From Myxococcales bacterium (GTDB lineage Bacteria; Myxococcota_A; Polyangia; Polyangiales; Houyiibacteriaceae): a stretch of 64,000 nt of DNA. A model generated the notes under the pieces. That model had not been told where the DNA came from. It saw only the letters and a list, made by a program, of their open reading frames with translations, and ran no database searches. A program made the translations under genes and the position numbers. Position 1 is the stretch's first letter, and the number at the start of each line of letters is the position of its first letter. Of this stretch, positions 1-64,000 are shown piece by piece. Location: NCBI GenBank assembly GCA_024640845.1, contig JAHEEE010000004.1, positions 14,567 through 78,566 of the forward strand, read 5' to 3'.

Positions 1-120
1 CGGGTACGCCGGGATGTGCGTTTTGGTTTCCCATTGTGGAGGCGTTTTTTGGGGATAATCACGCCCTGGTCTTGGTTACGTTCAAAATGATGCCATCCTT
101 CCACGGAGTCCGGAGCTGAC

Positions 121-1134
121 ATGCAGCAAGCGATCCAGTCACCCATCGATGATAGCCTCCTCGGCGCGCGCGAAGTTGCGGAGCGCCTCGGCGCACGCCT
201 GAGGGCCGCAGTTCGCGGACGGGATGAGGTGGTCGAGCTGGTGCTCGTCGCGTTGTTGGCTGACGGTCACGTGCTGCTCGAGGACTACCCGGGCTCGGGG
301 AAGACCACGCTTGCCCGCGCGCTCGGCAACGCTCTCGAGGAGCGAGACGGCGCCGTGGGGGTGTCGGCTTTTCGCAGAATTCAGTTCACGCCCGATCTTC
401 TGCCGAGCGACATCACCGGCACCAACATTTTCGACGTCGAGACCAGTCGGTTTTCGTTCCGCCGCGGGCCCGTGTTCGCCCACATCGTGCTGGCCGACGA
501 GATCAACCGCACCTCGCCCAAGGTCCAGGCGGCCATGCTCGAGGCGATGGCGGAGAAGCAAGTGACCGTCGACAACCAGTCGCACCTGCTCGACGATTTG
601 TTCTTCGTCATCGCCACCCAGAACCCGCTCGACTTGGCGGGCACCTATCCGTTGCCGACACCCCAGCTCGATCGCTTCCTCTTCAAGATCGAGATGAAGC
701 ACATCGACCGCGCATCCGAGCTCGAGGTGCTCGACCAGTACCCTCGTGCGAGCCTCGAGGTCGCGCGCGACTTTCCTGGCGTGACACGCGACGAGGTGAT
801 CACGGCGCGCCGCCAGACGCGTGGGGCGGTTCATGTAGCGCCGGTCGTGAAGGAAGCGCTCGTCGATTTGGCGCGGCTCCTTCGAAGCGACTCACGCGTT
901 CTGCAAGGCGCTTCGACTCGAGCGCTCGTTCTGATGCTTCCGGCGCTTCAAGCGCGCGCAGTGATCAAGGGTCGCGACTTCGTTTCGCCCGAGGACATCG
1001 AGGTCTTGGCGCCGTATGTCTTCAAGCACCGTCTCGAATGCGCCCCTGGCGTCGAGGATGTCGACGCGCTGATCGCCGAAGCGACGTCCGTCGAAATCGA
1101 AAAGCTCGCGCGCGCGAGCTTGCGCCGCGGGTGA
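121..1134 (+). CDS. MoxR-like AAA+ ATPase
   Basis: 337-aa ORF. Walker A 'GSGKTTLA' and Walker B 'IVLADEINR' are present, and the sequence is AAA_3/MoxR-type throughout. Confidence 0.9.
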   Translation: MQQAIQSPIDDSLLGAREVAERLGARLRAAVRGRDEVVELVLVALLADGHVLLEDYPGSGKTTLARALGNALEERDGAVGVSAFRRIQFTPDLLPSDITGTNIFDVETSRFSFRRGPVFAHIVLADEINRTSPKVQAAMLEAMAEKQVTVDNQSHLLDDLFFVIATQNPLDLAGTYPLPTPQLDRFLFKIEMKHIDRASELEVLDQYPRASLEVARDFPGVTRDEVITARRQTRGAVHVAPVVKEALVDLARLLRSDSRVLQGASTRALVLMLPALQARAVIKGRDFVSPEDIEVLAPYVFKHRLECAPGVEDVDALIAEATSVEIEKLARASLRRG

Positions 1135-1136
1135 CG

Positions 1137-3098
1137 ATGCGCGGTCGCTCGTCAGCTCGTTTTGCGGTCGCCCTCGGAGTGGCGTCGATCTGTGCTTCGA
1201 TCTGCGCGTCGATTGCCGGCGCCGACGAGATGATCGCCCCGATTCTCCTCGAGGGTGAAGACGCATCTGCCGAGGAGCTCGCGCTGTGGGATCTCATCGA
1301 GCGTCAACGATACGTCAAGGCGCGCGAGGAGGCTGAGGCATACCTGGAAGCGCACCCGAGCTCGTACGTCGCTCACTTGGTGCTTGGGATGGCGCAGCAT
1401 TATGGCGAGGCGAATTTTCCGAAAGCCCTTTTCCACGAGGCACGTGCGCTCGAGCTCTTCGAAGCTACGGAGGGCGCGACACCAACGCAAAGCCAGCCGT
1501 GGCGCTGGCATGCGCGCATCCTGATCGGGCTCACGCGTGCGCACGGAGATCTAGAGCACTACGACGAACAGCTTGGTTTCATGTATCGGTACAACGAGCT
1601 CTATACCCCGCAGCTCAAGGCCGAGCTCGCATGGCCGCTCCTGAAGAAGCGGGAATTCGAGAAAGCTCGGCTTGCGGCCGAGGAGGGCCTGGCGACCGGC
1701 GACCCCTACCAAGTAGAACGCGCGAAGAACGCGCTTTGCGCGATCGAGTTCGAGGCGGGCAACGACGTCAAGAGCTACGAGGTTTGCGCCGAGGCGGTGG
1801 ACTACGGTCGCGACCACTTCGGCAGCGCAACGGCGGTCGACCTCGGGAACTTTGCAGAGGCTGCGCGGTCGGTCTTTCGCTTCGATGAGGCAGAGCGGCT
1901 GCTCATGGAAGCATCGAAGACCAGCCTCTCTTGGTATGGTAATCCATGGCTCGAGCTCGCAGATCTCTACATGCGGGCAGGCCGCTTTGCCGAGGCGCTG
2001 TCCGCGCTGCGCGAAGTGCCTCGCCATCGAGCCGCGCGCCCGGCGCACGTTCGGGACTCCGATCGCAATGAAGCTCGCCGCTCCCTTGCCGCGTTCTTGC
2101 TCTTGATGGGACGGCCGGACGAGGCGTTGCGGATTACCGGCAAGGCTTCGGTCCTGCCCGATCGCCGAGCGCACAACAGCCGAGACGCTCAGCAGGACCG
2201 AAGCATCGTGGCCCTCCTCGACCGGCAAGCGCGGCTGATGCTGGCGGAAATGACGGTCGAGCGAGCTGCTGCAGAGCCATTCTACGCCCGCTGGTGGGCG
2301 CGTGCAGAGGCGCTCTGGCTGCGGTTTCAGGCGTGGATGAGCGGGCGCCAAGCGGCGCGTTTTCTCGACGATGAAGCTCGCCTCGCCGGTACGTTCGCGA
2401 TCGGCACGGCGCGAAGCGCAGTCATGCCGCCCTGGCTCCTCGGCGAGCTCATCGGGGCGCTCGGCCCAGGCGTGGTGCGGGCGGCCGTCAGCCGAGTTTC
2501 CGTCCGGGATAACCGTGAGAGCGCCCCGGCGTACTACGACGCAGTTCTTGCCGAGGTTGCGCTCGCCCAGCGAGAGTACGCCGAGGCGGTCGAGCATGCG
2601 GAGCGCTCTCTACGCGGGCTTCAGCCTGGCGATGCGCTCCTTCGGGAGCGTGTTCGGGCCGTGCTCGCTAAGTCGCTTTCCGATCCGCGACAGACCACGG
2701 CTCTTTACGAAGAAATACTGTCGACCGACCCCGGGCTCTTCAGGCGCCTCGGATGGTCGCTTCCGGTCGAGGTTCGCTCGAGCGACGCAGCGATCGACCG
2801 CGACCTGGCCGAAGCGATCCTGCGTTCCCCGCGCTTCGAATCGTCGAGCGAAGGCCTGCGCGTTCAAGTCGACGGGGCCCGGATTTGTCTCTTTGGTCGC
2901 ACCGGCACGGCATGGGGTTGCGGCGAGGTGGAGCTCGAGGAAGACGAGACTGGTCGAGCCTACGAGCAGCGCATCGTAGATGCGTTTCACGCCGAGATCT
3001 TCTCGCCGAGGGTGGACCTCAGCCGCATCGACATCAATTCGCTCGACGGGTCGAACCGCGTCACGCGCAACCCCCTCGACATGCTAGAGCTGGACTGA
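1137..3098 (+). CDS. Secreted helical-repeat (TPR-like) protein of unknown function
   Basis: The ATG at 1137 lies 2 nt after the moxR stop (GGGTGACGATG), whereas the track start at 1038 lies inside moxR. The N-terminus 'MRGRSSARFAVALGVASICASICASIAG' looks like a signal peptide. The remainder is Ala/Leu/Glu/Arg-rich helical repeat. Confidence 0.6.
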   Translation: MRGRSSARFAVALGVASICASICASIAGADEMIAPILLEGEDASAEELALWDLIERQRYVKAREEAEAYLEAHPSSYVAHLVLGMAQHYGEANFPKALFHEARALELFEATEGATPTQSQPWRWHARILIGLTRAHGDLEHYDEQLGFMYRYNELYTPQLKAELAWPLLKKREFEKARLAAEEGLATGDPYQVERAKNALCAIEFEAGNDVKSYEVCAEAVDYGRDHFGSATAVDLGNFAEAARSVFRFDEAERLLMEASKTSLSWYGNPWLELADLYMRAGRFAEALSALREVPRHRAARPAHVRDSDRNEARRSLAAFLLLMGRPDEALRITGKASVLPDRRAHNSRDAQQDRSIVALLDRQARLMLAEMTVERAAAEPFYARWWARAEALWLRFQAWMSGRQAARFLDDEARLAGTFAIGTARSAVMPPWLLGELIGALGPGVVRAAVSRVSVRDNRESAPAYYDAVLAEVALAQREYAEAVEHAERSLRGLQPGDALLRERVRAVLAKSLSDPRQTTALYEEILSTDPGLFRRLGWSLPVEVRSSDAAIDRDLAEAILRSPRFESSSEGLRVQVDGARICLFGRTGTAWGCGEVELEEDETGRAYEQRIVDAFHAEIFSPRVDLSRIDINSLDGSNRVTRNPLDMLELD

Positions 3099-3655
3099 TG
3101 AAGCCGTGGGCGCGGTTGGTCTTGCTGGCCCTATTTCTGCTCGGCGTCGTTGCGATCGGGAAGATGACCGGCTTCACCGACGGGCTCACCGTAGACGGGA
3201 TTCGCGAGTCGATGCGCGAGGCCGGTGTCGGCGGGTTCTTCGTGTTCATCGCGACATTTTGCGTCGGCCAGTTGCTCTACATACCGGGCTTCGTATTCGT
3301 GATGGTGTCCGGCCTCGCCTACGGGCCTCTTTGGGGCTCCTTCGCATCGCTGATCGCGGCGAACATTTCGGTCGCCGTTTCCTTCGTCATCGTGCGCACG
3401 ATCGGTGGACAGCCGCTTGCAGAAATCAGCATCAAGAAGCCCTTCCTTCAGAGACCCCTCGACCAACTCGAGGACCGCCCGATCCGCTCGATGATCATCA
3501 TCCGCTTGTTCCTTTGGGCGATCCCGCCGGTCAACTACACCTTGGCCATGTCCGGGGTCAGTTTCCGCGACTACATGATTGCGGCCGCCATAGGGATGAC
3601 TCCGCCCTTCGTAATCCTCTCGGTTCTCGCCGGCCTCGGCTTCGACCTTCTGTAG
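3098..3655 (+). CDS. TVP38/TMEM64 (DedA/SNARE-associated) family membrane protein
   Basis: The ATG overlaps the upstream stop (TGATG). The N-terminus 'MKPWARLVLLALFLLGVVAIG' is a TM segment and the body is multi-TM, typical of this family. The upstream part of the 2753 ORF overlaps the previous gene. Confidence 0.7.
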   Translation: MKPWARLVLLALFLLGVVAIGKMTGFTDGLTVDGIRESMREAGVGGFFVFIATFCVGQLLYIPGFVFVMVSGLAYGPLWGSFASLIAANISVAVSFVIVRTIGGQPLAEISIKKPFLQRPLDQLEDRPIRSMIIIRLFLWAIPPVNYTLAMSGVSFRDYMIAAAIGMTPPFVILSVLAGLGFDLL

Positions 3656-3658
3656 CGC

Positions 3659-4705
3659 TCACTTCTTGCGGACGAGCGGGATGCTCGGGTCCGGAATGGT
3701 CTCGTCGGCGGCGCCGGCGTTGGCCAAAGCTTCCTCGGCGGCAAAGGGTTTCGTGTCCGGCTCGCTCGGTCGCGAGCGGGCCAGCTCCGCGCGGGCCCAA
3801 CGCACGCTCTCAGCGATGATCTGAGAGTCGGTCGAGTCTTCGGTCGACCGCAGAAGAGCCGCGAGGTCGCGCGCCATCTCTCGACTCGAAGTGTAGCGTT
3901 CGATCGGGTTCCGCCGGAGGGCTCTCGCGATGATCTCTCGAAGCCGGTCCGGTAGATCAGTGCGAAACTCCGACAGGTCTGGAACCTCCGTGTCCCGAAT
4001 CATACCGACCACTTCGAGCGGGTCATTCCCTTTGAAGAGCTTCTCGCAGGCGAGCGCTTCCCAAAGGACCACCCCCACGCTGAAGACGTCGGTCTGCGCG
4101 CTCGGTTCTGCTTCGTAGGTGAGCTCTGGTGCGAGATACGAGATCTTGCCCTTCACGAAGCCTGGCTTGGTGATGGAGCTGCGATCCATCGCGCGCGCGA
4201 GACCGAAGTCGGTGAGCTTCACCACGCCGCAGCTGCTCACCATTACGTTATGCGGCGTGACGTCACGGTGGAAGATCGGCGCCGGGCTTCCATGGTGGTC
4301 TTCGTGCTCGTGCGCGGCATGCAGCGCCTTGAGGACTTCGATGCCGATTGCCGCCGTGAGGTTCCATGGAACGTGGTTGCCGCGCGCCTCGTGGGCCCGG
4401 CGCCATTCCGAGAGCGTGAGACCATCGACCCATTCGAGCACGAGGTAGTACTCGCCCGATCGATCGCGGTCGAAGTCGTGAATCTGTGCGATGTTCGGGT
4501 GGTCGAGCTCGGAGACGACGCGCGCCTCCTCGACGAACATCTTGAGGAACTCCGGGTTCTGACTCAGCGGCGCGAGGACGCGCTTGATCGCGACCGGCCG
4601 CGTGAATCCGGCGGCCCCATGCGTCTGTCCACGGTAAACCTTCGCCATCCCGCCTTCGCCGGCGAGCTCTAGCACTTCGTATTTGCCGCCAAGCAGCTCT
4701 GTCAT
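3659..4705 (-). CDS. Ser/Thr protein kinase (Hanks type)
   Basis: Contains the Gly loop 'GEGGMAKVY', the catalytic loop 'HRDVTPHNVMV', 'DFGLA' and 'SYLAPE'. Confidence 0.9.
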   Translation of the reverse strand: MTELLGGKYEVLELAGEGGMAKVYRGQTHGAAGFTRPVAIKRVLAPLSQNPEFLKMFVEEARVVSELDHPNIAQIHDFDRDRSGEYYLVLEWVDGLTLSEWRRAHEARGNHVPWNLTAAIGIEVLKALHAAHEHEDHHGSPAPIFHRDVTPHNVMVSSCGVVKLTDFGLARAMDRSSITKPGFVKGKISYLAPELTYEAEPSAQTDVFSVGVVLWEALACEKLFKGNDPLEVVGMIRDTEVPDLSEFRTDLPDRLREIIARALRRNPIERYTSSREMARDLAALLRSTEDSTDSQIIAESVRWARAELARSRPSEPDTKPFAAEEALANAGAADETIPDPSIPLVRKK

Positions 4706-4723
4706 GAGGAGGGTGAGACGTCG

Positions 4724-5044
4724 TCAGCCTTCTTGAGGCGAAAGCAGCGCGCCGAGCTCACCATTCTCGTACATCTCGCGGACGATGTCACAGCCACCGA
4801 CGAACTCGCCCCGAACGTAGAGTTGGGGGATGGTCGGCCAGTTGGCGAATTCCTTGATTCCCTGGCGAATGGCGGGATCTTCGAGCACGTTGACGTCCTG
4901 GAACTCGGACCCCGAGCGGCGGAGCACCTCGACGACCGTGGCGGAGAAACCGCATTGGGGGAAATGCTTCGTGCCTTTCATGAAGAGCACGACATCGTTG
5001 CTGTCGATGATGCCTTGAATTCGGTCGCGGAGCGTTTCTTCCAT
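4724..5044 (-). CDS. grxD: Grx4-family monothiol glutaredoxin
   Basis: 106 aa with the CGFS active site ('[10 protein letters not shown]') and 'WPTIPQLYV'. Confidence 0.9.
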
Positions 5045-5047
5045 CGT

Positions 5048-5302
5048 CTATCCCTTTTCCTCCGTCCAACTCTCGGGCGTGTACGTCTTGAGCGCAAGTG
5101 CATGGACCGGCCCGGCCATGAGCTCGCCAAGGGCCGTGTAGACCATCTGATGCTGCTGGATGCGGCTTTTCCCGGAGAACGCTCCCGACACGATGACCGC
5201 TTCCCAGTGGTCTTTCGTGCCCGTGAGGTCGGTTACCACGATGTGGGACACCTCTCCCACACCTTGGCGGATGCGTTCCTCGAGCGTTTTGGCTTCAACC
5301 AT
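5048..5302 (-). CDS. bolA: BolA family protein
   Basis: 84 aa and BolA-like ('HWEAVIVSGAFSGKSRIQQHQMVY'). It sits immediately upstream of the monothiol Grx, which is the classical BolA-Grx pairing. Confidence 0.8.
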   Translation of the reverse strand: MVEAKTLEERIRQGVGEVSHIVVTDLTGTKDHWEAVIVSGAFSGKSRIQQHQMVYTALGELMAGPVHALALKTYTPESWTEEKG

Positions 5303-5364
5303 GGTCCGCGCCTCCAGCGACCTGAGCTACGGCCGGGTGGGGCGATTGTCAATATGGCGCCGGC

Positions 5365-5829
5365 TCACCGCACCCCGAACAGCTTCTTCACGGAAGGGCG
5401 ACCGAGCACGATGATCGTGAAGATGCCGAGGATGGTGCCGAATGGAAACATCAGGCATTCGCCCCAGCCGGTGAGATAGCAAAACGTCCACCAGCGGCGC
5501 TTGCGGATCTGCACGCCCACGACCGCGAGGTGAACCGCGCTCAAGAGAGCGATGGTGAGGCCGGCCACGATGGCGGTCATCAGAAGCCTCTCCACATCCT
5601 GGATCATGGCGTCGGCGCCACCTCCGAACGGGTCCGCTGCCTGTTGACCGGTGATGTCGCCCATGGCGATCGATAAGTCGCTGCCCACCTCGTCGATGAG
5701 CTTCGCGCCGGCGACTCCCCACATCAGTGCTGGGATCCCGCTGAAAAGAGCCACGCCAGCGAGAATGAAATGCCCGATCGACAAGGCGCTCAGATGCTCT
5801 CGGTCCTCTGCGTTTGCTTCTTCTTCCAC
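5365..5829 (-). CDS. Hypothetical integral membrane protein
   Basis: 154-aa ORF with several hydrophobic segments. I recognise no family. Confidence 0.45.
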   Translation of the reverse strand: MEEEANAEDREHLSALSIGHFILAGVALFSGIPALMWGVAGAKLIDEVGSDLSIAMGDITGQQAADPFGGGADAMIQDVERLLMTAIVAGLTIALLSAVHLAVVGVQIRKRRWWTFCYLTGWGECLMFPFGTILGIFTIIVLGRPSVKKLFGVR

Positions 5830-5865
5830 GCGGCTCCCGTGGAGATCGTGCTATGTCGCCTCGCG

Positions 5866-6795
5866 ATGGGCAAGGTCGCATTCGTTTTTCCAGGGCAAGG
5901 CAGTCAGAAGGTCGGGATGGGGCGCGAGGTGTTCGATTTGTCCGCCGCTGCGCGTGCGGTCTTCGACGAAGCCGACGCTGCACTCGGTGAAGCGCTGTCG
6001 GCGCTTTGTTTCGACGGGCCAGAAGAGGACCTCAAGCTCACGGCCAATACGCAGCCCGCCGTGTTGGCAACGTCGATCGCGCTTCTACGCGCGCTAGACG
6101 AGCCGTTTGACGTGGTTGCCGGGCACAGCCTCGGAGAATACTCGGCGAACGTGGCCGCGGGAACACTGTCGTTGGCCGACGCGGTGCAGCTTGTGCGCAA
6201 GCGAGGTCAGTACATGCAGGAGGCCGTGCCGTACGGGCAAGGGGCAATGGCGGCGGTGCTCAAAGCCGACCGTACTTTGGTCGAACGGATTTGCGCCGAA
6301 GTGCCCGGGCTGGTCGAGGCGGTCAATTACAACTCGCCCCAACAGATCGTCATCGCAGGCGAGACCGACGCCGTCAGCCATGCGGGCGCCAAGCTCAAGG
6401 AGGCCGGCGCGCGTACGAGCACGTTGCCGGTGAGCGCGCCGTTTCATTCGTCGCTGATGAAACCCGCGGAGGCGCGTCTTCGCGAGGACATCCAACAGAT
6501 CGCGTTTTCGGATCCGAGCGTGCCGGTGTACGTCAATGTAGACGCCGAGCCCGTGACCGATGCCGCCGTCGTGAAGGAAGCGTTGATTCGACAGGTGAGC
6601 CGGCCAGTCTTGTGGGAACAAAGCGTTCGCCGAATGATGGACGATGGGGTGTCGCTTTTCGTCGAAGTGGGTCCCGGACGTGTGCTTAGCGGGCTTTTGG
6701 TGCGAATCGACAAGCATGCAGGAAGGGTCAGCGTGCAGGGACCGTCGGACTTCGATGCGGCGAAAGAGGCCATCGCCGAAGCCCGAGCAAGCTGA
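5866..6795 (+). CDS. fabD: Malonyl-CoA:ACP transacylase
   Basis: Starts 'MGKVAFVFPGQGSQKVGMG' and carries the active-site motif 'GHSLGEYSA'. The track start at 5770 is an N-terminal extension. Confidence 0.92.
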   Translation: MGKVAFVFPGQGSQKVGMGREVFDLSAAARAVFDEADAALGEALSALCFDGPEEDLKLTANTQPAVLATSIALLRALDEPFDVVAGHSLGEYSANVAAGTLSLADAVQLVRKRGQYMQEAVPYGQGAMAAVLKADRTLVERICAEVPGLVEAVNYNSPQQIVIAGETDAVSHAGAKLKEAGARTSTLPVSAPFHSSLMKPAEARLREDIQQIAFSDPSVPVYVNVDAEPVTDAAVVKEALIRQVSRPVLWEQSVRRMMDDGVSLFVEVGPGRVLSGLLVRIDKHAGRVSVQGPSDFDAAKEAIAEARAS

Positions 6796-6840
6796 TTTCG
6801 CTGTAATTTCAAAGCCCTGACCTGGTCCGGCCCCCTCCGT

Positions 6841-6868
6841 TTGACCTGATTTTCAATTCTTGTAGAAA
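6841..6868 (+). promoter_or_regulatory. Candidate sigma-70 promoter for hppA (TTGACC-N16-TAGAAA)
   Basis: TTGACC at 6841-6846 and TAGAAA at 6863-6868, in a relatively AT-rich spacer about 55 nt upstream of the hppA ATG. Confidence 0.35.
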
Positions 6869-6923
6869 GCGGCCGCCCGACAGCAGTTAACCGGGATCGG
6901 GCGCAAATAGAGGTTCAGCGACT

Positions 6924-9008
<2,085 letters not shown>

Positions 9009-9030
9009 GACTCGCGAGTCCTACTTCGAG

Positions 9031-9070
9031 AAGCCCTGCAGGCCTTTGGCCTCGCGGGGCTTTTCTTTGG
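9031..9070 (+). terminator. Rho-independent terminator after hppA
   Basis: The sequence aagccctgcaggcc-ttt-ggcctcgcggggctt forms an interrupted GC-rich hairpin followed by ttttctttgg. Confidence 0.6.
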
Positions 9071-9086
9071 AGCTAAGGTAGGGGTC

Positions 9087-10727
9087 ATGGGCGACCCCAC
9101 TCAGACCTCCGCCTGGAAGGCGCTTCGCACTCACTTCGAGGAAGTTGCCGAGCTTCGGATGCGCGACCTCTTCGCCGGTGATCCGGCGCGTGCCGAACGG
9201 TTTTCGCTCTCCCTCGGCGATCTGCTCTTCGATTTTTCGAAGAATCGAGTTACCGAACACACGCTTTCGTTGTTGCTCGAGCTCGCGGAGCAGTGCCGGG
9301 TCCGTGATTGGGCAGAGCGCATGTTCGGCGGCGACCTGATCAACGGGACCGAAGGGAGAGCCGTCTTGCACACCGCGCTCCGCAACCGTGGCGACCGCGA
9401 GGTGCTCGTCGATGGTGTCGACGTCATGCCGGATGTTCGACGGGTGCTCGACCAGATGCGGAGCTTCACGACGTCCGTCCGCGAGGGCACATGGCTCGGC
9501 CACACCGGGCGTGCGATCACCGACGTCGTCAACATCGGGATCGGCGGCTCCGACCTCGGCCCCGTGATGGTCACCGAGGCGCTTCGCCCGTATTGGAAAG
9601 ACGGGCTCCGCGTGCACTTCGTCTCGAACGTGGATGGGACGCATTTGAGCGAGGCGCTTCGGCGCGTCGATCCGGAGACCACCTTGTTCATCGTCGCGTC
9701 GAAGACTTTTACCACGCAGGAGACGTTGACCAATGCCCGCTCCGCCCGCGCCTGGCTAGTGGAGCGCTTGGGCGCAGAGGAGGCCGTCGCAAAACATTTC
9801 GTCGCGCTTTCGACGAACCGCGATGCGGTTGTCGAATTCGGGATCGACCCGGACAACATGTTCGAGTTTTGGGACTGGGTAGGCGGCCGCTACTCGCTCT
9901 GGTCGGCGATCGGCCTTTCGATCGCAACCGTGATCGGGATGGACCACTTCGAAGAGCTGCTCGAAGGGGCCTATGAGACGGACGAGCACTTCCGGACGGC
10001 GCCACTCGCGAAGAACCTCCCTGTGATCATGGCGCTGCTCGGTATCTGGTACGACAACTTCTTCGGCGCCCAGTCGCAAGCGGTGTTGCCCTACGACCAG
10101 TATCTCCACCGGTTTCCGGCATACCTGCAGCAAGCAGACATGGAGAGCAACGGCAAGAGCGCCTCGCGTGATGGCACAATCATCGACAACTACACCACCG
10201 GACCCATCGTCTGGGGCGAGCCCGGGACCAATGGGCAACACGCGTTCTACCAGTTGCTCCACCAGGGGACACATTTGGTCCCCTGCGATTTCATCGTAGC
10301 GGCGAAGAGTCACAATCCAATTGGCAAGCATCACGACATCCTGGTCGCAAACTGTATCGCGCAGTCCGAAGCCCTCATGCGCGGAAAGACCGCTGACGAG
10401 GCGCGGGCCGAGCTCGAAGCCGCGGGGCTGCCCGAGGATCAGGTCGCCGCTCTGGTTCCGCACAAGACCTTCGCCGGCAACAGGCCGAGCAACACCTTCA
10501 TGATGGATGAGCTCACGCCGGCTGCTCTTGGGCGTTTGATCGCCCTCTACGAGCACAAGATCTTCGTGCAGGGCGTGGTATGGAACATCAACAGCTTCGA
10601 TCAGTGGGGCGTCGAGCTTGGCAAACAGCTTGCGAAGGTCATCCTGCCCGAGCTCAGTGGAGCCGAAGGCAACCACGACGCTTCCACCGAACGACTGATC
10701 CAGTACTATCGGGACCACAAGAGGTAA
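9087..10727 (+). CDS. pgi: Glucose-6-phosphate isomerase
   Basis: 546 aa with PGI signatures ('GIGGSDLGP', '[11 protein letters not shown]', '[12 protein letters not shown]'). Confidence 0.95.
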
Positions 10728-10729
10728 GG

Positions 10730-11419
10730 ATGCCCACACTCGCAGTCGACATCGGAGGCGGTAGCATCAAGCTGGTCGCGCTGAGCCCCGACGGCGCGCT
10801 AGTGACCGAGACGCTCGCGGAGCCGACGCCGAAGCCCGCCACTCCGGACGCGGTCTTCAAGTTGATCCGGGACATGGCGAGTACACTCCCGCCGCACCGT
10901 CGAGTGTCGGTTGGATTCCCGGGTGTCGTGAAAAAGGGGGTGACGTTCAACGCGCCGAATCTCGGCGACGAGCTTTGGCGAGGCGTCGCTTTGAGCGAGA
11001 AACTGGCGGAGCTCCTTCAGCGCCCGGTACGCGCCGCGAACGACGTCGATCTCCAGGGGCTTGGCGTCGTTCGAGGGGAGGGCGTCGAGATGGTACTGAC
11101 GCTCGGCACGGGTATGGGGGCGGCGCTGTTCACAAACGGGGCGTTGGTTCCGAACCTCGAGCTCGGGCATCACCCGTTTCGCGACGGGAAGACGTACGAA
11201 GACCTGGTTCGCGACAGCGAGCTCAAGCGAGTTGGTCCGATCGAATGGACGACGCGGGTGCTCGACGCGCTGGCTCAGATCGCGCCGATCTTCAACTACG
11301 ACATGCTTCACCTCGGTGGCGGGAACGCGCAGAACATTCGAGCGGAATTGCCCGACAACGTGCGGCTGTTCACGCTGGCTGAAGCCATGCGTGGCGCGCA
11401 GCGGCTCTGGGATGCATAG
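10730..11419 (+). CDS. ROK-family glucokinase (polyphosphate/ATP glucokinase-like)
   Basis: The ATG at 10730 follows the pgi stop. Starts 'MPTLAVDIGGGSIKLV', has 'GTGMGAALF', and is about 230 aa, which matches PpgK-like ROK kinases. Confidence 0.75.
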   Translation: MPTLAVDIGGGSIKLVALSPDGALVTETLAEPTPKPATPDAVFKLIRDMASTLPPHRRVSVGFPGVVKKGVTFNAPNLGDELWRGVALSEKLAELLQRPVRAANDVDLQGLGVVRGEGVEMVLTLGTGMGAALFTNGALVPNLELGHHPFRDGKTYEDLVRDSELKRVGPIEWTTRVLDALAQIAPIFNYDMLHLGGGNAQNIRAELPDNVRLFTLAEAMRGAQRLWDA

Positions 11420-11421
11420 AC

Positions 11422-12078
11422 TCAGCGCTGGCCGACGAACGGGTTGAGCTTGCGTTCCTCGCCGATTGTCGTGTTGGGGCCGTGCCCGCAGATGACAAGC
11501 GTCTCGTCGGGGAGAGCGAAGAGCTTCTTCTGAATTGATTCGACGAGCTGCGACGTGTTGCCGCCCCACAGGTCCGTGCGGCCGACACTCCGCGCAAACA
11601 AGGTGTCGCCCGCGAGCACGACGGGCCGATCGCCTTCCAGGGTGAGGCAGATGCTGCCTGGCGAGTGCCCGGGGGTGTGAACGACATCGGCTTCGAGTCC
11701 GCCCGCCAAGACGGTGTCGCCATCCGAGAGGAAGCGATCGATCTCCGCCATCTCAGGCGCGCGGAAGGGAGCCCCAAAGCTGTCTATCTGCATCTGCACC
11801 CCTTCGTACAGGAACAGATCGGCTTCGTGGATCATCGTCGGCGCATGGGTCGCCTCTTGAACGTCTTTGGTCGCACCGATGTGATCGAAGTGGGTATGCG
11901 TATGCACGATACCCTCGCATGTGAGCCCGAGCTCCTGTAACCGCGCAATGATCCGCGGTCCTTCACCACCGGGGTCGACGACGATCGCTGTCTTTCGCTC
12001 CTCGTCGCCGAGAATGACGCAATTGCAGCCCAAAGGAGCCACGGGGAAGGACTCGATGATCATACGGAGCCATAGCAT
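11422..12078 (-). CDS. MBL-fold metallo-hydrolase (glyoxalase II-like)
   Basis: 218 aa with the 'HTHTHFDH' metal-binding motif and 'HTPGHSPGS'. Confidence 0.85.
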   Translation of the reverse strand: MLWLRMIIESFPVAPLGCNCVILGDEERKTAIVVDPGGEGPRIIARLQELGLTCEGIVHTHTHFDHIGATKDVQEATHAPTMIHEADLFLYEGVQMQIDSFGAPFRAPEMAEIDRFLSDGDTVLAGGLEADVVHTPGHSPGSICLTLEGDRPVVLAGDTLFARSVGRTDLWGGNTSQLVESIQKKLFALPDETLVICGHGPNTTIGEERKLNPFVGQR

Positions 12079-12089
12079 CCTTCGACCGT

Positions 12090-12495
12090 CACTGGCACTG
12101 GCACGCAGGACGCCCGTGCGTCGAGGTGCACACGGGTCTCGGAAAAACGCGATAGGGGTTTCACGGGACGGGGCGGCCTGCAGATGTGGCCGGAAGAACT
12201 GGGAGGGTCAGGCCACGCACGCCGCCCCTCGTTGCGGCGCGCCAATCGGGGGTGATTGCTGTCGTGCCGATTGTCACTTCGCACGCCCGCTCCAACCCCT
12301 ATCGCGTTTTTCCGAGCCCCTTATGAACGACTCTGTGCACAGAAGGGCTGCGACAGGGTCTGCACGCAAGACATGCGCGGCAGCGCGAGCCCGCAGGGCG
12401 AAGCCCGGCGCGAAGCGCCGCCAAGCCCGAGCGAAGCAAGGGGCGCGGAGGGAGGATTACGGGTGGGGGTGGGCGGGCGGATGTAAACAAACCTC
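12090..12495 (-). repeat. Intergenic repeat element, copy 1 (inverted relative to copy 2, with ~250 bp of extra internal sequence)
   Basis: 12367-12490 aligns by eye, reverse-complemented, to 32762-32875 at roughly 85% identity with small indels. One shared stretch is ggaggattacgggtgggggtggg versus cccacccccgcccgtaatcctcc. The (cactgg)n/(ccagtg)n end at 12090-12104 matches 32899-32917. Confidence 0.75.
12138..12316. repeat. 179-nt element closed by a perfect 23-bp inverted repeat (MITE-like or structured RNA)
   Basis: ctcggaaaaacgcgataggggtt (12138-12160) is the exact reverse complement of aacccctatcgcgtttttccgag (12294-12316). Nested stems are GGGGCGGC 12170-77 with GCCGCCCC 12221-28, GTGGCC 12186-91 with GGCCAC 12211-16, and CAATCGG 12243-49 with CCGATTG 12267-73. 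Confidence 0.7.
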
Positions 12496-12553
12496 CCGAC
12501 GCCAATCGCGTTCGCGGACACTGGCAACGCCGGCGCCGGCGCTAGCGCCAGCG

Positions 12554-13675
12554 TCAGTGAGACCGCAATGCGTCCAAGTATCGTTCCGCCGTTCGGTCCC
12601 ACCGGAAGGTGCGGGCGACGTACTCTGCCGTGCGCTGACTCGCGGAGTGCAGCGCTTCGGGGTCGCCGACTAAGGTCGTGATCCGCGCCACGAACGCGTC
12701 CGCATCGCCGCTCGGCGCGAACCATCCGTTGACGCCTTCTTCGACTACATCGCGGATTCCCTCGAGGTCGGCGGCCAAAGTAGGGAGACCGCATGCGCCG
12801 GCTTCGAGCATCACGATGCCGAAGCCCTCCATGTCGCCGGGAACGACGATGTTCGGCATGATGAATAGCTGGCCACGGCGGTACAGCTCGATGAGCTCCC
12901 CCTCGGAGATCCTTCCGAGACAACGGACCCGGTGTTGAAGCCCCGACCGCTGAACGGCGGCCTCGATGTTGTCTCGCTCCGGGCCGTCGCCTGCCAGCCA
13001 GAAGACCACACGCGCTGGCAGTTTCGGCATGACGTTTTCGATGAACCACGCGAAGCCCTTGCGGCGGACCTGTCGACCGACCGTGACGATTAGGAACGCG
13101 TCATCGGGCAGTGTGGGGGCCCCGGCGATGCGAATGCCGGCGCCGTCGCGGGATTCGGCAACGCCCTGGAATCGGTGCAAGTCGACCGCGTTCGGAACGA
13201 CCTCGACCTTGTTGCGCGAAAGTCCTCGGACTACGAGCTCCTCGCCCGTTGCGTGGCTCACCGGCATGGCCACGTCGATGAGTCCGCAGAGGCGTCTCAC
13301 TGCGGCTTGGTAGGCCGGGTTCGGGTCGGTCACGTCGAGGCCGTGGGCGATAGCGCCGAGGCGAATGCCCTGCTTCTTCAGCTCCGGCCCCGCGATGAGA
13401 AGCGGAAGCGCGGTGGTCATGCTGGTGAACAGGATCGTGTCTGCGCGGAAAGATGCCGCTTCCCGGCCGAGCCGGACGGCGAGTGATGCTAGGAAGGGCA
13501 CCGCTTTGACGTGGACCCACTTCCAACTCGAGCGCAGCGCGAGGGTGCGCATCGCCACGTCGTCCCGCCCTTGCAAGGCCGCATGCAGCTCGGTCGCCAC
13601 CCGCTGCATCCCCCCAATGTTGCTCATCGGCGCATCGGCAGGGGGGAAAGAGTGCGAGACGAACAGGACGCGCAT
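12554..13675 (-). CDS. Glycosyltransferase family 4 (GT-B, GT1-type)
   Basis: Starts 'MRVLFVSHSFPPADAPMSNIGGMQRV' and has the C-terminal motif 'EGFGIVMLEAGACGLPT'. Only the last 373 codons of the 801-aa track ORF are credible. Confidence 0.85.
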   Translation of the reverse strand: MRVLFVSHSFPPADAPMSNIGGMQRVATELHAALQGRDDVAMRTLALRSSWKWVHVKAVPFLASLAVRLGREAASFRADTILFTSMTTALPLLIAGPELKKQGIRLGAIAHGLDVTDPNPAYQAAVRRLCGLIDVAMPVSHATGEELVVRGLSRNKVEVVPNAVDLHRFQGVAESRDGAGIRIAGAPTLPDDAFLIVTVGRQVRRKGFAWFIENVMPKLPARVVFWLAGDGPERDNIEAAVQRSGLQHRVRCLGRISEGELIELYRRGQLFIMPNIVVPGDMEGFGIVMLEAGACGLPTLAADLEGIRDVVEEGVNGWFAPSGDADAFVARITTLVGDPEALHSASQRTAEYVARTFRWDRTAERYLDALRSH

Positions 13676-13741
13676 GAAGAAGGGTCTTAGCGCCCGGCTT
13701 GCGGATTGACTACCTGCCCGGTCAATGCTGATCTCTGCCTC

Positions 13742-14371
13742 ATGAAGCTTCGAAGCAACAGTTTCAAAGACGGTGATTTCCTTCCGGCTCAGTTCGCCTT
13801 TGGTAAGACTAGTTCCGAAGGGAAGATCGATCTGTCCGACAACAAGAGTCCGCACTTTGCTTGGGACGAGTTGCCGAAAGGGACCAAGTCGATCGCGATT
13901 CTCTGCATCGACCACGATGTGCCAACCAAGCCTGACGACGTGAATCAGGAAGGTCGGATGGTACCTTCGGACCTGCCGCGTGCGGACTTCAGCCATTGGG
14001 TTCTGGTCGACGTGCCGCCTGATGCGAGCATCGAGGAGGCAACGTTCAGCGACGGCATCACGGCCAAGGGCAAGGACGGCCCAGAAGGCCCGATGGGAAC
14101 GCGCCAGGGCATCAACGACTACACCGCTTGGTTCGCGGGTGACCCGGAGATGGCCGGCGACTACTACGGCTACGACGGCCCGTGTCCTCCGTTCAACGAC
14201 AGCATCGTCCACCACTACGAGTTCACCGCCTTTGCCCTCGACGTCGATCGAGTCGCCGTGGACGGCAAGTTCACCGCGGCGGACGTCAAAGCGGCAATCG
14301 AAGGGCACGTGCTCGGCCAGGCGAGTCTCGTGGCCAAATACAAGATCAACCAGTCTGCGGTCGAGTTGTAG
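13742..14371 (+). CDS. YbhB/YbcL (PEBP/Raf-kinase-inhibitor-like) family protein
   Basis: Contains 'DHDVP', 'HWVLVDVP' and 'YDGPCPP...HHYEFTAFALD', which are typical of bacterial PEBP proteins. Confidence 0.8.
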   Translation: MKLRSNSFKDGDFLPAQFAFGKTSSEGKIDLSDNKSPHFAWDELPKGTKSIAILCIDHDVPTKPDDVNQEGRMVPSDLPRADFSHWVLVDVPPDASIEEATFSDGITAKGKDGPEGPMGTRQGINDYTAWFAGDPEMAGDYYGYDGPCPPFNDSIVHHYEFTAFALDVDRVAVDGKFTAADVKAAIEGHVLGQASLVAKYKINQSAVEL

Positions 14372-14380
14372 TCCAAGGTC

Positions 14381-15034
14381 GTGAAGCGCAGAGACAAAGC
14401 GGAGCGGATCGGGAAGATCCTCGACGAGCTCTATCCGGAGCCGCCGATTCCGCTCGACCACCGAGACCCTTTTACGCTGCTCGTCTCGGTGATGCTCAGC
14501 GCGCAAACGACCGACAAGAAGGTCAACGAGGTGACACCGGCGCTCTTCGCTGAGGCCTCGAACCCGAAGGCGATGGCCGCGCTGCCGGTCGAGCGCATCC
14601 TCGGGCACATTCGAACCGTCGGGCTCGCTCCGACGAAAGCGAAGAACTTGAAGCGCATGGCGGAGCAGCTTCTCGAACGGCACGGAGGCAAAGTGCCTGC
14701 CGACCTCGACGCGCTCGAGCAGCTCGCGGGCGTTGGTCACAAGACCGCGTCGGTCGTGATGTGCCAAGCGTTCGGCCAACCGGCCTTCCCGGTCGATACC
14801 CACATTCATCGTCTCGCTGCCCGCTGGGGACTGAGCGATGGCAAGAGCGTCGTGAAGACGGAGGCGGATCTCAAGAAGGTGTTTCCCGAGGACACCTGGA
14901 ATCGCCGACACCTTCAGATCATCTACTTCGGCCGCGAACACTGTCCCGCCCGTGGGCACGACCTCGAGAGCTGCCCGATTTGCAGCTGGACGGCCTCGAA
15001 GAAGCGAATTGCGGAAGAATCACGGCGCGATTGA
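14381..15034 (+). CDS. nth: Endonuclease III
   Basis: 217 aa with a GTG start. Has the HhH-GPD motif ('LAGVGHKTASVV') and a C-terminal Cys cluster ('CPARGHDLESCPIC'). Confidence 0.9.
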   Translation: MKRRDKAERIGKILDELYPEPPIPLDHRDPFTLLVSVMLSAQTTDKKVNEVTPALFAEASNPKAMAALPVERILGHIRTVGLAPTKAKNLKRMAEQLLERHGGKVPADLDALEQLAGVGHKTASVVMCQAFGQPAFPVDTHIHRLAARWGLSDGKSVVKTEADLKKVFPEDTWNRRHLQIIYFGREHCPARGHDLESCPICSWTASKKRIAEESRRD

Positions 15035-15082
15035 GCCCATCCCCTGGTCCCCACCGCGCTGGCGACCCATATTCGTGATCCG

Positions 15083-16105
15083 ATGAGCGTCGAGTTCAAC
15101 GTGTTTCGCATTCCGGTCCGCATTCATTTGTGGTTTTGGCTGATGGCCTTGTGGCTTTGGACGCTCAATAGCGAACAGGGCTGGGCGGGCCTCTTGATTT
15201 GGGTTGCGGTCGTGTTCCAAGGGATTTTGATGCACGAGCTCGGCCATGCCTTGGTCGGCCGCGCGTTTGGACGGCAGCCTCGGATCGAGCTCATCGCGCT
15301 CGGCGGGCTCACGTGGTGGGAGCAGCGAGAGCCCCTCAGCCCGGTGCGAAGCCTGGGCGTCAGCGTCGCCGGACCAGCGGTGGGCATCGTGGTCGGACTC
15401 ATCGCCCTGGTCGTGAGAGACCTACTGATCGTTCCGGAGGGTTCCATCGCAGACTACGCGTTTTTCTCCGTGATCTACGTCAACCTCGGTTGGGGCCTGC
15501 TCAACCTGCTGCCCGTGCTTCCGCTCGACGGCGGAAACATCGTCGCCTCGCTGATGGAGCTTCTGTCTCCGTCCCGCGGCCGCCTGCTCGCTTGCTACGT
15601 GTCGTTCGCGGCCATTGGTGCATTGCTGGTGGTGACGGTGTTCTTCGAGCAATACCCAGCAACCATTCTCCTGTTCTTGCTCGGCTTCAGCACGTATCAA
15701 GCGTTTCGGATCGAACGGCAGCGCCTGGGGATGGCGCCGGACGATGACGCGCCCGTGCAGACCCCAGTGCAGCAGGCGTTCGAGGCGCTCGAACGCGGCG
15801 ACGGAACTGCGCTGATTCGCGTCGCGTCGGAGCTCATTACCCACGCCGATACGACGCAAGAGCTCGACGAGGCGTTTCACTTGCTCGCCTGGGGGCGACT
15901 GATCAACGGCGAGCCGAACGAGGCGTACGAGGCTCTGCGTTCGCTCTCCGGCGACCGGGCTCCGGACCCCGCGCTCGAGGGTGCTGTCTTGGTCGAGCTA
16001 GGAAAACCCGCGGACGCGGTGCCGTTCCTCGAAGAGGCCTGCGAGCGCGGTGGGGACTTTGCCCACACATATTACCAGCGGGCTCTGCGTGAAAAAAACG
16101 CATAA
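15083..16105 (+). CDS. M50 (site-2-protease-like) metallopeptidase with C-terminal helical-repeat domain
   Basis: 'HELGHALVG' lies in a TM context, and 'NLLPVLPLDGG' is the second M50 motif. Confidence 0.8.
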   Translation: MSVEFNVFRIPVRIHLWFWLMALWLWTLNSEQGWAGLLIWVAVVFQGILMHELGHALVGRAFGRQPRIELIALGGLTWWEQREPLSPVRSLGVSVAGPAVGIVVGLIALVVRDLLIVPEGSIADYAFFSVIYVNLGWGLLNLLPVLPLDGGNIVASLMELLSPSRGRLLACYVSFAAIGALLVVTVFFEQYPATILLFLLGFSTYQAFRIERQRLGMAPDDDAPVQTPVQQAFEALERGDGTALIRVASELITHADTTQELDEAFHLLAWGRLINGEPNEAYEALRSLSGDRAPDPALEGAVLVELGKPADAVPFLEEACERGGDFAHTYYQRALREKNA

Positions 16106-16166
16106 TTACAGACATTTATACGAATTCAGCCCAACATAATTTGCATCTATGCGAATGGGGGCATAT

Positions 16167-17150
16167 ATGAAGGAGATGGTTGGGGCAGCCGCTGAATCTC
16201 CGCGCTGGGAGCTTTACCGATTACTCGGAGAGCCGCGGCGCCTTCGTCTGCTCGGCCTCACCTCGGAGGACGAGCTGTCGATCGGCGAGCTTGCCGAGCT
16301 GACCCGCGAAGCTCAACCCAACGTGTCGAAGCACCTGAAGCTCTTGCGCGAGGCGGGCTTGGTCGCCGTTCGACGCCAAGGCACTCGCGCGTTCGCGCGC
16401 TTGTCACCCGAGCTCAACGGCGATCCCGTGCTGGCCGACGCGGTTCGCTCCGGCCGAGAGCTCTGCTCGCGCGACGGGAGCCTGTCGCGGGTCGCCGAGG
16501 TCATTCGCGCGCGGGACGAAGATGCGCGCGCTTTTTTCGAGCAGCCGCCGACCGAAGCTCCCGCCTCTGGCCTCGGCGAGTGGTCCGCCTATCTCACTGC
16601 GCTTCGTACACTCGTGCCGCAGCGAGGGCTCGCCGTCGATGTGGGCACCGGCGATGGCGCGCTGGTCGAGCTTCTTGCGCCGCTGTTCGACCGTGTGGTC
16701 GCGGTCGACCGCTCGGAAGAGCGGGTCAAAGCCGCAGAGCGAAGACTGGCGAGCCGCTACTACCAGCACGTGGAGCTCATTCGAGCCGAGTACGACGATG
16801 CCGCGGTCGCCTCGCGCCTAGACGAGCTTGGCCTCGCTGACGCCGTGTTCGCGGTCCGCTTACTCCACCACGCGCCGAAGCCGGAGAAGGTAGTGTCCTT
16901 GCTCGCGTCCTTCGCGAAGCCGGGCGGTCAGGTGGTCGTCATCGATTACTGCGCCCACGACGACGAGACGATGCGCGAGCACCGGGCCGATCTATGGCTC
17001 GGGTTCGAACGCGAGGAGCTTATTGGATTCGCCAAATCAGCCGGGTTGATCGACCCTGAAGTATTTACAATTCCCGCAACGCGATACGGGCCTGGCCCCG
17101 ATGCCCATTTGCAGTGGCAGGTGCTCGCAGCGCGACGCGGACACAACTAG
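16167..17150 (+). CDS. sahR: ArsR-HTH / SAM-methyltransferase-fold regulator (SahR-like)
   Basis: N-terminal ArsR HTH ('[30 protein letters not shown]') joined to a class-I MTase fold ('[10 protein letters not shown]'). It sits 14 nt upstream of ahcY, which is the described SahR arrangement. The start is uncertain, with candidates at 16149, 16155 and 16167. Confidence 0.6.
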
Positions 17151-17164
17151 GAGACCAAAGTATC

Positions 17165-18493
17165 ATGAGCCCAAATCCAGATCTGAAGCACAAAGTCGCC
17201 GACCTCTCGTTGGCAGACTGGGGTCGCAAGGAGATCGCCATCGCCGAGCACGAGATGCCGGGATTGATGGCGCTCCGACGAGAGTACGGCGCCCAGAAGC
17301 CACTCGCTGGCGCCCGCATCGCCGGATGCCTTCACATGACGATTCAAACCGCCGTCCTGATCGAGACTCTGCGTGAGCTCGGAGCGGAGGTGACATGGAC
17401 GAGCTGCAACATCTACTCGACCCAGGACCACGCTGCCGCGGCGATCGCCGTGACCGGCATACCTGTATTCGCATGGAAGGGCGAGACCGAAGAAGAATAC
17501 GATTGGTGTATCCTCCAGCAGATTCGCGCATTCGAAGGCGGCAAAGCGCCGAATCTCTTGCTCGATGACGGCGGAGATCTCACCGCGATCGTACACCAGC
17601 AATATCCCGAGCTGTTCGAGGGGCCGGACCGTATCCTCGGTCTTTCCGAGGAGACGACCACCGGCGTGCATCGCCTCTACGAGATGCAGAACGACGGCTC
17701 GCTCAAATGTCCCGCAATCAATGTGAACGACTCGGTGACGAAGTCGAAGTTCGATAACCTCTATGGCTGCCGAGAGTCCTTGGTCGACGGCATCAAGCGC
17801 GCGACGGACGTCATGATTGCTGGCAAGGTGGCCGTCGTTGCCGGCTACGGTGACGTTGGCAAGGGCTGCGTGCAGGCGCTGGCCCGTGCCGGTGCGCGGG
17901 TCCTGGTGACCGAAATCGACCCGATCTGCGCCCTCCAGGCGTCGATGGAAGGCTATCAGGTCGTCACGATGGAGGAGGCCGCTCCGATTGCCGACCTTTT
18001 CGTCACCGCGACTGGTTGCTGTGACGTCATCACCGGCGAGCACATGAAGGTGATGAAGAACGAGGCGATCCTCTGCAACATCGGTCACTTCGACTCGGAG
18101 ATCCAGATGGCCTGGCTCACCGACTCGGCCAACAACATCGTCGAAGAGCCGATCAAACCGCAGGTCGATCACTTCATCTTCCCCGACGGAAAGCGCATCA
18201 CCGTGCTGGCGCGCGGTCGCCTGGTGAACCTCGGTTGTGCCACCGGCCACCCGAGCTTCGTCATGAGCAACTCGTTCAGCAATCAGGTCCTCGCGCAGCT
18301 TTCGCTCTGGACCGAGCGGGAGCGATACGAGGACGGCAAAGTGTACGTGCTGTCGAAGGAGCTCGACGAGAAGGTGGCGCAGCTGCATCTCGGTCAGCTC
18401 GGGGTCAAGCTCACGAAGCTCACCGATGCGCAAGCCGAATACCTGGGCATTCCCGCCGAGGGACCGTTCAAGCCGAGCTACTATCGCTACTGA
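17165..18493 (+). CDS. ahcY: Adenosylhomocysteinase
   Basis: Starts '[35 protein letters not shown]' and has the NAD site 'GYGDVGKG'. The sequence is highly canonical. Confidence 0.95.
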
Positions 18494-18499
18494 CGGCCC

Positions 18500-19402
18500 A
18501 TGGTCTCGCTTCTGATCGAGACTTGGCGGTACTTCACGTCGCATGACGGGCGATTGCTCTCCGGAGCAATCGCCTTCTATGCGTCCTTGGCGATTGCACC
18601 GTTGGGTGTGGTCGCCTTGCTGATCGCGTCGCTCGTAATGCCCGAAGACGCGGCGCGCGAGCAGCTCGTGGGACAGCTCGAGTCCTTTCTCGGCTCGGAG
18701 ATGGCCATGTTCCTCGTGAACGCCATGGTCAAGCTCGGTGACGAGGCGACGAGCTATGCAGCGCCGATTCTCGGCGCGCTCTTCATGCTCTACATCTCCA
18801 CGCGTTTGTTCTCGATGCTCCGGCGCGCTCTCAATCACATGTGGGGCATCCGCCCGAAGCTGTTCGTGCAATCGAGCCGCTCCGAGAAGCGCCTACTCCT
18901 CGAGCGAAGGCTGCTCGCCTTCGCCATCGTCTTGGTATTCGGAAGCTCGCTCATCGTACTGGTGGTGCTTCACTCGGCAGCCAGTGCGGCGGCCCACCTC
19001 TTCGGCGACAATACCTACGCGCTGACGCTGGCGGAGTTCGGAAGCGCCTTTGCGGTTCTGGCCCCGTTGATCGCGCTCGTCTACCGATGGTTGCCGGATG
19101 CCCTGATCGCGTGGCGAGACGTGTGGGTGGGCGCCGCGGCGACCTGCCTGTTCGTCCTTGGAGGCTCGTTTTTGATAGGCCTCTATCTCGGTCAGGTGAG
19201 TCCAGGGTCCATCTACGGGATCGCTGGCTCGCTCATCGTGTTGCTCTTGTGGATCTACTACACCACCCAGATCTTTCTGATCGGGGCCGTGTTCACACGC
19301 GCCTGGGCGAACCACCGGGGCAGGGCGATCGAACCTCTGCCCTATGCCCGCCTTGTCGAGATGCGCGACTACTCGGCGAAGGTTTCTGCAAGTGACATGT
19401 AG
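18500..19402 (+). CDS. YihY/BrkB (virulence factor BrkB / former RNase BN) family membrane protein
   Basis: 300 aa and multi-TM, with the characteristic C-terminal 'LLLWIYYTTQIFLIGA'. Confidence 0.8.
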   Translation: MVSLLIETWRYFTSHDGRLLSGAIAFYASLAIAPLGVVALLIASLVMPEDAAREQLVGQLESFLGSEMAMFLVNAMVKLGDEATSYAAPILGALFMLYISTRLFSMLRRALNHMWGIRPKLFVQSSRSEKRLLLERRLLAFAIVLVFGSSLIVLVVLHSAASAAAHLFGDNTYALTLAEFGSAFAVLAPLIALVYRWLPDALIAWRDVWVGAAATCLFVLGGSFLIGLYLGQVSPGSIYGIAGSLIVLLLWIYYTTQIFLIGAVFTRAWANHRGRAIEPLPYARLVEMRDYSAKVSASDM

Positions 19403-20412
19403 TGGGGCGCCTCCGCGGGAGCCTCTGGGCTCGTGCCGTGCATGTGAGTCTCGAGAAAACCAAACAGCGCACCCCACTGCTCCCGTGCGGCCGCGCGCCA
19501 CAGCATCACGTTGAACGCGTGTATCTCCCCGCTGAAGACGTGAAGGTCGCATTCGGTGCCTCGCTTGTGGAGCGCATCGCGCAGTCGAATGGTGTCCGAG
19601 AGCAGCGGGTCGGCTGTCCCAACGGTGCTGAAGAACGGCGGGAGCGCTCTGCTTCCGGCGATGGGCGCCTGCTCGAAGAGACGAAGCGGGCTCGCGAGGG
19701 GGAACTGAAGGGTCCGGCTCACGCGTCGGCCGAGGTACGAATAGGCCGTCCCTCGGATCTCGCCCTTGATCCATCCGGCCATGCGCTTGTTCTTCTTTGG
19801 GTCCCGCCAAAAGCGCTCGACGTCGTGAAGATCGAGCAGCCCATAGAGTGGCGCGACGCAAGATAGTTGGGCGTCGCGCTCGAAGACGCGCTGCGCGAAC
19901 GGCTCCGGCCGCGGGTGCGTGATGCAATACGCGAGCGCGGCCGTGAGATTTGCACCCGCGGATTCACCGATGATCGCAATACGATTGGTGTCGGCACCGT
20001 ACTTCGCGCCGTTGTCGAGCACCCATTCGAACGCGGCCATCGCGTCCTTCAGCGGGCGCGGGTACGTATGCACGGGTCCGAGCCGATAGTTGATGTTGAA
20101 AACCTGGTAGCCCTGAGCCGCCAGCACGTAGGCCATGATCCGATGCGTGTCCTTCGACATCATCGAGAAGGCGCCACCATGGATGTAGAGGACGCAGGGG
20201 AGCTGCCCAATCGCGTCCTTGCGCCGATAGACGTCGAGAAGATGAGAGCGCCTGCGCGGGTTTCGGTAAGGCACGTTGTGCTCGACGTGCACATCCCGCC
20301 AACTCTGCACGACCCATGGCAGAAACCCGTAGCCGAGTCGCGAGACGCGGTTCGCGGCCTTATCCACCCCGTTTCGAACGAACGGCATGATCGAATCACG
20401 GGCTCGGGCCAT
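19369..20412 (-). CDS. Alpha/beta hydrolase (HSL-type esterase/lipase)
   Basis: Has the oxyanion motif 'HGGAF' and the nucleophile elbow 'GESAG'. Its 3' end overlaps the convergent yihY-like gene by 34 nt. Confidence 0.85.
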   Translation of the reverse strand: MARARDSIMPFVRNGVDKAANRVSRLGYGFLPWVVQSWRDVHVEHNVPYRNPRRRSHLLDVYRRKDAIGQLPCVLYIHGGAFSMMSKDTHRIMAYVLAAQGYQVFNINYRLGPVHTYPRPLKDAMAAFEWVLDNGAKYGADTNRIAIIGESAGANLTAALAYCITHPRPEPFAQRVFERDAQLSCVAPLYGLLDLHDVERFWRDPKKNKRMAGWIKGEIRGTAYSYLGRRVSRTLQFPLASPLRLFEQAPIAGSRALPPFFSTVGTADPLLSDTIRLRDALHKRGTECDLHVFSGEIHAFNVMLWRAAAREQWGALFGFLETHMHGTSPEAPAEAPHYMSLAETFAE

Positions 20413-20600
20413 CGGCTTTCACTATAGGCGATCGGCTCCGGCTCGGAAAACGAAGCGGAGTGGCAGTGGTGTAATATTGCGTCTTAAGTTCATTTGAACG
20501 GCTCGTCGCGCGCGTCCCGTTGTCAGGGGTCTCGATTCCGGGGGATTGCTCAAGCACGGCGACTGGCGATATACGGTTGAGTCCGGTGCTTCGTACCTCG

Positions 20601-21110
20601 ATGGTTCCGCCGGGCAACCGGCTGTTGATTCGGCAGGGCGGCGCGGCCGACCTTGGTGCGGTCCTGCGGGTCTGCGAAATGCATGCCGAATACTGGGACG
20701 GACGACTTCGGAGCGAGATTGGCTTGTCCGCGTTTTTCGAGCGCGCGCTCAATGAGCAGGACGAGGTGTTCCAGTTCTGGGTCGCCGAGAACGGGCAGGG
20801 CTCCGTCGTCGGCTGGGAGATGCTTTCGGCGTTCACCGGAGATCCGGCGAGCCGACGGCTGACCGGCGAAACGACCACGGCTCTTGGCCGTCCAAGCGCG
20901 AGCCTTGGTCGCACGTTGGCTACGCACGCGGTCCGCCACGCCGCGCGCACTCCACTACAGTACCTGTTCGCCCGTGTTCCAACGCGGGATTTTCTCATGG
21001 TCAGCGTGCTCGAATCGGTGGGATACCATGAAGTCGGCGTCATTCCGCCATCGAGCAAGAGCCCGGCGCGTCCGGAACAGCTCGAATTCGTCTACGTCGT
21101 CGAAGGCTGA
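20601..21110 (+). CDS. GNAT-family N-acetyltransferase
   Basis: An acetyltransferase-like core follows 'LLIRQGGAADLGAVLRV'. The start is uncertain (GTG at 20520 or ATG at 20601). Confidence 0.6.
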   Translation: MVPPGNRLLIRQGGAADLGAVLRVCEMHAEYWDGRLRSEIGLSAFFERALNEQDEVFQFWVAENGQGSVVGWEMLSAFTGDPASRRLTGETTTALGRPSASLGRTLATHAVRHAARTPLQYLFARVPTRDFLMVSVLESVGYHEVGVIPPSSKSPARPEQLEFVYVVEG

Positions 21111-21171
21111 CGCCCACGTCGAGGTTGCCAGCCTGAACGATTCGGATAAGGTGACCGCTTCGGGAGACGCC

Positions 21172-21648
21172 ATGGCGACGAAGCAACCGACAAAGAAGCG
21201 GGCTAGCAAGGCTCCTGCAAAGAAGCGGGCTAGCAAGGCACCCGCAAAGAAACGAGCGAGCAAAGCGCCCGCGAAGAAGCGCGCAAGAAAGGCATCCGCG
21301 AAGAAGCGAGCGAGCAAAGCGCCTGCGAAGAAGCGCGCAAGCAGAGCCCCCGCGACGGCGAATCGACCGACCACGCCTGCACGCCCCCGGGCCAAGAAGG
21401 CAGCGCCAACGCCCGTATCAGCGCCAGCACCCGCGCCAGCGCCAGTGTCGCCGGTCGTTCCCCCACCTCCCTCGTCGTTCCCGCCGCCTCCCCGCGCCGC
21501 GTCGTATCTCGAGTCCGTCCCACAGGACCGTACGGAGCTCGTCGCTGGGCTCTTTCAGGTTGCCCGAGGCGCCGCCAAAGACTTGCGGACGCTGTTCACG
21601 CAGGCTCTTACGATGAGCCACAAGAAGAACGACCACGACGATCGATGA
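21172..21648 (+). CDS. Histone-H1-like Lys/Ala/Pro repeat protein
   Basis: Starts 'MATKQPT', followed by six KKRAS(K/R)APA units, a Pro/Ala linker and a short helical C-terminus. Its stop overlaps the next start (ATGA). Confidence 0.65.
   Translation: MATKQPTKKRASKAPAKKRASKAPAKKRASKAPAKKRARKASAKKRASKAPAKKRASRAPATANRPTTPARPRAKKAAPTPVSAPAPAPAPVSPVVPPPPSSFPPPPRAASYLESVPQDRTELVAGLFQVARGAAKDLRTLFTQALTMSHKKNDHDDR
21193..21354 (+). repeat. Six tandem 27-bp coding repeats (KKRASKAPA)
   Basis: aagaagcgggctagcaaggctcctgca is repeated head-to-tail six times with a few substitutions. Confidence 0.9.
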
Positions 21649-22847
21649 GCCGGTTTCGGAAGATCGCCGTCGTCGGCGCATCTCTCGCCGGCTTGCGTGC
21701 CGTCGAGTTCATTCGGCGAGCCGACTTTGATGGGCAGCTCATCCTGATCGGCGACGAGCCGCACCTTCCGTACGACCGGCCGCCGCTGTCAAAGGAGGTC
21801 CTTCGCGGGGAGTGGACGCCGGAACGCATTGCGCTCCGCCCAAAGAGCTACGACGACTTGAATGCGGAGCTCGTGCTCGGCAGGCGCGCCGTCGGGCTAC
21901 GAACCGACACTCGCGAGGTTGTCCTCGAGGGCGGCGAGACGGTTCCCTATGAAGGGTTGGTCATTGCGACCGGAGGAAGAGCACGGAGACTCCCGAACCA
22001 GCCGGCGCTCGATGGGGTGTTCACATTGCGGACCCTCGACGACTCGTTGGCGATCCGCGCCGCGCTCGGCGCCAAGCCGCGCGTGGCGGTGATTGGAGCA
22101 GGTTTCATCGGTGCCGAGGTGGCCGCGTCGGCGCGTCAGCTCGGCCTCGATGTCACGATGATCGAGGCGTTGGAGACGCCGCTCGCACGCACGCTCGGCC
22201 CCGAGCTCGGGCGACTATTACAGCAGGTGCATGAACGCAGGGGCGTGCGGGTCCTCTGCGGCAGAACGGTCGAACGTTTCGAGGGCACTCGCACTGTCAC
22301 GGGATTGACGCTCGACGATGGGACGACTGTCGAGTGTGAGCTCGTCGTCGTCGGCATCGGCATGGCCCCTTCGGTTTCTTGGCTCGAGGACTCTGCGGTG
22401 GAGTTGGACGACGGCGTGCGTTGCGACGAGACTCTGGCCGCGAGCGTACCGGGTATCGTGGCCGCGGGCGACGTTGCGAACTGGGAAAACCCGCTCTTCG
22501 AGGAGCGGATGCGCGTCGAGCACTGGACCAACGCCGTCGAACAGGCGCGGCATGCGGTTGGCACATTGCTCGGGGCCTCAGACGAGGCCAAGCCCTTCTC
22601 GTCAGCGCCCATGTTCTGGTCCGATCAATTCGATCTGAGGATTCAGGGCGCGGGCCGCCCTCGACCCACCGACGACCTGACCTTGATCGGACCCACGGAG
22701 GACGACAAGCTCGTGGCCCTCTACGCCCGCGCAGGGAGGCTGGTGGCTGTCGTTGCGTTCAATCGGCCGCCGAAGCTCATCCAGCTCCGAATGCTGATCG
22801 CCAAGCGCGGAAGTTTCGATGAAGCGCTGAAGATCGCAGAGTCTTAG
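21645..22847 (+). CDS. FAD-dependent pyridine-nucleotide-disulfide oxidoreductase (ferredoxin/rubredoxin reductase-like)
   Basis: 400 aa with 'IAVVGASLAG' and 'VAVIGAGFIGAE' dinucleotide folds and a Reductase_C-like tail. Confidence 0.85.
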   Translation: MSRFRKIAVVGASLAGLRAVEFIRRADFDGQLILIGDEPHLPYDRPPLSKEVLRGEWTPERIALRPKSYDDLNAELVLGRRAVGLRTDTREVVLEGGETVPYEGLVIATGGRARRLPNQPALDGVFTLRTLDDSLAIRAALGAKPRVAVIGAGFIGAEVAASARQLGLDVTMIEALETPLARTLGPELGRLLQQVHERRGVRVLCGRTVERFEGTRTVTGLTLDDGTTVECELVVVGIGMAPSVSWLEDSAVELDDGVRCDETLAASVPGIVAAGDVANWENPLFEERMRVEHWTNAVEQARHAVGTLLGASDEAKPFSSAPMFWSDQFDLRIQGAGRPRPTDDLTLIGPTEDDKLVALYARAGRLVAVVAFNRPPKLIQLRMLIAKRGSFDEALKIAES

Positions 22848-23043
22848 CGCTTGTCGATTCGTGAGACCGACGTCGAGCTACCGAGCGGCAATGATCTTTG
22901 CCGGGCCTGGCTCTTCGTCCCGGCGTGCGAAGCGGTGCATGAGCGCCATGATTACGGAGCTCTCGTGCGAGCACATGGAGATCACGGTGGAACCGCATCG
23001 CAGTCGCATCATCGCGTCGACCCTAGAGTTCTTGCAAGTGCAT

Positions 23044-23781
23044 CTAGCGCTGCGAGAGGTCGAGTAGCCACATTGGCTCGACCTCGCTTCGGTGCCGCTC
23101 GACGGCGATGCGGGCGAGGTTCAACCAGCGGCTGCAGTCGTCCAAGATCGCGCTGTCTGCGGTCGCGGCGACGCCATGAGAGCGCTTGAGTGTCTCGTCG
23201 ACGCTATCAGCGGTCTCGGCGCAGAGCCTCGAATTGACCGCTGCGGCGGCCTTCCTTACGATTTCGGCGAGGCGTCCCGAGTTGGAGACCGGGCGGTCGA
23301 TGTAGACGACCGCCTCCGACGGTTGCAGCGAGTCGACGACGGCGACAAGGATTTGCACGGCGCGTTCGGTCTCATGGACGAGACGATAGCTCCCGTGGAA
23401 GCTCGCCATGTCGCGCAAGCATTGATCCCGTCCGAGTAGCAGCACGCCCCCCGCGAGCGCTACTTCGATCGTCGTGATCACATTGAGGCCATCGACGAAC
23501 AAGGGTTTGCCCGCGAGCTCGCCGGTCCGGAGGGCGCGCCTTGCACGTGAGGCCCGCTTGGTGTCCGCACACGCGCACCGTCCGACGGCGACGCGCTGGC
23601 GCTGACGCAACTGATGCCGATCGCCCACGAGCTTGATCGCGGATGGCTCTGCGTAGCCGCGCGTTCGAAGCCAGCTCAAGTCGTCAACCGCCTGTTTCAG
23701 CCGGGGCAGTGCATCGCTCGAAAACAACAGGGTGTCCTCGGGATGCGGACCGCGGTGACGGCGGGAATCCCCCATGCCCAC
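23044..23781 (-). CDS. DUF434-like protein with C-terminal NYN/PIN-like region (function unknown)
   Basis: 'LRTRGYAEPSAIKLVGDRHQLRQRQR' resembles the DUF434 signature as I remember it. 'LFVDGLNVITT' begins a YacP/NYN-like segment. The start is GTG at 23781 or ATG at 23775. Confidence 0.5.
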   Translation of the reverse strand: MGMGDSRRHRGPHPEDTLLFSSDALPRLKQAVDDLSWLRTRGYAEPSAIKLVGDRHQLRQRQRVAVGRCACADTKRASRARRALRTGELAGKPLFVDGLNVITTIEVALAGGVLLLGRDQCLRDMASFHGSYRLVHETERAVQILVAVVDSLQPSEAVVYIDRPVSNSGRLAEIVRKAAAAVNSRLCAETADSVDETLKRSHGVAATADSAILDDCSRWLNLARIAVERHRSEVEPMWLLDLSQR

Positions 23782-23868
23782 GAGCTTAGCCGCTTCAAAA
23801 AGGGGTCTGACCCTTTTTTCTGGCGCGTTGCTCGAGTACGGGGAGGGCGACGTGGCGCCACGTTTGGA

Positions 23869-23881
23869 CGCAAAAAATGCG
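23869..23881. promoter_or_regulatory. Candidate enhancer (UAS) palindrome CGCA-N5-TGCG
   Basis: gaCGCAaaaaaTGCGcat, centred 82 bp upstream of the GG of the 23956 promoter. A degenerate partner CGCAagcatTTCC lies at 23898-23910. Confidence 0.55.
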
Positions 23882-23955
23882 CATAACTTCGTTTATCCGC
23901 AAGCATTTCCTGCCCCTCGGCGAGCGAGTCGAACGTTTCACGGGCTTTCTCGTTG

Positions 23956-23971
23956 TGGCACGCACTTTGCT
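23956..23971 (+). promoter_or_regulatory. Sigma-54 (-24/-12) promoter
   Basis: TGGCACGCACTTTGCT is a full match to TGGCACG-N4-TTGCW. It lies 22 nt upstream of the USP ATG at 23993. Confidence 0.7.
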
Positions 23972-23992
23972 CCAAGAGCTGTTCAGGTTTCG

Positions 23993-24472
23993 ATGAATCT
24001 CATGGGGTCTACCGTTCTTGCAGTCACGGATCTGACATCTGCGAGCTACAAGCTCGTGGGGTTCGCGGCCTTCATTGCGGGGCCGACCGACGGCGAGGTC
24101 GTGCTGGTGTCGACCTATGGCGGGGCTGGTGGGGGGCGACGTTCCGAGCCTCCGCCCAGTGAGCGCCGGAATCCAGATCGCTGGAGGGAAAAGGTCGAGG
24201 CGAGGCTCCGGCAGGAAGGCCAGCTCCTCGAGCGTCAGCGCCAGTGGTGCGCCGACCGCGGTGTGCGGTGCCGTGCCGAGCTCTACGAGGAAGGGCGGTG
24301 GCCCGATTTCGTGCTTCAGAGCGCCGAGCGCTCTCGTGTCGACCTGATTTTGGTGGGTATCCAACTGATGGCGTCCGCCGACCAGATCAGCGCCGCGGAT
24401 CTCAAGCGCCTCGTCGAGGACGCCCCGTGCCCGGTCAGCGTGGTGCGGCTTCCCGGCCTTTTTGCCTTCTGA
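23993..24472 (+). CDS. Universal stress protein (single, divergent USP domain)
   Basis: Starts 'MNLMGSTVLAVTD' and ends with 'VDLILVGIQ...APCPVSVVR', the USP hallmarks. The track ORF start at 23774 is an extension. Confidence 0.6.
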   Translation: MNLMGSTVLAVTDLTSASYKLVGFAAFIAGPTDGEVVLVSTYGGAGGGRRSEPPPSERRNPDRWREKVEARLRQEGQLLERQRQWCADRGVRCRAELYEEGRWPDFVLQSAERSRVDLILVGIQLMASADQISAADLKRLVEDAPCPVSVVRLPGLFAF

Positions 24473-24529
24473 GCGCCGGGGTCGCTTTGCGTGCTTGACA
24501 CCAAGGGCGCAATTTGTGAGCCACACCTC

Positions 24530-25708
24530 ATGGCCGACCCCAGCCTGCTCCCCACACTCCGCCAGTATGTGGGGTTTGACGATGCATCCGCTCAGCGCTT
24601 GCAGAGGCTCGCGCCGCGGATGCGTCGCTTCTACCAGGGCGTCGTGGACCAGTTCTACCAGGCGATTCTCGAAGACCCCGGCGCACGCGCGGTCCTGAAG
24701 AACGAAGCGCAGGTGAGCCGGCTCCAGGTCTCGTTGCGGGACTGGCTCGAAGGCCTGTTGTCTGGGCCCTACGATGAGCAGTACTTCGAGAAGCGCGCGC
24801 GAATCGGCCGCATGCACGTGAAGGTGGGGCTCGAGCAGCGGTACATGCTTTCCGCCATGAATGTGATTCGCGTGGGGTTGCACCGTGGTTTGTCGGAGAT
24901 CTCCACCCCCGGGCCGGCCCAAGTCCTCGATCACCGAGCCATCGACCAGATTTGTGACATCGAGCTCGCGATCATGCTCGAGACCTATCGAGAGGACTAT
25001 GTTCTCAAAAAGACGGCCGAGGCCGAGTCTCTCGCAGTGATGGGCCGGCTCACGGCAGGTTTGGCGCACGAGGTGAGGAATCCTCTCAACGCTGCCAAGC
25101 TTCAACTCGACGTGCTGCGACGCAATGCTGCGGCCGTGCAGGAGGAATCGACTCGACGCAAGATCGAGCGTCGCACCAATCTCGTACAGGACGAGCTTCG
25201 CAGGCTGTCACTCTTGCTAGACGACTTCCTCAACCTCGCGCGCGCGCGCAGACTCGACCCAGTGCGATGTGAAGCTGGTGCGCTACTCACCGAGGTCATC
25301 GAGCTTCGGCGTCCTGAGATCGAGTCGCAGGGTATCGAGTTCATCGACGACATCGACTGCGCCCCCTGTGAGCTCGATGCCGAGCGCGATCGCTTGAAGC
25401 AGGTGGTCAACAACCTGATCACGAACGCGGTCGAAGCCGTGGCCGAAAGCGGCCAACCGCGCATTCAAATCACCAGCCGCGCGGGCGGCGAGCGATGGGA
25501 GGTGGCGGTCATCGACAACGGGCCTGGCATCTCCCCCGAGGTCGGCGCTCGCGCGTTCGAGTCGTTCGTCACCACCAAGGACGCGGGCACGGGTCTCGGC
25601 TTGGCGATCGTCAAGCGAATCATCGATCTGCACGGCGGACGGGCCGCCCTGGCCCCGGAGCCGAGTGGCGGGACCCGCGCATCCTTCTGGATCCCATCCC
25701 GGGGCTAG
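24530..25708 (+). CDS. Globin-coupled sensor histidine kinase
   Basis: The N-terminal protoglobin/GCS domain ('RIGRMHVKVGLEQRYML') holds a candidate proximal His. It is followed by the HisKA H-box 'GLAHEVRNPLN' and HATPase_c motifs 'DNGPGI' and 'GTGLGLAIV'. Confidence 0.85.
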   Translation: MADPSLLPTLRQYVGFDDASAQRLQRLAPRMRRFYQGVVDQFYQAILEDPGARAVLKNEAQVSRLQVSLRDWLEGLLSGPYDEQYFEKRARIGRMHVKVGLEQRYMLSAMNVIRVGLHRGLSEISTPGPAQVLDHRAIDQICDIELAIMLETYREDYVLKKTAEAESLAVMGRLTAGLAHEVRNPLNAAKLQLDVLRRNAAAVQEESTRRKIERRTNLVQDELRRLSLLLDDFLNLARARRLDPVRCEAGALLTEVIELRRPEIESQGIEFIDDIDCAPCELDAERDRLKQVVNNLITNAVEAVAESGQPRIQITSRAGGERWEVAVIDNGPGISPEVGARAFESFVTTKDAGTGLGLAIVKRIIDLHGGRAALAPEPSGGTRASFWIPSRG

Positions 25709-25715
25709 AAGACAA

Positions 25716-27164
25716 CTAGTCGAGAGCGGGCGCTTGGTAACCCCACTCTTTGACGCGGTACTGGATCTTTCGTTGACTGATCCCGAGAATCTCGGCGGCT
25801 CGTGCCGTGGAGCCGTCGACTGCGTCGAGCGTGCGCAGGATCGCGATTCGTTCGAGCTCCGACATCGTGATGCCTGGAATCAGGGCCAAGATCGAACCAT
25901 CCTGCATGTCGCCGTGCGCAGAGGTTGGTAGGTCATCGCGTCGGATCAGATCGCCCTCGCACATGACCACAGCGCGCTCGATCGCATTCTCGAGCTCGCG
26001 CACGTTGCCGGGCCATGGGTAGATCATCAGGTGCTGCAGAGCCTCATCAGTGAGGCCCTTCACCGGCCGATCGTTCTCCTTGGCGTACTTGCGGAGGAAC
26101 CCTTGAGCCAGAAGCGGAATGTCGCTCCGCCGGACGCGGAGCGGTGGAACGTCTAGCTGGACGACCTTGAGCCGGTAGTAGAGGTCCTCTCGAAATCGAC
26201 CCTCATCCACGCGCTGCTTCAGGTTGCGGTTCGTCGCCGCGACTACGCGGACATCTACCTTGAGCGTTTCGTTGCCGCCAACGCGCTCGAACTCTCGCTC
26301 TTGGAGGAAGCGCAGAAGCTTGATCTGCACGCTCGGTGGGATTTCGCTGACTTCGTCCAGGAACAACGTGCCGCCATCGGCCTGTTTGAAGCGACCTTCA
26401 CGTCTACCCGCCGCGCCGGTGAAGGAGCCGCGCTCGTGACCGAACAGCTCCGACTCGAGGAGCGTCTCGCTCAGTGAGGCACAATTGAGCCGAATGAACG
26501 GTTTGTCTTTTCGCTTGGAATTCTGGTGGATCGCGGCCGCGATGAGCTCTTTGCCCGTCCCGGTTTCGCCGTGAATGAGCACCGTTGCGCGGCTCCCAGC
26601 CACCTGGGCGACGTTCTTCATCAGCCGTTGCATCGACGGGTGCTCGCCGATGATATTGCCGAACTGAAAGCGCTCGTCGACGCGCTGGCGAAGCTGGGCG
26701 GCTTCACGGCTAAGTCTCGTTCGCTCGAGCGCGCGGTCGACGATGGCGATGACAGCATCGAGCTCGAGTGGCTTGGTCAGATAGCTTTCCGCTCCGAGCT
26801 TGATCGCTTTGACCGCGGTATCGATCGTCGCGAATGCAGTCATCACGATGAAAGTCGCGTGCGGCGCGATCGGACGCCCCCGCTCGATGAGGGACAGCCC
26901 ATCCATTCCGGGCATCTTGAGATCAGTCAGTACGACGTCGGGGTCGGCTTGCTCCACCTGCAGCAGCGCAGTCCTCCCGTCGGCGGCGGTGCTCACCGAG
27001 TACCCAGCATCGTCGAGTAGCTCCGCGAGCGCGTTCCGCGCATTCGCCTCGTCGTCGACGACGAGGATCTTCCCTTTTCGTCCATCGGAACGCAGCGGGA
27101 GGGTTGTGGTCAGGTCGGATGCTGAGGCTGAGGTTACGCTTGTCATGGTATTTCTGTTCGGCAT
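25716..27164 (-). CDS. Sigma-54-dependent response regulator (NtrC-family bEBP)
   Basis: Has a REC domain ('KILVVDDE...VLTDLKMPGMDG'), an AAA+ domain with 'GETGTGKE' and 'GSFTGA' (a GAFTGA variant), and a C-terminal Fis-type HTH ('AAEILGISQRKIQYRVKEWG'). Confidence 0.93.
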   Translation of the reverse strand: MPNRNTMTSVTSASASDLTTTLPLRSDGRKGKILVVDDEANARNALAELLDDAGYSVSTAADGRTALLQVEQADPDVVLTDLKMPGMDGLSLIERGRPIAPHATFIVMTAFATIDTAVKAIKLGAESYLTKPLELDAVIAIVDRALERTRLSREAAQLRQRVDERFQFGNIIGEHPSMQRLMKNVAQVAGSRATVLIHGETGTGKELIAAAIHQNSKRKDKPFIRLNCASLSETLLESELFGHERGSFTGAAGRREGRFKQADGGTLFLDEVSEIPPSVQIKLLRFLQEREFERVGGNETLKVDVRVVAATNRNLKQRVDEGRFREDLYYRLKVVQLDVPPLRVRRSDIPLLAQGFLRKYAKENDRPVKGLTDEALQHLMIYPWPGNVRELENAIERAVVMCEGDLIRRDDLPTSAHGDMQDGSILALIPGITMSELERIAILRTLDAVDGSTARAAEILGISQRKIQYRVKEWGYQAPALD

Positions 27165-27175
27165 CTAGTTGGTGT

Positions 27176-28603
27176 CTAAGTCGGTGCGGAGGCTCCCTTG
27201 CCCCCCGAAATCTCAGGAGCTCTAGCGGCGGCGAGCTCCATGTACTCGGCGAACGCGTTCTCGAGGTCTTCGACGAATTCGTGGACGTCCGGGAACGATT
27301 CCCAATCCGCGTTGAACCCCCAGTGCAGGCCACCGTTATAGCTGAATAGCGCGATGCCGAGATTCTGGTTCCGCATCAGTGGCACCATCGGAAAAATGGC
27401 TTTCATCGGTGCGCCCAGGAGGTACAGCGGAAGCGGCGGTCCGGGCACGTTGGTGATGACGAGGTTGTAGGTGCGGAGCTGCATCGCAGCCTTGTAGAGC
27501 TCAGAGACGATGCGCTTGGTAGTGAGGTCCGCGATTTCTTCGATGAGCTCGGCGCCACCTGTCTGGTTGGACTCTTTCTTGAGCTTCGTCGTGATCGCGA
27601 TCACCTTCTTCAGCCGCTCGATCGGGTTGGGCTCGGAGATCGGCAAATCAGCGAGCAACATGGCGACGTGGTTGCCGCCGGACGCGCCGCCTACCTTGCG
27701 CGTGTTCACCGGCAGCATCGTTCGGAAGCCTTCGATCGCGTCGACGTCTTCATTGCGACGAATGAGGAAACGGCGGACCGCGCCGGTCGTGGTAGCGACC
27801 ACGACATCATTGATGGTGCCGCCAAGCGTGTTCTTGACCGCTTTGACGTCATCGAGCCGAAGTGACGTCCAGTCGAACCGCCGGTAGGGGCTGATGTCGC
27901 GCTCCGTGAACATGGTCTTGGGGGCCGGAATCATCCCTGACATGAGGAGACGGCGAACGCCTTGGAAGTTGTCGCGAACTCGAGGCATGAAGTGTGTAAG
28001 CTCGCGGATACCTTCCACCCGGTGCTTGAGCTCGGACCGGACGAGCTCGAGACGCCCTGGCGCAGGGCGAGGCTTCCATTCCTTGGGTACTCGCTCCTCT
28101 GCGTTCGGCATGATCTGCAAGAGAGCCTGGAGAAGCTCCACACCCGCGACGCCGTCGACCATGCAGTGGTGCACCTTGACCACGAGCGCAAACCTGTCGT
28201 TCTCGACGCCTTCGACGACCCAAAACTCCCAGAGTGGACGGCTGCGATCGAGATGCTGAGAAAACAGTCTTCCAACCAGCCGCTTCAGCGAACGCTCGTC
28301 GCCTGGCATCGGCAAACGGGTGTGTCGCAAGTGGAAGTGCATGTTGAACCGTTCGTCGTCGACCCACACCGGGTGTTTCAGGCCAGGCACGTACTCCACC
28401 CGCTGCCGGTAACGCGGGATCGAGTCGAGAGCGGCCTCGGTGTACCGCGTGAGTCGCTCGATATCGAGACCGCCATGATCCAACATCAGGGGTTTGGCAT
28501 CGAAGAGGAGGGCAGCGCCAACATGCATCGGCGCCGTCTTCGCTTCGACGTCCAGGAAGGTGGCGTCCAGGGCGCTCAAACGCTCGTGGAATGTATCCGG
28601 CAT
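27176..28603 (-). CDS. Wax ester synthase/diacylglycerol acyltransferase (WS/DGAT)
   Basis: Has the active-site motif 'HHCMVDGVAG' (HHxxxDG) and the N-terminus 'MPDTFHERLSALDATFLDVE'. Its stop is 11 nt upstream of the bEBP start. The track start at 28624 is a TTG lying inside the promoter. Confidence 0.9.
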   Translation of the reverse strand: MPDTFHERLSALDATFLDVEAKTAPMHVGAALLFDAKPLMLDHGGLDIERLTRYTEAALDSIPRYRQRVEYVPGLKHPVWVDDERFNMHFHLRHTRLPMPGDERSLKRLVGRLFSQHLDRSRPLWEFWVVEGVENDRFALVVKVHHCMVDGVAGVELLQALLQIMPNAEERVPKEWKPRPAPGRLELVRSELKHRVEGIRELTHFMPRVRDNFQGVRRLLMSGMIPAPKTMFTERDISPYRRFDWTSLRLDDVKAVKNTLGGTINDVVVATTTGAVRRFLIRRNEDVDAIEGFRTMLPVNTRKVGGASGGNHVAMLLADLPISEPNPIERLKKVIAITTKLKKESNQTGGAELIEEIADLTTKRIVSELYKAAMQLRTYNLVITNVPGPPLPLYLLGAPMKAIFPMVPLMRNQNLGIALFSYNGGLHWGFNADWESFPDVHEFVEDLENAFAEYMELAAARAPEISGGKGASAPT

Positions 28604-28619
28604 GGCAGCGGTCCTATCT

Positions 28620-28635
28620 AGCAAGATGCGAGCCC
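28620..28635 (-). promoter_or_regulatory. Sigma-54 (-24/-12) promoter candidate
   Basis: The minus strand reads GGGCTCGCATCTTGCT. GG-N10-GC spacing is correct, the -12 TTGCT is perfect, and the -24 reads GGGCTCG versus TGGCACG. Confidence 0.55.
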
Positions 28636-28689
28636 ATACGTGTTTCCAACAATATTGCGATTGACAGGTGTTCTCAGGCCCGCGGAGGG

Positions 28690-28732
28690 TGCAAACGATG
28701 CGTATGGCGTTTTAGGAGACGCATAATATGCG
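28690..28732. promoter_or_regulatory. Tandem UAS candidates (TGCA-N5-TGCG and CGCA-N5-TGCG)
   Basis: TGCAaacgaTGCG (28690-28702) and gaCGCAtaataTGCGcc (28720-28732) have centres 30 bp apart. They lie 62 and 92 bp upstream of the minus-strand -24 element. Confidence 0.55.
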
Positions 28733-28786
28733 CCACCCCTCCTCAACACCAGCCCTGTCGCTGAAGATCGGATAAATAGGAGGACG

Positions 28787-29221
28787 ATGTCTCAGCTTCT
28801 GACGCGAGAGTTGATGACCCAGCCGGTGATTACGGTCGGGCCAATGAGCCCTCTTCGTGAAGTGATCAACCTCATGGAGACCCACCGAGTTCGCCACGTA
28901 GCGGTGGTCGAGCCTGATACGGAACGCCTGCTCGGTTTGATTTCGCACCGCGATGTCTTGCGAAGCCAGGAGGGGAGCCTCTCTGGCTCGCCGTCAGAAG
29001 AACAAGTTCACATGAACCGGTGGATCGAAGCACGTTGGGTGATGACGAAAGAAGTGCGCACGGTCTATCCCGAAACACCCGCGCTCGAGGCAGCCCTCAT
29101 GTTGCGGTCACAGGGATATGGATGCGCACCTGTCGTCGAGCATGGTCGCTTGGTTGGCATCTTAACCGAGGCGGATTTCGTGGATTACGCAATTCGAATC
29201 TTGTCTGATCCAGGGGTCTGA
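28787..29221 (+). CDS. CBS-pair domain protein
   Basis: 144 aa with two CBS motifs ('HRVRHVAVV', 'GCAPVVEHGRLVGILTEADF'). An AGGAGG ribosome-binding site lies 5 nt upstream. Confidence 0.85.
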   Translation: MSQLLTRELMTQPVITVGPMSPLREVINLMETHRVRHVAVVEPDTERLLGLISHRDVLRSQEGSLSGSPSEEQVHMNRWIEARWVMTKEVRTVYPETPALEAALMLRSQGYGCAPVVEHGRLVGILTEADFVDYAIRILSDPGV

Positions 29222-29261
29222 TCGCCCGCACTCCTCTCCCGGCAGACCCGAGCTCCAAACC

Positions 29262-29277
29262 TGGCACGGTGCTTGCT
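29262..29277 (+). promoter_or_regulatory. Sigma-54 (-24/-12) promoter
   Basis: TGGCACGGTGCTTGCT is a full consensus match. The ATG of the tandem USP lies only 14 nt after the -12 C. Confidence 0.7.
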
Positions 29278-29289
29278 GCAGTATGGTGC

Positions 29290-30180
29290 ATGACCATCAA
29301 GACGATTGTCGTCGGCACCGATCTCGGCGAGTCCGGGCGGCGAGCGATGCAACTGGCGGTTCAAACTGCCCGAGCGACGAACGCAACGCTCTGGCTGGTG
29401 CATGCAAGCGAGGTCGGCTTGGAGCACGGACTGCGCGAGTCGCCGCTCGGCGTTGCCGCCCACGCGCTGCGCCAGCGGATCAAGGGACGCTTCGAGAGCT
29501 CGCTGCAGAAGCTCGAGAGCGAGCGCAGGGAATGCGAGACCGCGGGCTTGAGTTGCCAGACTTCGTGCGAAGAGGGTCAGCCGTGGGAGACGATCCTCCG
29601 AACGGCCGTTTCGGTCAACGCCGACCTGATCGCCGTTGGCGATCCGGCGGGCTCAATTGGCTTGCCCGAGCGGTTGCTCGGCTCGACCGCCGAACGGGTC
29701 GTGCGACAGGCGCCCTGCTCGGTCTTGGTGGTTTGCGGGCGGACTCGAGAGGACTACCAAGGAGCTCGCATCGCGGTCGGGGTCGACTTCTCGCCTCACG
29801 GCATCGAAGCGGTTCGCTGGGCCCGTGACGTGGCGAGCGCCGTCAACGGGGAGGTCGCCCTGTTTCACGTGGTCCCTCATCCGATCACCGAAACCATGCT
29901 GCCCACTGAATGGCCGAGCGTGCTGAGGGGGCTCGCTTCGGCTGCACATGCACGGCTCACCCAACTCGTCGTCAGTGAGGGGCTCGCACCCAATACCTCG
30001 ATTCGCGTGCTCGATGGCGCGGTTGGCAAGATGCTCTGCAATGCGGTCGCCGAAGCCGAGGCCGACTTGCTCTTCGTAGGCAGCAGGGGGCATGGGCGGC
30101 TGCGTGGCATCATGCTCGGAGACACCCCGCAGTACTGCCTGCGCTACTCTCCGGTGCCTGTGCTTGCCGTGCGTCCCTGA
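29290..30180 (+). CDS. Universal stress protein, tandem USP domains
   Basis: Starts 'MTIKTIVVGTDLGESG'. Contains 'ADLIAVG...APCSVLVV' and a second domain 'ARIAVGVDFS...ADLLFVGSRGHGRL...SPVPVLAV'. Confidence 0.9.
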   Translation: MTIKTIVVGTDLGESGRRAMQLAVQTARATNATLWLVHASEVGLEHGLRESPLGVAAHALRQRIKGRFESSLQKLESERRECETAGLSCQTSCEEGQPWETILRTAVSVNADLIAVGDPAGSIGLPERLLGSTAERVVRQAPCSVLVVCGRTREDYQGARIAVGVDFSPHGIEAVRWARDVASAVNGEVALFHVVPHPITETMLPTEWPSVLRGLASAAHARLTQLVVSEGLAPNTSIRVLDGAVGKMLCNAVAEAEADLLFVGSRGHGRLRGIMLGDTPQYCLRYSPVPVLAVRP

Positions 30181-30184
30181 TTCG

Positions 30185-31726
30185 TCAGGTCTCGAAGAGC
30201 GCCTCGAGTCGACGCCGATTCTCCTCGGCCGGCGCCGAGGTGTCGAGACGGACGTGCTCGGATTGCGGTAGCTCGTCGATGGGCTCGAAGCGTGCCTCGA
30301 ACTCGTCGAGCAGGTCGGTTCGCGCGTCGCTTTCATGGGTGCCGCGCGCCTCGCGCTTTGCCAAGCGTTCGAGCAGCAGATCGCGCGGGGCGACACATTC
30401 GACCATCGTGAAAGGCACTCCTTGCCGCGCCGCAAGCGCGCGCGCGGCCGCGCGCGTCGCCGCGCTCCGAAATGACGCATCGATCACCACAGGACGTCCC
30501 GAAGCGAGGACTGTGCTTGCCGCCAACCAGAGCTCGCGGTACACGGCGTCGCTTGCGCTTGGCGAATAAGCTCCGGACCACGCGCCACCCGGCAACGATG
30601 CCTCGGGCGCGACGCCCATGAGATGCTTGCGGGTGCGGTCCGAGCTCACCACTGGCGCGGCGAGCAGCTCCCCGAGGAAACCCGCTGTCCGGCTCTTCCC
30701 GCTCGCGATCATCCCGCCCACGGCGACGAGTCTGGGCGAGAGCAGCGGCGGACGCTCGTACGCCAGCGACAGCATGAAGTAGCGCCGCGCTTCGCGCTTT
30801 GCGCGATCTCGCGTCGCGGCGGACGTCTCCGGATCGGCTGCCAGGAAAGAGGCGATCTTTCCCCGAACGAAAGCGCGGTAGCTCTCGTAGAAGTCGACGA
30901 CCGAGTACAGTCCGTAGTCGTGCGTAGCTCGCGCGTAACGGGCGAGGAATCTCTCCGCGAGGTCGACACGTCCGTGCCATGCAAGATCCATCGACAGGAA
31001 CGCGATGTCGGCGCACACGTCGCCAAATCGAAAACGGTCGTTGAACTCGATGCAATCGATGATGGCGATCGAGCCATCAGGCTCGAAGTAGACGTGCTCT
31101 AGGCGTAGATCCCCGTGCCCGTCGCGCACGCGTTTCGACTTGATCCGTGCGTTGAAACGGGGCGCGTCGGCAAGTATGCCAAGTTGCCAAGCTTCGATTT
31201 CTCGCGCTTGCTCCGGCGTCAGGTACTCGCCAATCGCATCGCGTGTTTGCGCGAAGTTCTCTACTACGTTTTGGCGGATCGTGCTGACCTCGCCGTGCTT
31301 GGCCGTTTCGGCGTCGCACTTTGCGTGCGCGTGAAACTCCGCCACGTGGTCAGCAAGGTCGTCGATGCGCTCGGGCGAGAGGGACCCTTTGGTCAACAGA
31401 GTGTCGCCTCGGTCCTCGTCGGACAAACGGCGCATGTGAACCGCCCAGTCGACGATACGGCCCTCTCCATCGACTGCGTGCATGCCATCTTCATCGACTG
31501 TCACCGGTACTACCCCGAGATACACGTCGGGTGCGAGCCGCCGGTTGAGTCGCACCTCCGACTCGCAGGCTTGTCTTCTCGCGTCGATCGTCGTGAAATC
31601 GAGGAAGCCGAAATTCACCGGCCGCTTGACCTTGAACACCTCGGACTCCGCCAGAAAGACCCACGAGATGTGGGTCTCGATCAGCTCAAAGCCGCTTGCC
31701 TGAAGGTCTGTTTTCACTTGGCTCAT
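30185..31726 (-). CDS. Bifunctional phosphotransferase-fold (APH-like) / P-loop kinase (AAA_33-like) protein
   Basis: The N-terminal half is kinase-like ('HGDLRLEHVYF', 'IIDCIEFND'). The C-terminal half carries the P-loop 'VGGMIASGKS'. This is the same architecture that I recall for mycobacterial Rv2004c-type proteins. Confidence 0.7.
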   Translation of the reverse strand: MSQVKTDLQASGFELIETHISWVFLAESEVFKVKRPVNFGFLDFTTIDARRQACESEVRLNRRLAPDVYLGVVPVTVDEDGMHAVDGEGRIVDWAVHMRRLSDEDRGDTLLTKGSLSPERIDDLADHVAEFHAHAKCDAETAKHGEVSTIRQNVVENFAQTRDAIGEYLTPEQAREIEAWQLGILADAPRFNARIKSKRVRDGHGDLRLEHVYFEPDGSIAIIDCIEFNDRFRFGDVCADIAFLSMDLAWHGRVDLAERFLARYARATHDYGLYSVVDFYESYRAFVRGKIASFLAADPETSAATRDRAKREARRYFMLSLAYERPPLLSPRLVAVGGMIASGKSRTAGFLGELLAAPVVSSDRTRKHLMGVAPEASLPGGAWSGAYSPSASDAVYRELWLAASTVLASGRPVVIDASFRSAATRAAARALAARQGVPFTMVECVAPRDLLLERLAKREARGTHESDARTDLLDEFEARFEPIDELPQSEHVRLDTSAPAEENRRRLEALFET

Positions 31727-31963
31727 GTTTTTGCCGGGTGCTCTGCCAGTATACCAAGTGCAGGTCGCCCGCCCACGTTGCCGGCTCTTCGACTTGCGCT
31801 ACTTAGATCAGGCGATGGCCAAAACATGGATAGTGGTGGCCCATCAGGCGGGCGCGCCCGACGGCGAGATCGATATCGACCGTCCCGGACGATCGTTTCG
31901 AAAGGTCATGGCCGTTTGAGGCGTGCTCTGGCAGCGACCGAAGCAAGCGAAGAGGTAAAAGAG

Positions 31964-32728
31964 ATGGCGAATTTTGAGATGCCCGTGACTGACTACATGA
32001 GCACGCCTGTCGAGACCGTTCGCATCGGCGAGAGCCTGATCACTGCCAACGAGCTGTTTGTCGGACAGGGGGTTTCTGCGTTAGGCGTCGTCGACGACAA
32101 CGGGGCGCTCAAAGGCGTGATCTCCAGAACGGACGTTCTGCACGCGGCGGTCTACGCCCATGGCGAGACCTTTCGCGTGCCCGACCGTCCGGTCGAGGAG
32201 CTGATGCAATCGCCGGCCGTCGCAGTCAGTCCGGATGCTAGCCTCGCGGACGCCGCCAAGTTGATGCTCAAGAATCGCGTGCACCGGGTTTTCGTCACCA
32301 GGGGTGAGCAGCCCGAGGGCGTGCTTTCGACTCGCGACCTCATGCGAGCAGTTCGTGAGAAGCGCCTGAAGGCGCCCATCGCCGAGATCGCGTCTCGCTC
32401 GGTCGTGAAGGTGAAGGCTGAGGACCCGATTGCGCTGGCGGTCGATAGGCTCGACCTCTCGAACAAGCACGGTTTGGTGGTCGTCGAGGGTGGCTTCCCC
32501 GTTGGCGTCTTCGATCAGGCCTGCGCCTTGGAGTCCCGTCGCCTTCCACCGAGCACCGCGGTCGAGCACGCCATGGACGTGCGCATCTTGATCCTGCCGG
32601 GCGAAATCGGAATGGGCCGCGCCGCGGAACAAGCCCTGAGCATGAACGTGCGCCGGATCCTGATCGAAGATGATCTCGGGGTATCGGGAATCGTCGGTGG
32701 TTTGGACTTCGCGAGGGTGATGGGGTGA
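31964..32728 (+). CDS. CBS-domain protein (two CBS pairs)
   Basis: Starts 'MANFEMPVTDYMSTPVETV' and has four CBS-like repeats. The track ORF from 31115 is an antisense-overlapping extension. Confidence 0.8.
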   Translation: MANFEMPVTDYMSTPVETVRIGESLITANELFVGQGVSALGVVDDNGALKGVISRTDVLHAAVYAHGETFRVPDRPVEELMQSPAVAVSPDASLADAAKLMLKNRVHRVFVTRGEQPEGVLSTRDLMRAVREKRLKAPIAEIASRSVVKVKAEDPIALAVDRLDLSNKHGLVVVEGGFPVGVFDQACALESRRLPPSTAVEHAMDVRILILPGEIGMGRAAEQALSMNVRRILIEDDLGVSGIVGGLDFARVMG

Positions 32729-32761
32729 GGGCCCCTTGTCAGCGTCAGCGTCTCACTTACA

Positions 32762-32917
32762 CCACCCACCCACCCCCGCCCGTAATCCTCCCTGCGCGCC
32801 CCAGCGCTTCGCTCGGGGCTTGCCGGCGCGCTTGCGCCGGGCTTCGCCGTTCCGGCTCGCGACCCGGCATGTCTTTGGGGCTGCCAATGCCAGCCTTGAG
32901 TGCCAGTGCCAGTGCCG
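32762..32917 (+). repeat. Intergenic repeat element, copy 2
   Basis: See copy 1. Contains two adjacent short GC hairpins (CCGGCGC-gctt-GCGCCGG at 32823-32840) and a (ccagtg)n tail. It lies between two convergent stops. Confidence 0.75.
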
Positions 32918-32918
32918 C

Positions 32919-35900
32919 CTACAACCACTTCTGAATATGCATTCCGAGCGCCGCTGGCCTCATCGGCGCTCGGTTCCTTGGGAGTACCCGGAAGCGAAGC
33001 TCGTGGCCGCCGCTTGCTCTCACGGCGAAGGCGCCTCGCCAGGTGCTGCGGTTTTCGGCGCCCTCCGATTCAAAGGAGACGACGATCCGGGATGACGGCT
33101 CGTTCTTTTTTCGGCCGAACGAGACGACCGCTTCGACCTCGAGGTCTCGGGCGTCGAGCCCGGGATGGTGGAGCGTCAACTCGGCCGAGACGTGCGTCCC
33201 GACGACGATCTCGTTGCTGCTCAGACCTCCAAAGCGCACGCTCTCCATCGTGATGTCGTTCCAGTGCGTGCGGACTTCTTCGGCAACGTCGGCGAGGGCG
33301 AAGAGTGGACGATAGTTCGACTCGCGAAGCGCGATCGCATCTTGCATGGCGGGCTCATAGAACATGTCCGCATAGTTCGTGAGCATTCGACGGGACGAGA
33401 AACGCGGAATGATGCTCGCCATGCTCGCCTTCATGCGTTCGACCCACGCGACCGGCACGCCCTCCGCATTGCGATCGTGGTACTCGGGCAGAATTTCGCC
33501 CTCGAGCAGCGCCATCGTGATCGCACGGTCGTACGCGCTCGGATCGTGAATCGAAGACGAGGGCAGGTCGATTACCCAGCCATTATCCCCTTGGTAGCCC
33601 TCGAGCCACCAACCGTCATCGACGCTGAGGTTCACACAGCCGTTCATGGCGGCTTTCATACCCGAGGTGCCGCTCGCTTCGAGCGGGCGCGTTGGCGTGT
33701 TTAGCCAGACGTCGCACCCGGCAACCATCCGGCGCGCCTCGTCGATCGAGTAGTCCTCCATGACGATGACGCGGCCCGCAAGCGAGGGGTGCTTCGAAGC
33801 CTGGTAGACTCGCTGGAGGAGCGCCTGGCCATGCCCATCGGCCGGGTGGGCCTTGCCGGCATAGATCATCGTGGCGCCCAGGGTGCCTTCGAGGAGCTTG
33901 GCAAGGCGCTCGGGATCGGCCAGCAACAAGTCGGCGCGCTTGTACGGGGCAAAGCGCCGCGCAAAGCCGATCAGCAGACGGTCCTCGTCGAGGTGGTCGA
34001 GGATGTCCCGCAGCAGCGACAGGTCTTCGCGACGCCTCGTCCAACTCTGGGTCAGGTGCTCTTTCAGCCAGTCGATGTAGTCGGCGCGCAGCTCGCGATG
34101 AATCGACCAAATCTCAGCCGGGTCGTGTTTGCGGAGCCACTTCCACTGGAACCGATCTTCGATCCTGTTGCGCCAATCGTGCCCCATCTCGCGCTCGAAG
34201 AGGCGTTGCCATCGCGGCGCCACCCAGGTCGAGACGTGGACGCCGTTGGTGATGCTGGTGCAAGGGACGTCGTCTGCGTCGTCGAGCTCGGGATAGAACT
34301 GGAGAAACATGTTGCGGGCGACTTCACCGTGCTTCGCGCTCACGCCGTTGATCCGCTCGCAGTTTCTCACGGCGAGCGCGGTCGTGCCGAACTCGTTCGG
34401 AGCGCCGTTTGGTGTATTGCCGATCGCCATCAGGCGCGGCCAATCCATACGAAGCACGTGCTCGAAGCGCGTCAGATACGGGCGCACCATCTCTTCGGGG
34501 AAGTGGTCGTGCCCTGCTGGCACCGGAGTGTGTGTCGTAAAGACAGTCGTGTTGCGGATGTACTCGAATGCTTCTCGTGACCTGAGACCGTGGCGCTGAA
34601 TCAAGTGAGCCGCGCGCGCGATGATCAAGAACGCGCTGTGCCCCTCGTTCATGTGGAACACGTCTGGCTCGATATCGAGCTCGGTCAGCATTTGGTATCC
34701 GCCGAGGCCCAGGATCATCTCTTGACGCAGACGATGCGCAGAGTCGCCGCCGTAAAGACGGTTGGTAATCGCTCGGTCCTCCGGACGGTTCTCGGGCAGG
34801 TTGGTATCGAGCAAGAACAGCGGCACCCGTCCGACCTCGAGTCGCCAAGCGCTCACTTGCACGGGCCCAGTCGGCAGTGGAACCGTCACCCTGAGCGGCG
34901 CGTACTGACCAGCCATCACCTGCTTGAACGGCGGGCTCCCGAAGTCGTTGGTGTCGCTGAGGTGCTCTTGGTGTCCGTCCCGGTCGATCATTTGGCGGAA
35001 GTAGCCATCATGGTAGGCCAGGCCAACGGCGCACAAAGGCAAGTCCAAGTCGCTGGCGGCCTTCAGATGGTCGCCGGCGAGAATGCCGAGGCCGCCCGAA
35101 TAGAGCTTCAGAAACCCAGCGATGCCGAACTCCATGCAGAAGTACGCAATTCTAGGGTCCTTGGCCTGCGTCGCCTCGGACATCTCGCGAGCGGACCGTG
35201 CAACGTCGGCGACGTAGCCTTCGTCCAACGCGAGGTTCATCAAACGCTCGGGCTTGACCTGATCGAGAAGAGCGTGCGGGTTCTCTTCGAGTTTGAACCA
35301 CAGCTCGGGATCGATCTTCTTGAACAAGGAGGCGACTTCGGGGTGCCAGCGCCACCAGAGATTGGCGGCGATGTCTTGAAGCGGTCGCAGCTCGCTCGGG
35401 AGCGCGTTGGTCACCGAGAAGGTGCGAGTGTAGGGGGCGGCCTCCTCGCCCTCCTTGGCGGGAGGGATCACGAATGCACCGAAGACGCCGGAATCTCCCG
35501 AGATCGTTGGCGTCGACGGGACGCTCAGCCGCTCCATGGGCAGTTCCTTGCGTCGGGCTGCGCCGGCCTCCAGCGCGAGCTGGTGTGCCCGCTCATAGTG
35601 CTCCATGAAGTTCGACCAGTCGGTCAGCGCCGCGGTTTCGAGCGAAGCTTGCCCGAGAGCTTCGCGATCCTCGGGTGGCAGATCGATGAACTCGAGCATG
35701 GCCTTCTTGAGGACGTCGCTCACCTCGTCGAAGGACACTCCCTCGCGCTTGAGCACGCGAACACCGGTGCGCTTGCCTTCGCCAAGTGAGGCGGCCCAGC
35801 GCCCGAATCCGGCGCGGTCGGTCGTGATCGCGGGGACCCCGAAGGCCACGGCCTCGAGCGGCGTGTAGCCCCACGGTTCGTAGAAGGAGGGGAATACGCC

Positions 35901-37172
35901 GAGGTCCGCCCCGGGAAGGAGGTCCCAGTACTTCTGGCGAATCAATAGGTCGGTGCCGTCGAGGTAGATCGGGACATGCACGACGTGCACGGGTGCGCCG
36001 TGCGTGTTCTCGACGCCCAACGCGTTGAGCTGATTGGTGATCGGATCGTTCGCCTCGTCGACCAGGTCGTGCGTGCAGCGCAGTGGCGACCCCGCCGCGG
36101 AGCCATGCGCGCGATCCCACAGCGCGCGCTTCGGCTCTGCGTGACCGGCCGGAAGCATGGCATATACGATCACCCGTTTGCCGTCGCGAGACGCAAGCTC
36201 TTCCGGTAGGCCGAAGGCTGCCTCGAAGTAGACGTCCACGCCCTTGTTGACGTACTCGTATCGGCCGGCGAGCGCGAAGATGAGCGTCTTTTCGCGGTCG
36301 TATCGGTCGCCGGTCGTGAGCTCTGCGAGCTTGAAAAGCTCCTCTCTCGCCTGCTGGCGTTGCTCGTGAGCGACTGGTTTGGCGCCAAACCCGTTGGGCA
36401 GAATCACGTCTGGCGTTCGGCCTAACAGATACCGGCATTCGAGCGCGGTGATCTCGCTAACGGTCGTGAAGACGTCTGCCTCGCGCGCCGCGACGGATTC
36501 CATCGAATGCTTCGACGAGACGTTGAGCTCTTTCGCGGCCACTTCCGGGTCGACGTTCGGCAGCGATTGGTAGAAGTTCGGGTCTGCGCGGCGTCCTGCC
36601 AGCGAGCGTCCGAGCATCGTTGCATGGGTCGTGAACACCGTGCCGATCTCAGGCGCCGCCGTCTGGAGGTGTAGAATCGCGGCGGCGGACATCCACTCGT
36701 GGGCCTGCACGAGGGCTTTCTGCCGTCCGGGCAGCAGGAAACGGTCACGAATGTGTTCGATGATCATGCCTGCCGCGTGTGCAAACAAGACCGGGTCGTA
36801 GTAGTCCCAGGCGCCGAACAACGAATCGAGCCCGTACTTCTCCCAGTAGCGGCCGAGAATCTCGTCCTTGCGCGGGTAGAGGCTCGAGTGATTGATCAGC
36901 AGGCACCGAGGCTCCCCTGGCACGAGCCAACGGCCCATCTCGATCCCGATCTCGTGGTCTCGAAGCGATTCGGCAAGCGCGCTATCCCAAATATCGGGGC
37001 GAAACTCGGGGGCGACCCCCTCGGCGCGTGGGACGTCGGGGCCGATCGTGATGTATCGGTCTTCGCCGTGGCGCTGCTGAACCTCCGGGACGCGGCTCGC
37101 CAACACGGTGTGGATACCGCCCACCATGTTGCAGACTTCCCAGGAGATTTCGAAGAACACCGCTCTGCTCAT
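32919..37172 (-). CDS. Fusion protein: GT3 (eukaryote-type) glycogen synthase + GT35 alpha-glucan phosphorylase
   Basis: 1417 aa. The N-terminus 'FFEISWEVCNMVGGIHTVL' resembles the GT3 glycogen synthase N-terminus. The C-terminal half has 'YFCMEFGI', 'GGLGILAGDHLKAASDL' and the PLP-Lys motif 'EASGTSGMKAAMNG' of alpha-glucan phosphorylases. Confidence 0.85.
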   Translation of the reverse strand: MSRAVFFEISWEVCNMVGGIHTVLASRVPEVQQRHGEDRYITIGPDVPRAEGVAPEFRPDIWDSALAESLRDHEIGIEMGRWLVPGEPRCLLINHSSLYPRKDEILGRYWEKYGLDSLFGAWDYYDPVLFAHAAGMIIEHIRDRFLLPGRQKALVQAHEWMSAAAILHLQTAAPEIGTVFTTHATMLGRSLAGRRADPNFYQSLPNVDPEVAAKELNVSSKHSMESVAAREADVFTTVSEITALECRYLLGRTPDVILPNGFGAKPVAHEQRQQAREELFKLAELTTGDRYDREKTLIFALAGRYEYVNKGVDVYFEAAFGLPEELASRDGKRVIVYAMLPAGHAEPKRALWDRAHGSAAGSPLRCTHDLVDEANDPITNQLNALGVENTHGAPVHVVHVPIYLDGTDLLIRQKYWDLLPGADLGVFPSFYEPWGYTPLEAVAFGVPAITTDRAGFGRWAASLGEGKRTGVRVLKREGVSFDEVSDVLKKAMLEFIDLPPEDREALGQASLETAALTDWSNFMEHYERAHQLALEAGAARRKELPMERLSVPSTPTISGDSGVFGAFVIPPAKEGEEAAPYTRTFSVTNALPSELRPLQDIAANLWWRWHPEVASLFKKIDPELWFKLEENPHALLDQVKPERLMNLALDEGYVADVARSAREMSEATQAKDPRIAYFCMEFGIAGFLKLYSGGLGILAGDHLKAASDLDLPLCAVGLAYHDGYFRQMIDRDGHQEHLSDTNDFGSPPFKQVMAGQYAPLRVTVPLPTGPVQVSAWRLEVGRVPLFLLDTNLPENRPEDRAITNRLYGGDSAHRLRQEMILGLGGYQMLTELDIEPDVFHMNEGHSAFLIIARAAHLIQRHGLRSREAFEYIRNTTVFTTHTPVPAGHDHFPEEMVRPYLTRFEHVLRMDWPRLMAIGNTPNGAPNEFGTTALAVRNCERINGVSAKHGEVARNMFLQFYPELDDADDVPCTSITNGVHVSTWVAPRWQRLFEREMGHDWRNRIEDRFQWKWLRKHDPAEIWSIHRELRADYIDWLKEHLTQSWTRRREDLSLLRDILDHLDEDRLLIGFARRFAPYKRADLLLADPERLAKLLEGTLGATMIYAGKAHPADGHGQALLQRVYQASKHPSLAGRVIVMEDYSIDEARRMVAGCDVWLNTPTRPLEASGTSGMKAAMNGCVNLSVDDGWWLEGYQGDNGWVIDLPSSSIHDPSAYDRAITMALLEGEILPEYHDRNAEGVPVAWVERMKASMASIIPRFSSRRMLTNYADMFYEPAMQDAIALRESNYRPLFALADVAEEVRTHWNDITMESVRFGGLSSNEIVVGTHVSAELTLHHPGLDARDLEVEAVVSFGRKKNEPSSRIVVSFESEGAENRSTWRGAFAVRASGGHELRFRVLPRNRAPMRPAALGMHIQKWL

Positions 37173-38371
37173 GGTCGAGTTCGCTTTTCCGCGGGCGCCA
37201 ACACAGAGAGCTTCAAGTCTTTCATGACGTTCATATAGTGGATAAACGCGTCGTAGGGTCCCTCATAAGGGCTGAAGTAGTCGTGCACCTCGCCGTCTGA
37301 GGCCAATTTGGTCGCCATGTAGTAGAAATGGTCCGATGTCTGCAAGCGTCTCCATAGGGCGAGAAGATGAGAATTGTTGCGACGGCGGACCGCCGGGCCG
37401 ATCGAGTAAACTTCGTTCAGCGCCCGCTGCTGCATGGCGTTACCGCGCCAGGCGCTGATGTCGCGAGCCGCATCGGCCCAGGATACCGTTCGATGGAAGG
37501 GGAGCTCGCCTAGGGCGGGGTAGCGGTCGACCACCTGGCTGGGCGTCTGGATGTCCCAATGGGGGTGGGTGAACAGGAGGTCGGGTAGGTGCTCGAGGAA
37601 ATCGAAAATACCCGTCTCCTTCCACTGGTGCTCACCGAACGTTTCGTAGTCCATGAACAGATTGATGACGTCCCCGACACCGCTATGGCCGTGAACCCAG
37701 CCGGCGAACTTCTCAGCCGTCAATGGATACTCCGCCCAGGCTCGGTTCGAGAAACGAAACGCGATGTCGTCGGAGAGCTTGTAGTTCTTGGCGAGAAGGC
37801 GCATTTCGCGCCCGGCGACCTTGTAGACGAAATTGGGGCTTCGCCAATCCAGGATGTCGTCGGCGCCTTCACAGAGCATCGCGTCAAACCCGAGGTCCGC
37901 GATGAATTGCCCGATTTCGTCGTTGTAGATGAGCTCCGTGTTCCGGAAGATGCGGGGGGTTTGGCCGAACTCCTTCTTCATGAGCTCGATCTGCATGTCG
38001 ATCTGGGCTCTAAATTCGTCCTTGTCGTAGAGCGCGGCAAGGCTGTGATAATACGTCTCGGCGACGAACTCGACAGCCCCGGTTTCGGCGAGACGCACGA
38101 AGCTGTCCATCACCTCGGGCGCGTATTTCTTCATCTGCTCGATGGCGACGCCAGTAAGCGCGTACGAGATGCGAAAGCGACCGTCGGTACGCTCGATCAG
38201 ACGCAGCATCGAGTTGTTCGCTGGTAGGTAGCACTTGTCAGCCACCTTCCGAAGGACTTCGGCGTTGAGCTTGTCGTCGAAATACTCGTGGTCGCGACCG
38301 ACCTGGAGCGCACCGTACGGCCGTAGTCGATACGGCTGGTGCACCTCGAAATAAAAACAAACCGACGGCAT
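37169..38371 (-). CDS. Glycoside hydrolase family 57 (alpha-amylase/branching-enzyme family)
   Basis: Starts 'MPSVCFYFEVHQPYRLRPY' (GH57 region I) and contains 'DYETFGEH'. Its stop overlaps the downstream start by 4 nt. Confidence 0.85.
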   Translation of the reverse strand: MPSVCFYFEVHQPYRLRPYGALQVGRDHEYFDDKLNAEVLRKVADKCYLPANNSMLRLIERTDGRFRISYALTGVAIEQMKKYAPEVMDSFVRLAETGAVEFVAETYYHSLAALYDKDEFRAQIDMQIELMKKEFGQTPRIFRNTELIYNDEIGQFIADLGFDAMLCEGADDILDWRSPNFVYKVAGREMRLLAKNYKLSDDIAFRFSNRAWAEYPLTAEKFAGWVHGHSGVGDVINLFMDYETFGEHQWKETGIFDFLEHLPDLLFTHPHWDIQTPSQVVDRYPALGELPFHRTVSWADAARDISAWRGNAMQQRALNEVYSIGPAVRRRNNSHLLALWRRLQTSDHFYYMATKLASDGEVHDYFSPYEGPYDAFIHYMNVMKDLKLSVLAPAEKRTRP

Positions 38372-38379
38372 GATTCACC

Positions 38380-39864
38380 TCAACCCCGCACGACCGATTC
38401 GTATACCGGCACGAGCTTCTCTGCGGCAGCATCCCAGTGGATGTGCCGAATCTCTTCGCGCGCGCGCTCGACGAGTGTGCGCCGGAGCTCGGGCAGCTCC
38501 AATATCGCCACGATCTGGCTCGCCATCTTGTCGACGTCCCAGAAGTCGACCTTGAGCGCGTTTCGCAGCACCTCGGAAACCCCGGACTGCTTCGACACGA
38601 CGACGGGTCGGTCGTAGCTCATCGCCTCGAGCGGCGCGATGCCGAATGGCTCTGACACCGAGGGCATCACGTACACGTCCGCGGTCGAAAAAGCACGCTC
38701 GATCTCGGCGCCCCGCAGCCACCCAGGGAAGCGAAACGACTCGGTGATTCCGAGGTCTTCGACGAGCGCCTCCATTCGCGGAAGCATGTCGCCAGCCCCC
38801 GCCATGATGAACACCGCGTCGGGCACGTGCTGCAACACGCGTGCGGCAGCTTGGACGAAGTACTCGGGCCCCTTCTGAAACGTCACCCGGCCGAGGAACA
38901 GGACGACCGGACCGGTCGTTCTGCGCTGCTCCTTGTAGGCTTGAACCGTCTCGCGGGCGTAGACGCCATTGTGAACGACCGAGATCTTGCGGAGTGGGGT
39001 CCCGTGTACCTGGTTGATCAGGCTACGCGTGTAGTAGCTGACTGCGATGACCCGAGTCGCATGCTCCAGTCCCAAGCGCTCAATCGACACGATGTCACGA
39101 TCGGCGCCGTGACCTGCGCGGTCGTACTCGAGGCTATGCACATGGACCAATAGAGGCGCGCCGATGCGGTGCGCGATCTCGACGCCCGCCGGGAAGGTCA
39201 TCCAGTCGTGCGCATGCACGAGGTCGTACTTGTTGCCCGCGACGCGCCGTGTAGCCGCCATGGCATACCGACCGACCTCGGCGAAGAGGTTCTCGCCGTA
39301 GTGGGCATCGCTCGGCGCTTCATCTGTGAGGGGCAGATCGCCTCCTGGGACGTGCACGTGCTCGAGGCGAGTGATCGCTGCTGGGGGCCCAGGAAGTGGT
39401 CGGTGCTGCCCTCGGGCCATCATTCTTTCGACGGCCGTGGGGGCGAGCTTGTGGGTCGCTATGAGCTCTTGATACGTCGCTTCGTCGAGGTAGGGCTTGA
39501 GCATCGCCGGGACTCGGATCGTCCGCACTCGGGTCGCCGTGCCTTCGCGGGCTTCGGCTTGGGTGGCCTCGACCGCGGCAATGAAGTTTGGATCCGTCGC
39601 GAGCGCCGGCTCGGCGGCGAGCAGCGCAGCGAAGCGCGCGGGGATATGGGCCGGCGTCTCCACCCGAGTCTCGGGTGCCGGGTCCGCCGAGTCCGCTCCG
39701 AGCAGGTGCATGTGAGGCGCGTCTTCCTCGCCGTAGAGCTTGGGCACGAGAAAGTCGATTTCGATGCCGCGCTTCGCCAACGCAGTGGTCAGGCCTTCGC
39801 ATGCCGTGCCAAGACCGCCGCTGATGTGAGGAGGGTATTCCCAGCCGATCATCAAGATCTTCAT
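38380..39864 (-). CDS. Glycosyltransferase (GT4/GT5-like, glycogen-synthase-like) with internal insertion
   Basis: Starts 'MKILMIGWEYPPHISGGLGTAC' and has the C-terminal motif 'EPFGIAPLEAM'. The start overlaps the upstream stop (ATGA). Confidence 0.8.
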   Translation of the reverse strand: MKILMIGWEYPPHISGGLGTACEGLTTALAKRGIEIDFLVPKLYGEEDAPHMHLLGADSADPAPETRVETPAHIPARFAALLAAEPALATDPNFIAAVEATQAEAREGTATRVRTIRVPAMLKPYLDEATYQELIATHKLAPTAVERMMARGQHRPLPGPPAAITRLEHVHVPGGDLPLTDEAPSDAHYGENLFAEVGRYAMAATRRVAGNKYDLVHAHDWMTFPAGVEIAHRIGAPLLVHVHSLEYDRAGHGADRDIVSIERLGLEHATRVIAVSYYTRSLINQVHGTPLRKISVVHNGVYARETVQAYKEQRRTTGPVVLFLGRVTFQKGPEYFVQAAARVLQHVPDAVFIMAGAGDMLPRMEALVEDLGITESFRFPGWLRGAEIERAFSTADVYVMPSVSEPFGIAPLEAMSYDRPVVVSKQSGVSEVLRNALKVDFWDVDKMASQIVAILELPELRRTLVERAREEIRHIHWDAAAEKLVPVYESVVRG

Positions 39865-41861
39865 GGGCCTGCCATCTTGGCGACGCGGAGCACCTCGGAC
39901 ACGCTCCATGCCTGTGCGGGGGTGCCACCCGGACGGTGAGGTGCGTCTCCATCGAACACCTCGCCGATCTGTCCGATGCAGCCTTCGGTCCGGAGATGTG
40001 CGCTGAGCGCCGCCAATGCGGGCATCATTTCTTCTTTCGCAGCCTCAGAACCTTCGACCGCGGCGACCGCGTCGGCGTACAGCCCCAGCAGCCACGGCCA
40101 GACCGTACCCTGATGGTATGCACGGTCCCGCTCGGTTTGCGCGCCTCGGTAAAACGGTCGGTAATCCGGGTCGTCGGGCGAAAGCGTACGCATCCCTACG
40201 GGGGTCAGGAGCTTGTCGCGCACCGCACGCAGCGCCCGTTGCTTTCGCTCCTTTTGAATCGGAACGCCGGGCAACACCAAAGCCCAAAGCTGGTTCGGTC
40301 GCAGCTTGCCGTCGCCATGATGTCCGTTGTGTGTGTCCGTCAAGAAGCCCTGATCATGAAGCCAGAACTTTTCCTCGAAGTGATCGGAGAGTTTCTTCGC
40401 CGTTTCGCTCCACGTTTCGATGAATTCCGGGCGGAGCTTTTTGGCCCAGCGGAGAGCGGAAAGAAGGCCCGAGAGCCACAGCGCGTTGAGGTCGACGGCG
40501 TACCCTTGCCGGGGCGTGACCGCGTGGCCGTCGACGAGCGCATCCATCCAAGTGAGCGCCCACGGCCCCTGCTCGACGAACAAGAACCCCTGTGCGTCGA
40601 TCCGGACGCGTGAATCAGCGCCCGCCGCGATGCTCTCGATCAGATCGAGGCATGCCTCCTGAAGCGGGGCGATTCGCTGGCTTCGTGTACGTTTCGAGAC
40701 CAGCGAAGTCGCGCGAATGAACAGAAGCGACGCGTCGATGGCCTCGCCGTTGGAGGGCACGTCGCCGCTTTGCGGGATGTTGGGGACGAGGCCGTTTTCG
40801 AGACGGCTCGCCAGGGATTCGAGGATATCGAGAGCCTTGCCGACCTCGTCGCGGGCCAAGCAAAGGCCAGGTAGGGCGATCAAGGTGTCGCGCGACCACT
40901 CTCCGAACCAGGGGTAGCCCGCGATGACGCCCGTGCGGCCTCCGTCGAGCTCGACGAGATAAGCATCCGCGGCATCTTCGAGCTCGCGCACGAAGGAACG
41001 ATGAGGTGCGAGGACCGAGCTCAGCACTTGGGGCTCGTGGGAGGTCGCCCGCGTGGTGCCGAGTCGGATGCAAAATGCCCCGTCGTGTTCGAGTCGCAGC
41101 CGGAACTCACCCGGTGTGAACAGGTCCTCGGCGTCGTCGTAGCCGCGCGCGCGCTCCCACTCGTAGTGGACGCCCTCGTACCAATGCCCGTCAGCGTGGA
41201 ATCGACTCGAAGCGCCGTGCATGCTCGCGATCAACGGAGGGACGTTCTTGTACGGATGCATGACGACCCGGAGCGAATCGCCCTGCTCGACCTCGATTTC
41301 GCCGTTCATGAACGAGTTCGCGAAAGTGAGCTTGTGAATCGGGCGACACCGAATCAGTGGGCGGAGCCGAAGGTCGACTGGCTTCTGGAGACCCTCGATC
41401 GAATACCGAATCCAGACCGCATCAGCGTCGTCCTCGAGCCAGAGCTCCCGGGTCACCGTCAGACCGGCGAACTGGTAGGTCCAGCGGGGCAGCGGCTCGA
41501 ATCGGGTGAGGTAGTCGACGCCCGTCGGCTCGACGGTGCTGCCCCAGTCGTAGCTGTGCAACGCGATCTCCTCGTCGGCTCCGACGTCGAACCACTCCTC
41601 GACTTCCGCGACCATGTTGAGTGGCTCACCGACGCCCGGCTCTCGAACTGTCAGAAGGCTGTGATACTTGCGGCGCGGGCAGCGATCGATCGTTCCCATC
41701 GCGAACGAGCCGCCCCGATTCACGCTCAACCACTCCGCGTCCGGGGTCGTCGCTGCGGCGGTGACTTCGGTGGAGTCCTCGGAGCTCCCCGGCTCCCTCG
41801 AAAGAAGACGCAGCCCTGGCGCGCCATCAGAGCGAGCAGGAAACCAACTGGGCAGAATCAC
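39861..41861 (-). CDS. Glycogen debranching enzyme (amylo-alpha-1,6-glucosidase, GDE_N + GDE_C/GH133-like)
   Basis: 666 aa. 'RKYHSLL' marks the N-terminal domain. The C-terminal (alpha/alpha)6 region has 'YPWFGEWSRDT' and 'YHQGTVWPWLLG'. GTG start. Confidence 0.85.
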   Translation of the reverse strand: MILPSWFPARSDGAPGLRLLSREPGSSEDSTEVTAAATTPDAEWLSVNRGGSFAMGTIDRCPRRKYHSLLTVREPGVGEPLNMVAEVEEWFDVGADEEIALHSYDWGSTVEPTGVDYLTRFEPLPRWTYQFAGLTVTRELWLEDDADAVWIRYSIEGLQKPVDLRLRPLIRCRPIHKLTFANSFMNGEIEVEQGDSLRVVMHPYKNVPPLIASMHGASSRFHADGHWYEGVHYEWERARGYDDAEDLFTPGEFRLRLEHDGAFCIRLGTTRATSHEPQVLSSVLAPHRSFVRELEDAADAYLVELDGGRTGVIAGYPWFGEWSRDTLIALPGLCLARDEVGKALDILESLASRLENGLVPNIPQSGDVPSNGEAIDASLLFIRATSLVSKRTRSQRIAPLQEACLDLIESIAAGADSRVRIDAQGFLFVEQGPWALTWMDALVDGHAVTPRQGYAVDLNALWLSGLLSALRWAKKLRPEFIETWSETAKKLSDHFEEKFWLHDQGFLTDTHNGHHGDGKLRPNQLWALVLPGVPIQKERKQRALRAVRDKLLTPVGMRTLSPDDPDYRPFYRGAQTERDRAYHQGTVWPWLLGLYADAVAAVEGSEAAKEEMMPALAALSAHLRTEGCIGQIGEVFDGDAPHRPGGTPAQAWSVSEVLRVAKMAGP

Positions 41862-41921
41862 GACACATACCCCCTGAGAAAAAGGTCCGGCCGGAAGAGC
41901 CGGATCAGAAGCATCCTCCTA

Positions 41922-41937
41922 AGCAGGAGGCGTGCCA
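41922..41937 (-). promoter_or_regulatory. Sigma-54 (-24/-12) promoter for the glycogen operon
   Basis: The minus strand reads TGGCACGCCTCCTGCT (perfect -24, -12 CTGCT). It lies about 60 nt upstream of the GTG at 41861. Confidence 0.65.
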
Positions 41938-41999
41938 AAGCCTGGCCTGAAGACCCGGGCCGTTCCGTCACAAACAGACAACATTAACGGTCCCTACGG

Positions 42000-42043
42000 C
42001 GCAATGAATGCGGGTTCAAGCAGTCATCGCGCAACCGGTGCGC
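42000..42043. promoter_or_regulatory. Tandem UAS candidates (CGCA-N5-TGCG x2)
   Basis: CGCAatgaaTGCG (42000-42012) and GCGCAaccggTGCGC (42029-42043) have centres 30 bp apart. They lie 70 and 100 bp upstream of the -24 GG. Confidence 0.6.
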
Positions 42044-42047
42044 CTTT

Positions 42048-43316
42048 CTAGCCACGCGCCTCGTACCACGCTTTCTCCAAGGCCTCCTGGTCATTGGGGT
42101 GCGCGATGGAAATCAGCAATTGCGCTCGCTCGTTGAGTGTCTTGCCGTAAAGGTCCACCGCGCCGTTCTCGGTGATGATGAATTGGACGTGGGCCCGCGT
42201 CGTGACGACCCCGGCACCCGCTCGGAGCGTTGGCACGATTCGGGGGATTCCTTTCGCGGTACGGCTGGTCAGCGCGATGATCGGCTTTCCACCTTCGGAG
42301 GTCATCGCGCCGCGGATGAAATCCATTTGACCGCCGACACCGGAGATCACCCGGTGTCCGATCGAATCGGCACACACCTGACCCGTGAGATCGATCTCTA
42401 TGGCAGAGTTGATCGCTGTCACCTTGGGGTTCCGGTTGATGACGTTGACCCGGTTCACGTAACCGATGTCGTATTGCGCGACCGACGGGTTGTCGTCGAT
42501 GAAGTCGTAGAGGCGCCTCGTGCCGACGACGAAGCCGGATATCGTGCGACCTGGATGGACCTTCTTGAGACTATTGTCGACAGCGCCGCACTCGAGGAGC
42601 GGCAGAAGCCCGTCCGACCACATTTCCGTATGGACGCCGAGATGACGATGGCTCTTCAGCGCCGCCAGCACGGCGTCCGGCACTGCGCCGATCCCCATTT
42701 GGAGAGTCGCCCCGTCCTCGATGAGCTGGGCTGCGTGGTGCCCGATGGCCTTCTCCTCCTCAGTCGGCGGAGCGGGAGATGATTCGGGCAGAGGCTCGTC
42801 GTGCTCGATCAGCCAATCGAGCTCGTCGATGTGAACGAAGCCGTCGCCGTGCACACGGGGCATGTGCGCGTTCACCTGTGCGATGACCACCTTCGCCGAG
42901 TCGACTGCGGCTCGCGCGACGTCGACCGAAACGCCGAGGCTGCAGTAGCCGCGCTTGTCCGGGGGAGAGACCTGCACCAACGCGATATCGAGCGCGCGCC
43001 TCCCGGAGCGGAAAAGAGCCGGGATCTCCGACAGGAAGCAGGGGAGGTAATCGATCCGGTCGCCGTCGAGTTGCCGACGCATGTTGTCCCCCACGAACAG
43101 GTTCGCGACCCGAAACGAGCGCTCGTACTCGGGTCTTGCGTACTCCGCGTCGCCCGACGTGTGGAGGTGGATCAACTCGACGTTTCGGAGCCTGCTTGCT
43201 TCGCCGAGCAGCGCCTGGATCAACGCCAGAGGCGTGGCGGCGCCGCCGTGAACGAACACGCGCTGATTCGAGTTGATGTGATTGACCGCTTCGTCTGCGG
43301 TGCAGAGCTTCGACAT
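42048..43316 (-). CDS. Acetyl-CoA hydrolase/transferase family protein (4-hydroxybutyrate CoA-transferase-like)
   Basis: 422 aa. 'VFVHGGAATP', 'TEMWSDG' and 'GVGGQMDF' are typical of this family. Confidence 0.85.
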   Translation of the reverse strand: MSKLCTADEAVNHINSNQRVFVHGGAATPLALIQALLGEASRLRNVELIHLHTSGDAEYARPEYERSFRVANLFVGDNMRRQLDGDRIDYLPCFLSEIPALFRSGRRALDIALVQVSPPDKRGYCSLGVSVDVARAAVDSAKVVIAQVNAHMPRVHGDGFVHIDELDWLIEHDEPLPESSPAPPTEEEKAIGHHAAQLIEDGATLQMGIGAVPDAVLAALKSHRHLGVHTEMWSDGLLPLLECGAVDNSLKKVHPGRTISGFVVGTRRLYDFIDDNPSVAQYDIGYVNRVNVINRNPKVTAINSAIEIDLTGQVCADSIGHRVISGVGGQMDFIRGAMTSEGGKPIIALTSRTAKGIPRIVPTLRAGAGVVTTRAHVQFIITENGAVDLYGKTLNERAQLLISIAHPNDQEALEKAWYEARG

Positions 43317-43325
43317 GGAAAAAGG

Positions 43326-43619
43326 CTAGTCCTTCGTGCGAGGGGGTTGCGGCTCGGGCTCCGGCTCGAGCTCTCCGGGCGGCGGCTTCGGGCGTCGCTC
43401 CAGGTCGACCTCGAGCACGGGGGGTGGGTTCGGTAGGTTCAGCGGTCCGGAGGTTCGCAGAACGTTGCCTTCCGGCGGGTCGACCTTTCTCTCAGGCTCG
43501 TATTCTTCGGCCTGACCCATCTCCGTGCCCTGGGCGCCTCGAACACGGCCGCTCGCGCAGCCCGCGAGAATGCAGGCGAGGCAGACGCCCTGAACGAATG
43601 TGCGGATGAGCTTGGTCAT
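43326..43619 (-). CDS. Small lipoprotein, Pro/Glu-rich
   Basis: 'MTKLIRTFVQGVCLACILAGCASG' contains a lipobox (LAGC). The start overlaps the upstream stop (ATGA). Confidence 0.55.
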   Translation of the reverse strand: MTKLIRTFVQGVCLACILAGCASGRVRGAQGTEMGQAEEYEPERKVDPPEGNVLRTSGPLNLPNPPPVLEVDLERRPKPPPGELEPEPEPQPPRTKD

Positions 43620-44452
43620 TGGTTGGCCTTTCGCCGCTCGTCGGGCGTTAGCGCGGGCTTGACCTCGAGCATGGTGTGGCACTGGTCGCACGTCGAGAGG
43701 AGTCTGCCGAAGATCTCTGCCTGACCCCAACTCGTCGGATCGTCTTCGAGGAGCTCACCTGGCTTGGGGACGTACTCGTCCTCGTGTGCTTTGCCTTCGA
43801 CCGCGGCGGCAAAGGCCAAGTCGTGCACCTCATAGGCGAGGCGTGTCACACCCGTGTGGCTTTCGTGGTCGGGGTCGTGCCGACCATGAAGGGGCGCCTC
43901 GGCCAGAAGCTCTGCTGCGTTCTGAAACTCGGCTGTGGAGTCTGCCAGGAGGGCTTCCCACATGCGCTCGACGGCCCAGTAGTGGCGGCGCATGTGCATC
44001 TTCAGGTCTTCTCCGTGGGGAGCGGGCTCGAGCTTGATGGGAGGTCCGCGGTCGAGTGCATGGTGACATTGGCCGCAGGCATAAGAGAGCCGGGCAAAGC
44101 CCATGCACGCCTCCTCGAGGTCGCTTGCCTCGCGCACCTGCTCCACGAGCTCTCGGGTGATGCGCGCGTACTCCTTGCCCTGTTCAGGCGTAGGGACGTG
44201 TTCCATGAAGAAAGCGAGCTTGCGCATCGCCTGCTGGGCGACCTCGAGCTCATCCCGGATCAAGGCGTTTCGCGCAACCACTGAGAGGCCGGCATGCTCT
44301 TGCATCACCTTGTCGAAGTTTTCGGGCATGCCCCCGTCGTCCGGCGCCTGCTTCGAGCCGCACTCGCAGCCGCTCGATAACGCCATCGCAAACCCCAAGA
44401 CAATGACCCGCCCGAGCATCTCGGCCCTATCATGCGCCCTCCGCGGGTTCAT
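43616..44452 (-). CDS. Putative dihaem c-type cytochrome lipoprotein
   Basis: Has two CxxCH motifs ('CGQCHH', 'CDQCHT') and an N-terminal signal/lipobox ('LGFAMALSSGC'). The start may be the internal Met at 44419. Confidence 0.55.
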   Translation of the reverse strand: MNPRRAHDRAEMLGRVIVLGFAMALSSGCECGSKQAPDDGGMPENFDKVMQEHAGLSVVARNALIRDELEVAQQAMRKLAFFMEHVPTPEQGKEYARITRELVEQVREASDLEEACMGFARLSYACGQCHHALDRGPPIKLEPAPHGEDLKMHMRRHYWAVERMWEALLADSTAEFQNAAELLAEAPLHGRHDPDHESHTGVTRLAYEVHDLAFAAAVEGKAHEDEYVPKPGELLEDDPTSWGQAEIFGRLLSTCDQCHTMLEVKPALTPDERRKANQ

Positions 44453-44497
44453 TCAAGGAGCCGTGTAGGGGTCTGCGGGTCGTGCGTGGCGCTAGGC

Positions 44498-45394
44498 CTA
44501 CCGGCCTTCGTGCGTGAGCAACAGCGGCACCTGGCTCTCGTGGAGGAGGCGTCGAGCGACGCTTCCGATGAGGAGGCGTTCTATGCCGCTCTTCCCCGTC
44601 GTGCCCGCACAAATGAGCGTTGCGTCGACGTCCTCCGCAATTTGGAGGATCCCCCCGGCGGGGTCGCCGGTCACGAGGTGGGTTTGGGCGTTCTGCGGGT
44701 CCGTCGAGAAGATCTCTTTGGAGTCCGCCTCGAGCATCTCCTGAAGACCGAGGCGAAGGGCCTCCCGACGCTTCTCCGCGGCTTCCCCAACGACGGCGCC
44801 GCGGTCGGTGTACTCGCCCCACACGTCGAGGTAGCTGTGCACCAAGTGAAGGGATCCGCCGAACACGCCATGAATCGCCCGCGCGACTTCGGCTGCTCGC
44901 TTGGCCGGGCCGGAAAAATCGTACGCGATGACGATGGAGGTCGGCGGCTTTTCATGTCCTCCCGGAGGAACTACGAGGATTGGCGTGTGCACGGTCTTGA
45001 TGACGCGCTCGGTGACGCTTCCGTACATGAGCTTCGAAACGCCCGTGCGGCCGTGGGTTCCGACGACGACTAAGTCGACGTCGTGTTCCTTGGCATAGTC
45101 TCGAATGACCTCGTGCACCGTGCCCTCGCGGATCGCCGTAAAAAGCTCGACGCCCGTGTCAGCGATGGTCTTGGCCTGCGCGTCCAGCGCTTCCTGCGAA
45201 TCGTTGAGAATCCGAGTGACGGCTTCCGGGCCTGGGCTGTAGCTCAAGTCCATCAAGAGATACGTCGGAACCACGGGCGTATGCAGGAGGTGTAGCTTTG
45301 CCGACCATCGCTTGGCCAGGTCGACGGCATAATCGACCGCGTGCTGGGCGTTGTCCGAGAAGTCGGTGGGCACGAGGATTTGATTGATCTGCAT
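44498..45394 (-). CDS. Universal stress protein, tandem USP domains
   Basis: Starts 'MQINQILVPTDFSDNAQHAV' and contains 'VDLVVVGTHGRTGV...VHTPILVV'. The second domain has 'TLICAGTTGKSGI...SQVPLLL'. Confidence 0.9.
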   Translation of the reverse strand: MQINQILVPTDFSDNAQHAVDYAVDLAKRWSAKLHLLHTPVVPTYLLMDLSYSPGPEAVTRILNDSQEALDAQAKTIADTGVELFTAIREGTVHEVIRDYAKEHDVDLVVVGTHGRTGVSKLMYGSVTERVIKTVHTPILVVPPGGHEKPPTSIVIAYDFSGPAKRAAEVARAIHGVFGGSLHLVHSYLDVWGEYTDRGAVVGEAAEKRREALRLGLQEMLEADSKEIFSTDPQNAQTHLVTGDPAGGILQIAEDVDATLICAGTTGKSGIERLLIGSVARRLLHESQVPLLLTHEGR

Positions 45395-45429
45395 GTGGCC
45401 TCTCTTGTCTCGTGAAGTCGCTGGCCTCG

Positions 45430-45891
45430 CTAGCCGCCGAAGGTATCATTCGGCATGATGTGATCGTGGAGGAGCTTCTCGTTCACGTATTCCCGCTCCT
45501 CCTCTTCGATGTCCTTGCGCAACATCTGCGCCAGCTTCACCACGCTGGCTTTCAAATCGTCCGATGAGCTCGCCTCGCGAATCTGATCGACCAAGCGGTC
45601 TAGCTCCTGGCGTTGATCGGCGTGCTCTGCGTGAAGGTGGCGGACCCGTTCTGGACCGAAGCCGTCCGCCTCGTTGATGGCGGGTACCATGTGGGCTTCC
45701 TCGAAGTTCATGTGCAGCTCCAAAATCCCGCGGAGCGCATAGGCGGCCCGCTTGACCTGGTCGGCGCCCACCGTGCCATCGCCTAGGTGCGTCACACCGG
45801 TCTCGAGCTCGGACAGCATCTGTTCGATCTCACGGTGCTGACTGAGTACCTTCCGCCGCACTTCGGAGGGCATCAACGGTTCGTCGCTCAT
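45430..45891 (-). CDS. Hemerythrin-like (HHE cation-binding) domain protein
   Basis: His/Glu spacing 'HREIEQ...HMNFEEAHMVP...HAEHADQRQE' is present. GGGAGGA lies 6 nt upstream of the ATG at 45891. The track start at 46014 is an extension. Confidence 0.6.
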   Translation of the reverse strand: MSDEPLMPSEVRRKVLSQHREIEQMLSELETGVTHLGDGTVGADQVKRAAYALRGILELHMNFEEAHMVPAINEADGFGPERVRHLHAEHADQRQELDRLVDQIREASSSDDLKASVVKLAQMLRKDIEEEEREYVNEKLLHDHIMPNDTFGG

Positions 45892-45928
45892 GGGTTCCTC
45901 CCGTTCCTCATCTTCCGCTCGGATGTGA

Positions 45929-45944
45929 TGCAAAGAATGCGCCA
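45929..45944 (-). promoter_or_regulatory. Sigma-54 (-24/-12) promoter for the hemerythrin operon
   Basis: The minus strand reads TGGCGCATTCTTTGCA, with correct spacing and a perfect -12 TTGCA. Confidence 0.65.
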
Positions 45945-45975
45945 AACGTTTAGCAGGATTTCGCTTCGCAGGACA

Positions 45976-46017
45976 CGCAAGTTCTGCGCCGGACTGGAAT
46001 GTTTCGCAGAACATGCG
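45976..46017. promoter_or_regulatory. Tandem UAS candidates between divergent promoters
   Basis: caCGCAagttcTGCGcc (45976-45988) and CGCAgaacaTGCGtg (46005-46017) have centres 29 bp apart. Together they form a larger inverted repeat, ACACGCAAGTTCTGCG-N16-CGCAGAACATGCGTGT. Confidence 0.6.
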
Positions 46018-46059
46018 TGTTTCTCGCTATGCTTTGCAGCCAATACCTGCAACCCAGGT

Positions 46060-46075
46060 TGGCACGAAGCTTGAT
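46060..46075 (+). promoter_or_regulatory. Sigma-54-like promoter candidate (non-canonical -12)
   Basis: TGGCACGAAGCTTGAT has a perfect -24 TGGCACG, but the -12 reads TTGA instead of TTGC. It lies 17 nt upstream of the USP ATG at 46091. Confidence 0.4.
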
Positions 46076-46090
46076 AGCGGAAGGGTAAAC

Positions 46091-46570
46091 ATGGACCAGC
46101 CTCGAACGATTCTCGTCGGTACCGACTTCTCCGACATCTCGGACGAAGCGTTGCGAGCGGCGTCTCTCTACGCCAGGACCTTCAACTCCCGCGTGCTCGT
46201 TACCCATATTTTCGACCCGACTCCCAACGTTCCGCCAGTGGTCTGGTCCCGTCCGGACCTTCTGGAGCGCAGCATCCGCATCGAAATCGAGGATGCCATC
46301 CGCGAAACTCTGACCGGCAAGACCGCGGAGTTGTTGAAGGGGGTCTCCGAGGTCGAGCTCAGCGTGGTTCAGCATCCTTCCCCAGGCCGGGCGCTCGTCG
46401 AGATCGCCGAAGACGAAGAAGTGGATCTCGTCATCCTGGGCTCGCACGGTCGGAGTGGCCTATCGCGGGCCTTCCTCGGCAGCGTCGCCGAGCGAGTCGT
46501 TCGACATGCGCCGTGCCCCGTATTGGTGGTGCGGGGTCGTTGTGACCACGAGCCGAAGCACGGAGAATAG
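46091..46570 (+). CDS. Universal stress protein
   Basis: Starts 'MDQPRTILVGTDFSDISDEAL' and contains 'VDLVILGSHGRSGL...APCPVLVV'. Confidence 0.9.
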   Translation: MDQPRTILVGTDFSDISDEALRAASLYARTFNSRVLVTHIFDPTPNVPPVVWSRPDLLERSIRIEIEDAIRETLTGKTAELLKGVSEVELSVVQHPSPGRALVEIAEDEEVDLVILGSHGRSGLSRAFLGSVAERVVRHAPCPVLVVRGRCDHEPKHGE

Positions 46571-46573
46571 CTA

Positions 46574-46984
46574 GTGTCATTGATCCCACGTTTGGTCGTT
46601 GCGTATGATTTCTCGGACCCGGCGAGGCGGGCCTTCGAGCTCGCGGTATTCATGGGTCGGCAGCTCGGCGCGGATGTCCACGTCGTCACGGTCCTCGACT
46701 CGAAGGAATCGAAGCCAGGCGCGGCCGGCGATGAGCTGGACGACCTCCGGAAGCTCCTCGAGATGCGGACCGCCGGTACAGTCAAGTCGGACGACGTGAA
46801 GCTTCAGTGCCACGCGCTCGCTGGCGAGCCTGCGGATGCGATCGTGGCGATCGCCAAGGAGATCGATGCGCCACTCATCATCTGCGGGACGACCGGCAAG
46901 GGTGCCGTGGCGCGGACACTGCTTGGCAGCGTGTCTCACGAGCTCGTTCACAAGAGCGGCGCAATCGTGATGTCGGTGCCGTAG
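46574..46984 (+). CDS. Universal stress protein
   Basis: GTG start 4 nt after the previous stop. Contains 'LVVAYDFSDPARRAF' and 'APLIICGTTGKGAV...SGAIVMSV'. Confidence 0.85.
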   Translation: MSLIPRLVVAYDFSDPARRAFELAVFMGRQLGADVHVVTVLDSKESKPGAAGDELDDLRKLLEMRTAGTVKSDDVKLQCHALAGEPADAIVAIAKEIDAPLIICGTTGKGAVARTLLGSVSHELVHKSGAIVMSVP

Positions 46985-46993
46985 CCTCGAGCG

Positions 46994-48382
46994 CTACGAC
47001 CCAGGACCGACGAACGGCGCTTCGACGAGGCGGGTACCCTTGCGGCCCTCGTTCCCTTCCATCGAGATCGAGAGCCGAATCTTGATGCCGCGCTTCATTT
47101 GCTCGGCGGGCAACTGGGCGAGTATTGGAAGATATGTGCTGCCTAGCGAGTCGAGCTCGATGCGCGTCTGCGGAATGATGTACTCGATGCCGCTTTCGGT
47201 CTCGGGTGTGACGACGAACGTCTGCCGTTCCGAGGTCTTGTTGATCAGGTGTACGCGCACGGCGTTCCGCACCTGTCCATCGATGACGGAGAACGGGGCC
47301 CCTTCGAGGCGTAAAACGTTGGTCTCGAACTGCGAGCTTTGTGCGAACGCAAACGCGGCGCCGATGAGCCACAATGTCGCGATACCGCCGTAGAAGAACA
47401 AGCGCGGGCGTCCCAAGTGCTTCGCCTTGCCCTCGAGTCCGTTGAGCGAGTCGTAGCGGACGAGACCCTTGTCCCGCCCGACTTTCTCCATGATCTCGTC
47501 GCAGGCGTCGACACATGCGGCACAGCCAATGCACTCCATTTGCAGGCCGTTTCGAATGTCGATGCCTGTCGGGCACACGACCACGCAGCGTTTGCAGTCG
47601 ATGCAGTCGCCGTTGCTAGGGTCACTTGCTTTGCCGCGGGGCTCGCCGCGGTTGAAGTCGTAGCCGATCACCATGGTGTCGCGGTCGGTCATCGCTGACT
47701 GAAGGCGGCCGTAGGGGCAGATGATCAGGCAGAGCTGCTCACGGAACCACGCGAAGTTGAACCAGAGGATACCGGACATCACGATCACCCAGGTGAACGC
47801 GGTCGGGTGCTCGGCGGGGCTTCGCTGCACCATGTCGACGACCGAGGGCAGGGAAACGAAGTAGCTGATGAATACGTGCGAGAGGAGAAGCGCGAGCACG
47901 ATGTAGATCGCGTGCTTGAGGGTCTTGCGCCAAACCTTGTCGAAAGTGACTCCTGCGGCATTCCTGCGAAGACGCTGCGCGCGCGGGCCCTCGATCCAGC
48001 GTTCGACGCGACGAAACACCCCTTCGAGGAAGACGGTTTGGGGGCATGCATAACCGCACCAAAGGCGGCCTTTGATGGCGGTGACGATCAAGAGCGAGAG
48101 GCCGACACCGCTCAAGAGGAAGAACATGAGCCAAAAGTCCTGCGCGTTGAACACGCTGCCGAACAAGTAGAAACGGCGGTTCACGATGTCCATGAACACC
48201 GCGGGATGGCCTCCGATCTTCACGAAGGGCAGCACGACGTAGATTGCGATCAGTGCGGCGAAGAAGATGTAACGGAGTCGCGTGAAGCGGCCATGCACAT
48301 CTGCGGGATGGACGTAGTTACGGCTGCCATCGGACCGAAGAGAGCTAGCGTGTTCCCCGACGACTGGCAGTTTCGAGCTCAT
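46994..48382 (-). CDS. ccoG: cbb3 oxidase accessory protein CcoG/FixG (polyferredoxin)
   Basis: Contains the motifs 'CGYACPQTVF', 'CIDCKRCVVVCPTGIDIRNG' and 'ECIGCAACVDAC'. Confidence 0.9.
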   Translation of the reverse strand: MSSKLPVVGEHASSLRSDGSRNYVHPADVHGRFTRLRYIFFAALIAIYVVLPFVKIGGHPAVFMDIVNRRFYLFGSVFNAQDFWLMFFLLSGVGLSLLIVTAIKGRLWCGYACPQTVFLEGVFRRVERWIEGPRAQRLRRNAAGVTFDKVWRKTLKHAIYIVLALLLSHVFISYFVSLPSVVDMVQRSPAEHPTAFTWVIVMSGILWFNFAWFREQLCLIICPYGRLQSAMTDRDTMVIGYDFNRGEPRGKASDPSNGDCIDCKRCVVVCPTGIDIRNGLQMECIGCAACVDACDEIMEKVGRDKGLVRYDSLNGLEGKAKHLGRPRLFFYGGIATLWLIGAAFAFAQSSQFETNVLRLEGAPFSVIDGQVRNAVRVHLINKTSERQTFVVTPETESGIEYIIPQTRIELDSLGSTYLPILAQLPAEQMKRGIKIRLSISMEGNEGRKGTRLVEAPFVGPGS

Positions 48383-48406
48383 AGTGCCCCCTTTAGGGCC
48401 AAGGGC

Positions 48407-48994
48407 CTATTCGGCAACCTGGCCGTCGGGCTTCCAAACCACTGCGTTCTCCTCGACGGGCTTGCCCCCTTCGAGGTTGGTGTTTCGCAGCGTCAGAACA
48501 TACGCAGTCACTTGGCTCACACCCTCTTCACCGAGAATGGGTCCCCAGGGAGTCATGCCTTTCTCCGGCACGCCATTCGTAACCGTCGCGTAAATGTCGC
48601 TCGGTGCGCCGCCGTGGATCCAGTATTCATCGGTGAGGTTCGAGCCGAGGCCCACCCGGCCCTGGCCTTGGTCATGGCACGCATAGCATTGCGTCGTGAA
48701 GATCTTCTTGCCCGCCTCGACGGCAGCTTCGTCATCCATCAAAGCGATGAGGGACTCGTCGGTGACGACGCTGCGTTCGGAGGCGGCGGCGGCCATCTGT
48801 TCGGCATACACCTCCGGCTGGAGCTTCCCGATCCCATATTCGTGGTAATAGAACCAATATACCAGCCCGAAGGCGATCGCTCCGTAGAACGTGAGCAGCC
48901 ACCAAGTCGGAAGGTTGTTGTCGGCTTCCTCGATATCGTCATAGACGTGGAGGATTTCGCCTTGGATTTCATCGGTTCGCTTGCCCTCACTCAT
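48407..48994 (-). CDS. ccoP: cbb3 oxidase subunit III CcoP, short monohaem form
   Basis: Has a FixP_N-like N-terminus ('NLPTWWLLTFYGAIAFGLVYW') and a single CxxCH ('CYACHD'). At 195 aa it is shorter than the usual dihaem ~300 aa. Confidence 0.8.
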   Translation of the reverse strand: MSEGKRTDEIQGEILHVYDDIEEADNNLPTWWLLTFYGAIAFGLVYWFYYHEYGIGKLQPEVYAEQMAAAASERSVVTDESLIALMDDEAAVEAGKKIFTTQCYACHDQGQGRVGLGSNLTDEYWIHGGAPSDIYATVTNGVPEKGMTPWGPILGEEGVSQVTAYVLTLRNTNLEGGKPVEENAVVWKPDGQVAE

Positions 48995-49172
48995 GGGGTA
49001 CCTCCAACTCCTCTTCGAGGGGAATGCGTGCGTTGTGATCCGCCTCGGCTGCGCTCATCCGCATCACGCGAACGACTACGACTAGAAACACGGTGAAAAA
49101 CAGAAGCAGCGCGATGACTGGGTAGAGCAACGCGGGGCTCTGCGCGAAGAACTCTGAAGCAAACCGGCTCAT
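48987..49172 (-). CDS. ccoQ: CcoQ/FixQ-like small membrane subunit
   Basis: 61 aa with a single TM segment ('[20 protein letters not shown]'). It lies between ccoNO and ccoP, with ATGA overlap to the ccoNO stop. Confidence 0.55.
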
Positions 49173-51511
49173 TGCCCTGCCTCCTCTCCTGCCGCAGCGA
49201 GCGCCTCGCCTTCGGGCACTTTGCCCAAACGTTGCAGGTACGCGATCAGCGCGACCAGGCGGCTGTTGACGACCAACTCGCAGCCTTCGATTTCCGCCTC
49301 GCACACTTTCACGCCCGCTTGCTCGGCTAAGCCTGCCGCGATTCCGGCGGCGGCAGTCTGAGCGTCCTGTTCGGACGTTTGAATCTGCTCGGGCTTATAC
49401 GGGACACCGACGTTTCTCAGGGCCCGCATCTTCGCGGCGGTGCCCGAAAAGTCGACGGTCCACGTCGCGAGGTGCGGGTAGGGCGGCATGTTGGAACCAG
49501 GCGAGATCTCGCGAGGGTCGATCATGTGTTTGTAGTGCCAGACATCGGCGTACTTGCCGCCGACACGCGCCAAGTCCGGACCGATGCGGCGAGAGCCCCA
49601 CTGGAACGGATGGTCGAAGATCGAGTCGTCGATCGTAGAAACGGCGCCATAGCGCGCGGTCTCCCAGGTGAACGGTCGAATCATCTGCGAGTGGCAGGTG
49701 TAGCAACCTTCGCTGATGAAGACGTCCCTGCCTTCGAGCTCGAGCGGGGTGTAGGGCACGTTCTTGGTAGTTCGAATCGACTCGGGCACCGAGATGACCA
49801 TCGGGATGATCTCTGCAACGCCGCCGACCAGGATGCCGATCGTTACGAGTACCGTGAAGACGCCTGCACGACCTTCGAGCACGCTGTGCCATGGGATTTT
49901 CTCACTGCCTCGGTCACGAATCATGATGGCGATCGCTGCGACGGCCCACATGATGGCGAAGAGCGCGAGGACCGTGCTGATCAAGCCGTCGAAGAGCACC
50001 ATGCCAAACAGAAGCGCCATCACGATGATGGACGCCATCACCGGTTGGCCGAAGAGGAGCTTCGGCCACGGCACCTCGCGGGTGCGTGGCTCGGTGACGA
50101 CAGCAACCTCGATCTCGCCGTCGACCGCCGCGCCGCTGCGGGCGGTCGCGATGAGGTTCCAGGCCATCAGGATGATCCCCGCGAAGTAGAGGAGCCCGGA
50201 GATGAGACGGGCCCAGTACATCGGTCGAATCGCGAGATAGGTCTCGACGAAGTTCGGGTAGAGCAACCCGCCGGTCTCGCTGACCGCGCGCCACATCAAG
50301 CCTTGCGTGATGCCCGCGACCCACATCGAGATCGCGTAGATAAGAATTCCAACTGTCGCGATCCAGAAGTGGAAGTTAGCGGCCCCACGCGAGTGAAGCT
50401 TCGTTCCGTACAGCCTCGGCACCAGCCAGTAGAACATGCCGGCGGCCATCAGACCGTTCCAGCCCAAGGCGCCGCTGTGCACGTGACCGATGATCCAGTC
50501 CGTGTAGTGTGCGAGGCCACTGACGCTCTTGATTGAAAGCAGCGGGCCCTCGAAGGTGCTCATGCCATAGAAGGTGACGCCTGCCGCGAAGAACTTCAGG
50601 ACTGGGTCGGCGCGGAGCTTGTCCCACGCGCCGCGCAGCGTGAGTAGGCCGTTCAGCATGCCGCCCCAGCTCGGGGCCCACAGCATCAAGCTGAAGACCA
50701 TGCCGAGGCTCTGCGCCCAGTCGGGCAGTGCTGTGTAGAGCAAGTGGTGAGGGCCGGCCCAGATGTAGATGAAGACCAAGCCCCAGAAGTGAACGATCGA
50801 GAGGCGGTACGAGAAGACGGGGCGTTCGGCCGCCTTCGGAAGGAAGTAGTACATGATGCCGAGGATTGGCGTAGTGAGGAAGAAGGCGACGGCATTGTGG
50901 CCGTACCACCATTGGACGAGTGCATCCTGGACGCCGGCGAAGACCGAGTAGCTCTTCAGCATCGTCACCGGGATCTCGAAGCTGTTCACGATGTGGAGGA
51001 CGGCCACCGTGATGATCGTCGCGATGTAGAACCAGATCGCGACGTAAAGGTGCTTCTCGCGCCGTTTCGCGAGGGTCCAGAAAAAGTTCACCGCGAAGAC
51101 GACCCATATCAGGGCGATCGCAATGTCGATCGGCCACTCGAGCTCGGCGTATTCCTTCGAGGTCGTGATGCCGAGCGGAAGAGTGATCGCCGCGGATACG
51201 ATGATGAGCTGCCAACCCCAGAAGTGGATCGAGGACAAGATGTCGGAAGCTAAACGTGCTTTCACCAATCTCTGCGTCGAGTAGTAGACACCCGCAAACA
51301 ACATGTTGCCGACGAACGCGAAGATGACCGCATTGGTGTGCAACGGCCTCAGGCGACCGAACGACAAGAACGGCGGCAAGTTCGCCGGCCAGAACGCCAA
51401 CTGCAGGGCGATGATGATGCCCACCAGCATGCCGACGATGCCGAACAGCACCGACGCCCAAATGAACTGGCGGACGACTTTGTCGTTATAAACGATCCGC
51501 TGAGTTTCCAT
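49169..51511 (-). CDS. ccoNO: Fused cbb3 oxidase subunits I+II (CcoN-CcoO)
   Basis: 780 aa. The N-terminal ~480 aa is a haem-copper oxidase subunit I of cbb3 type. The C-terminal part carries the CcoO haem-c site '[12 protein letters not shown]' after a TM segment. Confidence 0.9.
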
Positions 51512-51686
51512 ACTCGTCCTCTTCCCTCTCCGTCGTTGGGGTCACCGGCTTTTCATCGTCAAGCGGCAGCAAAGCAAGGCGATCGGCCTGATCGAACGTG
51601 CCTTGCCGTACGGTCCACGCGAAGAACGCCACGGCGACGCCAACCAATACTACGCAAACGAAAATCAGTAAGATCAAGATCTCCAT
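51486..51686 (-). CDS. ccoS: cbb3 oxidase maturation protein CcoS/FixS
   Basis: '[33 protein letters not shown]' gives the typical CcoS size and sequence. Confidence 0.75.
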
Positions 51687-54082
51687 GGGCGCCCTCGTCG
51701 CGACAGCATCATCACCGTATACGCGAGCGTGATGAGTGAGCTGAGCGGCATTAGCACAGCTGCGACCCATGGTTTCATCAAACCCGCCATGGCGATCGAT
51801 ACAGCGACCAGATTGTATGCGATTGCAAACGCGAGTATGCGACGCACCACGTGCGCCAGCGAATCCGAGGCGCGCAAGACTTGCGCCACTGGGTGCAAGC
51901 CTGGGGACACGAAGTAGAAGTCACATCGCGAGGCCATGAACGGTCGATCGACTGCAGGAGTACCCGAACAAGCCGCCTCTCTCATCGCGACTTGGTCGTT
52001 CAAGCCATCGCCCACCAGCAAAGTCCGTGCCGGATCGTGCTCACGCACATACGCGGCCTTTTGTTCAGGGCTCTTCCCGCCGATACACCTGCTCTCGGGC
52101 ATGCCGAGGCTGGCGCCGAGGGTCGTCACACGCTGCTGCCCATCCCCACTGAGGATCGCGAGCTCGTACCCCCGCTGCTCGAGCTTGTCGATTTCGTCGC
52201 GAGCGCCGGGTCGAAGCTGCTCATCGGTGGTGATGCTCGCGAGCACTTTCCCATTCGCAGAGAAGACGACGTCGCCGTCGCTCCTTGCGGGGCCCGCCGC
52301 CCACTCCGGCGCGCCGAGCCGGTAGTCGATGTCGGCCCGCCGGGCCGAGATCCCATAGCCGGTGTGCTCTTCGGCCTCGATCTCGGCGAAGCGCGCGGCG
52401 GGATGCCCTTCGAGCGCGCGCCGAACGGCGACGCTCTTCGGGTGCGCGCTGCGGGCCGCCATGTTGTAGACGACGGCAATCTCCGCGTCCGCGAGGCGTC
52501 TCAACGGGGCCGGATCGACCACCTCGAGGACCCCGGTCGTCAACGTTCCCGTCTTGTCGAACACGATCCGGGTCATCGAGCGGACCCGGTCGAGAAAATC
52601 GCCTACGCGCACGAAGATGCCAAGGCGTCGGAGCTGGGTGAGGACCAGCTCGTACGCGAGCGGAGCGGCGATGCCGAATGCGCAGGGGCAGGTCACCACG
52701 AGGACCGCGGTGCCGACCTCGATTGCGCGGAGCGGCTCGCCGCTTCGCCACCACCAGAAGCCGATCGCGGCGCTCGCCAGCGTAATGACGCCGACGACGT
52801 AATAGCGTGAGAGCCGCGACCACCACTCGGACGCCAAGGGTCCGTCTCCTTTGTTCGCCGGGTCACTCCCGAGGAGGCCCACCAATGACGAAGCCGCAAA
52901 GTCGCTCAATGCAACCCCGGAGAACGCGCGTTCGCCGACGTTGAAAGCGCCGGCTGGGATGGTGTCGCCCCCCTCGAATCTTCGCGGTCGGCTCTCTCCG
53001 TCGATCCAGTCGAGCGAGCAGCGCACCGTGTCGTCGACGACCCGAAGATCGACGGGCACGAGATCCCCGGGTGCGATCAGCAAGCGATCCCCATTGCGGA
53101 TTCCGATGCAATGCACGATGCGAACGACGCCGTCCTTCACCTCGCGCGTGAGCAGGCTTTCGGTGCCGTCATCCGCGAGCAGCTGGGCGCGGTTGCGTTC
53201 GAGCATGCGCTGCTGGAGCCAACGGCCGACCAACATCAGCGCGACGAACACGGTCAGCGTGTCGATGTAGGCCGCTTCTCCCGAAGCGAAGAAGAACGAC
53301 CACGTCGAGCCGATGAAGGCGAGAACGATGCCGAGCGCGATGGGCACGTCGAGGTGCAGGATGCCCCGCCGAACTGCACGCGCGGCCGAGCCGATGAAGA
53401 CCGACCCGCCCACCAGCACCGCGAGCACGCCGGCGGCATAGCTCAAGTCGTTGAGGATCTCGTAGACGGGCCCCTCGCGAAGGCCGAGATAGATTGCGGC
53501 GGCGAACAGCATGACGTTCATGGCGAGCGCGGCGCAGATGCCGACGCGCAACAGAAGGTCGTCAGAAGGGCGCGCGCCTGTCGAACGGGCGGGGCCGAGC
53601 AGGTAGCCAAGGCCCTCGACCGAATCGACCCAATCGGAGAGCGGGAACTCTGGCGGGATGCGGAGCTCGATGCGGCCGAGCGCCGGGTTGATGGTCATGA
53701 GCCCGGCCTGCGCCCCCCCTTGGCGGCGAAACAGCTCCTCGACGAGCCAAACGCAGGCTGCGCAGTGGATCCCCTGGATGTCCAGCTCGACGCGAGAGAG
53801 ACCTCGTTCGTGGGCCCGCGCCTCCTCGATCAGCTCGAGCCACTTGTGATCGATGTGACGCGCATCGAGATCGGCAGGCGGAAGACCGGGGCCACTTCGC
53901 AGGTCGTAGTAGCGCGTCAGCCCGGCTTTGTTGAGGATGGCGTGCACCGCCCGGCACCCGCGGCAGCAGTACGGGGCGAATGCGTCGCTGACCAGCGGTT
54001 GCGCGCAGTGCACACAACGCGAGCCGGCGTGGAGTGGTTCCCCGAGCGTGGTCTCACAGACAGCGGGTTGAGGAGCGGTCAC
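51674..54082 (-). CDS. ccoI: Copper-translocating P1B-type ATPase (CcoI/FixI-like)
   Basis: Contains 'DKTGTLT', a 'CPC' TM motif, an N-terminal Cys-rich region, and an HMA-like motif 'HCAACV'. It sits within the cco cluster. Confidence 0.9.
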   Translation of the reverse strand: MTAPQPAVCETTLGEPLHAGSRCVHCAQPLVSDAFAPYCCRGCRAVHAILNKAGLTRYYDLRSGPGLPPADLDARHIDHKWLELIEEARAHERGLSRVELDIQGIHCAACVWLVEELFRRQGGAQAGLMTINPALGRIELRIPPEFPLSDWVDSVEGLGYLLGPARSTGARPSDDLLLRVGICAALAMNVMLFAAAIYLGLREGPVYEILNDLSYAAGVLAVLVGGSVFIGSAARAVRRGILHLDVPIALGIVLAFIGSTWSFFFASGEAAYIDTLTVFVALMLVGRWLQQRMLERNRAQLLADDGTESLLTREVKDGVVRIVHCIGIRNGDRLLIAPGDLVPVDLRVVDDTVRCSLDWIDGESRPRRFEGGDTIPAGAFNVGERAFSGVALSDFAASSLVGLLGSDPANKGDGPLASEWWSRLSRYYVVGVITLASAAIGFWWWRSGEPLRAIEVGTAVLVVTCPCAFGIAAPLAYELVLTQLRRLGIFVRVGDFLDRVRSMTRIVFDKTGTLTTGVLEVVDPAPLRRLADAEIAVVYNMAARSAHPKSVAVRRALEGHPAARFAEIEAEEHTGYGISARRADIDYRLGAPEWAAGPARSDGDVVFSANGKVLASITTDEQLRPGARDEIDKLEQRGYELAILSGDGQQRVTTLGASLGMPESRCIGGKSPEQKAAYVREHDPARTLLVGDGLNDQVAMREAACSGTPAVDRPFMASRCDFYFVSPGLHPVAQVLRASDSLAHVVRRILAFAIAYNLVAVSIAMAGLMKPWVAAVLMPLSSLITLAYTVMMLSRRGRPWRS

Positions 54083-54816
54083 GGTGTATGCTGATGGTGT
54101 TCGTGTGCGGCCCCGGCATCGGACGCAGAGCCCTCCTCAGAAGGACCGTGGCATGCTGCCGTGTCGCCGTGGCGCAGCGCGTGAACCGGTCGAATGACGA
54201 ACATGACGGCGCCGAGCGCGAGCACGACTGCGAGAATGCGGGAGGTCGTAGGTCGCGGGCGGCGCGAGAAGCGCTCGAACAGCCACGCCGCCCCGACCAA
54301 GCCGACGCCGCTCACCATGGCGAATGCCAACATGCTCAGAGCGCCGGCCGTGGCGGCCCCAGTCGATGCGGCGATGAGAACCGCGGCTGCGAGCGCCCCG
54401 CAGGGGAGCAGCGCCGTGCCGAGCCCCACGAAGAACGGATGGCGTCCGAGCGCGCGAACCACGTTGGACCCGGTCGACTTCGAAGCCGCTTCCTCTTTGG
54501 TACGCAGCGAGACCAAGGCTTGGTCGGGGCGTCGCCACAAGCGAAACGCGGCCAGACCCAAACCGAGCGCAAGCGACCAGCTCAGAAGCGCGCTGCCCCA
54601 TGCGCCTGGCAAGCTCACCGCTGTCGCGCCGCCCACCGCGCCCGCGGTCCCACCGAGGACGGAGTAACTGATGAAGCGTCCGAGCTGATAGCGGCCTTGA
54701 CCCAGTGCTCCTGGGCTTCCGCTGCATGCATAGGCCGCCAAAGGGCCGCACATCGCAGTGCAATGCGGAACCGATGCGAGGCCTGCGGCAGCCCCGGCAA
54801 TTACAGCCGTCCACAT
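54079..54816 (-). CDS. DsbD_2 / TauE-SafE-like membrane protein (HCxxMCGP motif)
   Basis: 245 aa and multi-TM, with 'VPHCTAMCGPLAAYAC'. Its stop overlaps the ccoI start. Proteins of this kind commonly accompany ccoI/ccoS. Confidence 0.65.
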   Translation of the reverse strand: MWTAVIAGAAAGLASVPHCTAMCGPLAAYACSGSPGALGQGRYQLGRFISYSVLGGTAGAVGGATAVSLPGAWGSALLSWSLALGLGLAAFRLWRRPDQALVSLRTKEEAASKSTGSNVVRALGRHPFFVGLGTALLPCGALAAAVLIAASTGAATAGALSMLAFAMVSGVGLVGAAWLFERFSRRPRPTTSRILAVVLALGAVMFVIRPVHALRHGDTAACHGPSEEGSASDAGAAHEHHQHTP

Positions 54817-54853
54817 ACGGCCTCGTTAGGGTCAGTCATCCAGCCTGTCACCA

Positions 54854-54869
54854 CGCAACCCATATGCCA
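54854..54869 (-). promoter_or_regulatory. Sigma-54 (-24/-12) promoter for the cco operon
   Basis: The minus strand reads TGGCATATGGGTTGCG (TGGCAT-N5-TTGC). It lies 38 nt upstream of the ATG at 54816. Confidence 0.65.
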
Positions 54870-54900
54870 CGGGTTCTTGGGTCTCCCTTATACTCGAAGA

Positions 54901-54913
54901 CGCATATTTTGCG
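54901..54913. promoter_or_regulatory. UAS candidate CGCA-N5-TGCG
   Basis: gaCGCAtatttTGCGcg, centred 39 bp upstream of the minus-strand -24 GG, in a divergent intergenic region. Confidence 0.55.
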
Positions 54914-54981
54914 CGACACTCCCCGAAGCACCGCGAAAATGCCGTGGATCGCGGCCCGGCGGGTGCTATCCCCAGGGGGCG

Positions 54982-55830
54982 ATGGCAACCGAACGCCGCA
55001 TGATCCCGCGCGAACACGGCGCCTACGCGGAGCTTCTCTTCCCGATCGTCACGGTTTTCTTGGGTGGCTTGCCAACGATCTCAACCTGCTTGCTCGCGCT
55101 TGGCGCCATCGCTGCATTCCTCGCGAACGAGCCGCTGCTCGTGCTGGTCGGGCAACGTGGCACCCGGATAAAGCGCGACGAGGGCGACCGCGCCAATCGC
55201 GCGCTGCTGATTTTCGCAATCGTCGCGCTTGCATCCGGGCTTTCGGGCCTCGCCCTCGCCCCGCGGGCTGCGCAGGTTGCCGTGGTGCTGCCGCTATTGC
55301 TCGGTGGGACCCTGATCTTATTGGCGATTCAGGGGCTCGAGCGGAGCGTGTTCGGCGAAGCCCTGGCGGCCGCGGCATTATCTTCGGTGGCGGTGCCGCT
55401 AGGGCTTTCTGCCCACTTGGAGCTGACCGCTGTGCTTGCCGTCGCGTTGATTTGGGCGGTCAATGCGCTCCTCGGGACGTCAGTCGTTCGGCTGACGCTC
55501 GCGCGCACGAAGGCCAAGACCGCGGAGGAGACTGCGGCCGTGCACCTGAAGCGCACAGGCCTCATCCTGTTGTGCCTGGGGGTGATCGCGGTCGGCGTGG
55601 CCGCGCCGTTTGGCACCCGAGTCGGGCTCTGGGTGTTGGCGGCCGCTGTGCCCGCCGCCGTTGCTGTGCTCGTGATGGCCGCCCTTCGGCCAACGGCCCG
55701 CCGGCTCCGCCTGATGGGATGGAGCCTCGTTGGCGCCAACCTTCTTTCGCTGATTGCAGTGGTCACGACGCTAAGGATCATTCAGGATTTCAACGCGGTG
55801 GAACCGACCCTACCGTTTCCCATGTTCTAG
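54982..55830 (+). CDS. YwiC-like family membrane protein
   Basis: Starts 'MATERRMIPREHGAYAELLFP' (the family-typical P-x-EHGA-W/Y start) and has about 8 TM segments. The track ORF from 54034 is an antisense extension. Confidence 0.65.
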   Translation: MATERRMIPREHGAYAELLFPIVTVFLGGLPTISTCLLALGAIAAFLANEPLLVLVGQRGTRIKRDEGDRANRALLIFAIVALASGLSGLALAPRAAQVAVVLPLLLGGTLILLAIQGLERSVFGEALAAAALSSVAVPLGLSAHLELTAVLAVALIWAVNALLGTSVVRLTLARTKAKTAEETAAVHLKRTGLILLCLGVIAVGVAAPFGTRVGLWVLAAAVPAAVAVLVMAALRPTARRLRLMGWSLVGANLLSLIAVVTTLRIIQDFNAVEPTLPFPMF

Positions 55831-55841
55831 AGGAGAAGCTT

Positions 55842-56255
55842 GTGCTGGTAAAAGACATCATGACCGAAAACCCCGTGACCGCGACGGAGCTCATGACCGT
55901 AGCTGAGGCCCTCGGGTTGTTGTACGAGCTCGATGTTCGCCACCTCCCGGTGGTCCGCGGAAGCGAGCTCGCTGGAATCGTGAGCGACCGTGACCTTCGT
56001 GGCTTCACCGCGCCGAGCGAAGACGAGGCGATCGAAGCCATCGAGAGGGCACGAAGCTCGAACGTCGGCAACTTCATGAACACCGATCCCATTCGCGTCG
56101 ATCCGGAGACCAACGTTCGGGAGATCGTAGAGCTCATGCTCGTGCATCGCGTTGGCGCGATTCCCGTGTGCGACCTCGACACGGGCGACCTGCTCGGCAT
56201 CGTGAGCTATATCGACGTGTTGCGAGCGCTGCAGGAGACACTGGGACAGGCGTGA
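55842..56255 (+). CDS. CBS-pair domain protein
   Basis: GTG start preceded by AGGAG (55831-55835). Contains 'DVRHLPVV' and 'HRVGAIPVCD'. Confidence 0.8.
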   Translation: MLVKDIMTENPVTATELMTVAEALGLLYELDVRHLPVVRGSELAGIVSDRDLRGFTAPSEDEAIEAIERARSSNVGNFMNTDPIRVDPETNVREIVELMLVHRVGAIPVCDLDTGDLLGIVSYIDVLRALQETLGQA

Positions 56256-57565
56256 AGCTCGTCACCTCACACGAGAACACCGACTTCGATGGGCTGGCCT
56301 CGTGTGTAGCGCTTCAGAAGCTCCTGCCAGGGGCCGTGATTGGCCTCAGCGGCGGGTTCGCCTCGAACGTCCACCAGTACCTGACGCTCCACAGGGATCG
56401 GTTTCGCGTCGAGCGTTGTGAGGATCTCGATTTGTCCGAGGTCGATCTCCTCGCCGTGACCGACGTTCGAAAGCGCCATCGCCTCGCGCATGTCGAGCCG
56501 GTGTTCCAGCGAGCCGTCGACAACCCGCGAAGCGTGCGCGTCATCGTGTGGGATCACCATCCGGCGTCGCCCGACGATCTTCATGCTGACGAAGAGCACG
56601 TGCAGCCGGTCGGCTCGGTCACCACGTTGCTCGTCGAGGAGCTCCGAGCGCGCGGGATCGAGATCGACCGGAAAGAGGCGACCCTGTTTTCGCTCGGCAT
56701 TCACGAGGACACCGGATCGCTCTCGTACGCCCGTTCGAGCTCGCGGGATGCCACGGCTCTGGCTTGGCTCCTCGGACACGGCGCACAACCGGCTCTCCTG
56801 CAGCGATTCCTTCGACCCGCGCTCAACGGAATGGAACGCGACTTGCTGGTTCGACTGATCGACGGTGTGAAGGAACTGCCGCGATTCGGGGTCTCGATCG
56901 GGGTCTCGGCGTTGGAAACCGAAGAAGTCCCCGCGAGTCTCGCGCTCGTCTCGACCGAGGCGTTTCGCATTCTGTCTCACGACGCGCTCTTTTGCATCTA
57001 TCGCTTGCCCAACGGCAAGTCGCACATCGTCGGCCGTGCTCAAGCCAACGCGGTGCCCATTGGTGCGATCCTCGAAAGGCTCGGTGGGGGAGGGCACGCC
57101 GGCGCCGGCTCGGCGTCGGTTCACGGTCTCTCGCTCGACGAGATCGTGAGTCGCCTCGAGGAAGGCGTCGACCGTTGCTGCCTCCAGCCGCAGTTCGTAC
57201 GCGACCTCATGTCGAGCCCTGTTCGCACGGTCGGCCCCGGCACACCACTTTCCGAGCTCGCGAGCTCGTTGCGCGAGTGGGGGCATACCGGTGCCCCGGT
57301 CGTCGTCGATGGGCAACTCGTCGGGGTCGTTTCACGCCGCGACGTCGAGCGCGCGCAACGCGAAGGCCGAGGCCATCTCGCTGTGAAGAGCTGCATGGCG
57401 CACCATGTCTCGAGCATCGGTCCCGACGCGCCGCTCCAAGAAGCCCTCGAGCAGATGCAGACGCACAACATCGGCCGGCTCCCGGTGCTCGATGGGACGC
57501 GGGTGATCGGCATCCTTTCCCGCGAGGACGTTCTCGGATATCTCTACGAGCAGTCGCCCTGCTGA
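56252..57565 (+). CDS. DHH/DHHA1 phosphoesterase fused to a C-terminal CBS pair
   Basis: GTG start overlaps the previous stop (GTGA). Contains 'HENTDFDGLAS', 'WDHH' and 'GGGGHAGAG', followed by two CBS motifs. Confidence 0.8.
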   Translation: MKLVTSHENTDFDGLASCVALQKLLPGAVIGLSGGFASNVHQYLTLHRDRFRVERCEDLDLSEVDLLAVTDVRKRHRLAHVEPVFQRAVDNPRSVRVIVWDHHPASPDDLHADEEHVQPVGSVTTLLVEELRARGIEIDRKEATLFSLGIHEDTGSLSYARSSSRDATALAWLLGHGAQPALLQRFLRPALNGMERDLLVRLIDGVKELPRFGVSIGVSALETEEVPASLALVSTEAFRILSHDALFCIYRLPNGKSHIVGRAQANAVPIGAILERLGGGGHAGAGSASVHGLSLDEIVSRLEEGVDRCCLQPQFVRDLMSSPVRTVGPGTPLSELASSLREWGHTGAPVVVDGQLVGVVSRRDVERAQREGRGHLAVKSCMAHHVSSIGPDAPLQEALEQMQTHNIGRLPVLDGTRVIGILSREDVLGYLYEQSPC

Positions 57566-57599
57566 TGTGAGGTCCCAGCGGCCGCGGGTGGGGAGTCGG

Positions 57600-59030
57600 T
57601 CAGGCCCGCGCTCTGAGAGTCGCGACCTCACTCACGAAGCCGGCGCCGATGTCCTCCAGGTCCGGGACCAGATCGGCGCAGGCCAAGGCGCCGAAACACA
57701 AGCGGTCGATTGCGCTCATGACGGTGATGTTGAGCCCGGAGCCTTGTTGCACCGGTCCAAGCGGGAAGAGGTGCGTGAGCCTCGCGCCCGTCGTGTAGAG
57801 AGGCTCGGGCGGACCCGCGATGTTCGAGATGACGAGGTTCCAAAGGGGGGGGAGTCGATCCGCCAGGTGCTGTGAGGAGAAGAGGCTCATTGCGTGGGTG
57901 AGCATCCAAGGGACCGTGATGTTCGTTACGACGTCGGCGAAGTTCTTGAGGATATCCCCGCCACCGCCGCTTTGATGCCGCATCTTCATGCGGTTGGTTT
58001 CCTCGTGAATTCGCAGCAGTCGCTCGAGTGGGTCTGCGACCTGGATAGGCAAGTGCGCGCGAATGACCGAGACTCGATTGGCTGCTTGATCTCCCTCGTG
58101 GCGAACCGAGACCGGAACCGTCGCCACCAAAGGGCGGTCGGGGAGCCCTCCATGAAGAGCGAGCCAATCGCGCAGGCTCGCCGTGCACGCCGCCAGTATT
58201 ACGTCATTCACCGTGGTCCCAAACGCTTGCTTGATGGCCTTCACGTCTTCGAACGGAACGTCGACGAGCGCCACGGAGCGATTTCGGGTCAGCGCGCCGT
58301 TGAACGGCGTGGCGGGCGACTCGAAGAGCGGTCCTTTGGACGCGTGGTTCTCATCCGTTGAAGCGTGCGACTCGGAAGGTACACGGGCCCTCACGGCCGA
58401 GGTGACTTTCGCGGCGGCCTCGATCGCGCGCCGCGGTTTGCCAAGCAGCGTGCGAAGCGTGTCCGCAGCAAGCCAGGGAACACTCGGCTCGCGGTCCGGG
58501 ATCCACGGTTCTTCTGGAGGTGGGAACGCCCGGCCCTCGGGGGTCGTGTCGAGCAGCTCGCCCGCAATCGCCGCCGCGCGGCCGCCATCCATGGCGGCAT
58601 GGTGGATCTTCATGATCAGCGCGAGCTTGTCGCCCTCGAGCCCCTCGACGAGCATCACCTTCCACAGCGGCCGATCGCGATCGAGGCAACTCGCTGCAAA
58701 GGTGCCGACGAGGTCACAAAGCTCGCGCATGCCGCCAGGTGCGGGAAGCGAGGTGCGGACGAGATGATGATCGAGGTCGAAGGCCGGGTCCTCAATCCAG
58801 TGGGGATCGCCGATCTTCAAGGGCCCTTGGACGATCCGGCGGCGAAAGGCGGGAATCAGATGAATCCGCTCGGAGAAGACGCGTCGAGTGACGTCGAATC
58901 GTGACAGCTCGCCGTTCGTAGCGGGCGGAAGCTCATCGGTCTCGAAGAGCAAGACGCCCATCGTGTGCATCGGCATCTCGGGCGTTTCGGCGTACAGCAT
59001 TGCCGCGTCGAGGTTGGAAACGGGGATCAT
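57600..59030 (-). CDS. Wax ester synthase/diacylglycerol acyltransferase (WS/DGAT), second copy
   Basis: Starts 'MIPVSNLDAAMLYAETPEMPMH' and has the active-site motif 'HHAAMDGGRAA'. The start overlaps the upstream stop (ATGA). The 696-aa track ORF is 5'-extended into the upstream gene. Confidence 0.88.
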   Translation of the reverse strand: MIPVSNLDAAMLYAETPEMPMHTMGVLLFETDELPPATNGELSRFDVTRRVFSERIHLIPAFRRRIVQGPLKIGDPHWIEDPAFDLDHHLVRTSLPAPGGMRELCDLVGTFAASCLDRDRPLWKVMLVEGLEGDKLALIMKIHHAAMDGGRAAAIAGELLDTTPEGRAFPPPEEPWIPDREPSVPWLAADTLRTLLGKPRRAIEAAAKVTSAVRARVPSESHASTDENHASKGPLFESPATPFNGALTRNRSVALVDVPFEDVKAIKQAFGTTVNDVILAACTASLRDWLALHGGLPDRPLVATVPVSVRHEGDQAANRVSVIRAHLPIQVADPLERLLRIHEETNRMKMRHQSGGGGDILKNFADVVTNITVPWMLTHAMSLFSSQHLADRLPPLWNLVISNIAGPPEPLYTTGARLTHLFPLGPVQQGSGLNITVMSAIDRLCFGALACADLVPDLEDIGAGFVSEVATLRARA

Positions 59031-60268
59031 GATGCGGCTCCAGGCGTCAAGAACCCGAGCCCCACCATGAATCTGGCCATCTCGGTCAGATACTCGCCGC
59101 GATCGAGGTGTATGCTGTGGCTCCCCGGGAACCAATGAATCCGGCACCGGTTCCAGTGGTCCCAGAGGATCCTCGAATGCTTCGGCGGCGCGAGGCGATC
59201 TCCGGCTCCACCGACGATCATCAAGCGCTCGGGTGGGAGCACCGGTGGGTATGTGAGCGGGCAGCTCACAGCCACGAGGCGACGCGCATCCGCGGGGCTG
59301 AGCCCGGACGCGGCGAGCGCCGCACGCATCAGCGCGCCGATGGGCTGCCACTCCAATACCAGATCGGCCACCGTGATGATCGGCACGTTGGGCAATGCGA
59401 AGGCGAGCTTGTCTTCCACGCTTGCGAGCATCGCCGAGATGAATCCACCCAAGCTGAGGCCGGTCACGCCCACCTGCTCGACTCCTTGTTGGCGCTGGAG
59501 CCAATCGAGCAGAATCCGAAAATCGAACACCGACTGCGCGACGGCTTCGTTGAATCGAGACGAGCCGCCGGCGAAGAAGCCGTGCCCTGAAAACGGAGAG
59601 AACCGAGTTTGGCGCGGCCCATGAAAGGGAAGCGTGAAGAGCGCGATGTCGCAGCCCATTCGGTAGAACCAAGGGAGCGCGAAGAACCACTCGTTGATGA
59701 GGTAGCCCTCTGCAGTGAAGCCATGGATTGCCACGATCGTGGGTCGTGGGCCTTTGCGGTGGCGCACGAGGCGTGCGTACGCGACGCGGTTTTCGTCGTG
59801 GCGGAGATACGGCTTGTGCTGGTCGGGATGGACGGGTTGAAAAGGGCTATCGAAACGCAGCACCTCGCAGATGCCATCCTCCGGTTCGAAACGAGGAAAC
59901 CAGCGCCCTCGTTTCGTTCGCACGCGCACGCCCGAAGGCGGCTCTCGAAAGAACCGAGTCGGATCGCGGGACTCGGCCATGTCCGCGTAGAGCCCAACGC
60001 TCCGCATCGACCTCCGGAGCTCGATCGGATTGAACCCGAAAGGAATGGCGGTTGCGCCCACCATCGTGCCGAAAATTGCCCTGACGATGTGGTCGAACCC
60101 CGCTGCGGCGGCGATCTGCAGCCGATCGGCGCGAGCCAAGTCGAAGGCTTCGGGCCGCCGAGAGAAATCTCGGTCGAGCTGCTCCCACCACCGGCCTGTG
60201 GGCATTAATGGCGCCGAGCGTTCATAGGATTCGTGAACGATGCGCGACACAACCGACGAGTCGACCAT
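59027..60268 (-). CDS. Alpha/beta hydrolase (putative lipase/esterase) co-transcribed with WS/DGAT
   Basis: 413 aa with the nucleophile elbow 'GLSLGG' and an alpha/beta-fold layout. Confidence 0.7.
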   Translation of the reverse strand: MVDSSVVSRIVHESYERSAPLMPTGRWWEQLDRDFSRRPEAFDLARADRLQIAAAAGFDHIVRAIFGTMVGATAIPFGFNPIELRRSMRSVGLYADMAESRDPTRFFREPPSGVRVRTKRGRWFPRFEPEDGICEVLRFDSPFQPVHPDQHKPYLRHDENRVAYARLVRHRKGPRPTIVAIHGFTAEGYLINEWFFALPWFYRMGCDIALFTLPFHGPRQTRFSPFSGHGFFAGGSSRFNEAVAQSVFDFRILLDWLQRQQGVEQVGVTGLSLGGFISAMLASVEDKLAFALPNVPIITVADLVLEWQPIGALMRAALAASGLSPADARRLVAVSCPLTYPPVLPPERLMIVGGAGDRLAPPKHSRILWDHWNRCRIHWFPGSHSIHLDRGEYLTEMARFMVGLGFLTPGAAS

Positions 60269-60342
60269 CGAGAGAGCTTACACGAAACCGGCGCTTCTGG
60301 GTTGGCCCTCCGCACTCGGATTGGTAGTCTCCGGCTTCTGCA

Positions 60343-61692
60343 ATGCACGTCCGTGTTCGAAAAGGGTTGAACATCCCGATCGCGGGCGAGCCGGAGCAGC
60401 GGATCTACGATGCCGAGCCCGCTGGCTGGGTCGGGCTTGCGGTTCGGGACTTCCGAGGGCTTCGCCCGCGACTGCTTGCTGAAGTCGGAGGGCGCGTCGT
60501 TCTCGGCCAGCCGCTGCTCGTCGACAAGAACAATCCCGAGGTGATGTTTAGCTCGCCCGGATGCGGCGAAGTCGTGGCGATACACCGCGGCGACCGTCGG
60601 GCATTACAGTCGATCGTGATTCGCCTCGAGGGCGACGAAGAGGAGACCTTCGGCGCCCACGAGTCCGAGGCCCTGGCCACTCTCGATCGCGACATCGTTC
60701 GACAGAAGCTGCTCAGCTCTGGGGCATGGACGTCGTTCCGCACTCGTCCGTTTGGCAAGGTGCCGCAGGCCGACGCCTCCCCTCATTCGATTTTCGTGAC
60801 CGCGATCGACACCAACCCGCTTGCGGCCGATCCCGCGGTCGTTCTCGCCGAACGCGCTCGAGAGTTTCGCGACGGCCTCGCCGTGGTCAGCCGCCTCACC
60901 GACGGGTTGGTCCACGTCTGCCAAGCACCAGGTCCGAGTCTTCTGCTCCCAGCAATCGAACGCGTGAAACACGCCGTGTTCGAGGGGCCGCACCCCGCCG
61001 GCCTGGTTGGCACCCACATCCATTTTCTCGACCCGGTGAGCCAAAACAAGTCGGTGTGGTACATCCACTACCAAGACGTGGTCGCGATTGGCGCCCTCTT
61101 CACGACCGGTAGGGTCCACACCGAACGGGTCGTCGCGCTTGGAGGCCCGCTCGCGCGGCGCCCGCGTTTGATTCGCACGCGGGTTGGTGCCAGCACCCAG
61201 GAGCTGCTCGAGGGCGAAGTCGAGCCTGTCCCTTGTCGCGTGGTCTCCGGATCGATCCTCGGCGGCCGGCGCGCCGCTGGTAAAGCGCGATACCTAGGCC
61301 CCTACGACCTCCAACTCAGCGTTCTTCACGAGGACAACTCTCGCCATTTTCTCGACTGGCTGGCACCGGGCTTCGGCAAGTATTCGGCCATTCGAGCGTT
61401 CGCCGCGACGCTCCGTCCGCAAAGCCATCGTTTCGCGCTCAGCACTTCCCAGCAAGGCAGCCCTCGCGCAATGGTGCCCATCGGGAACTTCGAACGCGTC
61501 ATGCCGCTCGACATCTTGCCTGTGCCGTTGCTCAAGGCGCTCATCGTGGAGGACACCGAGTCCGCCAAAGCCCTCGGTTGCCTCGAGCTCGAAGAGGAAG
61601 ACCTCGCCCTCTGCTCTTTCGTCTGCTGCAGTAAGTACGAGTACGGCACCTTCCTGAGGCGATGCCTGAACCTGATCGAGAAGAACGGCTGA
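60343..61692 (+). CDS. nqrA: Na+-translocating NADH:quinone oxidoreductase subunit A
   Basis: 449 aa, starts 'MHVRVRKGLNIPIAGEP', and is followed by nqrBCD. Confidence 0.92.
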   Translation: MHVRVRKGLNIPIAGEPEQRIYDAEPAGWVGLAVRDFRGLRPRLLAEVGGRVVLGQPLLVDKNNPEVMFSSPGCGEVVAIHRGDRRALQSIVIRLEGDEEETFGAHESEALATLDRDIVRQKLLSSGAWTSFRTRPFGKVPQADASPHSIFVTAIDTNPLAADPAVVLAERAREFRDGLAVVSRLTDGLVHVCQAPGPSLLLPAIERVKHAVFEGPHPAGLVGTHIHFLDPVSQNKSVWYIHYQDVVAIGALFTTGRVHTERVVALGGPLARRPRLIRTRVGASTQELLEGEVEPVPCRVVSGSILGGRRAAGKARYLGPYDLQLSVLHEDNSRHFLDWLAPGFGKYSAIRAFAATLRPQSHRFALSTSQQGSPRAMVPIGNFERVMPLDILPVPLLKALIVEDTESAKALGCLELEEEDLALCSFVCCSKYEYGTFLRRCLNLIEKNG

Positions 61693-62906
61693 TGGATCCA
61701 CTTCGAAATCTCTTGGACAAGCTCGAGCCCCAGTTTCGCAGGGGCGGTCGTCTCGAGAGTTATCAGGCGGTCTTCGAGATGCTCGACACGCTCTTGTACT
61801 CGCCGTCGGACGTCTCCCGCCGCGCCCCGCACGTTCGCGACGCCATCAACCTCAAGCGGGTGATGGGGCTGGTCGTGGTTGGCGTGCTGCCATGCGCGCT
61901 CGTCGGCATGTGGAACACCGGATATCAGGCGAACCTCGCGATTGCGAACCTCGCGCTCGATGGCCCGAGTGGTTGGCGCGGCGCTGTGATGACGGCCCTC
62001 GGTATCGGACACGACCCGAGCAAGATCGGCGAGGCGATGTTTCATGGGCTCCTCTACTTCCTGCCGATCTACCTGGTCACGCTCATGGCCGGCGGCTTTT
62101 GGGAAGTCCTCTTCGCGGGCATTCGCAACCACGAGGTCAACGAAGGCTTCTTCGTCACCTCGATCCTCTATGCGCTGACGCTTCCGGCGACGACACCGCT
62201 CTGGCAAGTCGCGCTCGGCATTTCGTTCGGTGTGGTCATTGCCAAAGAGGTATTCGGCGGGACCGGTAAGAATTTCATGAATCCGGCGCTCGCCGGGCGC
62301 GCGTTCCTCTACTTTGCATACCCCATCGAAATGTCCGGCGAGTCCGTGTGGGTGCCTCCGGTCGACGTCATCACCGGGGCAACGCCCCTCGCAATAGCTG
62401 CCGAAAGTGGTGTCGCCGGGATCATCGACAGCGGTGTCACGTGGATGGATGCGTTCCTGGGACCGATTCAGGGCTCGCTCGGAGAGACATCGGCCGTCGC
62501 TTGCCTGCTTGGCGGGATCTTCATCGTCTACACGGGGGTGGCGTCATGGCGCATCATCGCCGGCGTGTTGCTCGGGACGGTCGCCACGGCTCTGCTCTTC
62601 AACGCAGCCGGATCCGATACCAACCCCATGTTCGCAATGAGCTGGGAGTGGCATTTCGTGCTCGGCGGCTTTGCGTTCGGCGCTGTCTTCATGGCCACCG
62701 ATCCGGTCACCGCGTGCGTCACCAATCCGGGGCGTTGGTTGTTTGGGGTTCTCGTCGGCGCACTCACCGTCGTCATCCGAGTCGTCAACCTGGCCTTTCC
62801 AGAGGGCATCATGCTGGCGATATTGTTCGCCAACATCTTCGCGCCGACGATCGACCATTTCGTCATGCGTGCCAACATCAACCGAAGGGTGAAGCGAAGT
62901 GCTTGA
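61692..62906 (+). CDS. nqrB: Na+-NQR subunit B
   Basis: The ATG overlaps the nqrA stop (TGATG). Multi-TM, with 'SFGVVIAKEVFGGTGKNFMNPAL' and 'ATDPVT'. Confidence 0.92.
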   Translation: MDPLRNLLDKLEPQFRRGGRLESYQAVFEMLDTLLYSPSDVSRRAPHVRDAINLKRVMGLVVVGVLPCALVGMWNTGYQANLAIANLALDGPSGWRGAVMTALGIGHDPSKIGEAMFHGLLYFLPIYLVTLMAGGFWEVLFAGIRNHEVNEGFFVTSILYALTLPATTPLWQVALGISFGVVIAKEVFGGTGKNFMNPALAGRAFLYFAYPIEMSGESVWVPPVDVITGATPLAIAAESGVAGIIDSGVTWMDAFLGPIQGSLGETSAVACLLGGIFIVYTGVASWRIIAGVLLGTVATALLFNAAGSDTNPMFAMSWEWHFVLGGFAFGAVFMATDPVTACVTNPGRWLFGVLVGALTVVIRVVNLAFPEGIMLAILFANIFAPTIDHFVMRANINRRVKRSA

Positions 62907-63696
62907 GGTCCACAAAGAGCAGAACATCAAGCGCGAGAGCGTCGCACGTACCTTGCTGGTCGCGTTCTTCGTCAGCCTCGTGTGTTCTTCTCTGGTGGCG
63001 TCCGCGGCCGTCGTGCTCAAGCCGCGGCAGGTCGCAAACGCGTTGCTCGACGTTCGGCGAAACATCCTCGAAGTCGCTGGTCTCATGGAGCCGGGGGGTG
63101 ACGTGAACGAGCTGTTCGGCAGTATCGAGCCGCGCATCGTTGATCTCGAGACCGGCGCCTACGACGACGACATCGATCCCGAGGAGTTCGATTCGGTTCG
63201 AGCAGCCAAGGATCCTAAGCAGAGCGTTGCGATTCCCCCGGACCTCGACCTGGCCCGTATCGGCCGCCGCGCGAAGCACGCGCGGATCTACCTCGTGCGA
63301 GAGGGCGACGAGGTGAGCCGCATCATCTTGCCGGTGTCAGGGTACGGCCTCTGGTCCACGTTGTACGGCTTCCTCGCCCTCGAGCCCGACGGAAACACCG
63401 TCGCTGACATCGTGTTCTACGAGCACGGGGAGACCGCCGGAATAGGCGATTTCGTGACCAAAGATGCCTGGCGCGCAGACTGGCCTGGCAAGCTGGTGTA
63501 CGACGAAGAGGGTAGGGTTCGCCTGGAGGTTCGCAAAGGCCGCGCAGCGGCCGACGACCCGCTGTCTGGCTACCGCGTCGACGGTGTTTCGGGTGCGACC
63601 CTCACCGGAAACGGCGTCACGAACCTGATTCGCTACTGGCTCGGCGACCACGGTTACGGTCCGTTCCTGCGCAAGGTTCAAAGGGAGGGCCCATGA
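62899..63696 (+). CDS. nqrC: Na+-NQR subunit C
   Basis: 265 aa with a GTG start. Has the FMN-attachment region '[14 protein letters not shown]'. Confidence 0.9.
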
Positions 63697-64000
63697 GCTC
63701 CCCAGCCAAGCGCGCACTGCTCGACCCTATCGTGGACGACAATCCCGTCACGTTGCAGGTGCTCGGCATCTGCTCTGCCCTGGCGGTCACCACGTCGCTT
63801 CTACCGTCGTTGTACATGTGCGTCGCGCTCACCGTGGTCGCATCGCTCGCAAACGCCTCGGTGAGCGCGATCCGAAAGGTTCTCCCCAACAGCATCCGCA
63901 TCATCGTGCAAATGACCATCATCGCCTCACTCGTGATCGTCGTCGACGAATCCCTCAAAGCCTTTGCGTTCGAGACGAGTCGCGAGCTTTCAGTCTTCGT
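63693..64000 (+). CDS. nqrD: Na+-NQR subunit D (5' part, truncated by window end)
   Basis: My own translation from the ATG at 63693 (ATGA overlap with nqrC) gives '[35 protein letters not shown]...', which is canonical NqrD/RnfE. It is absent from the ORF track because no stop lies within the window. Confidence 0.88.

Follow-up and report, generated by a model that had tools for sequence, protein, structure and literature searches.

A candidate bidirectional sigma-54 control module of the NmpR type between a hemerythrin and a stress-protein operon of an uncultured myxobacterium

Introduction

How are two divergent operons, one headed by a hemerythrin gene and the other made of USP (stress-protein) genes, controlled from the 150-bp stretch that lies between them? 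In an uncultured Polyangiales-type myxobacterium this stretch carries two NmpR-type palindromes with an outward-facing sigma-54-type promoter on each side, and one of these promoters departs from the consensus at its -12 element. Here we ask whether a single pair of activator sites is likely to serve both operons, which protein could bind it, and how the unusual promoter is to be understood, using the window, i.e. the whole 64,000-nucleotide stretch of DNA that was analysed, together with orthologous and related metagenome loci (designated by L numbers).

Results

The control region and its conservation

Re-reading of the sequence returned the three elements in which an earlier note had seen a divergent -24/-12 pair around central palindromes, at the same coordinates (Table 1), and they proved to be conserved in about 40 related Polyangiales/Sandaracinaceae genomes. 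The palindromes read CGCAAGTTCTGCG (45976-45988) and CGCAGAACATGCG (46005-46017), and a repeat search placed them in an inverted repeat with arms of 16 nt each (45973-45988 and 46005-46020), 94% complementary and 16 nt apart, which bears out the 16/17-nt repeat with 16-nt separation described before. Sites A and B are separated by a gap of 14 bp (45990-46003). Measured to the GG of the -24 element, their centres lie at 39.5 and 68.5 bp from the hemerythrin promoter and at 50.5 and 79.5 bp from the USP promoter, in agreement with the earlier estimates of 39/68 and 50/79 bp. Site A is the proximal (S2) site for the hemerythrin promoter and the distal (S1) site for the USP promoter, and the roles of site B are the reverse; no third NmpR site was found 29 bp beyond either of them.

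Table 1. Coordinates of the control region, the flanking operons and the related features of the window.
Feature	Position	Strand	Description
Sigma-54 promoter of hemerythrin operon (predicted)	45929-45944	-	TGGCGCATTCTTTGCA; 10/11 consensus positions
Conserved block Y	45949-45963		Minus strand GAAATCCTGCTAAAC; between site A and hemerythrin -24; mean top-base frequency 0.93 vs flanks 0.65-0.69
NmpR-type enhancer site A	45975-45989		ACGCA-AGTTC-TGCGC; 9/10 specified positions of GCGCA-N5-TGCGC; GCA-N5-TGC perfect
NmpR-type enhancer site B	46004-46018		TCGCA-GAACA-TGCGT; 8/10 specified positions of GCGCA-N5-TGCGC; GCA-N5-TGC perfect
Conserved block X	46022-46034		Plus strand TCTCGCTATGCTT, contains TATGCT; mean conservation 0.90
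Sigma-54-type promoter of USP-USP operon (predicted)	46060-46075	+	TGGCACGAAGCTTGAT (TGGCACGAAGCTTGATA at 46060-46076); A where C expected at -12
Putative hemerythrin operon	42048-45891	-	Pfam; gene order kept in nearly all of L001-L041
Hemerythrin gene	45430-45891	-	Pfam
Tandem USP gene, hemerythrin operon	44498-45394	-	Pfam
CxxCH lipoprotein-like protein, hemerythrin operon	43616-44452	-	278 aa
Acetyl-CoA hydrolase/transferase, hemerythrin operon	42048-43316	-	Pfam
USP-USP operon	46091-46984	+	Genes 46091-46570 and 46574-46984; Pfam
Candidate activator, NtrC-family response regulator, NmpR-like	25716-27164	-	REC, sigma-54 AAA+, HTH_8 (Pfam)
Protoglobin-HisKA-HATPase histidine kinase (NmpU/AfGcHK-like haem sensor)	24491-25708	+	Pfam
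USP/protoglobin-kinase operon, same design	23869-23971	+	Sites 23869, 23898 (second degenerate); promoter TGGCACGCACTTTGCT 23956-23971
WS/DGAT/activator operon, same design	28620-28733	-	Sites 28691, 28721 (30 bp apart); promoter GGGCTCGCATCTTGCT 28620-28635
Glycogen-metabolism operon, same design	41922-42043	-	Sites 42001, 42031; promoter TGGCACGCCTCCTGCT 41922-41937; downstream genes by Pfam
Membrane protein/P-type ATPase/ccoS/cbb3 oxidase operon, same design	54854-54913	-	Site CGCATATTTTGCG 54901-54913; promoter TGGCATATGGGTTGCG 54854-54869

These elements are real, and chance is a most unlikely source of them. The window contains 13 copies of CGCA-N5-TGCG where 4.0 would be expected, a count that none of 100 shuffles reached; pairs of GCA-N5-TGC spaced 28-31 bp apart occur four times against 0.035 expected; and at least 10 of the 11 sigma-54 consensus positions are matched seven times where the expectation is 1.05 and none of 100 randomisations gave more than 4. 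When the window was aligned with 39 orthologous loci (40 regions), mean top-base frequencies were 0.90-0.95 in the elements (0.95 for site A, 0.91 for site B) and 0.60-0.75 in the spacers between them. The start-to-start distance of the two sites is 29 bp in all 37 regions in which both were found, site A keeps a distance of 39.5 bp from the hemerythrin GG in 34 of 37, and the divergent pairing of the USP-USP operon with the hemerythrin gene is conserved across 39 loci.

A canonical promoter and an unusual one

The predicted minus-strand hemerythrin promoter is canonical. It has GG at -24 and GC at -12 with 10 bp between the doublets and agrees with TGGCAC-N5-TTGCW at 10 of 11 positions; all 40 aligned regions contain TGGC-N7-TTGCA, with GG and GC fixed and the spacer free to vary, which is the classic sigma-54 conservation pattern. 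Transcription would start at ~45918, which leaves ~27 nt of leader, with the Shine-Dalgarno sequence GGAGGAA in it.

The USP element combines a perfect -24 half, TGGCACG, with a -12 half that reads TTGAT, its doublet being GA instead of GC. It was found in 38 of the 40 aligned regions, as an identical 16-mer in 31, and the A at -12 is present in every one of the 38, so that the element departs from the strict GG/GC pattern wherever it occurs. Its 'spacer' AAGC is as conserved as the recognition elements themselves, a feature not usual in sigma-54 promoters that suggests some further constraint. The gap between the element and the USP ATG is 12-17 nt in 36 of the 38 regions; the predicted start, at ~46086, falls ~5 nt ahead of the ATG at 46091, and a Shine-Dalgarno-like GAAGGG lies upstream of it. 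Such a short gap is the norm in the NmpR-type family, being found also at promoters with a consensus sigma-54 sequence (29262 in the window, and L057, L072 and L083). In related loci, enhancer-to-promoter distances fall into classes of 26.5-28.5, 37.5-42.5 and 49.5-50.5 bp, about one helical turn apart, and the 50.5 bp between the USP element and site B matches the last of these (L051, L054, L055, L072 and L083), a class that is one of the two commonest. Moreover, -12 variants of the GA type (TTGAT/TTGAA) are found again at two further promoters of this kind, those of L056 and L045.

Given its spacing, position and recurrence, the plus-strand element is very probably a real sigma-54 promoter. 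The earlier note had suggested that it may be weak, strongly activator-dependent or not real on account of its GA doublet: the doublet was confirmed, and the suspicion that the element is not real is largely settled against by its retention in 38 of 40 regions, its membership of the 49.5-50.5 bp class and the recurrence of GA. The GA at -12 lowers the claim that this is a canonical member of its class, not the claim that it works as a sigma-54 promoter. Two other readings of nearby letters were discarded, namely an FNR/FixK-type site at TTGAT, which has no second half-site, and a -24/-12 element at CTTTGCA (46033-46038), which has no GG at the required distance and whose TTGCA is unconserved in the orthologs.

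Conserved blocks and an alternative promoter for the USP operon

Outside the palindromes and promoters, the alignment revealed two further conserved blocks, X and Y. Block Y-like sequence was not seen at the other regulon promoters of the window. Block X might supply the -10 element for a second USP promoter of the sigma-70 type, and it is kept, together with the USP gene, in L016 and L039, where the USP element is absent and the USP ATG follows closely. A comparison by eye of blocks X and Y and the TATCAAGCTT segment with the E. coli IHF consensus WATCAANNNNTTR gave no convincing match, and a sigma-70 promoter and terminator scan of 45400-46600 returned nothing.

These blocks bear on an alternative in which the enhancer works one way only: the palindromes and the minus-strand promoter would serve the hemerythrin operon alone, and the USP operon would be transcribed from a sigma-70-type promoter whose -10 element is TATGCT (46028-46033). 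The sequence TGGCACGAAGCTTGATA would then lie in a 5' leader, either as a place where sigma-54 holoenzyme docks non-productively, acting as a roadblock or repressor, or as the site of another protein. Consistent with this, block X is present in all 40 regions, including the two that lack a sigma-54-like element and whose USP ATG lies within ~20 nt; most orthologs have a Shine-Dalgarno-like GAAGGG/GGGG 6-9 nt before the USP ATG that could be used only by a transcript starting further upstream; and both the A at -12 and the invariant spacer are unusual for a working sigma-54 promoter. However, the empty sigma-70 scan and a -35 region that would be poor speak against such a promoter, a mere leader element needs neither the 12-17 nt gap nor the recurrent distance to site B, and both the short gap and the GA variant occur at other promoters of this kind, as described above. 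A conserved RNA structure is absent as well: RNAalifold on the USP upstream region of 36 orthologous regions gave -0.9 kcal/mol compared to -0.13 +/- 0.36 for column shuffles, i.e. no structure, and Rfam gave no match at E <= 1, so that a reading of this region as an RNA element was also rejected. Taken together, we consider one-way use of the enhancer unlikely.

The candidate regulator and its regulon

The NmpR enhancer of Myxococcus xanthus, validated by EMSA and reporter assays, consists of two GCGCA-N5-TGCGC sites with a 14-15 bp gap and is sigma-54-dependent and hypoxia-induced (McAllister et al. 2025, J Bacteriol 207:e00280-24; PMC11841059). NmpR-bound promoters there have a perfect GCA-N5-TGC, most with two sites 14-15 bp apart, and need their sigma-54 site for expression; sites were accepted with at most two deviations each from GCGCA-N5-TGCGC and a perfect GCA-N5-TGC core (PMC11841059). 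In the present region site A has one deviation and site B two, both cores are perfect, and the 14-bp gap falls within the preferred range. A sigma-54 promoter is also expected within ~100 bp and facing the gene, and here TGGCGCATTCTTTGCA lies 39.5 bp from site A and TGGCACGAAGCTTGAT 50.5 bp from site B. The proposal of the earlier note that the palindromes bind an activator is thereby given a likely identity, as they match the published NmpR consensus and the same window encodes a matching activator gene (25716-27164).

This gene lies downstream of a WS/DGAT (wax-ester/triacylglycerol synthase) gene in one operon, and its product is a presumed orthologue of M. xanthus NmpR (MXAN_4240). It is convergent with the protoglobin kinase gene, an arrangement whose synteny is kept in L042-L044 and L047, and an activator relative of 61% identity sits in a locus, L083, with an nmpR/nmpS/nmpU-like layout. 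No NmpS-like hybrid kinase and no NmpT double-receiver protein was found among the window ORFs scanned with Pfam, which leaves the NmpRSTU relay wiring from oxygen to the regulator, and hence the sign of the response, uncertain. The missing genes may lie elsewhere in the genome, and their absence concerns how the signal is relayed and leaves the reading of the DNA element untouched.

The same design recurs at other operons of the window (Table 1), with paired sites 29-30 bp apart. A sigma-54-like promoter lies downstream of three of the four pairs, of the half-degenerate pair 23869/23898 and of the single site at 54901; the fourth pair, 51844/51874, falls within fixI, and the only candidate promoter downstream of it is weak. 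The USP/protoglobin-kinase sites and promoter are conserved in L042 and L043; the WS/DGAT/activator promoter lies 16 nt ahead of the ATG at 28603, and the design at this operon is conserved in L042 and L044, which with L043 are close orthologs; and at the cbb3 operon the distance from site to GG is 39.5 bp, as at the hemerythrin promoter.

Might the palindromes be bound by some other regulator that shares the CGCA-N5-TGCG dyad, such as a repressor or another enhancer-binding protein, rather than by the 25716-27164 activator? Myxobacteria have many NtrC-like activators, and the orthology to NmpR is presumed; yet in metagenome loci the motif goes with this activator family in particular (21 paired GCA-N5-TGC in 250 kb of loci with activators 54-65% identical, compared to 2 in 327 kb of loci below 54%), it precedes the operon of the activator itself as well as that of the partner kinase, in L042-L044 no less than in the window, and the site spacing and target gene set match those of NmpR, making another regulator improbable. 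Scarcely credible is the notion that the inverted repeat is a structural element, i.e. a cruciform or a hairpin terminator or attenuator in a read-through transcript, since although it folds as single-stranded DNA (-16.6 kcal/mol; z-score of -3.9 against shuffles), its arms do not covary (84.6% of cells pair compared to 84.2% with partners shuffled, and 43 of 500 shuffles reach the covariation score), each arm independently keeps the CGCA...TGCG of the published NmpR consensus, the motif also occurs as non-complementary pairs at other promoters, and the repeat lies between divergent promoters, where transcription is not expected, with no terminator-like site found in the scan of 45400-46600.

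Discussion

We propose, with a probability of roughly 0.72, that this uncultured Polyangiales-type myxobacterium has here a sigma-54 enhancer-promoter module that works in both directions and belongs to the NmpR oxygen-limitation regulon. Dimers of the NmpR-like regulator would bind ACGCA-N5-TGCGC at site A and TCGCA-N5-TGCGT at site B. By analogy with M. xanthus, the regulator would be phosphorylated through the adjacent protoglobin kinase pathway as oxygen falls, and the phosphorylated form would assemble into an AAA+ ring that remodels the closed complexes of sigma-54 RNA polymerase at both outward-facing promoters. The hemerythrin promoter would then drive the genes for hemerythrin, the tandem USP, the CxxCH lipoprotein-like protein and the acetyl-CoA hydrolase/transferase, and the USP promoter the two USP genes, though one ring may not be able to serve both promoters simultaneously. 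Binding by the 25716-27164 protein, RpoN dependence, the oxygen signal with its sign and the start positions are what we infer from the sequence; the sequence architecture itself, two divergent sigma-54-type promoters flanking the sites of one activator, is present and conserved.

Two modest novelties emerge, the fixed non-consensus -12 element and a family-wide promoter geometry that predicts leaderless mRNAs. We tentatively raise the idea, itself somewhat doubtful, that NmpR-family regulons have a dedicated geometry in which the sigma-54 promoter is placed so that the mRNA begins at the start codon or 1-6 nt ahead of it, leaving USP and other low-oxygen genes with no leader or almost none, and that the USP promoter (invariant TGGCACGAAGCTTGATA, A at -12) is a specialised sub-type of this design. 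One possibility is that its A at -12 represents a weakened -12 'lock' that changes basal activity or sensitivity to the activator. If leaderless transcripts are indeed made, sigma-54 activation would be coupled to leaderless translation as a strategy of stress expression; a limited literature search found nothing specific on sigma-54 and leaderless mRNAs, and the fixed -12 variant and the very short promoter-to-ATG distances offer a testable lead. The compact and conserved two-way module would likewise provide a clean test bed for the sharing of one enhancer-bound AAA+ ring by two promoters. More broadly, the proposed reading extends the NmpR oxygen-limitation regulon from Myxococcus to uncultured Polyangiales/Sandaracinaceae, which are common in soils and sediments, with a larger predicted target set comprising several USPs, hemerythrin, WS/DGAT lipid storage, glycogen metabolism and the cbb3 oxidase.

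Comparison with known systems

The closest known system is the NmpR regulon of M. xanthus, whose members include hemerythrin, USP, a CBS protein, a P-type ATPase with cbb3 oxidase, the protoglobin kinase and the regulator itself (PMC11841059). The two share the dyad with its invariant core, the 14-15 bp gap and the downstream sigma-54 promoter; an NtrC-like regulator accompanied by a protoglobin histidine kinase, with the regulator and kinase operons apparently autoregulated, here judging by their upstream sites; and targets that in the window, by Pfam and ORFs, include hemerythrin, USP, a CBS protein and a P-type ATPase with cbb3 oxidase. They differ in that here one pair of sites lies between two outward-facing sigma-54-type promoters, whereas the M. 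xanthus site search required sites, promoter and gene in one orientation, and bidirectional use is not mentioned in that paper (PMC11841059). Further differences here are the A at -12 in one promoter, the lack of an NmpS or NmpT gene close to the regulator, an apparently larger regulon (to which WS/DGAT, glycogen genes, several USPs and acetyl-CoA hydrolase are added) and a host from an uncultured Polyangiales-type lineage instead of Myxococcus.

Divergent pairs of sigma-54 promoters governed by one enhancer-binding protein have been described at zraP/zraSR of E. coli and Salmonella, with ZraR (PMC4987338), and at orp1/orp2 of Desulfovibrio vulgaris, with DVU2106 and IHF (PMC3897727). Both resemble the present region, here at the level of sequence architecture, in having back-to-back sigma-54 promoters in a short intergenic region with a single activator between them, and both differ from it in activator family, signal and target genes. 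The orp system moreover depends on IHF sites placed between its activator sites and promoters; no recognisable IHF site was found by eye in the present region, although blocks X and Y occupy comparable positions.

In the classic case of NtrC at glnAp2, two dyad sites bind response-regulator dimers, and phosphorylation leads to an AAA+ ring that activates the sigma-54 closed complex. The NtrC sites are further upstream, near -108 and -140, and serve a single direction, whereas the proximal sites of the present region, ~64 and 75 bp ahead of the predicted starts, would serve two. The DosR/DevR system of Mycobacterium tuberculosis, which PMC11841059 cites for comparison, also controls a hypoxia-linked set that is rich in USP genes and includes a WS/DGAT-type triacylglycerol synthase, and relies on haem-sensor kinases; DosR belongs to the NarL-type sigma-70 activators and recognises another DNA motif, and the resemblance is one of gene set only, not of mechanism or ancestry. 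Set against these systems, the region adds a further, well-conserved case to a regulon that was described only recently; the kind of system is already known.

Identification of a two-site NmpR-type control region

The earlier note had placed two back-to-back -24/-12 elements around a central pair of palindromes, between a hemerythrin operon and two stress-protein (USP) genes, and reading of the window sequence bore this out: all three elements lie where they had been described, Pfam identifies the flanking genes likewise, and a repeat search joins the palindromes into a single inverted repeat, whose two arms of 16 nt are 94% complementary and separated by 16 nt. Read as 15-mers, site A (proximal for the hemerythrin promoter, distal for the USP promoter) and site B (the reverse) are ACGCA-AGTTC-TGCGC and TCGCA-GAACA-TGCGT, with 14 bp between them. 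In M. xanthus, the NtrC-like regulator NmpR binds GCGCA-N5-TGCGC, as established by EMSA, site mutation and lacZ reporters (McAllister et al. 2025, PMC11841059). The promoters it binds harbor two sites, mostly 14-15 bp apart and with GCA-N5-TGC perfect in all, and hypoxia induces expression of its targets, for which the sigma-54 site is required (PMC11841059). Sites A and B display every published sequence feature of NmpR sites and, judged by sequence, the control-region element is of the NmpR enhancer type.

The motifs of the control region are not chance occurrences. Within the window, CGCA-N5-TGCG was found 13 times versus 4.0 expected (none of 100 shuffles reached 13), GCA-N5-TGC pairs 28-31 bp apart four times versus 0.035 (randomisation maximum 1, n=200), and TGGCAC-N5-TTGCW, matched at 10 or more of 11 positions, seven times versus 1.05; exact TGGC-N7-TTGCW occurs three times, each immediately upstream of genes.

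Features of the control region and of the putative regulon (window positions)
Feature	Position	Strand	Annotation
Hemerythrin-side -24/-12 element TGGCGCATTCTTTGCA	45929-45944	minus	
Block Y	45949-45963		conservation 0.93
Palindrome in site A CGCAAGTTCTGCG	45976-45988		
Palindrome in site B CGCAGAACATGCG	46005-46017		
Block X	46022-46034		conservation 0.90; contains TATGCT
USP-side -24/-12-like element TGGCACGAAGCTTGAT	46060-46075	plus	
Hemerythrin gene	45430-45891	minus	Pfam; ATG at 45891, GGAGGAA before ATG
Genes after hemerythrin		minus	Pfam; tandem USP, 278-aa CxxCH protein, acetyl-CoA hydrolase/transferase
Two USP genes	46091-46570, 46574-46984	plus	Pfam
Protoglobin-HisKA-HATPase kinase	24491-25708		Pfam; convergent with response regulator
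Response regulator	25716-27164		Pfam; REC + sigma-54 AAA+ + HTH_8
Control region of USP/protoglobin-kinase operon	23869-23971		sites 23869, 23898; sigma-54-like promoter 23956
Control region of WS/DGAT/regulator operon	28620-28733		sites 28691, 28721; sigma-54-like promoter 28620
Control region of glycogen-metabolism operon	41922-42043		sites 42001, 42031; sigma-54-like promoter 41922
Control region of P-type ATPase/ccoS/cbb3 oxidase operon	54854-54913		one clear site 54901; sigma-54-like promoter 54854
Perfect-consensus sigma-54 promoter	29262-29277		precedes tandem USP gene
WS/DGAT, glycogen and CBS genes (jointly)	27176-28603, 57600-59690, 32919-41861, 56168-57565		

Conservation across orthologous loci

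Using the hemerythrin protein as a query, we found 41 orthologous loci (67-90% amino-acid identity) in metagenome-assembled genomes of Polyangiales, Sandaracinaceae and 'Myxococcales', with the gene order kept in essentially all of them (CcoP-CcoG, convergent USPb-USPa, divergent hemerythrin, tandem USP, lipoprotein-like protein and acetyl-CoA hydrolase). Alignment of the 260 nt upstream of the hemerythrin gene (the window and 39 loci) revealed six conserved islands (mean top-base frequency 0.90-0.95) among drifting spacers (0.60-0.75), namely both promoter-like elements, both palindromes, and blocks X and Y, which match none of the motifs checked though they are conserved like promoters and activator sites. 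The two sites start 29 bp apart in all 37 regions where both were found, and, measured from the site centres, the distance from site A to the -24 doublet (GG) of the hemerythrin promoter is 39.5 bp in 34 of 37, and that from site B to the USP GG is 49.5-52.5 bp. The hemerythrin promoter follows the textbook sigma-54 pattern, with TGGC and TTGCA fixed and the spacer free.

Evaluation of the USP-side promoter

The USP element is present in 38 of the 40 aligned regions, the 16-mer being identical in 31, with an A at -12 in every one. This A, which had raised the earlier doubt that the promoter might be weak, strongly activator-dependent or not real, is indeed non-consensus, replacing a near-invariant C; also counting against the promoter are a spacer conserved equally to the recognition elements, and a predicted start near 46086, which follows a Shine-Dalgarno-like GAAGGG and leaves only ~5 nt to the ATG. 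The main rival explanation is that block X (TATGCT) provides a sigma-70-type promoter for the USP genes, and this block does persist where the sigma-54-like element has been lost, in two orthologous regions. In favor of a sigma-54-type promoter, on the other hand, stand its strong conservation, an element-to-ATG gap of 12-17 nt in 36 of 38 regions, and a 50.5 bp distance to the proximal site that belongs to a recurrent class: in related loci, distances between GG and the middle of the proximal site fall into groups of 26.5-28.5, 37.5-42.5 and 49.5-50.5 bp, spaced by roughly one turn of the helix, and the hemerythrin (39.5 bp) and USP promoters represent the two commonest classes. Moreover, its oddities are family traits. 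Among loci with relatives of the window's activator, most sigma-54-like promoters below a site pair (L045-L084) have a start codon 12-18 nt on, and the -12 variants TTGAT and TTGAA are found in L056 and L045; in the window, the promoters at 29262 and 28620 precede their ATGs by 12 and 16 nt, respectively. No conserved RNA structure was found in the USP upstream region, and an Rfam search gave no family. Weighing these points, we rate the USP element as a functional sigma-54-type promoter with a probability of about two in three, conservation, spacing, ATG gap and family traits all disfavoring the view that it is not real.

A hairpin reading of the inverted repeat, which is able to fold as single-stranded DNA, was rejected, as in 39 aligned sequences its arms pair no better than with shuffled partners (84.6% versus 84.2%), their covariation score is equalled or exceeded in 43 of 500 shuffles, and each arm independently keeps a protein-binding dyad.

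Gaps of 12-18 nt predict mRNAs that are leaderless or carry a 1-6 nt leader; no description of sigma-54-driven leaderless transcripts was found in the literature searched. Both this geometry and the invariant -12 A merit follow-up. At two orthologous loci, L014 and L031, the TATCAAG segment is partly duplicated over a short length immediately ahead of the USP start codon (inserts CTCTCAAGTCAC and CCTATCAAGG), which extends the gap to 26-27 nt, and these natural variants could reveal whether a short gap matters.

Characterization of the putative regulon

The NmpR regulon of M. xanthus includes a CBS-protein/nmpR operon, the protoglobin-kinase operon nmpU-T-S, a USP gene, hemN-hemerythrin, and a P-type ATPase with cbb3 oxidase (PMC11841059). 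The window looks like a hub of an NmpR-type regulon, with at least four further control regions combining sites and a sigma-54-like promoter. Synteny, sites and promoters are all retained in L042-L044, whose regulator orthologues are 87-93% identical. Across 80 metagenome loci surveyed, those with activators 54-65% identical to the window's contain 21 site pairs in 250 kb, typically immediately upstream of activator, USP or kinase genes, versus 2 in 327 kb for loci with more distant activators; on this sequence comparison, the paired motif tracks the activator family. Orthology of the window's activator to NmpR (MXAN_4240) is strongly suggested, and by analogy the sign of the oxygen response would be that of M. 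xanthus. No homologs of NmpS or NmpT were found among the Pfam-scanned genes of the window; one related locus (L083, activator 61% identical) harbors an NmpS-like REC-PAS-HisKA hybrid kinase and two protoglobin kinases.

The window further encodes two WS/DGAT (wax ester/triacylglycerol synthase) genes, at least six USP-domain genes, CBS-domain proteins, a large glycogen synthase/phosphorylase fusion, and GH57 and debranching enzymes. CcoN and CcoO are apparently fused in a single 780-aa ORF (49169-51511, read from translation). A fourth perfect pair, ACGCACCACGTGCGCC and GCGCAAGACTTGCGCC, 30 bp apart (51844-51886), lies within the coding sequence at the fixI/ccoI 3' end, some 150 bp ahead of ccoS and the ccoNO fusion, with a weak GG-N10-GC candidate, GGGTCGCAGCTGTGCT, downstream of it (near 51735, minus strand); together they may form an internal promoter for the oxidase genes. 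In L044, a good sigma-54 promoter, TGGCACGAAAGATGCT, precedes the CBS gene (reverse complement of 3130-3340), and at this position the window (28733-28787) reads TGTCGCTGAAGATCGG and L042 reads TCGCACAGAAGATGGG. A gain or loss of this promoter seems to have occurred in the lineage, so the 28691/28721 pair may also work both ways in some genomes. A single intergenic CGCAAGACATGCG site (12365-12377), upstream of a metallo-beta-lactamase-fold gene (11422-12078, minus strand), for which neither a partner site nor a sigma-54-like promoter was found, may be a chance match.

Proposed mechanism and comparison with known systems

In the proposed mechanism, both sites would be filled by regulator dimers, and activation would lead to assembly of the AAA+ ring, which would remodel the sigma-54 closed complexes flanking it. 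In M. xanthus, S2, the proximal site, is essential, and without S1, the distal one, there is a drop of about two-fold (PMC11841059); reciprocal effects are therefore predicted for mutations in sites A and B.

Divergent sigma-54 promoter pairs under one activator are already established, as in zraP/zraSR, with a single activator (PMC4987338), and orp1/orp2, with DVU2106 and IHF (PMC3897727), and so this element, being of the NmpR enhancer type, belongs among known systems. The gene set of the window is similar in content to the mycobacterial DosR dormancy regulon, though the regulator differs. What is new here is an NmpR-type element in a new lineage, with a predicted expanded target set.

Follow-up and report, generated by a model that had tools for sequence, protein, structure and literature searches.

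Results

Gene content of the cco cluster

The stretch of DNA analysed here (the window, 64 kb) carries a cluster of seven minus-strand genes that extends from 54816 down to 46994. From the first to the last gene these are, in window coordinates:

54079-54816, minus strand: DsbD_2/TauE-like membrane protein, operon gene 1 (PF13386, 96.8 bits)
51674-54082, minus strand: CcoI, copper-translocating P1B-type ATPase (E1-E2_ATPase, Hydrolase and ATPase-cat_bd domains)
51486-51686, minus strand: CcoS (FixS) (PF03597, 32.9 bits; TIGR00847, 31.8 bits, cut-off 28.35)
49169-51511, minus strand: CcoNO, catalytic subunit I and monohaem subunit II fused, 780 aa (NF011053, 1169 bits, cut-off 1080)
48987-49172, minus strand: CcoQ-like (FixQ-like) small membrane protein, 61 aa (PF05545, 21.5 bits, under the Pfam cut-off of 29)
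48407-48994, minus strand: CcoP, monohaem variant, 195 aa (FixP_N and a single Cytochrome_CBB3 domain, one CxxCH)
46994-48382, minus strand: CcoG (FixG), ferredoxin-type accessory protein (TIGR02745, 441.8 bits, cut-off 316.7)

The junctions consist of GTGA and ATGA overlaps, overlaps of 8, 13 and 26 nt and a single gap of 24 nt; the GTGA is formed by the DsbD_2 stop and the ccoI start. The start of CcoS was placed at the ATG of MEILILL. The DsbD_2 protein contains the motifs HCxxMCGP and LPCG. CcoNO, for which NCBIfam has a dedicated model (NF011053), is encoded by a single ORF, with the COX1 domain in residues 11-440 and the FixO domain in residues 542-764. CcoI matched TIGR01525 and TIGR01511, each under the model cut-off, and CcoP scored 92 bits with TIGR00782 (cut-off 180). 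Positional equivalents of the CcoQ-like gene were found by tblastn in several related loci. Beyond ccoG, the last gene of the operon, lie convergent USP genes.

A search of the six-frame translation of the 64-kb window with an HMM made from Pfam-verified FixH proteins of related clusters gave no match. In these respects (seven minus-strand genes with a fused 780-aa CcoNO, a 195-aa CcoP with a single CxxCH, no FixH/CcoH in the window) the gene calls, domain matches and HMM search agree with an earlier reading of the sequence, the preliminary description.

Comparison with other cbb3 loci

The preliminary description had also presented the gene order and anatomy as unusual, and this could not be upheld when the locus was compared with 80 genomes with fused CcoNO. 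At least 8000 CcoNO homologues carry both COX1 and FixO domains. The ccoI gene lies directly upstream of the fused gene in 46 of the 70 genomes (out of 80) where this could be judged, the colinear order ccoNO-P-G occurs in 70/80, CcoP has one CxxCH at 72 of 74 related loci, and a DsbD_2 homologue is present within the cluster at 49/80, mostly after ccoG. An arrangement with ccoI/ccoS before fused ccoNO, a monohaem CcoP and ccoG at the end is thus the majority layout of the fused-CcoNO clade, which spans at least eight phyla. None of the examined loci of Myxococcota, Planctomycetota, Verrucomicrobiota or Bdellovibrionota has FixH. By these sequence comparisons, the locus belongs to the fused-CcoNO lineage as a standard cluster for a high-affinity cbb3 (C-type haem-copper) oxidase, here in a Polyangiales-like myxobacterium, and its anatomy is ordinary.

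In Melioribacter roseus, CcoNO (MROS_1513) is accompanied by a Cu-ATPase (MROS_1511) (PMC5492636). The fused-CcoNO clusters of Bacteroidota and Ignavibacteriota share with the present one the order ccoI-(ccoS)-ccoNO-(ccoQ)-ccoP-ccoG, CcoNO encoded in one ORF, the single CxxCH of CcoP and a DsbD_2/TauE-like gene associated with the cluster, but there ccoG is followed by a Pfam FixH gene and then by dsbD2 as the last gene, and CcoP is about 290-330 aa long. More distant are the proteobacterial ccoNOQP and ccoGHIS genes (Rhodobacter, Bradyrhizobium, Pseudomonas), which are under FNR, FixK or Anr control. The enzyme family, the maturation functions CcoG, CcoI and CcoS and the low-oxygen induction (here predicted) are common to both, whereas ccoN and ccoO as two genes, a dihaem CcoP, CcoH, structural genes preceding those for maturation, and sigma-70 promoters bearing TTGAT-N4-ATCAA boxes were not seen here. 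The control of proteobacterial cbb3 genes by FNR/FixK/Anr is summarised in PMC11841059.

Sequence elements upstream of the cluster

The following elements were located upstream of the first gene:

54854-54869, minus strand: sigma-54-type -24/-12 element TGGCAT-N5-TTGCG, TGGCATATGGGTTGCG (P1)
54887-54892, minus strand: TATAAG, -10-like hexamer between S2 and the -24 element, candidate sigma-70-type promoter
54900-54914: NmpR-type enhancer site S2, GCGCAAAATATGCGT, matching GCGCA-N5-TGCGC in 14 of 15 positions
54930-54944: position of the distal site S1, placed by alignment with relatives, degenerate in the window (CGGCATTTTCGCGGT)

The sigma-54-like element and the CGCA-N5-TGCG palindrome above it (the S2 core, CGCAAAATATGCG, 54913-54901) lie where they had been reported. 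P1 deviates from the sigma-54 motif at two positions (a T in sixth place and a G following TTGC) and is aligned at -53 from the ATG. At this position GG-N10-GC was found with at most three mismatches in 34 of 56 unique relatives, two of them perfect, and the pattern is one of retained GG and TTGC with a variable spacer. GG and/or GC is gone in about 20 of the 56, and the whole element is deleted in one (L107). In the closest relative (L081) one base is inserted between -24 and -12, giving an N6 spacer. Upstream of ccoNO in a more distant relative (L007) lie a perfect sigma-54 promoter and two NmpR-like sites.

The 13-bp core of S2 is exact in 51/56 relatives, and its centre precedes the predicted start by only about 64 nt, which is near for an enhancer. 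At S1, 30 bp from S2 centre to centre, the relatives carry TCGCATTTTCTGCGC; the window sequence matches just 4 of the 10 specified bases. The best-conserved upstream block is the one containing TATAAG (TGCGTATTCGGGTATAAG) rather than the -24/-12 element.

NmpR-type sites and sigma-54 promoters in the window

The palindrome CGCA-N5-TGCG occurs 13 times in the window (expected 4.0 ± 2.0), a number reached in none of 100 shuffled sequences. The intergenic copies are paired at 29-30 bp centre to centre, which corresponds to the 14-15 bp inter-site spacing favoured by NmpR. Seven palindromes, belonging to five promoters, are followed at 25-105 nt by a sigma-54 motif (expected 0.35; equalled in 1 of 20000 random placements). 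Besides the cco promoter (54869), this site-plus-sigma-54 architecture is found at four others, which are listed here with two regulatory genes:

23956-23971: perfect-consensus sigma-54 promoter preceding the USP gene and the protoglobin kinase gene; NmpR-type site, 23868-23882
28635: sigma-54 promoter and palindrome upstream of WS/DGAT
41937: sigma-54 promoter and palindrome upstream of the glycogen debranching operon
45944: sigma-54 promoter and palindrome upstream of hemerythrin
24491-25708, plus strand: protoglobin-HisKA-HATPase sensor kinase (NmpU/AfGcHK-like), downstream of the USP gene 23993-24472
25716-27164, minus strand: REC-Sigma54_activat-HTH_8 response regulator (NmpR-like bEBP), downstream of the WS/DGAT gene (28624-27176)

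The hemerythrin promoter has the same 38 nt between the S2 centre and the -24 element as the cco promoter, and in a related locus (L001) it keeps S1, S2, GG and TTGCA with a variable spacer. The sensor kinase and the NtrC-type activator genes adjoin each other (24.5-27.2 kb), and the activator is a candidate NmpR orthologue. No homologues of NmpS (REC-HisKA) or NmpT (REC-REC) were detected within the window.

An additional pair of sites lies inside ccoI:

51842-51886: NmpR-type pair in the 3' end of ccoI, GCGCAAGTCTTGCGC (15/15) and GCGCACGTGGTGCGT (14/15), 30 bp centre to centre
51740-51769, minus strand: nearly invariant 30-nt block TGGGTCGCAGCTGTGCTAATGCCGCTCAGC in ccoI, possible internal promoter P2

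About 30 relatives keep the pair, among them those without the P1 sigma-54 motif. The P2 block lies 80 nt downstream of the nearer site, counted from the site centre to the start of the block, and about 54 nt separate its end from the ccoS gene further downstream; synonymous-site entropy dips there, and the block uses the non-preferred codons GCA, GCT and CTA.

Discussion

In the regulon of the oxygen-sensing NmpRSTU system of Myxococcus xanthus, NmpR activates a P-type ATPase-cbb3 operon, mxan_5543-5538 (McAllister et al. 2025, J Bacteriol 207:e00280-24, PMC11841059). The enhancer consensus GCGCA-N5-TGCGC, with site pairs 14-15 bp apart, was defined experimentally, and by EMSA and lacZ fusions the regulon was shown to include this operon of P-type ATPase and cbb3 genes, hemN-hemerythrin, a USP and a CBS operon (PMC11841059). 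The preliminary description had proposed sigma-54/bEBP wiring of the cco genes as a departure from the usual control. The wiring itself is supported, because the palindrome noted there is the published NmpR consensus, and also by the four other such promoters and the bEBP gene beside the kinase; its novelty is not, since NmpR control of a ccoI-cbb3 operon was shown in M. xanthus in 2025, of which this locus is a further example. The two systems agree in the enhancer consensus, the 14-15 bp pairing and the downstream sigma-54 promoter, in the protoglobin-domain sensor and NtrC-type response regulator, in the ATPase gene preceding the oxidase genes, and in the targets, here predicted (Cu-ATPase and cbb3 oxidase, hemerythrin, USP, CBS proteins and the operon of the sensor kinase itself). 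They differ in that NmpS and NmpT genes are absent here, both from the neighbourhood of the kinase and regulator and from the rest of the window, the apparent regulon extends to a WS/DGAT gene, a glycogen operon of four genes and five or more USP genes, S1 of the cco promoter is degenerate, and ccoI contains an extra conserved pair. Moreover, dsbD2 is co-directional and first here but divergent in the Myxococcaceae loci L005 and L006. The M. xanthus regulon was defined by EMSA and reporters, whereas the present one is predicted from sequence.

We estimate at about 70 per cent the probability that the cco operon of this standard fused-CcoNO cluster is under NmpR-type bEBP/sigma-54 control, and P1 would be expected to fire in vivo. 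In favour speak the palindrome enrichment and its co-occurrence with sigma-54 motifs, the 38-nt geometry shared with the hemerythrin promoter, the retention pattern in the relatives, the L007 promoter and the lack of an FNR box; against it count the two mismatches of P1, the degenerate S1, the loss of the motif in about 20 of 56 relatives, the N6 spacer of L081, the higher conservation of the TATAAG block, the closeness of S2 and the absence of NmpS and NmpT homologues from the window. The sigma-54 element had been described as the only promoter-like sequence upstream; it is present, but given the conserved TATAAG it is probably not the sole promoter, a second one at TATAAG adding to P1. That the operon is transcribed mainly from this sigma-70-type promoter (54892-54887), with the sigma-54-like motif a decaying or dispensable relic and the palindromes acting as operators, seems unlikely. 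TATAAG and its flank hardly vary across the 56 relatives, including the roughly 20 without the sigma-54 motif and L107, and the insertion in L081 and the degenerate S1 point the same way. However, TATAAG has no good -35 (CGCGCA at 17-bp spacing) and no TG extension, and a consensus scan gave no call; proteins of the NmpR type are obligate sigma-54 activators (PMC11841059). In most relatives the pattern at the sigma-54 motif is selection-like, and two copies are perfect; the cco geometry is identical to that of the hemerythrin promoter, which itself lacks TATAAG. With a sigma-70 promoter, NmpR or another protein at S2 would overlap the -35 region. At E. coli glnAp1/glnAp2, a weak sigma-70 promoter that overlaps NtrC sites lies upstream of a sigma-54 promoter; the order S2-TATAAG-sigma-54 resembles this by analogy only, the proteins and sites being unrelated. 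Such a dual-promoter design is compatible with both readings, which are not strictly exclusive.

An internal NmpR-controlled promoter in ccoI probably also adds to P1. It is rather doubtful, though somewhat less so than predominance of TATAAG, that ccoS-ccoNO-ccoQ-ccoP-ccoG depend mainly on it and that P1 serves chiefly dsbD2-ccoI. The conserved perfect and near-perfect sites (51886-51842), the near invariance of the 51769-51740 block at synonymous positions, its distance of 80 nt from the nearer site centre (81 nt at the USP-kinase promoter) and the precedent of the intragenic NmpR promoter of pilR (PMC11841059) argue for it; against it, the block fits the sigma-54 consensus poorly (GGGTCG-N5-GTGCT, five mismatches), the region encodes a conserved ATPase transmembrane helix, so part of the constraint is on the protein, and four of the five predicted sites that M. 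xanthus NmpR did not bind are intragenic (PMC11841059). Least plausible by far is an FNR/FixK/Crp-family regulator acting through a non-canonical box, with the sigma-54-like sequence a chance match. Sigma-54-like matches with at most two mismatches have a frequency of 1.7e-4 per base and strand in the window, so about 0.03, or a chance of about 3 per cent, is expected on the correct strand of the 165-bp intergenic region. FNR/FixK is the textbook route of oxygen control for ccoNOQP; yet, as the preliminary description had stated, there is no such box: TTGAT-N4-ATCAA was not found with up to three mismatches in 54797-55001 or with up to one anywhere in the window, and TTGA-N6-TCAA was not found at all. 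No Crp/Fnr-family gene is present among the window genes scanned with Pfam, and the co-occurrence of palindromes and sigma-54 motifs speaks against chance.

The apparent regulon recalls the hypoxia-responsive DosR dormancy regulon of Mycobacterium tuberculosis, which is rich in USPs and includes a WS/DGAT (tgs1). This is an analogy only, the proteins and sites being unrelated and DosR a NarL-type regulator working with sigma-70-family holoenzyme; its USP link is cited in PMC11841059.

The gene identities and the positions, enrichment, co-occurrence and conservation of the motifs are demonstrated by this analysis. The NmpR-type control that they suggest would begin with phosphorylation of an NtrC-type bEBP of the NmpR kind when oxygen is limiting, the candidate being the product of 25716-27164, encoded beside the protoglobin haem sensor kinase. 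The activator would bind GCGCA-N5-TGCGC upstream of dsbD2, at S2 (54914-54900) and at the weaker S1 30 bp further up, and drive ATP-dependent opening of the sigma-54 holoenzyme complex at TGGCAT-N5-TTGCG (54869-54854). Induction of the Cu-ATPase, CcoS and the oxidase subunits would then go together with that of hemerythrin, USPs, CBS proteins, the wax-ester/TAG synthase and the glycogen operon, which share this promoter architecture.

Gene content and layout of the cco operon

The genes of the cco operon were identified from an ORF map and from Pfam and NCBIfam scans, which confirmed the content and order that the preliminary description had given for 46994-54914:

54816-54079 (-), dsbD2, DsbD_2-family membrane protein (PF13386)
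54082-51674 (-), ccoI, P1B-type ATPase, N-terminal ATPase-cat_bd domain included
51686-51486 (-), ccoS (TIGR00847, 31.8 bits, above the cut-off)
51511-49169 (-), ccoNO, 780-aa fusion (NF011053, 1169 bits, cut-off 1080)
49172-48987 (-), ccoQ-like, FixQ-like protein of 61 aa (PF05545 score under the Pfam threshold)
48994-48407 (-), ccoP, 195 aa, FixP_N and one cytochrome c domain, one CxxCH
48382-46994 (-), ccoG (TIGR02745, 441.8 bits)

All seven share the minus strand from 54816 to 46994, and their junctions are either overlaps of 4-26 nt or a gap of 24 nt. Fusion of subunits I and II (NF011053) is evident from COX1 (residues 11-440), FixO (542-764) and CYTCH within a single ORF. CcoP, with its one cytochrome c domain, scored 92.1 bits and fell short of the canonical dihaem form (TIGR00782, 179.95 bits). 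The FixQ-like protein fits CcoQ in size and in its position between CcoNO and CcoP, its PF05545 score being 21.5 bits vs a cut-off of 29. Of the maturation proteins, CcoG, CcoI and CcoS are all encoded in the operon. An HMM built from nine FixH proteins of related clusters, all PF05751 members, gave no CcoH/FixH match with E<1 in the six-frame translation of the 64-kb window, which bears out the earlier failure to see such a gene. No record with the exact CcoNO sequence was found among public assemblies. Two universal stress protein (USP) genes downstream of ccoG are convergent with the operon, and on the other side a divergent YwiC-like gene starts at 54982, leaving a control region of 165 bp between ywiC and dsbD2.

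Two-domain homologues of CcoNO number at least 8000; the closest among the matches listed (85-94% identity) come from MAGs named Polyangiales, Myxococcales or Deltaproteobacteria. In species-representative genomes at least 599 CcoNO matches were obtained, and the window's seven proteins were mapped onto the best 80 of these loci, which belong to Myxococcota, Planctomycetota, Verrucomicrobiota, Bacteroidota, Bdellovibrionota, Ignavibacteriota, Calditrichota, Kiritimatiellota and Eisenbacteria. Among these best 80, ccoNO-ccoP-ccoG were colinear in 70, a same-strand ccoI lay directly 5' of ccoNO in 46 of the 70 judgeable loci, and CcoP had exactly one CxxCH in 72 of 74. A DsbD_2 homologue was present in the cluster in 49 of the 80, mostly as the last gene; it was upstream and co-directional only in the related loci L001 and L017 and in one more. 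In the Bacteroidota and Ignavibacteriota loci a Pfam-verified FixH gene stands between ccoG and dsbD2, and the FixH HMM had no match in the Myxococcota, Planctomycetota, Verrucomicrobiota or Bdellovibrionota loci examined. Six Verrucomicrobiota loci (L012-L014, L016, L023, L025) have the order ccoNO-(Q)-P-G-dsbD2-ccoI, in which the maturation genes close the cluster; gene order within the fused clade is therefore phylum-specific. The name "ccoNO" is already in use for the fused gene, e.g. for that of Melioribacter roseus, which has homologues in Bacteroidetes (PMC5492636). The monohaem CcoP is thus the variant typical for the fused-CcoNO clade, and the layout that had been thought unusual (a "reversed" order, a fusion, a monohaem CcoP and a missing CcoH) is made up of traits normal for the lineage, in a form of the enzyme that is very widespread, rather than of peculiarities.

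The control region upstream of dsbD2

The elements of the control region that bear on the proposed sigma-54 control are:

54930-54944, S1, position of the distal NmpR-type site, degenerate here
54900-54914, S2, proximal NmpR-type site; its core is the palindrome CGCAAAATATGCG (54913-54901)
54869-54854 (-), P1, sigma-54 motif TGGCATATGGGTTGCG, starting 38 nt from the S2 centre and ending 38 nt from the ATG

Both TGGCATATGGGTTGCG and CGCAAAATATGCG were found exactly where they had first been read. In M. xanthus the NtrC-like activator NmpR binds GCGCA-N5-TGCGC, usually at two sites (S1 distal, S2 proximal) that are separated by 14-15 bp and followed by a sigma-54 promoter (McAllister et al. 2025; PMC11841059). 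By EMSA and lacZ fusions, NmpR was found to activate a CBS-protein operon that includes nmpR itself, the nmpU-T-S operon, a USP gene, hemN-hemerythrin, and mxan_5543-5538, in which the gene for a P-type ATPase is followed by those for the cbb3 oxidase. NmpU is a haem-containing sensor kinase of the protoglobin type (PMC11841059). The 15-bp sites of the window are 29-30 bp apart from centre to centre, that is, 14-15 bp lie between them, which is the NmpR spacing. At P1, S2 matches in 14 of 15 positions, S1 in 4 of the 10 specified bases, and TGGCATATGGGTTGCG stands where the sigma-54 promoter of an NmpR-type arrangement would be, with two mismatches in its -24/-12 motif. The window thus reproduces the published system in four respects, namely site sequence, site spacing, promoter type and target genes, and adjacent genes in it code for an NmpU-like and an NmpR-like protein. 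The proposal that the oxidase is wired through sigma-54 and an NtrC-type activator (bEBP) was therefore right in kind; the mechanism is not new, having already been described in M. xanthus.

Conservation of the region was followed in a metagenome scan with the DsbD_2 protein, which gave 63 loci (71-90% identity), all with the dsbD2-ccoI arrangement, and 56 unique upstream regions for alignment. The alignment contains a conserved block, GGGATAGCACCCGC, adjoining the ywiC start, a distal palindrome CGCATTTTCTGCG and, 30 bp away, a proximal palindrome CGCAATATnTGCG, followed by TATTCGGGTATAAG, the sigma-54-like element, GTGAC, and CGACCCTA with the ribosome-binding site. Many relatives have a well-matching S1 (TCGCATTTTCTGCGC), unlike the degenerate S1 of the window. 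GG-N10-GC occurs at a fixed position, -53 from the ATG, with 0, 1, 2 and 3 mismatches to TGGCAC-N5-TTGCW in 2, 8, 16 and 8 sequences, respectively; where the element is retained, the -24/-12 spacer varies and GG and TTGC are kept. The element is eroded or lost in about 20 of the 56 sequences, two sub-clades being without it; it is deleted in one relative (L107) and carries a one-base insertion in another (L081).

TATAAG and the proximal palindrome are kept in almost all 56 sequences. The sigma-54 motif is lost in a third of the relatives and TGCGTATTCGGGTATAAG is invariant, which points to another promoter. TATAAG could plausibly be its -10, but has no -35 to go with it. The -35 region of this putative promoter would lie partly under S2, an arrangement that can be likened to E. 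coli glnAp1/glnAp2. In M. xanthus, S2 is the essential NmpR site (PMC11841059). No sigma-70 promoter was called 5' of the operon in a generic scan, and terminator-like matches did not rise above background. No FNR/FixK box (TTGAT-N4-ATCAA, up to three mismatches) was present in 54797-55001, in keeping with the preliminary description. Several other readings of the region were considered: a MerR-type operator, with the palindrome centred at -27 relative to TATAAG; a class II Crp/Fnr site at the palindrome; an ECF promoter (CGTAT); an IHF site; and a leaderless promoter (GTGACC-17-TAGGGA). All were dropped because the palindrome is the published NmpR consensus and co-occurs with sigma-54 motifs. 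Sigma-54 control through an NmpR-type activator, as predicted here, is supported by the evidence for a regulon within the window, by conservation and by the experiments published for a related organism.

The predicted 5' leader of dsbD2 (54821-54851, -) has two short, strongly conserved blocks, GTGAC at about the predicted sigma-54 start site and (C/T)GACCCTA immediately 5' of the ribosome-binding site. On the other side, GGGATAGCACCC (GGGTGCTATCCC on the plus strand; 54958-54981) is nearly invariant immediately 5' of the ywiC-like gene. It may be the -10 region of that gene, in which case the distal NmpR site would be centred near -42 of the ywiC promoter. No sigma-54 motif was seen at the right spacing for ywiC in the alignment, as judged by eye.

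NmpR-type sites across the window

The core CGCA-N5-TGCG occurs 13 times in the window (expected 4.0 ± 2.0), a number reached in none of 100 shuffles. Intergenic pairs 29-30 bp apart were found at 28690/28720, 42000/42030, 45976/46005 and 54901, the last with a degenerate partner at 54931. For seven copies, at five promoters, a sigma-54 motif follows at a distance of 25-105 nt when read in gene orientation; random placement gave 0.35 such palindromes, and seven were reached in one of 20000 trials. The 15-bp site with one mismatch is weakly enriched overall (18 vs 10.8; 5 of 100 shuffles reach 18), and it is the 13-bp core and the positional association that carry the argument, not enrichment of the 15-bp pattern. 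The five motifs and the genes they precede are:

23956 (+), TGGCACGCACTTTGCT: USP, then protoglobin-HisKA-HATPase kinase
28635 (-), GGGCTCGCATCTTGCT: WS/DGAT, then REC-Sigma54_activat-HTH_8 regulator
41937 (-), TGGCACGCCTCCTGCT: glycogen debranching, GT4, GH57, glycogen synthase/phosphorylase operon
45944 (-), TGGCGCATTCTTTGCA: hemerythrin, then tandem USP
54869 (-), TGGCATATGGGTTGCG: cco operon

The proximal site is 38 nt from the promoter at both the cco and the hemerythrin promoters, and the latter is kept element by element in L001. In the more distant relative L007 a perfect sigma-54 promoter and two NmpR-like sites lie 5' of ccoNO.

Complete site pairs, with 14-15 bp between the sites, one or both of them near-perfect and GCA-N5-TGC unbroken, are present at the hemerythrin and glycogen promoters and inside ccoI. 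The ccoI pair, a perfect and a 14/15 site 30 bp apart (51886-51842), lies in the 3' end of the gene; about 30 relatives have kept it, among them those without the P1 motif. A 30-nt block (51769-51740) begins 80 nt downstream of the nearer-site centre, and its synonymous positions are almost invariant despite non-preferred codons. Pair and block are suggestive of an internal promoter, P2, for ccoS-ccoNOQP-ccoG, with a weak sigma-54 match: no clean consensus was found downstream of the pair, the sole candidate having 5 mismatches. Another motif inside ccoI, CGGCACGGACTTTGCT (52032-52017, -), differs from the sigma-54 consensus at one position and is kept in about 30 relatives, its CCG, GCA and TTG codons showing little synonymous variation. 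As a promoter for the pair it was rejected, being positioned upstream of the sites and within the conserved VGDG-coding region.

Other loci, among them a possible low-oxygen regulon

The segment 23868-27164 resembles an NmpU/NmpR-like module:

23868-23882, NmpR-type site
23956-23971 (+), perfect sigma-54 promoter
23993-24472, USP gene
24491-25708, protoglobin-HisKA-HATPase kinase
27164-25716 (-), REC-Sigma54_activat-HTH_8 regulator (the bEBP), convergent with the kinase

The kinase and bEBP genes are adjacent, and their domain architectures match NmpU and NmpR, orthology of the bEBP to MXAN_4240 being putative. No homologues of NmpS (REC-HisKA) or NmpT (REC-REC) were found among the window genes; either other parts of the genome encode them, or this organism has a simpler relay. 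NmpS is the inverter of the M. xanthus relay (PMC11841059), so a simpler relay would raise a question of signal polarity.

A WS/DGAT (wax ester/triacylglycerol synthase) gene (27176-29221 region) lies co-directionally just 5' of the bEBP gene and is preceded by a sigma-54-like motif (28635-28620) and the site pair 28690/28720, 30 bp apart, which it has in common with a divergent CBS-pair gene (28787-29221). The WS/DGAT-bEBP arrangement resembles tgs1 of the mycobacterial DosR regulon. A perfect sigma-54 promoter, TGGCACGGTGCTTGCT (29262, +), is found 25 nt 5' of a tandem-USP gene (ATG 29302; region 29262-30180), with no exact NmpR core within 200 nt upstream. The four-gene glycogen operon (32919-42043, -) encodes a debranching enzyme, a GT4/GT5 glycosyltransferase, GH57 and a 1417-aa glycogen synthase-phosphorylase fusion behind TGGCACGCCTCCTGCT (41937-41922) and NmpR-type sites at 41999-42013 and 42029-42043 (the latter 15/15). 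At 44498-46984 a hemerythrin gene, whose true start is probably ATG 45891, is accompanied by three USP genes, one of them a tandem USP. Inside the hemerythrin gene, 5' of the USP, is a perfect NmpR site, GCGCAACATCTGCGC (45517-45531), which also reads TGGCGCAGATGTTGCG on the minus strand; TGGCACGAAGCTTGAT (46060-46075, +) faces the divergent USP gene and has GA, not GC, at its -12. Downstream of ywiC, 55863-57565 encodes a CBS-pair protein and a DHH-DHHA1-CBS protein, and 60343-63998 holds the start of a Na+-translocating NADH:quinone reductase operon (nqrA, nqrB, nqrC-like).

Implications

Taken jointly, the loci may form a compact, DosR-like programme of hypoxia and dormancy running wholly through sigma-54 from at least six promoters, combined with a tiered design of the cco operon, a tentative reading to which we assign a probability of about 0.3. 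Its controllers would be the protoglobin kinase and the NmpR-type activator, apparently without the NmpS/NmpT inverter module, and its promoters those of the cbb3 oxidase, hemerythrin with USP, three further USP loci, the CBS proteins, WS/DGAT and the glycogen operon; the WS/DGAT storage-lipid gene would be co-transcribed with the regulator. The tiers of the cco operon would be a sigma-70-like TATAAG promoter overlapped by S2, the sigma-54 promoter P1, and an intragenic, NmpR-controlled P2, which would uncouple the oxidase subunits from the Cu-ATPase. The interest that remains lies in this enlarged DosR-like regulon, the possible tiering of promoters and the lack of NmpS/NmpT in the window.

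Judged from sequence, the NmpR/sigma-54 route to the cbb3 oxidase, demonstrated so far only in M. xanthus, would extend to a distant myxobacterial order that has mainly been met in metagenomes of marine and sediment origin. The site consensus and the distance between paired sites agree with those of M. xanthus, and the apparent regulon is larger, with storage lipid, glycogen and many USPs added. That consensus and spacing recur in so distant an order would make the NmpR site useful for predicting low-oxygen regulons throughout Myxococcota.
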